Of a DNA stretch of 20,000 nt, positions 1 through 20,000 are shown one piece after another. Position 1 is the stretch's first letter. Each line of letters opens with the position of its first letter. This DNA comes from an uncultured virus (IMG/VR IMGVR_UViG_3300028591_000185) (taxonomy: Duplodnaviria; Heunggongvirae; Uroviricota; Caudoviricetes). A model generated the notes under the pieces. It was not told where the DNA came from and did no database searches. It saw only the letters and a program-made list of their open reading frames with translations. The stretch lies in the IMG/VR virus record IMGVR_UViG_3300028591_000185; one strand, written 5' to 3'. A program made the translations under genes and the position numbers.

Positions 1-1
1 C

Positions 2-1891
2 GGCCGCATTGGTGAGGCGTCCAGCGTTATGACTAAACGATATGCTCTTGATTATATTATGTCTGATATGGCAAAACGTAATCATTTGGAAAATCGTATT
101 TATATTCATGATTTAGATGCCTATGCAGTTGGTATGCATAATTGCTTATCTATTCCATTTGATAAATTATTAGCAGAAGGATTTAATACTCGTCAAACCG
201 ATGTGCGACCAGCGGGTTCCATTAATACTGCATTCCAGCTTGTCGCTGTGATTTTCTAGCTTCAAAGCTTACAACAATTTGGCGGTGTCAGTGCTACACA
301 TTTAGATTGGACTATGGTACCATATGTTCGGAAATCATTTTATAAACATTTTAGAGATGGTATTCATTATGTAGAACAAAAAATTTATGATTGTACACCA
401 CCAGAAGGAATGGAAGTAAAAGATATTCCAATTGATAGTGAATTTTATACAGATGCAGGATGTCCAATGGCATATGATTATGCTATGGATATGACAGAGC
501 GAGAAATTCATCAAGCTGTTGAAGGTATGTATCATAACTTAAATACACTTCAATCGCGTTCTGGCAATCAACTTCCATTTACCTCAATTAATTATGGTAC
601 TTGTACTCTATTAGAAGGTAGAATGGTTACTCAAGCTCTTTTAGAAGTATCTATTGAAGGTTTAGGCCGCATCCATAAAACATCTATTTTCCCTTGTGGA
701 ATTTTTCAAATGATGAAAGGAGTTAATCGTGAACCAGGAGACCCTAATTACGACCTTTATCAACTTGCTTTAGCAAGTACAGCCAAACGATTGTACCCTA
801 ACTATGCTAATGTTGACTGGTCAGGAAATGCAGGTTACGATAGAAGTGACCCCAAAACCTACTTCTCAACAATGGGATGTCGTACTGTCAACGGTGCCGA
901 TATTAACGCAGACCCAGGGGTTAATCCCTAGACTAAAGATGGTCGTGGAAATATCTGTCCAGTAACTATTATTCTTCCTACTCTTGCTATGGAAGCAACA
1001 GAATCTACATTACTCGGTAAGGCAGGAGAGTTTAGTTTTTATGACGATTCTGAAACAAGAATTAATAAATTTCTTGAATTATTAGACAAAGCTATTCACG
1101 ATGCTAAAGATATGTTGATTGAGCGTTTTGAATGGATTTGCGGGCAATCCGCTGAATCGGCTAAATTTATGTATGAGAATGGCACAATGAGTGGCTACAA
1201 ACCAGAAGAAGGAATTAGAAGTGCGCTTAAACATGGTACACTCGTAATTGGCCAATTAGGTCTTGCTGAAGCTCTTCAAATTCTAATTGGTTGCGACCAT
1301 ACCGAACCAAAAGGAATGGAATTAGCTAAACAAATTGAGGCATTATTTAAGACTCGTTGTGCAGAATTTAAACAAGCAGAGCATTTGAATTTTGGTGTAT
1401 ATTACACTCCCGCAGAAAATTTATGTTATACTGCTATGAAGAAGTTCCGTGAAAAATATGGTATTATTAAGAATGTATCAGATCACGAGTTCTTCACTAA
1501 CTCAATGCATGTACCAGTATGGAAAGAATTGAGCCCATTTGATAAAATTGATATTGAAAGTCAGCTTACTGGTTATTCTAATGCTGGATGTATTACCTAT
1601 GTTGAGCTTCCTTCTACTGTAATGAATAATCTTACAGCATTAGAACAAATTGTAAATTATGCTATGGATAAAGATATTCCTTATTTCGCAGTTAATGTTC
1701 CTAATGACACTTGCCTTGATTGTGGCTATACTGGCGAGTTTAATGATAAGTGTCCTCAATGTGGCAGTACGCATATTCAACAGTTACGCCGTGTAACTGG
1801 ATACCTTACTGGTAATTATAAAACTGCTTTTAATCTTGGCAAATAGGCCGAAGTTGAAGAGCGAGTAAAACATGTAGGAAAATTAGAATGA
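2..1891 (+). CDS. nrdD: Anaerobic (class III) ribonucleoside-triphosphate reductase; 5' end lies outside the window; 3 in-frame TAG read as Gln
   Basis: Track ORFs 29-259, 314-931 and 989-1846 are one frame broken only by TAG (257, 929, 1844). The linkers translate to RNR-like sequence (VIF*LQSLQQFGGVSATHLDW; NP*TKDGRGNICPVT; GK*AEVEERVKH). Motifs: HNCL, MGCRT, Zn site CLDC..CPQC, glycyl-radical loop RRVTGYL. Ends TGA 1889-1891. Confidence 0.97.
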
Positions 1892-2373
1892 GATATGCAG
1901 GAATGATTAAAAATGATGTTGCGGCAGCTCCTGGTGTTTGTGTAACTTTTTACACCCAGGGCTGTCCACATCATTGTCTTGGATGCCACAATCCAGAGAC
2001 TTGGGATTTTAATGGCGGTAAAGAATTTACCCCAGCAACATTATAGGAAATTAAAGAAGCCCTAATAGCTAATGGTATTCATCGTGATTTTTGTATTATG
2101 GGCGGCGAGCCACTATGTCGTGAAAATTTATTTTTAGTATGGGATTTAATTCAAGAAATTCATAGTTTTGATCCAACAATTAAAATCACAATATGGACAG
2201 GCTACACCTATGAAGAATTACTTGACAGAAATGAAAAAATATTATAGAATATATTAGAAAGTATAGATACATTGGTTGATGGGCCATTTATATTAAAACA
2301 ACGTGATATTACCCTTCCAATGCGAGGGTCCCGCAACCAAAGAATTATTGAGTTAAAGGAGAAAAATAAATGA
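1888..2373 (+). CDS. nrdG: Anaerobic RNR activating protein (radical SAM), 161 aa; 2 in-frame TAG; absent from ORF track
   Basis: ATGA overlap with the nrdD stop. MRYAGMIKNDVAAAPGVCVTFYTQGCPHHCLGCHNPETWDF carries CxxxCxxC, followed by GGEPL, WTGYTYEEL, LVDGPF and RGSRNQRII. TAG at 2044 and 2245; stop TGA 2371-2373. Confidence 0.96.
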
Positions 2374-2729
2374 TTATTACAGTTTGTGGTAGTAGCCGTT
2401 TTAAGAAAGAAATTCAACAAGTTGCACATGACCTTGCCATTCAAGGTAATACTGTATTGGCTCCTACTGTATTTCATCATATGGAAGAAGAAGAGCTGCC
2501 AACAGAGGTATTAATCCAATTAGATAATAGTCATAAAGAAAAAATTGAATTATCTGATGCTATTTTTGTTGTGAATGTAAATAAGTATATTGGCGAAAGT
2601 ACTTATGGTGAAATTGATTGGGCGCAACGAAAAAAGAAACAAATTTATTTCCTCGTTCCAATGGAAGAAGAAAAGACAGAAGAATCTACTCCTGTTGAAT
2701 CTGTTGAAGAGCCACCCAAGGAGGATTAA
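2370..2729 (+). CDS. Small protein of probable nucleoside 2-deoxyribosyltransferase-like fold, with acidic C-terminal tail
   Basis: AAGGAG RBS and ATGA overlap with nrdG. The pattern IITVCGS...VLAP...H..KIELSDAIFVVN...YIGESTYGEIDWA...KQIYF matches the NDT-like alpha/beta layout with a conserved helix Glu. Confidence 0.65.
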   Translation: MIITVCGSSRFKKEIQQVAHDLAIQGNTVLAPTVFHHMEEEELPTEVLIQLDNSHKEKIELSDAIFVVNVNKYIGESTYGEIDWAQRKKKQIYFLVPMEEEKTEESTPVESVEEPPKED

Positions 2730-2732
2730 TTT

Positions 2733-3254
2733 ATGAGAATTTATCTGGCTGGACCTATTTTCTATTATGGAGATTATCTTCGTAATATTGAATGGGCGAC
2801 TAAAATTCGTGAAAAATTCCCTGATGTATATCTCTATTCTCCAGTAGAGAATACTGATATAAATGGTGTTGAAGGTAAGAAGAAATTTGGAGGCTCATAG
2901 GAGATTGCAAATGGAGATAATATTAGATTAGATAATACTGATATACTCATTGCTTGCATTGATGGTGATGTATTACCCAGCGGGACTTGTGCCGAAATCG
3001 GCAAGTTCCACGAGAAAATTATGCGAGGAGATAATAAGTATATTATTGGTATTTGCACAGATACTCGCCAGTGTTATCTTACCCACAGTGAGGCCAAGGA
3101 TATTGGCGGTGCTGCTAGTCTTGGCGAGCAGTAGTATTCTTATCAAAACTTATATGTTACCGGTCTTATCAAACAGGCAGGTGTCCTTGTGAGCAATATT
3201 GATGAAGTGATTGAAGAATTAGAGCGGGTATATGAACGATACGATAATCTTTGA
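2733..3254 (+). CDS. Nucleoside 2-deoxyribosyltransferase / (d)NMP N-glycosidase family protein, 173 aa; 2 in-frame TAG; absent from ORF track
   Basis: GGAGG RBS. MRIYLAGPIF...YSPVENTDIN...EIANGDNIRLDNTDILIACIDG..PSGTCAEIG...ICTDTRQ...GEQ*YSYQNLYVTGLIK. TAG at 2898 and 3132; stop TGA 3252-3254. Confidence 0.88.
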
Positions 3255-3459
3255 TATAGGATATTATCCAATTGGAGCATATGATATAGATGATTTACAA
3301 GGCATTTGCGAATATTATGAAAAAGTAAGCCATCATAAATTAGTCTTATTACCTGATGATATACATGTAGATACTAATGTCTCTGTGGTAGAACTTAAAA
3401 AGATTTAGAATATGCTCACAAAAATAATTAAGGAAAGAAATAACAATAATGATTTATAA
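3232..3459 (+). CDS. Hypothetical protein, 75 aa; 1 in-frame TAG
   Basis: MNDTIIFDIGYYPIGAYDIDDLQGICEYYEK...KKI*NMLTKIIKERNNNDL. It fills the gap and overlaps both neighbours only if TAG 3406 is read through; ends TAA. Confidence 0.65.
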
Positions 3460-4702
3460 TATTAATGATAGATTACCTTTTGGCAAATTATTGATGTTTG
3501 CTATTTAGTTAGTACTTTCAGTATTCGTAGCAACAGTTCTTATCGCAAATATTTGCGGAGTAGCTGTTAGCGGTGCTCTTGTAGGTGCTGGTTTAGCTAC
3601 TTTAGTATATTTGGTATTAACTAAATTTAAGTCCCCAATGTTTGTATCGAGTTCAGGTGCTTTTGTAGCACCTGTTATGGCGGCACTTGCGGCCGGCGGA
3701 TATACTGCTGTTGCTATTGGTGGTTTGGTAACTTGTATTATTTATACAGTATTTGGCTTAGTTTTTACAAAAGTACCAGTAGAGAAGATTTATAAAGTAT
3801 TTCCTCCTGCGCTTATTGGAGCTGTAACTGTAGTAATTGGTGTTAATTTGATGCCCTTTATTCTTTCTTATGTTTAGATTGCTGGCGTTACTAATATGTG
3901 GGGTGTTAGTGTAGCATTAGTTACTATGTTAAGTATTGCTATCATTTCACATTATGCTAAAGGCATCTGGCGCATTTTACCTTTCTTAATGGGTACACTA
4001 ATTGGTTATGTATATGCGATTATTTTAACTATTAGCGGCGCATACCAAATTGTAGATTTTAGTGTTTTTGCCAACTTAAAATTATTTAACGTTCCAGACT
4101 TCGCTTTTCTACATTGGACTTCCGTCTCGTTTACAACAGTTCTTCCAGTGATAGTAATTTATATTGCGTATACAATTTCGGCAATGATGGAATGTTTAAG
4201 TGATCATGCTGCATTAGGAGGTATTATTGGAGTTGACTTATATAGAGAACCAGGATTAGGACGACTCTTTATGGGAGAAGGAGTCGCTAACATCGTCGGC
4301 ACTTCCGTAGGTGGCTTAGGTATCTGTTCATACGGGGAGGGCGTTGCATGCGTCGGATTTTCAAAAGTAGCTGCTACAAGAGTTACTGCGACAGCAGCAG
4401 GAATCCTTCTTCTCTTAGGATTTTTGGCCCCTGTCCAAGCCTTTATCCAATCCATCCCAAGTTGCGTATTTGCAGGAGCCGCGATTATTCTCTACGGTTT
4501 TATAGCATGTAGCGGAATTAAAATGCTTCAACGAACAGACTTAAATGTTCAGAAAAATTTAATTATTGTATCTACTGTTCTTTCTCTTGGCATTAGTGGT
4601 TTAGTAGTAGGTGGTACAACAATTAGTTTATCTGCTACTGGTTTAGCACTTGTGGTTGGGGTAATTCTTAATCTCTTATTAAAGGAGAAGGCTAATGGTT
4701 GA
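3449..4702 (+). CDS. NCS2/NAT family nucleobase:cation symporter (UraA/xanthine-uracil permease-like), 417 aa; 2 in-frame TAG
   Basis: Fuses ORFs 3611-3877 and 3896-4702 with an upstream segment MIYNINDRLPFGKLLMFAI*LVLSVFVATVL. Many hydrophobic helices plus SSSGAF, FPPALIGAV, SYGEG, IPSCV..G...ILYGFIA and NLIIVS motifs. TAG at 3506 and 3875. Confidence 0.92.
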
Positions 4703-5099
4703 TGTTATTTATGTATATGCTGACCCATATGATGATATGGTTCATTTGACTAAAAAAGAATTACAAGAATTATTAGATAGGGCATTTAAGCAAGGACATA
4801 ATTAGGGATATGCAGAAGGTCGGAATTTTTATAATTCTCCATATATTACTACAACCCCTGCAATTACATATAAACAAGAACCCGGATATAATCCTTATAC
4901 TATTACTTGTACTCATACTGGTGATGCTGTAACAATTCCTTATACAAATACTTGTACAGGACTATGTGATGCTACAGCGGAAACAGCTAGTACTAAAAGT
5001 AGTTTTAGTACTTATACTACTAGTTGTATTGATTCTATTATATTTACCAATTCAGAAGCTGAAGCTAATTATGGAATTGATACTAATATGAATAATTAA
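4695..5099 (+). CDS. Hypothetical protein, 134 aa, Thr/Tyr-rich C-terminal half; 1 in-frame TAG; absent from ORF track
   Basis: AAGGAG RBS at 4682-4687; ATG overlaps the permease end. ELQELLDRAFKQGHN*GYAEG with TAG at 4803; TAA 5097-5099 lies just before the terminator. Confidence 0.75.
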
Positions 5100-5108
5100 T
5101 AAAAATAA

Positions 5109-5150
5109 AAAAAATGGCGATTACCAATTTTTTGGTAATCGCCATTTTTT
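5109..5150. terminator. Bidirectional intrinsic terminator between convergent modules
   Basis: Perfect inverted repeat AAAAAATGGCGATTACCAA-TTTT-TTGGTAATCGCCATTTTTT, with A/T tracts on both sides and stop codons converging on it. Confidence 0.93.
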
Positions 5151-5159
5151 ATTTATATA

Positions 5160-6326
5160 TTATTTAACACGTATCCAAATACGTCCATTTACTTTTACAT
5201 TATCGCTACCCCATTCTTCATATTCAGGAATTTCACTTACAATTCCTATAATACAATCAGGATAATCCCTAATTTCTTCTCTGGTCATAATATCAACAGT
5301 ACCACCAGGAGCAGAGCAAACTGCCATCCCGGCATGATAATTATTACGATTTTGATATGGATATACTAATACACGACCTGCAACTGCAACAGGAGTTTGT
5401 GCGGTTGGGGTTGCGCCCATACAATGACCATATGTATCAGAAATTACTTGGGCTCCTGGCTATAAGCGGTCAGAAGAACAAACTAATGAACCATCATCTT
5501 GATCTATTACGACACAGCCTGGGATAAGGTCTACTGTTGTGCGGAATTCGGCATAGTCATTAAAGACAGCATTATATACACGCATTGCGCTCAAATTTTT
5601 AGCAAAATAAGCGCCACCAGAACACTATAAAGCATTATTATTATAAGTAGTTGTATCTGGTTTTTCTGCCGCTCCTGTATAACCAGCTGTACTTGTAATT
5701 ATAAAAGGACCAGAAGAACTTAAACCAGAATTTCCTAATGTTAAATTAGTAATATACGCATTATTGACTGGATAAGAAGCACTCCCTAAATTTTTAATAT
5801 AAGCTGTATGCCATCTTTTGGTACCAGAACCAATATTCCATTCTCCACCATTGGTATCAACCGCATCTTTACTAGGTAGCAAATGTCCATCAACAGTAGT
5901 TGTACCGCCTAATGAAATTTCACCGGCATCACCAGCTAATCCTTTAATAGGAATTTCATATCTATTTCCATCTATATCTACTCGAAATGTACCAGTAGGC
6001 TATTCGCTATATTTATCTGTTATGGGATCTTTTATTAATGGGGTTAATGGCTATTCAACTCCATCAATAATTTCACCAGGGAATACAATATCACTACCAA
6101 CTCCAATAATAGTAGAACTACCATCACCTTTATATAAACGTATATGTTTAGGTCCGCTTCCACTCTACCAAGTTTCCCCTTGCGCATCAGTTGGGCCGAT
6201 TGCATATGTATAAGTAGCAGCCGCTACAGCCTATAAACCAGCTTTACTAATTACATATTGCTATGTACTCGCAGGAGCAGGTGATAAATTAGTGCTTCCA
6301 TCTCTTGTAAAATTTATATCTGCCAT
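5160..6326 (-). CDS. Tail spike/appendage-like protein with C-terminal peptidase G2-like intramolecular chaperone, 388 aa; 7 in-frame TAG
   Basis: GAAAGGAG RBS, ATG at 6326. One frame joins track ORFs 5625-5882 and 5160-5420, with TAG at 6261, 6231, 6165, 6051, 6000, 5625 and 5460. The C-terminus VYNAVFNDYAEFR...ISDTYG..MG....PVAVAGRVLV...IIGIVS resembles autocleaving chaperone domains. Confidence 0.75.
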
Positions 6327-6369
6327 AAAGGATATATCTCCTTTCTCTCATTATAAAAACTTTTTCTAC

Positions 6370-6415
6370 ATACAATGTAAAAAAAGATTAAACTTTCTTA
6401 ATCATTATAGCCCAA
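6370..6415 (-). promoter_or_regulatory. Candidate phage promoter motif TTGGRC-N26-TTTTTAYATTSTAT, copy 1
   Basis: Intergenic, downstream of a terminator and ~45 nt upstream of ATG 6326. A second copy with identical spacing lies at 17491-17536. Confidence 0.5.
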
Positions 6416-6430
6416 AAGAAGATATAAAGA

Positions 6431-6457
6431 AAAGGGAAGAGTTTAACTCTTCCCTTT
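6431..6457 (-). terminator. Intrinsic terminator-like hairpin after the 6462-7079 gene
   Basis: AAAGGGAAGAG-TTTAA-CTCTTCCCTTT, a perfect 11-bp stem flanked by T-rich tracts on both strands, 4 nt after the TAA reached only by TAG read-through. Confidence 0.8.
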
Positions 6458-6461
6458 ATTT

Positions 6462-7079
6462 TTATACATCAACCCAATAGAGGCCAGCATTTTGTGCATC
6501 AATATATTGCTACATTAATTGCACATAATTAGTATCGCTTGTTAATAATGTAGCATCAATCGCATTGTAATCATGTTGCGCACCATGTATATGGGCCCAA
6601 CCTGTTAATACTTTACTTGATGCTGTTAAAGTATTAATTTCATAAAAAAGCTCTGGTGCTTCATCACTTGAAGTAGGAGCAATTTTAAAGAATTTAATAG
6701 AAAAACGAATTGTACCACTCCATTTAGTTACTGGGCTTTGAATATTCCAAGGAAAAATAATTTTTCCACTTACTGATGTAGTGTCGTAATAAGGGATAAC
6801 ATAATAGTATTCTTTATTTTTCGCATCACGGAATTGAATCATACCAACCATTTGAGCTAAATCCATAGAGTCATAATATCTATCAATAGAAAAGAATATG
6901 ATTTCTGCGGAATGGTCGGCTTCTACGCCTAAAAATGTAGGAGCATTAATTTTTCTAGTATTTAAATCTACCTCATAGATAGGTTCATCTTGAGGAAGAC
7001 GAATTCGAATGTCAGGAGGATTATACCCATCCTAAACGTTTTTTAAGAATTGCAGATATTCTTGTTCACCAGTAATCAT
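6462..7079 (-). CDS. Putative baseplate upper protein (BppU N-terminal-like) domain protein, 205 aa; 2 in-frame TAG
   Basis: GGAGG RBS and ATG at 7079 (MITGEQEYLQFLKNV*DGYNPP...). TAG at 7032 and 6510; ends ...QLM*QYIDAQNAGLYWVDV TAA. Motif DHSAEIIFFSIDRYYDSMDL...WNI...T.WSGTIRFSIKF. Confidence 0.7.
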
Positions 7080-7105
7080 AGGGAATACCTCCTATCCTTA
7101 AAAAA

Positions 7106-9127
7106 TTAGATTACGCAACGGAATAAATCGGTATATCCAATACGTCTGGTATTATTATATTCAGCTACTGTTTTAATACGATAATATCCGTTATCAGCAG
7201 GCATAAATGATTCTGCCATAGAGATTTCAATTTCTGCTGGGTCAGCCTCTTCAACTAACTCTAATGTATTCTCATCTACTTCTTGTAAGTAATACTTTAA
7301 TACACAACCGGAGAAATCAGCATATGGGAGATTATCATCAACCATTGTAAAGGCTAATGCTTGACCTAAATCTACTTGGAGAATACTATCGTTTTCACCA
7401 GTACGAGCACCGCTGTCTAATACTTTTACTGTTCCCTGTTGGCCATCAAGTGCGACATAAACACTAATTTGATTTACAGAAGGAGCAACAAATGAAGTAG
7501 TAATACTGTCAGATTCGCCTTTTGCATATGTTGCATTAAGACGATTAATAACACCAACTTTATATTGGCCTTGAGTAGTTAAACCATTAGATACTGGGAT
7601 TTCTCCTTCATAACGAGCAAAATCATATTCACCAGCAGCAATATCTTCATCAGTTAAATCAGCAAATACGGTCTCACTGCCAACAATTTTACCTTCATTA
7701 TCTAACATCACTACAGCAAGAGCACCTAAATCATCACCGCTTACAGAAGCAGTAATAGTTGGCGCACTCTCAGGCGCACTCTCATTAGAAATATAAATGA
7801 AAGCATTTTGTTCTGGGTCAATAACTTCATAAGAAGCTGGGTCAAGATTTGAAGAAACACTTAAAGTGACTTCTGGCTCAGATGCAGCAGGAACTAAACA
7901 ATAACCAGCATTATTATCAGCACCATCGCGATTAGATGAAATACTCTTTGTTAAAGCCTCAACTTGAGCCTTATCTTCATCAGATAACCCATTCCAAGTA
8001 CCATCACTAATATCAACACGAGCATTAGCTTGTACTGAATATCTACCAGCTTTATTAATAGCAAGAACGCTAAATAACTCATAAATTGGTTCGGCATCTT
8101 CTTCACCAAGAGCAGCAAAAGCATCATCTTTCTCATCACCAACCAATAAAGCATAACCACCAGTTACGGCTTTATAGTATAACTTATTGGCAGCAGGAGT
8201 GGTATCTTCAGTCTCACGATAGGTATCTACACCTACTACTGGAGTAGCTTCTTCGCCTTCAAGTGTGGCCATCCAAGTATATTGAATACTTACGCCCTTT
8301 GTAATACCAGCTTGAGCGGGCAAGTATAAAGTAGATTGAGTATCACCAGCCTCAAATGGCATATTAATTTTGGCAGGCAAGTCTAAAATCCATTCAGGCA
8401 TATCTGGCCCTTCAATTTCATCTACACGATATGAGCTATTGCGTAAACGAAGAGCGAGTTCACTTAAATAATTATTATCTACTAATACTGGGTCTTTTAA
8501 TGTTAAGCTTGTACCAACTTGAATAGTTGCAGGAATTGTGTTAAAGCTATAATCAATTTCACCATTAGCAACATGATAGAACTGAATAGAGAATGTTAAT
8601 GTTCCAGCAGCTTGAGTCATTTCCTTTTTAATTGGCCATCCAAATACCAAATAGCCAGGAATTAAATCATCGGCAGGACCAAATGCAGCTGTTGTTTGCA
8701 TATCACCAATGGCCTTAGAACCAGCAGGAGTAAATGCCCAGTTAATAACAACACGACCATTTCCATCGTCATTTAATAATTTATAAAAGCTTTGATAATC
8801 AAAGTATTTATCAATTTTAAAATATACTGTTTCTGCCCAATGGTCACCAATAACAGCAATGCCATTTTTCTTAAAGACCTGTGGAACTGTGATTACACGG
8901 CTATTGGCATCAATTTCAAACACTGGTTCATCAGCTGCCATGGCTAAGCAACGAGCGGTATATTCAGGATTTGCAGTAACGAACTCAAGAATGGTTTGAA
9001 TATTAGCAAAATACTCTTCCAAAGACTTGATTTCAAGGCTTAATCCCTTTTTTGCAAAGGCTGCATTCATTAACTCAAAACGAGCTTGATATATCTCATT
9101 GTTTTCAGCAGTTAATTTTGTAATCAT
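7106..9127 (-). CDS. Putative virion/baseplate protein, 673 aa, with N-terminal BppU-like domain followed by acidic beta-rich (Ig-like?) segments; no TAG
   Basis: Intact ORF with AAAGGAAG RBS. The segment DHWAETVYFKIDKYFD...WPI...T.AAGTLTFSIQF parallels the downstream gene. Confidence 0.7.
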   Translation of the reverse strand: MITKLTAENNEIYQARFELMNAAFAKKGLSLEIKSLEEYFANIQTILEFVTANPEYTARCLAMAADEPVFEIDANSRVITVPQVFKKNGIAVIGDHWAETVYFKIDKYFDYQSFYKLLNDDGNGRVVINWAFTPAGSKAIGDMQTTAAFGPADDLIPGYLVFGWPIKKEMTQAAGTLTFSIQFYHVANGEIDYSFNTIPATIQVGTSLTLKDPVLVDNNYLSELALRLRNSSYRVDEIEGPDMPEWILDLPAKINMPFEAGDTQSTLYLPAQAGITKGVSIQYTWMATLEGEEATPVVGVDTYRETEDTTPAANKLYYKAVTGGYALLVGDEKDDAFAALGEEDAEPIYELFSVLAINKAGRYSVQANARVDISDGTWNGLSDEDKAQVEALTKSISSNRDGADNNAGYCLVPAASEPEVTLSVSSNLDPASYEVIDPEQNAFIYISNESAPESAPTITASVSGDDLGALAVVMLDNEGKIVGSETVFADLTDEDIAAGEYDFARYEGEIPVSNGLTTQGQYKVGVINRLNATYAKGESDSITTSFVAPSVNQISVYVALDGQQGTVKVLDSGARTGENDSILQVDLGQALAFTMVDDNLPYADFSGCVLKYYLQEVDENTLELVEEADPAEIEISMAESFMPADNGYYRIKTVAEYNNTRRIGYTDLFRCVI

Positions 9128-9160
9128 AAACCTTATATCTTCCTTTCTTATAAAATAGGG

Positions 9161-9191
9161 AGGAGAGGAAGAAGTAAATTCTTCCTCTCCT
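9161..9191. terminator. Strong intergenic hairpin (terminator or mRNA-stability element)
   Basis: AGGAGAGGAAGAA-GTAAA-TTCTTCCTCTCCT, a 13-bp perfect stem. The U-tract on the coding (-) strand is weak (CCCTATTTT). Confidence 0.55.
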
Positions 9192-9217
9192 TATTTATTA
9201 AAAAATATTTAATAAAA

Positions 9218-9424
9218 TTATTGAATATTGACCTCTTGCCATTCTGCAAGTTCGTCTTCTGGAATTACTATTTGAGAGATAAAAGATTTATTATCTTTCG
9301 TAAGCACTTTACCAGGGTCAGCTGTAAGTTTAAAATTTCTTACATAATAAATATCTTCTAAATGAATAGGAGAAATAATTACTCCATTAGTTCCAAGATA
9401 TTTATATAACACTTGTTTAGTCAT
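9218..9424 (-). CDS. Hypothetical 68-aa protein downstream of the giant tail-associated gene
   Basis: AAAGGAG RBS, intact ORF, TAA stop, fills the gap between neighbours. Confidence 0.8.
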   Translation of the reverse strand: MTKQVLYKYLGTNGVIISPIHLEDIYYVRNFKLTADPGKVLTKDNKSFISQIVIPEDELAEWQEVNIQ

Positions 9425-9444
9425 AATTGTATTCTCCTTTATTT

Positions 9445-12400
9445 TTAATCACCATGGTACACAATTGTACCATTATAATAATGGTCTTTATTCTGCTCAT
9501 CTTTAAAGATGATAGTATTTGCATTAGCCCCATTATATACAGTAAATGTTTTTGGCATTGCTTGATATGAGTTAGTTAAGAAACCAAACATATCAGCTAC
9601 TGTAGATTTAATTTCATTAGAAGTGTCATATATATTATCATCACCTGCATAGTTGCTTGAATAGAAATCAATATCGCCATATTCTGCACTGTTATTACCA
9701 GCAAAATAATAAGCAACACGATTAGGTCTTGCTGAAGGAGCAGGCGTTGGTATCAGTAATTCTGATGGAACAGAAGGACTGCCAATTTGTAAACCAATCT
9801 TAAATGGACTACTAGACCAATCTTGATAAGCAAATGAAGTCCAGCCAAAAGTAATTACGCTACCAGGAATATGAATTACATTCAATGAAGCAGGACGATT
9901 ATTAGCACTAAACGCCTGATTGAAAGCATTATTTCTAATCATAATTAATACTGAATTATCATTACCAATTGATTCTACTAAACTTAAATTCTTAACATTA
10001 GTAAATGCATTAGTACCAATAATACGTAACTTAGGTAGACCTAAGAAGTCTACATATTTAAGATTAGTCATTGCTTTACAACAATCTGCCGCAATTTCAC
10101 GAATTTCATTATTAGCTTCAAAGAAAATATGAGTAATTTCTGTCTAACTATAAAAATCACTAATTGCTATAACAGGCTGATTATTCATGCTCTTTGGAAC
10201 AACAACTTTACCACTAATCATTTTTTCACTGGCAGGAATTAAGCGAATTGTTAAACCACTAGTATTATATAAGCTATCAGCTCCTGCAACATAATATGAA
10301 GAATTAGGATCGGAACTTTCACGATATTCAGTGGCATCATTTACAATTTCAAAATATGAACTATAATCTACATCATAAATGCTTGCTTCTTCGAATACAG
10401 CATAAAACTCACGGTCGCGTTGAGACTTGCCTACATTATTATGTGTCCAAGCTTCGGCAGTACCGCCTTGTCTAAATGCCCAACCAGTCCAATGATAAGT
10501 TTGTGTTAATGGTAAATTAGATTCGTTTTTACTTGGAACTACATTTACTGCATAATCTGTAATAAATGACTCAGCGGGAACATATACAACTGCTACAACA
10601 TCATTATTACCGTCATAATAAGTCATCTTATACTTATGTACATAATACACAGCATAAAATACATAATCATTTTGACCAGCAGTAGGAGTTTGAGAAGCCC
10701 AATTATTATACTGTTGATCGGCAGCAATAATATTTGTATTTGAAGTAGTTTTAATTAAATGTCCTTTAGATTCTAAATACCATTCTTCATCGTCAAATGC
10801 ACTTACAGCTGCAGGACTTAAAGCTTCAGTACTCCAGCCATAGAAGTCATATTGAGAACGAGTATCATAATTATCTAATAATGTTTGTGAAATTAATGTT
10901 GAAGGATCTGGGAAGAAATCATCATTCTCACCTAAACTACGTCTTGCTAATAAATCATATGTTCCATCATCATTTAAAATAACATATTTAGCACTAGGTA
11001 CTTTATTTACGTTTCTAAAGAAGAATTTTACATCTGGATAAGCAAAACTCAAATTAGTTTCAATATCCTTTTCATTAACTGCAACAGCATTATCTACAAA
11101 AATAGTACCAGTAATAATAGGAATTGCATTATCTTCTGATGCTGTGCTAAAGAACTTATCATTTGTCTTTAAGTTTTCTAACAATGTAGTATCAGAAATT
11201 GTAGAAGACTACAATGCCATTGTTGTATCTAACTTATATAATTCTTCATTTTGAATTGCTAAATTCCAACTCTCTGCTGAATAATTAGTATAAGGGATAA
11301 ATGAATAGTGGCCATCATCTAACCAATATAAATTATTATTAGCATCTTCGGCACTATATTCGGCACCTTTTGTTAATTTCTTATAAGGACTCCAATCTAC
11401 ACCAGTAATAGTAATGTAAGAAGCACTTGCGCCACTTCTGGCAGCATAATAGTTTTCTAATAATTTATAACTATCATATCCAAGATAATCACCTATTAAA
11501 TTAATAGTTGAAATTTCGGATGTAGCATCTTGAGGAGTAACTGCATCTGTTAAACCTGGGATATATAAGCCTTCTTTTACATCGACTCCGCGTGTATCAT
11601 CTCTTACCCTAAATTCAGTTACGATATTCTTTAACTATGTAGCCTCAGTTAAATTCAATGCACGAATTGAAGCAGGTAAGTATAAAGTTCTTAATGCAAC
11701 GCCATCAGCGAATGTAACGTTTGTAATATTAGAACCAATAGCACGGAAATCAGATAATTTTTCACAACTGCTAAAATTAAATGTAGGTGCGGCATCATTA
11801 AATGTGATATAAGATAAATTAGCCTTCTTTAAAAGTGGCATACCACCTTTATCACTAGCAGAATTACTTGCACGCAAACTGTACATATTAACATTATTAT
11901 GATGATAATGACACTCATCTTCATTAGTTAAATCATAGTTTTCATCTACACCATCGTATCCTAATAACAAATCAGTCATCTTCGCTGCGTTTGTTTGGAA
12001 TTCAAGCTCAGTCCAATATAATTTACTCATATCACCCAAGCTCTTCATCTGGTCAATACCATAAATATAGAACAATTGCTCAGCATATCCACCACTTGAA
12101 CGAATACCATTTTCAAGGTCAGTAGCAATAAAATGTACAGGACCATTCAAATTAGTATATTTTTGTGATGGGAAGTTAGCAGCATCAGTACCAACAGTAA
12201 CATAAGAGTTACGTACTGGTTCCATATCAACCCAATATTCACCATCAAACATATGGGTTTTAATTGTTTCTGCGGCATCCTGCCAATAAGGTTCATTGGT
12301 AATTAGGTTTGCCTCAGTATTTTTATTTGTACCTTCAATCCACTTATCTGATTGCACAGAAGGTTTATTAGCAGAAATACGACCACGAATGACGTTATTT

Positions 12401-15400
12401 CCACCACGCTCATATTGTCCTTGATTTAACCAAGAATCAATATAATTTAAACGATTAATTAAGAACTGTTGACGTGATAAGCTTCTATTACCTTGTAACA
12501 TATAGAAATAAGTACCATTATCATAACTAGTTGTGCCATAGCGGTCTTGATAACCACCACCGGTTCTAGTGTTAGTAATAGTAATATATTTGTAATATTC
12601 ATCTAAGTTCAAAGCAATTAATGGACGCTCACCGCGCATAGCTAAGCTCTTGCACTCAACTGGGTCTGCTAAGTACCATTTTTCAATACGGTCAATAGAC
12701 TGTAATGGAGGAGTTGATAATGCATCATAAGTTGATGATGTACCTCTTAACTGTCTATATTTCTGAATAATAGCACCTTTAAAGTTACGATACAAGTTAT
12801 TATATAATACACTATCATTGGTAGAGAATGTACCATCTTCAGTAGCATCTACATAATATTCAAATGATGGAATACCAGTATTATTAATACCTAACTGTGT
12901 ATCAATATCATAGAAAATTGGATACCAGATATATTCACCACCTGCGGTTTGAGGACCCCAAGATGCCATCATCATATTCTTTCCACGAGAATCGTAACAT
13001 TCAAACACTTCTGTCATTACAAAATATGTTACCAAATACTCTAAATTAAAATGCTTTGTTAAGTCATTTACAAACTTAGCATTACGATATTCTTTGGTAT
13101 CATAATTATAAGTAATACCATTATATACAACAGGCTCTGCTAATTGAGTAGCACCACTATGCTCTTCATCTTTATCTAAGTAATAATATTCAATATCAGC
13201 ATTAAATGTGCCATCAGGGTCTAAGACATAGTCGCCTAAACCAGAATCTACATAGAATTTATTTGCCGCATATAATAAATCACTAGAAGCACAAAGCTTA
13301 ATTACGGTTGTACCTGTGCTGTTGGAATAATATGTTTTTTCAGCATCATACTCATTGGAGCTATCTAAAACATATGTTAATTCATTACCAGAAGTATCTG
13401 CAATATAATATGTATTTGCAGCATAAACTGCAGTACCTACATCAGCTAAACGATAAACACCAGCAGAAGGTACGCTATCTTGGTCAGTGCTCCATACCCA
13501 CCGAACTGCCTTTTCCCAATTCTTATAAATATTTAACATAGCTGCTCCGGCATCTACCATACCTTGAGTATATATGCCATTATATTTATCATCGGGTGAA
13601 GTTGCAGCATTTGGATTTGAAATATCTACGCCACATTCATCAAGTACAGTTGCAATTGAATCTTCATCATTAAGCTTTTCATTTAACTCATAGAGAATAT
13701 CTAATGAATCAGCTTTATCATGATAACGATACTCCCAATAGTCAGCAACTACTGGAGCACCTTTAGCTGTTAACTTATCTGTTTCAAAGAATCTATCATC
13801 ATCAGCTGCTCTATTAGTGGCTGCATCACGGAATGAACAGAAACCACGTGAGTTGTTTTCGCCTTCCCAGCACTCAGCAACTTTGCTAATTTTAGTAGGC
13901 GCACCCTTCTTTGTAATGAATTTTTGATATACATTGTCCATCTTGAAACCATAAGCTTCATCTGAACCTTTGTCTAATAACATATTATAACGACCAATAT
14001 AAACAGGAGCACCGATTGGAGCACCAGTTTCATCAGTCTTCTAATGGAATGTTAATACAGGAAAACCTTGTACAGATGTACGTAAATCATTAAGTTTAAT
14101 ATCTGATAATCCAATATCATTATATACTGTGACAGCTTCATACCAGTTATTATCATTAGCATTTACTTTACTCTGCCCAATAGAAGTACCATATGCATAA
14201 GGACCCATTGCAAAACATGCCGCTGGATCTGCCTCATCATGAATAGTTTTTAATTCATCATCGGTAGTATTCTTAAAGTTACCTTTATGATTTTTATACC
14301 AATATGTTTTATTATTATCATAAGTTGCACTACTTAAATCAATTACGCTATAATCGGTACTTGCAGATTGGAAAGCTCCTGCTTTAATGTAATCATAATA
14401 TGGATGATGTGAATAAGCGTTCTTTACTAAGTTAGCAAAGCCCATATTATAAGTACCAGAAGATTCCATGTAATCAATCTTTAAGGTAAATTTAGTAGTA
14501 CCTACTGTATCATTATCCATATAGAACCAGTCTAAATGTGTTGAAGGTTTATCTTCAACATATTGTTGAGCAAATGGTCCACGGTTCATATACATTTGTA
14601 CTTTTTTAGTTTTAGTCTCATCTGCTGGATCAAAATTCTTAGTTTTGGCTTTATAGTTTCTACGAGGATAGAACTCAGAAGAAGTACCTTGAATCTTTAA
14701 TTCAATATGTTCACCTTTCCAAGATGGACAATGGTGCATATAATATTCTTCTACAGTTTGACCTGCACGCTCAGCTAATTCATTTAATTCACCAGTTACA
14801 TAAGCTCTATCCAAACCAGTATTTACAAACTCCATTTGGACATCTGTAATTGGAATTTGTTTACTATATGGTAATACATTGCCTTGTGTTGGATTTGTAG
14901 TTAAAATCAAGTAAGGCATAATATATCCATCAGGATGCTCATTATTGTAATTTACCATATTTTCATATACAAATTGAGACTCATTTAAGCTATTGTTTAA
15001 TACGGCCAATTGACTTAAATCATAACCTACTGGATCTTTTAAGTCTACCATATAGTTAGTAACAATACTTGATAATGTTAATCCCTGATTATATATACGA
15101 ATCTTATATAAATCAAAATCGCAATATTGTGAATCAAAAACGATATTTAACGCATTAGATTCACCAATATTCCAAGAGCCATTTAATGTTGAAGTAGCAA
15201 CACCTGTTAACATACCATTTAAATAAATGGACATTAACTTATTTGTATCTGTATATACAACAGTTAAATTAATTAACTTATCTTCTACATATGCAACGTT
15301 AACTGTATCAACACCATTAGTAAATAAAGCATCTTGCGCACCAATGCAAATACCATGAATACCATCATAATACTTACCAGAAGCATAGTTAGTATTTAAA

Positions 15401-17412
15401 ATCTTTTCTACTTTTCTGAACTCTAAGTCATCATATGAAGGAGGGAATATTTGTTGATTTGGATCTAAGAGTTCAGGATTATGTGCTGCATATTCTGGTA
15501 AATACCATTGTAAGAAAGCATCATAGTTATCATAGGTACGTCCATTACTCCACTCTAAATAAGTGCGGTCCATATATGCTTGATATACACTTGGATCACC
15601 ATTATAACTAAAATCATCAGTCCAGTTACCAAATGTTCTACCATGGCTAGCTTCTGTATTAGCACGATAACGAGTTACATTATGAATAATTTGACTATAA
15701 TCTTGTACATTACGAACTTTAAACTAAAATTCAAATGTATGAGATTGATTGCTTGCGTTAGTAGTAGCAAATTTAGTTTGTCCAAGAGGAATAGTAAATT
15801 TAGCGCCATTACTAATTCTTAAGCAACTATTACCATCACTATCAATTACCCAGCCATTATTATACCAGTTAAAGTTTTCAAGTTGTGCATCAATAACAGT
15901 ATCACCATTGTTATATGCACACTTAATACGGCTGGCCGCAGCTTCACTATTACTACGTCCACTTGCATTAAATACATAACGTAAACCAGCTTCAGTAATT
16001 TTCATGCCAGTACGATTTGGGTCTTCTGAAACTAAGAAGCTAATTTCTTTACGCACTTCATTTTCTTCTGAACCACAAGCAATTGTATAATAGTTTTGAT
16101 AGTTTAAGTCTGCATCAACAATTTCCCAAATAGAGAAATTATCATTATCAGTAATAATTCTTGTACCAGTTTTTACACCATCTTTAAATAATGTAATTGT
16201 TGCACCTAAAGTAGCATTAGGGTCATAGACACGGAATGGGATTTTAATAGAATCGTACTGATAATATTCTTCATTATACTTGCCTAACCAAATAATTGGT
16301 AAATCACTATTAGGATCTACAACAGCAATTTCCATTTCAATTGGAGTAGCAGAAGATGTAAAATCAGTTTTACCATTAATATATTGATATAATTCAATAC
16401 GTACTTTATGTGCCCCATGTGTTGCTAATACTTCAGGAACATGATAACTTTGCTCATTAGTTCCTGCAGGAACTACTGTACCACCTGGATTTAATAACTC
16501 CATAATACCATTAGAATCTTCAAAATAATAATAAATAATTTTTTGTAAATTACCAATAGTACTACAATAAATAGTTACTCCACTTGGTGTATAAGTGTTT
16601 ACATTATTAAAGTTTGTATGCGCTAATAGCTGTAAATCTGAAGTAAAGAATGTATATGTAATTTCTCGACTATCAGTACTTGCGCTACCTTTTACATACA
16701 TTGTTAATAAGTTCTCTGTGGAATGACGAGCTTTAGTACCATATTCAAAGGCTTCCCAAATAGGAGCTTCTTCAGTTGAAGCATCAATAGGGAAATTTCC
16801 CTAAGCATATACAGTATATAAACCAGTATCTTCTTTTTCTGCTAAAGTCCAGTAAACAGTTAATTTTTGGTCTAATATAGAACCATCATAATCTTTACCA
16901 GAAATTGCAAAAATATTAATAGATGCTTCTTTACCATTAATTAAATAATTAGATTCAGGATCTTGCTTATTTAATTTAGCTCTATCAGAATAAGTGATGA
17001 TTGTACCACCACCGCCACCACCAGAGCCACTTACTGCTAATAAAATGGCTTGTATAGTTTTAGCATTATTATCCACTTCTGTTATTCTAAAAAATCTGCC
17101 ATCGGAATTTAGAATAAGAGTATCAGGATGAGGTACTACACTAGAATCATCTAAAATAGAAAATGACATAGAGTATAAAAAGCTATGCTCATTATCTGGT
17201 TCAACTTTAATTATAGTTGCATCTGTACCATGACCATATACAATACCAGTTGAGTTTCCGCCCATTAAATATCTACGTTCATTTTTATCTAAATAGATAT
17301 TACCAGTGTCATAAGCAAAATATACAAATCCTTCATGAGGGGTTTTATACTATTGGAAAATATCTGCCTATTTACCTCTAATTGGCTAAAATTTAAATTG
17401 ATTTTCTGCCAT
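9445..17412 (-). CDS. Giant 2655-aa multidomain virion-associated protein (LamG/lectin-like, CotH-kinase-like, LRR-like, Listeria-Bacteroides/B-repeat-like, BspA-type LRR); 9 in-frame TAG
   Basis: GAAAGGAG RBS, ATG at 17412. Six track ORFs share one frame. I read all the linkers and found only TAG (17386, 17368, 17350, 16801, 15724, 14041, 11635, 11209, 10144), with no TAA/TGA until 9445. Motifs: IYLNG...DLYKIRIYNQGL; IQGTSSEFYPRRNYK; YIGRYNMLLDK; DSRGKN; WYPIFYDIDTQLG; YDFYGW/YHWTGW...FYAV; IGTNAF/IRNNAF/IPGSV. Confidence 0.85.
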
Positions 17413-17446
17413 ATATTTGCTCCTTTCTCCGTAATATAAAAATAAA

Positions 17447-17477
17447 ATGGGGTAAGGAACCTATGTCCTTACCCCAT
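17447..17477 (-). terminator. Intrinsic terminator-like hairpin in the leader of the giant gene
   Basis: ATGGGGTAAGGA-N7-TCCTTACCCCAT, a perfect 12-bp stem followed on the - strand by TTTATTTTT. Confidence 0.75.
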
Positions 17478-17490
17478 AAATATTCCTTCG

Positions 17491-17536
17491 ATAGAATATA
17501 AAAAGTCAGTTAAATAATTTATACTGATTCGTCCAA
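17491..17536 (-). promoter_or_regulatory. Candidate phage promoter motif TTGGRC-N26-TTTTTAYATTSTAT, copy 2
   Basis: - strand TTGGAC-N26-TTTTTATATTCTAT, the same layout as 6370-6415; intergenic, upstream of the giant gene. Confidence 0.5.
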
Positions 17537-17539
17537 TTA

Positions 17540-19816
17540 TTAGAAAGTCCCCCAAACAATCTCAGCTTGAATTGTATCAGTGGTACTGGTTGGTTGAGTC
17601 AGTGTTAATGATTCAGATTGTAACTTAATTGTAGAAGTAGAAGCATTAGAACTGGCAGAATCAGTATCGCTCATATTGAGTGTTACTGTTGCTGTAGTTA
17701 CTCCACTTGCTGTTGCAACACCAACAGTAGTTGGACGTAACTGGAAGTAAGTATCCTCATCTGCTGGTAAAGTAATACTTTGCTCAGAAATCTCAGTTAC
17801 ATGGCCTTGTGCATTAACTTTAATATTTGGAACCTTAATAGTGCCACCTGCGGCAGGTGTTATACTGGCAGAAGTACCATAAGTAGTACCAGCTGTACCA
17901 GAACTTAATAAATCACTATGTGAAATGGCTAAACGGTTACTATTATCTTTATCAACAGCAATAGAAGTACCATCACCCACTACTATTGCAGTAGAGCTAC
18001 TATTACCACCAATTTCAGATAATTTAATTGATACAACACCACTGGTTTTATCTACACCGATTTCATAAGTTGTATCATCAGAATCGGGTAATGTGATTGA
18101 AGTTTCACTTAATGCAGTTACGTGACCACGGTCATTAACTGTAATTTGAGGGATCTTAAATGATTGACCATAACCAGGTGTAGTATTACTATTACTACCT
18201 TGAGCAGTTGATGGTAAACCACTAATAGTATCATGATTTAAAGTAATGGTTGAACCATTGACACCAGCTGTAATATCTGTTCCACCAACAATAACAGCTA
18301 CGGTTTCACTGCCATTACCAGGATCTGGTACAGCAGAAATAGTAGCAGCATGTGTTGTAGCATTTTCACTTACAGTAAATGTATACTGTGTATCTGTATC
18401 ATCACCAGCTGGAACAAGTGTCCAGGTTAAATCACTAGTAATAACATTATTAGTTTCTGTTCCAGAAGCAATGAATAAGTCACCAGCATCAGCTTCTTGA
18501 TTTGCATATGTGCCAGCAGCTTTTACCATATAGGTATCGCCGACTTTAACATCAGAGCTTGGTAAGGAAGCAACTGTACCACCAGTACCAACGGTGCCCT
18601 TATAAGTCATTGCATTTAAGCCAGCAATTAATTCATCAACCTTACTTGCAGAATAGAAAGTACCTAAATCTTGTTGATTATACTTAGTTTGAGCGGTACC
18701 ATCAACTGTTAATGTATGATACAATACTCCAGAAGCAGTTTTACTAGATGTGCCATTATTATTATCTTTAATAGTAAAGCTTAAATCACCACTATTATTT
18801 GCACTAATTGCATCTGCTGTATAAGTAGTATCTAATACTGTAATATCTTTTGTAGCAACTGCGGTTACATGGCCTTGGTCATTAGAAGTAACAGAATCTA
18901 CTACAGTAAATGTAGCAGTATTGCCAGACATAGATTCTGCAGTAGCAGTAGTATCAGTACGTGTTACATTAGCATGTGAATACTCAATATTGCTGGCAGT
19001 TGCACCAGATACAGAAAGAGCAGTACCAGCAGTAAAGTTGATAGATGTAGAATCTGTCTGTGAACCATTTACTTTTTCTACGAATGTTAAACCAGCAGTT
19101 CCGGCAGGTGAAGATAATTCATATGTACTATCATCAGCACTGATTGTAATAGCGGAACCATTACCACCAGTAATATTAACATTAGTACCACCTGTAAGAG
19201 TTACACCAGTACCATTTGTTTTAGCCCCATTACCACTTGTGTTTACAGTAACACTATCATTTGCTGCAGCAGTAGAAGTTAAATCTACTTCAACATCAGT
19301 GGTAATACTAGCTAAATCATTTCCATTAATTACAAAAGTTGGTTGTAAAGCAGATAAAGGATCTTCACTATTATCAGCATTTACATGAGCTCTTGTTAAT
19401 GAAGCAGTATAAGTAATAGTATTATTAGTGCTATCAACTACTCCATTACTGATAGTAAAAGTTTTAATAGTATCATAACCACCATCAGTATCTGGATTTA
19501 CTTGTACCCATTTTTTAGTAGCACCATCTTGCACTACAACGGCTAAGATGTTACCATTATGAGTATTATCAGCACTACCACTACCAGCTCCTTCTACATA
19601 ATAGAACTGACCAACTTCAACAGTATTAATAGCTGGTAATGCATCAATACTAGCAACAGTAGTAATAGATTTATTTAACTCGACTAAGTCATTTCCTTGA
19701 CCGACATACAATCTATGAGTATCATCGGTTAAATAAAACGCACCATCAATAACCGCACTAGTACCAGTTGCTGGCAGATTCGCATGGTGGCCACGCTTAA
19801 ATAAAACATTTGCCAT
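17540..19816 (-). CDS. Tail fibre-like Thr/Ser/Gly-rich structural protein, 758 aa; no TAG
   Basis: GGAGG RBS. N-terminal FKRG...LP...DGAFYLTDDTHRLYVG, internal YKGTV...LP...GDTY motif, three H...GHVT repeats, ends EIVWGTF. Confidence 0.75.
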   Translation of the reverse strand: MANVLFKRGHHANLPATGTSAVIDGAFYLTDDTHRLYVGQGNDLVELNKSITTVASIDALPAINTVEVGQFYYVEGAGSGSADNTHNGNILAVVVQDGATKKWVQVNPDTDGGYDTIKTFTISNGVVDSTNNTITYTASLTRAHVNADNSEDPLSALQPTFVINGNDLASITTDVEVDLTSTAAANDSVTVNTSGNGAKTNGTGVTLTGGTNVNITGGNGSAITISADDSTYELSSPAGTAGLTFVEKVNGSQTDSTSINFTAGTALSVSGATASNIEYSHANVTRTDTTATAESMSGNTATFTVVDSVTSNDQGHVTAVATKDITVLDTTYTADAISANNSGDLSFTIKDNNNGTSSKTASGVLYHTLTVDGTAQTKYNQQDLGTFYSASKVDELIAGLNAMTYKGTVGTGGTVASLPSSDVKVGDTYMVKAAGTYANQEADAGDLFIASGTETNNVITSDLTWTLVPAGDDTDTQYTFTVSENATTHAATISAVPDPGNGSETVAVIVGGTDITAGVNGSTITLNHDTISGLPSTAQGSNSNTTPGYGQSFKIPQITVNDRGHVTALSETSITLPDSDDTTYEIGVDKTSGVVSIKLSEIGGNSSSTAIVVGDGTSIAVDKDNSNRLAISHSDLLSSGTAGTTYGTSASITPAAGGTIKVPNIKVNAQGHVTEISEQSITLPADEDTYFQLRPTTVGVATASGVTTATVTLNMSDTDSASSNASTSTIKLQSESLTLTQPTSTTDTIQAEIVWGTF
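17750..18980 (-). repeat. Three diverged protein-level repeats (H...[NS]x[QR]GHVT....IT) within the 758-aa protein; boundaries approximate
   Basis: SHANVT...VTSNDQGHVTAVATKDIT; NHDTIS...FKIPQITVNDRGHVTALSETSITLPDSDDT; SHSDLL...IKVPNIKVNAQGHVTEISEQSITLPADEDT. Confidence 0.8.
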
Positions 19817-19832
19817 ATATTATTTCCTCCAA

Positions 19833-20000
19833 TTATGAATTTTCAATAGGCTTCCAAATTAAACGATCTGCAAGTACATTAAGTTCATCTACAATAGTAC
19901 TATTTGCAGAACTACGATTAGTTAAATCAGATAGATTTCCAACTGTAGTTTTTAATACATAATTACTTGGATCAAAATCGCTAATACTAGAAACAGAAAT
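19833..20000 (-). CDS. C-terminal 55 aa of an upstream gene (partial), probably structural
   Basis: Open frame ISVSSISDFDPSNYVLKTTVGNLSDL...IVDELNVLADRLIWKPIENS with TAA at 19833-19835, abutting the RBS of the next gene. Confidence 0.7.
   Translation of the reverse strand: MSVSSISDFDPSNYVLKTTVGNLSDLTNRSSANSTIVDELNVLADRLIWKPIENS

Follow-up and report, generated by a model that had tools for sequence, protein, structure and literature searches.

Evidence that TAG encodes glutamine in a genome fragment of a large ruminant-gut phage

Introduction

Does TAG end translation in the genes of this uncultured member of the Caudoviricetes, or does it encode an amino acid, and if so which one? The question arises from a 20,000-nucleotide stretch of IMG/VR record IMGVR_UViG_3300028591_000185 (hereafter the window), in which long reading frames on both strands are interrupted by TAG. 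A preliminary description, made from the sequence alone, read these codons as glutamine and noted that such recoding is known in gut phages, which is indeed in print (Borges et al., preprint 10.1101/2021.08.26.457843). We find that the window is very probably a fragment of a large dsDNA phage of the ruminant gut in which TAG encodes Gln (NCBI table 15) and only TAA and TGA terminate translation. The current picture of recoded phages is unchanged by this locus: published work already covers the reassignment, its suppressor tRNAs and clades with mixed codes. What the window adds is a well-documented ruminant-gut lineage of TAG-to-Gln phages, in which recoding extends to nucleotide-metabolism genes and one structural-gene family spans all three codes (15, 4 and 11).

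Results

Gene structure of the window

Taking TAG as a sense codon gives 11 tightly packed gene models, with a twelfth gene represented by its 3′ end (Table 1). These contain 28 in-frame TAGs spread over eight genes, 10 on the plus strand and 18 on the minus strand, and TAG makes up 28 of the 205 Gln-type codons. TAG-bearing genes include nrdD, nrdG, the deoxyribosyltransferase (NDT) gene and the nucleobase permease gene, as well as genes of the tail module. The gene models contain no in-frame TAA or TGA, and the 12 gene ends in the window comprise eight TAA, four TGA and no TAG. The giant tail-module frame holds nine TAGs and no other stop in 2,655 codons; since TAA and TGA together account for about 3-8% of triplets per frame in other parts of the window, such a frame is far beyond chance.

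Coding density responds in the same way. Under code 11 it is 0.806 (20 ORFs, median 206 aa), and with TAG as sense it rises to 0.958 (12 ORFs, median 389 aa). Reading TGA or TAA as sense instead gives 0.824 and 0.880, respectively. Coordinates place ATGA-type overlaps at 1888-1891, where nrdG overlaps nrdD, and at 2370-2373. Strong terminator-like hairpins follow code-15 stops at 5109-5150, at 6431-6457 (after g205), at 9161-9191 (after the giant gene) and at 17447-17477 (after g758). All 10 complete genes start with ATG preceded by an AGGA/GGAGG-type (Shine-Dalgarno-like) motif, GGAGG in the case of g758, and NrdD, NrdG and the permease are each matched by Pfam from end to end. The gene structure is coherent only when TAG is read as sense.

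The preliminary description thus had the architecture right: genes broken by TAG alone, none ending in TAG, ATGA junctions at 1888 and 2370, and stops next to terminators. Its tally of 29 TAGs in nine genes was one too high in both figures; the 18 on the minus strand stand, and the plus-strand count becomes 10 in place of 11. Its statement that standard annotation misses genes needs dividing. Code 11 splits the giant gene into six pieces and misses nrdG and the deoxyribosyltransferase gene; full-length NrdD and permease, however, were already in a public protein collection, and a public gene caller had translated these genes with Q beforehand.

Table 1. Features of the window when TAG is read as sense. 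Stops are those under code 15.
Feature	Position	Strand	In-frame TAGs (first base)	Stop	Matches and remarks
nrdD, anaerobic ribonucleotide reductase large subunit	2..1891	+	257, 929, 1844	TGA	Pfam NRDD 3.1e-145; 5′ end truncated by window edge
nrdG, activating radical-SAM enzyme	1888..2373	+	2044, 2245	TGA	Pfam Fer4_12 1.4e-36, Radical_SAM 7.2e-11
119-aa protein (g119), no assigned function	2370..2729	+	0	TAA	
Nucleoside 2-deoxyribosyltransferase-like (NDT)	2733..3254	+	2898, 3132	TGA	Pfam PF05014 2.4e-10; phrog_1817 8.8e-22
NCS2 nucleobase (uracil/xanthine) permease	3449..4702	+	3506, 3875	TGA	Pfam Xan_ur_permease 2.8e-47; UraA structures 1.2e-36
134-aa protein, no assigned function	4695..5099	+	4803	TAA	
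Bidirectional terminator-like hairpin, 19 pairs	5109..5150	.			Between convergent + and - gene blocks
388-aa probable tail-fibre tip protein (g388)	5160..6326	-	6263, 6233, 6167, 6053, 6002, 5627, 5462 (7)	TAA	
205-aa conserved tail-module protein (g205)	6462..7079	-	7034, 6512	TAA	
673-aa tail-module protein (g673)	7106..9127	-	0	TAA	
2,655-aa giant tail-module protein	9445..17412	-	17388, 17370, 17352, 16803, 15726, 14043, 11637, 11211, 10146 (9)	TAA	phrog_14959 1.1e-59
758-aa tail-module protein (g758)	17540..19816	-	0	TAA	
3′ end, 55 codons, of gene running off window	19833..20000	-		TAA	

The 134-aa protein has no match in Pfam or PHROG, and g388 has no sequence match in Pfam, PHROG or PDB; the C-terminal part of g388 shares 63% identity with the C-terminal end of a 1,437-aa ORF in the sister contig L086. 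A single relative of g119, 38% identical, occurs in contig L071. For g205, relatives were found at 20 metagenome loci (33-60% identity), and relatives exist for g673 and g758 as well. Full-length relatives of the giant protein are 29-71% identical to it, and PDB sequence searches with the giant protein, g758 and g673 gave no matches. No capsid or terminase gene lies within the window, and an Rfam scan of it returned no matches. The sole other candidate for the ninth TAG-bearing gene of the preliminary description is an 82-aa ORF with a TTG start (3211-3459), which contains two TAGs and overlaps the NDT gene at its end.

The residue at TAG

For NrdD, codons can be counted directly in DNA. At site 86, 77 of 78 related viral loci carry CAA or CAG and the remaining one carries TAG. 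Site 310 has CAA/CAG at 45 of 52 ungapped loci, TAG at two and other codons at five (gaps, 29), and site 615 has CAA/CAG at 74 of 78 loci and ATT/ATC at four. Database homologues carry Q at the same three sites in 119/119, 119/119 and 112/119 cases, and in 119/119 at both permease sites, although in some of these homologues the Q may itself come from translating TAG with code 15. The NrdD codon counts are free of that circularity; for the permease, the DNA-level comparison comprises two loci only. The proposed contexts of the nrdD TAGs, IFxLQS at 257 and GKxAE at 1844, are as claimed, and alignment with solved structures agrees that TAG 3506, which is permease codon 20, lies opposite the Q of the "slqh" motif of E. 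coli UraA.

Closer relatives give the same picture for other genes. Both NDT TAGs lie opposite CAG in L071 (90% identical). In the giant gene, all seven of the closest relatives (57-71% identity) have CAA, CAG or TAG at sites 563 and 1124, and five of the seven have CAA at site 204. The exchange was also followed in the opposite direction, from the relatives to the window. Their 419 in-frame TAGs fall opposite Q in the window 110 times and opposite a window TAG 24 times, the next commonest window residue being T (44 times).

TAG could be a sense codon with another meaning (Glu, Lys, Leu, Tyr, Trp or pyrrolysine), read by a suppressor tRNA of different identity. In favour of this, "Pyl" is the label that ARAGORN gives by default to CUA tRNAs, and at several variable sites the relatives are mostly non-Gln: 16 of 22 have GAA/GAG at giant site 15, K scores highest at giant site 1124 and at both nrdG sites, and N scores highest at giant site 2423 and at site 190 of g205. 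Against this, Gln stands opposite TAG at every strongly conserved column, and TAG interchanges with CAA/CAG both between close relatives and between strains. Column scores, in a procedure whose control correctly recovered each of the 20 amino acids, could be summed over 22 of the 28 sites, and Q came first (45.4), ahead of E (21.1) and K (15.8), with L, Y and W negative. Q is the top-scoring residue at 10 of the 22 testable sites; at the other 12 the top residue is E, K, R, N, T, L or V/A. The sites without Q on top belong to nrdG, the giant gene, g205 and g388; their columns are variable and speak neither for nor against Gln. We consider another residue very improbable. Codons in related DNA, database homologues, the UraA alignment, column scores, the reciprocal comparison and strain variation are independent tests, and all favour the Gln assignment first suggested for this phage.

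Relatives and their codes

The giant gene and its neighbours have relatives on IMG/VR viral contigs of 139-176 kb, three of which have direct terminal repeats (162-176 kb). In L086, a neighbour of the giant-gene homologue matches phrog_1887 "tail protein" (9.4e-11). Judged by these similarities and by the phrog_14959 match of the giant protein, the window is of viral origin. Among the relatives that share the giant gene, codes 15, 4 and 11 all occur; TAG-bearing relatives carry up to 45 TAGs per giant gene, with code-15 densities of 0.97-0.98.

A tRNA(CUA) gene is present in each of the four related records that are TAG-recoded and whole or nearly so (two in G001 and one each in G003, G004 and G005). 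The Rfam tRNA model missed those of G004 and G003, and whole-genome ARAGORN recovered that of G004. Compared with other tRNAs of the same genomes, these suppressor tRNAs have no clear nearest type (identities 0.63-0.71). Release-factor and GlnRS/GluRS domains were absent from the five related records in which they were sought, and no tRNA gene lies within the window.

A code that is not specific to the phage would require that the sequence be cellular or that the host itself read TAG as Gln. In favour of it, a scan of species genomes with the permease returned no relative that might point to a host, and contigs as long as 423 kb (permease) and 343 kb (NrdD) carry homologues. Among structural relatives, however, the nearest are viral contigs of the size given above, some of which have terminal repeats and tRNA sets of their own that include tRNA(CUA). 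Close relatives within the clade have code 4 or 11, which fits switching at the level of the phage and does not fit a host code. To our knowledge, no bacterium reads TAG as Gln. An origin of the code outside the phage therefore seems to us highly unlikely.

Integrity of the sequence and strain variation

Contigs from two sheep-gut runs, belonging to two studies, include long TAG-bearing pieces with no differences from the window, although one of the two runs may be the source sample of the window. The public protein collection includes full-length P0001 (NrdD, 754 aa) and P0121 (permease, 417 aa), both 100% identical to the products of the window, and P0001 has Q at the TAG sites. The contig that encodes these database proteins measures 32,931 bases, and a 95,657-base record of one sheep-gut run overlaps the window; in the sheep-gut runs X1-X3, 96-98% of the sampled words are present. 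DNA nearly identical to the window was absent from the phage collection, and a search of viral contigs with the end of the window gave no match. The TAG at 1844-1846 is polymorphic among strains and reads CAA in two other ruminant-gut runs.

That the TAGs are C-to-T sequencing or assembly errors at CAG, or true stops in a dead, pseudogenised element, can practically be dismissed: a single transition turns CAG into TAG and ORFs still cover 0.81 of the window under code 11, but the frames are broken 28 times by TAG and never by TAA or TGA, the interrupted proteins are conserved over their entire length, the two matching runs share the TAGs (with the reservation about one of them), and many relatives show the same pattern.

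Discussion

Under the reading we favour, the host of this phage would use the standard code and the phage would supply its own amber-suppressor tRNA(CUA), charged with Gln by host enzymes. The gene for this tRNA, if there is one, would be located beyond the window. Genes with TAGs would then yield full-length product only after tRNA(CUA) appears, and the TAGs may act as a brake on them, a role that has been proposed for recoded gut phages (Borges et al.). The window itself argues only weakly for a brake on late genes, because TAGs also occur in nrdD, nrdG and salvage genes and are missing from g119, g673 and g758.

With nrdD excluded, the first 60 codons of genes in the window contain 11 of the 25 remaining TAGs, compared with 17 of 155 CAA/CAG codons (p = 2e-4, post hoc). 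Clustering at 5′ ends, as a translation gate common to the family, was dropped because the bias is absent in 13 TAG-recoded relatives (15/58 vs 239/790, p = 0.8). The 49 Gln codons of g119, g673 and g758 include no TAG (P about 7e-4, post hoc), for no obvious cause. Such avoidance is not conserved, as recoded homologues of g673 and g758 carry TAG at 19 of 121 and 15 of 92 Gln-type codons, respectively.

Several known systems resemble the window in part. The clades of code-15 gut phages described by Borges et al. also read TAG as Gln in animal guts, carry in-frame TAGs in part of their genes with structural genes heavily affected, possess suppressor tRNAs, as do the relatives of the window, and mix codes 11, 15 and 4 within one clade, again like those relatives. 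By size and habitat alone, the Agate clade of that preprint (154 ± 27 kb, cattle) resembles the relatives of the window (139-176 kb, ruminant gut). The window differs from these clades in that its nucleotide-metabolism genes are recoded too.

The same TAG-to-Q reassignment has reportedly been validated by metaproteomics in crAss-like phages (Peters et al., PMC9523058). None of the structural genes of the window matches a crAss-like record. A tblastn search of 50,697 phage records with the giant protein gave 28 weak partial matches (at most 27.5% identity), none covering 80% of the query and mostly to Bacteroides phages of 34-47 kb. On structural-gene similarity, the phage would appear to stand outside Crassvirales. 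On the side of the window, Shine-Dalgarno-like motifs precede all starts.

In the phAss-1 group (OQ749652.1, 135,976 bp; PMC10607447) there is likewise a gut phage with in-frame TAGs and nrdD. The phAss-1 NrdD is 41% identical to that of the window, a distant relation, and phAss-1 differs in having no match to the giant tail-module protein. The closest named NrdD proteins are those of Thomasclavelia phages TR-TP1 and TR-TP2 (PQ571309.1, PQ571310.1), with 72% identity over 99% of the query. These phages differ from the window in several ways: the standard code gives them an uninterrupted annotation, an HNH endonuclease insertion divides their nrdD, and they have neither DNA-level similarity to the window nor a match to its giant gene. 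In this comparison L005 reaches a coding density of 0.858 with code 11 and 0.894 with code 15.

Finally, the presence of three codes among sharers of one giant gene raises the matter of how codes change. Shared TAG positions were considered as evidence for a direct switch from code 15 to code 4 and rejected, as no pair of TAG-coded lineages shares them above chance; the window and its sister L086 share one TAG site (p = 0.57). It is tempting, if rather doubtful, to see in the window and its relatives an undescribed clade of ruminant-gut phages of about 140-176 kb whose reassigned stop codon itself switched, with a TGA-reading subclade among TAG-reading lineages. If so, a phage lineage already on one alternative code could shift to another, and the TGA- and TAG-reading lineages would be those whose giant proteins are 60-70% identical across a tail protein of 2,600 residues.

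Results

The window is correctly read with TAG as glutamine, and the reading is robust. With TAG as sense, the window holds 11 closely packed genes and the 3′ end of one further gene, and under the bacterial code it gives 24 ORFs (≥80 aa), many of them short and adjacent within one frame. Greedy ORF coverage, a density comparison that the preliminary description had proposed, was best with TAG as sense, reaching 0.958 against 0.806 under code 11 and 0.824 or 0.880 if TGA or TAA, respectively, is taken as sense. No gene model contains an in-frame TAA or TGA, and terminators are TAA (8) or TGA (4) but never TAG, so genes are indeed broken by TAG alone and none ends in it. The count of in-frame TAGs is 28 in 8 genes, 10 on the plus strand and 18 on the minus strand. 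Of the 29 in 9 genes counted earlier, the minus-strand part stands, but the total does not, as the extra plus-strand TAG was not found.

Genes of the window with TAG read as sense
Gene	Coordinates	Strand
nrdD (5′ end cut)	2-1891	+
nrdG	1888-2373	+
119-aa gene	2370-2729	+
Nucleoside 2-deoxyribosyltransferase-like gene	2733-3254	+
NCS2 nucleobase permease	3449-4702	+
134-aa gene	4695-5099	+
388-aa gene	5160-6326	-
205-aa gene	6462-7079	-
673-aa gene	7106-9127	-
2,655-aa (giant) gene	9445-17412	-
758-aa gene	17540-19816	-
Further gene, 3′ end only	19833-20000	-

All 10 complete genes start with ATG behind an AGGA/GGAGG-type motif. Terminator-like hairpins follow four code-15 stops (5109-5150, 6431-6457, 9161-9191 and 17447-17477), and Pfam matches span the full read-through proteins (NRDD at 3.1e-145, Fer4_12/Radical_SAM, Nuc_deoxyrib_tr and Xan_ur_permease); stops beside terminators and full-length products had both been described from the sequence.

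Homology queries carried X at the TAG sites, so the query put no bias on the residue. In related viral loci, the DNA codon at NrdD site 86 is CAA or CAG in 77 of 78 and TAG in one; site 310 has CAA/CAG in 45, TAG in 2, other codons in 5 and gaps in 29; site 615 has CAA/CAG in 74 of 78 and ATT/ATC in 4. The earlier placement of the nrdD TAGs at glutamine positions agrees with these codons. Among the 119 database homologues listed for each protein, Q occupies the three NrdD sites in 119, 119 and 112, and both permease sites in all 119. Part of this database Q may itself be code-15 translation, which is why the DNA codon counts matter. In alignments to three solved structures of E. coli UraA, TAG 3506 of the permease falls on the Q in 'slqh', which is the Q of the NCS2 QH motif, as first suggested. 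In L071, a locus with a 90% identical deoxyribosyltransferase, CAG lies opposite both deoxyribosyltransferase TAGs and CAA opposite both permease TAGs. Among relatives of the giant gene, the seven nearest (57-71% identity) all have CAA, CAG or TAG at sites 563 and 1124, and five of these have CAA at site 204; sites 15, 1926, 2068 and 2423 are mostly E, K, D or N in relatives.

We also scored each candidate residue by its mean BLOSUM62 value against the homologue column, summed over the 22 of 28 sites with data. This tabulation, a check suggested at the outset, placed Q first at 45.4, ahead of E (21.1), K (15.8) and R (8.0), with every hydrophobic residue negative; the same test recovered the true residue for 20 of 20 ordinary amino acids. 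Q scored highest at 10 of the 22 sites, and the remaining 12 are variable columns. Reciprocally, opposite 419 in-frame TAGs of relatives the window has Q at 110 and TAG at 24, and T ranks next after Q (44). Opposite in-frame TGAs in relatives' homologues, W stands in 6 of 14.

The window recurs in 16 studies, in runs from sheep, goat and bovine guts. In two sheep-gut runs of separate studies, contigs are identical to long stretches of it that include TAG sites; one of these runs derives from an RNA library in which DNA may be present, and the source sample may be among the two. Among the 40 listed of about 1,010 differences, TAG 1844-1846 is CAA in a goat-gut run (depth 4.6/9.8) and in a bovine-gut run (13.8/13.8). 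This is a swap between strains, synonymous under code 15.

Discussion

TAG-to-glutamine recoding is already known, and the window is a further case. Ivanova et al. reportedly gave the first description in 2014. A public gene caller already produces full-length NrdD and permease, with Q at the NrdD TAG sites. Published work covers metaproteomic validation of such recoding (PMC9523058) and phAss-1 (PMC10607447).

No tRNA gene lies within the 20,000-nt window. Among related longer records, ARAGORN found two tRNA(CUA) genes in G001, one in G005, one in the complete genome G004 (137838-137912, equivalent to 18438-18512 of locus L173, minus strand) and a copy 96% identical to it in the complete genome G003 (160035-160109). 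The G004 and G003 copies lie apart from the main tRNA cluster and were missed by an Rfam tRNA search. The gene is thus present in four of four TAG-recoded whole or near-whole records; the fragment G002 had none in the 12.8 kb scanned. Neither a release-factor domain nor a GlnRS/GluRS domain was found in the five records. G004 has 143 ORFs, of which 67 contain TAG codons (305 in total). We infer that this phage has a suppressor tRNA. The most likely mechanism is a phage-encoded amber suppressor tRNA charged with glutamine by host enzymes. It would compete with host release factor 1, the usual competitor of amber suppressors, and TAG-bearing genes would be completed only after the tRNA is made.

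The proposed role of TAG in late-gene timing has mixed support in the window. TAG makes up 7 of the 13 Gln-type codons of the 388-aa gene and is frequent in the putative tail module, and TAGs also occur in nrdD, nrdG and the salvage genes. The 673-, 758- and 119-aa genes have TAG at 0 of 49 Gln codons; homologues of the first two in recoded relatives do carry TAGs, so the avoidance is not conserved. The first 60 codons of window genes hold 11 of 25 TAGs vs 17 of 155 CAA/CAG codons. Early TAGs occur in the giant gene (e.g. codons 9, 15 and 21) and at the starts of the 388-aa, 205-aa and permease genes. As a general trait this enrichment was rejected, the bias being absent in 13 recoded relatives.

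Codes were assigned by ORF coverage to 23 non-duplicate loci with a long giant-gene homologue (from L086-L116, L117-L130 and L001-L004): 12 are TAG-sense, 4 TGA-sense and 7 standard. A quick maximum likelihood tree (LG+G4 on 2,276 columns, drawn at midpoint, with SH-aLRT as the sole support measure) pairs the window with the TAG-sense L086 as its sister (support 100), within an eight-row clade (support 100) of four TAG rows and four monophyletic TGA rows. The tree requires at least six code changes. L090, a TGA-sense relative, encodes tRNA(UCA). TAG positions are barely shared, even by sister lineages; therefore TAG and CAA/CAG turn over fast, and TAG sites do not reveal the ancestral code. 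Code mixing inside clades is already published: Borges et al. (10.1101/2021.08.26.457843) describe eight clades, four of them mixing codes 11, 15 and 4. They report that 26-71% of genes have in-frame stops, which are abundant in structural and lysis genes and used to a varying extent in replication genes.

The cluster at 2-4702 comprises nrdD, nrdG, the deoxyribosyltransferase-like gene and a uracil/xanthine-type permease. The permease is 84-97% identical to its 119 listed homologues and has no relative in 185,579 species genomes, so a membrane nucleobase importer seems to travel with this phage group. The closest named NrdD (72% identity) belongs to Thomasclavelia phages TR-TP1 and TR-TP2, whose annotation is continuous under the standard code. 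Their nrdD (L005 11623-14746 in TR-TP1) is split in two by an insertion with an HNH endonuclease gene, whereas that of the window is uninterrupted. In several unrelated viral contigs with similar nrdD (L017, L018, L019, L027, L030, L037, L042 and L043), ORF coverage rises by 0.09-0.17 when TGA is read as sense, and the loci L029, L030 and L036 have tRNA(UCA). Both kinds of recoded phage are common among viral contigs found with window-like nrdD.

Near-identical DNA was absent from 50,697 phage records, PDB sequence searches gave no match for four minus-strand-block proteins, and the giant protein had no good match among named phages, only 28 weak partial hits. It matches phrog_14959, a PHROG of unknown function, and its full-length relatives lie on contigs 115-176 kb long from metagenomes and IMG/VR. 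Direct terminal repeats were found in three of the related records searched. The gene order 758-aa, giant, 673-aa, 205-aa, 388-aa is conserved in giant-gene relatives, and an upstream ORF in L086 matches a tail-protein PHROG. These relatives, the conserved order and the tail PHROG suggest a tail or adsorption module on the minus strand and a nucleotide-supply module on the plus strand. The C-terminal ~190 residues of the 388-aa protein also form the C-terminal end of a 1,437-aa L086 protein (21869-26179) and occur in several other relatives (44-58% identity), which suggests an exchangeable tail-fibre tip domain.
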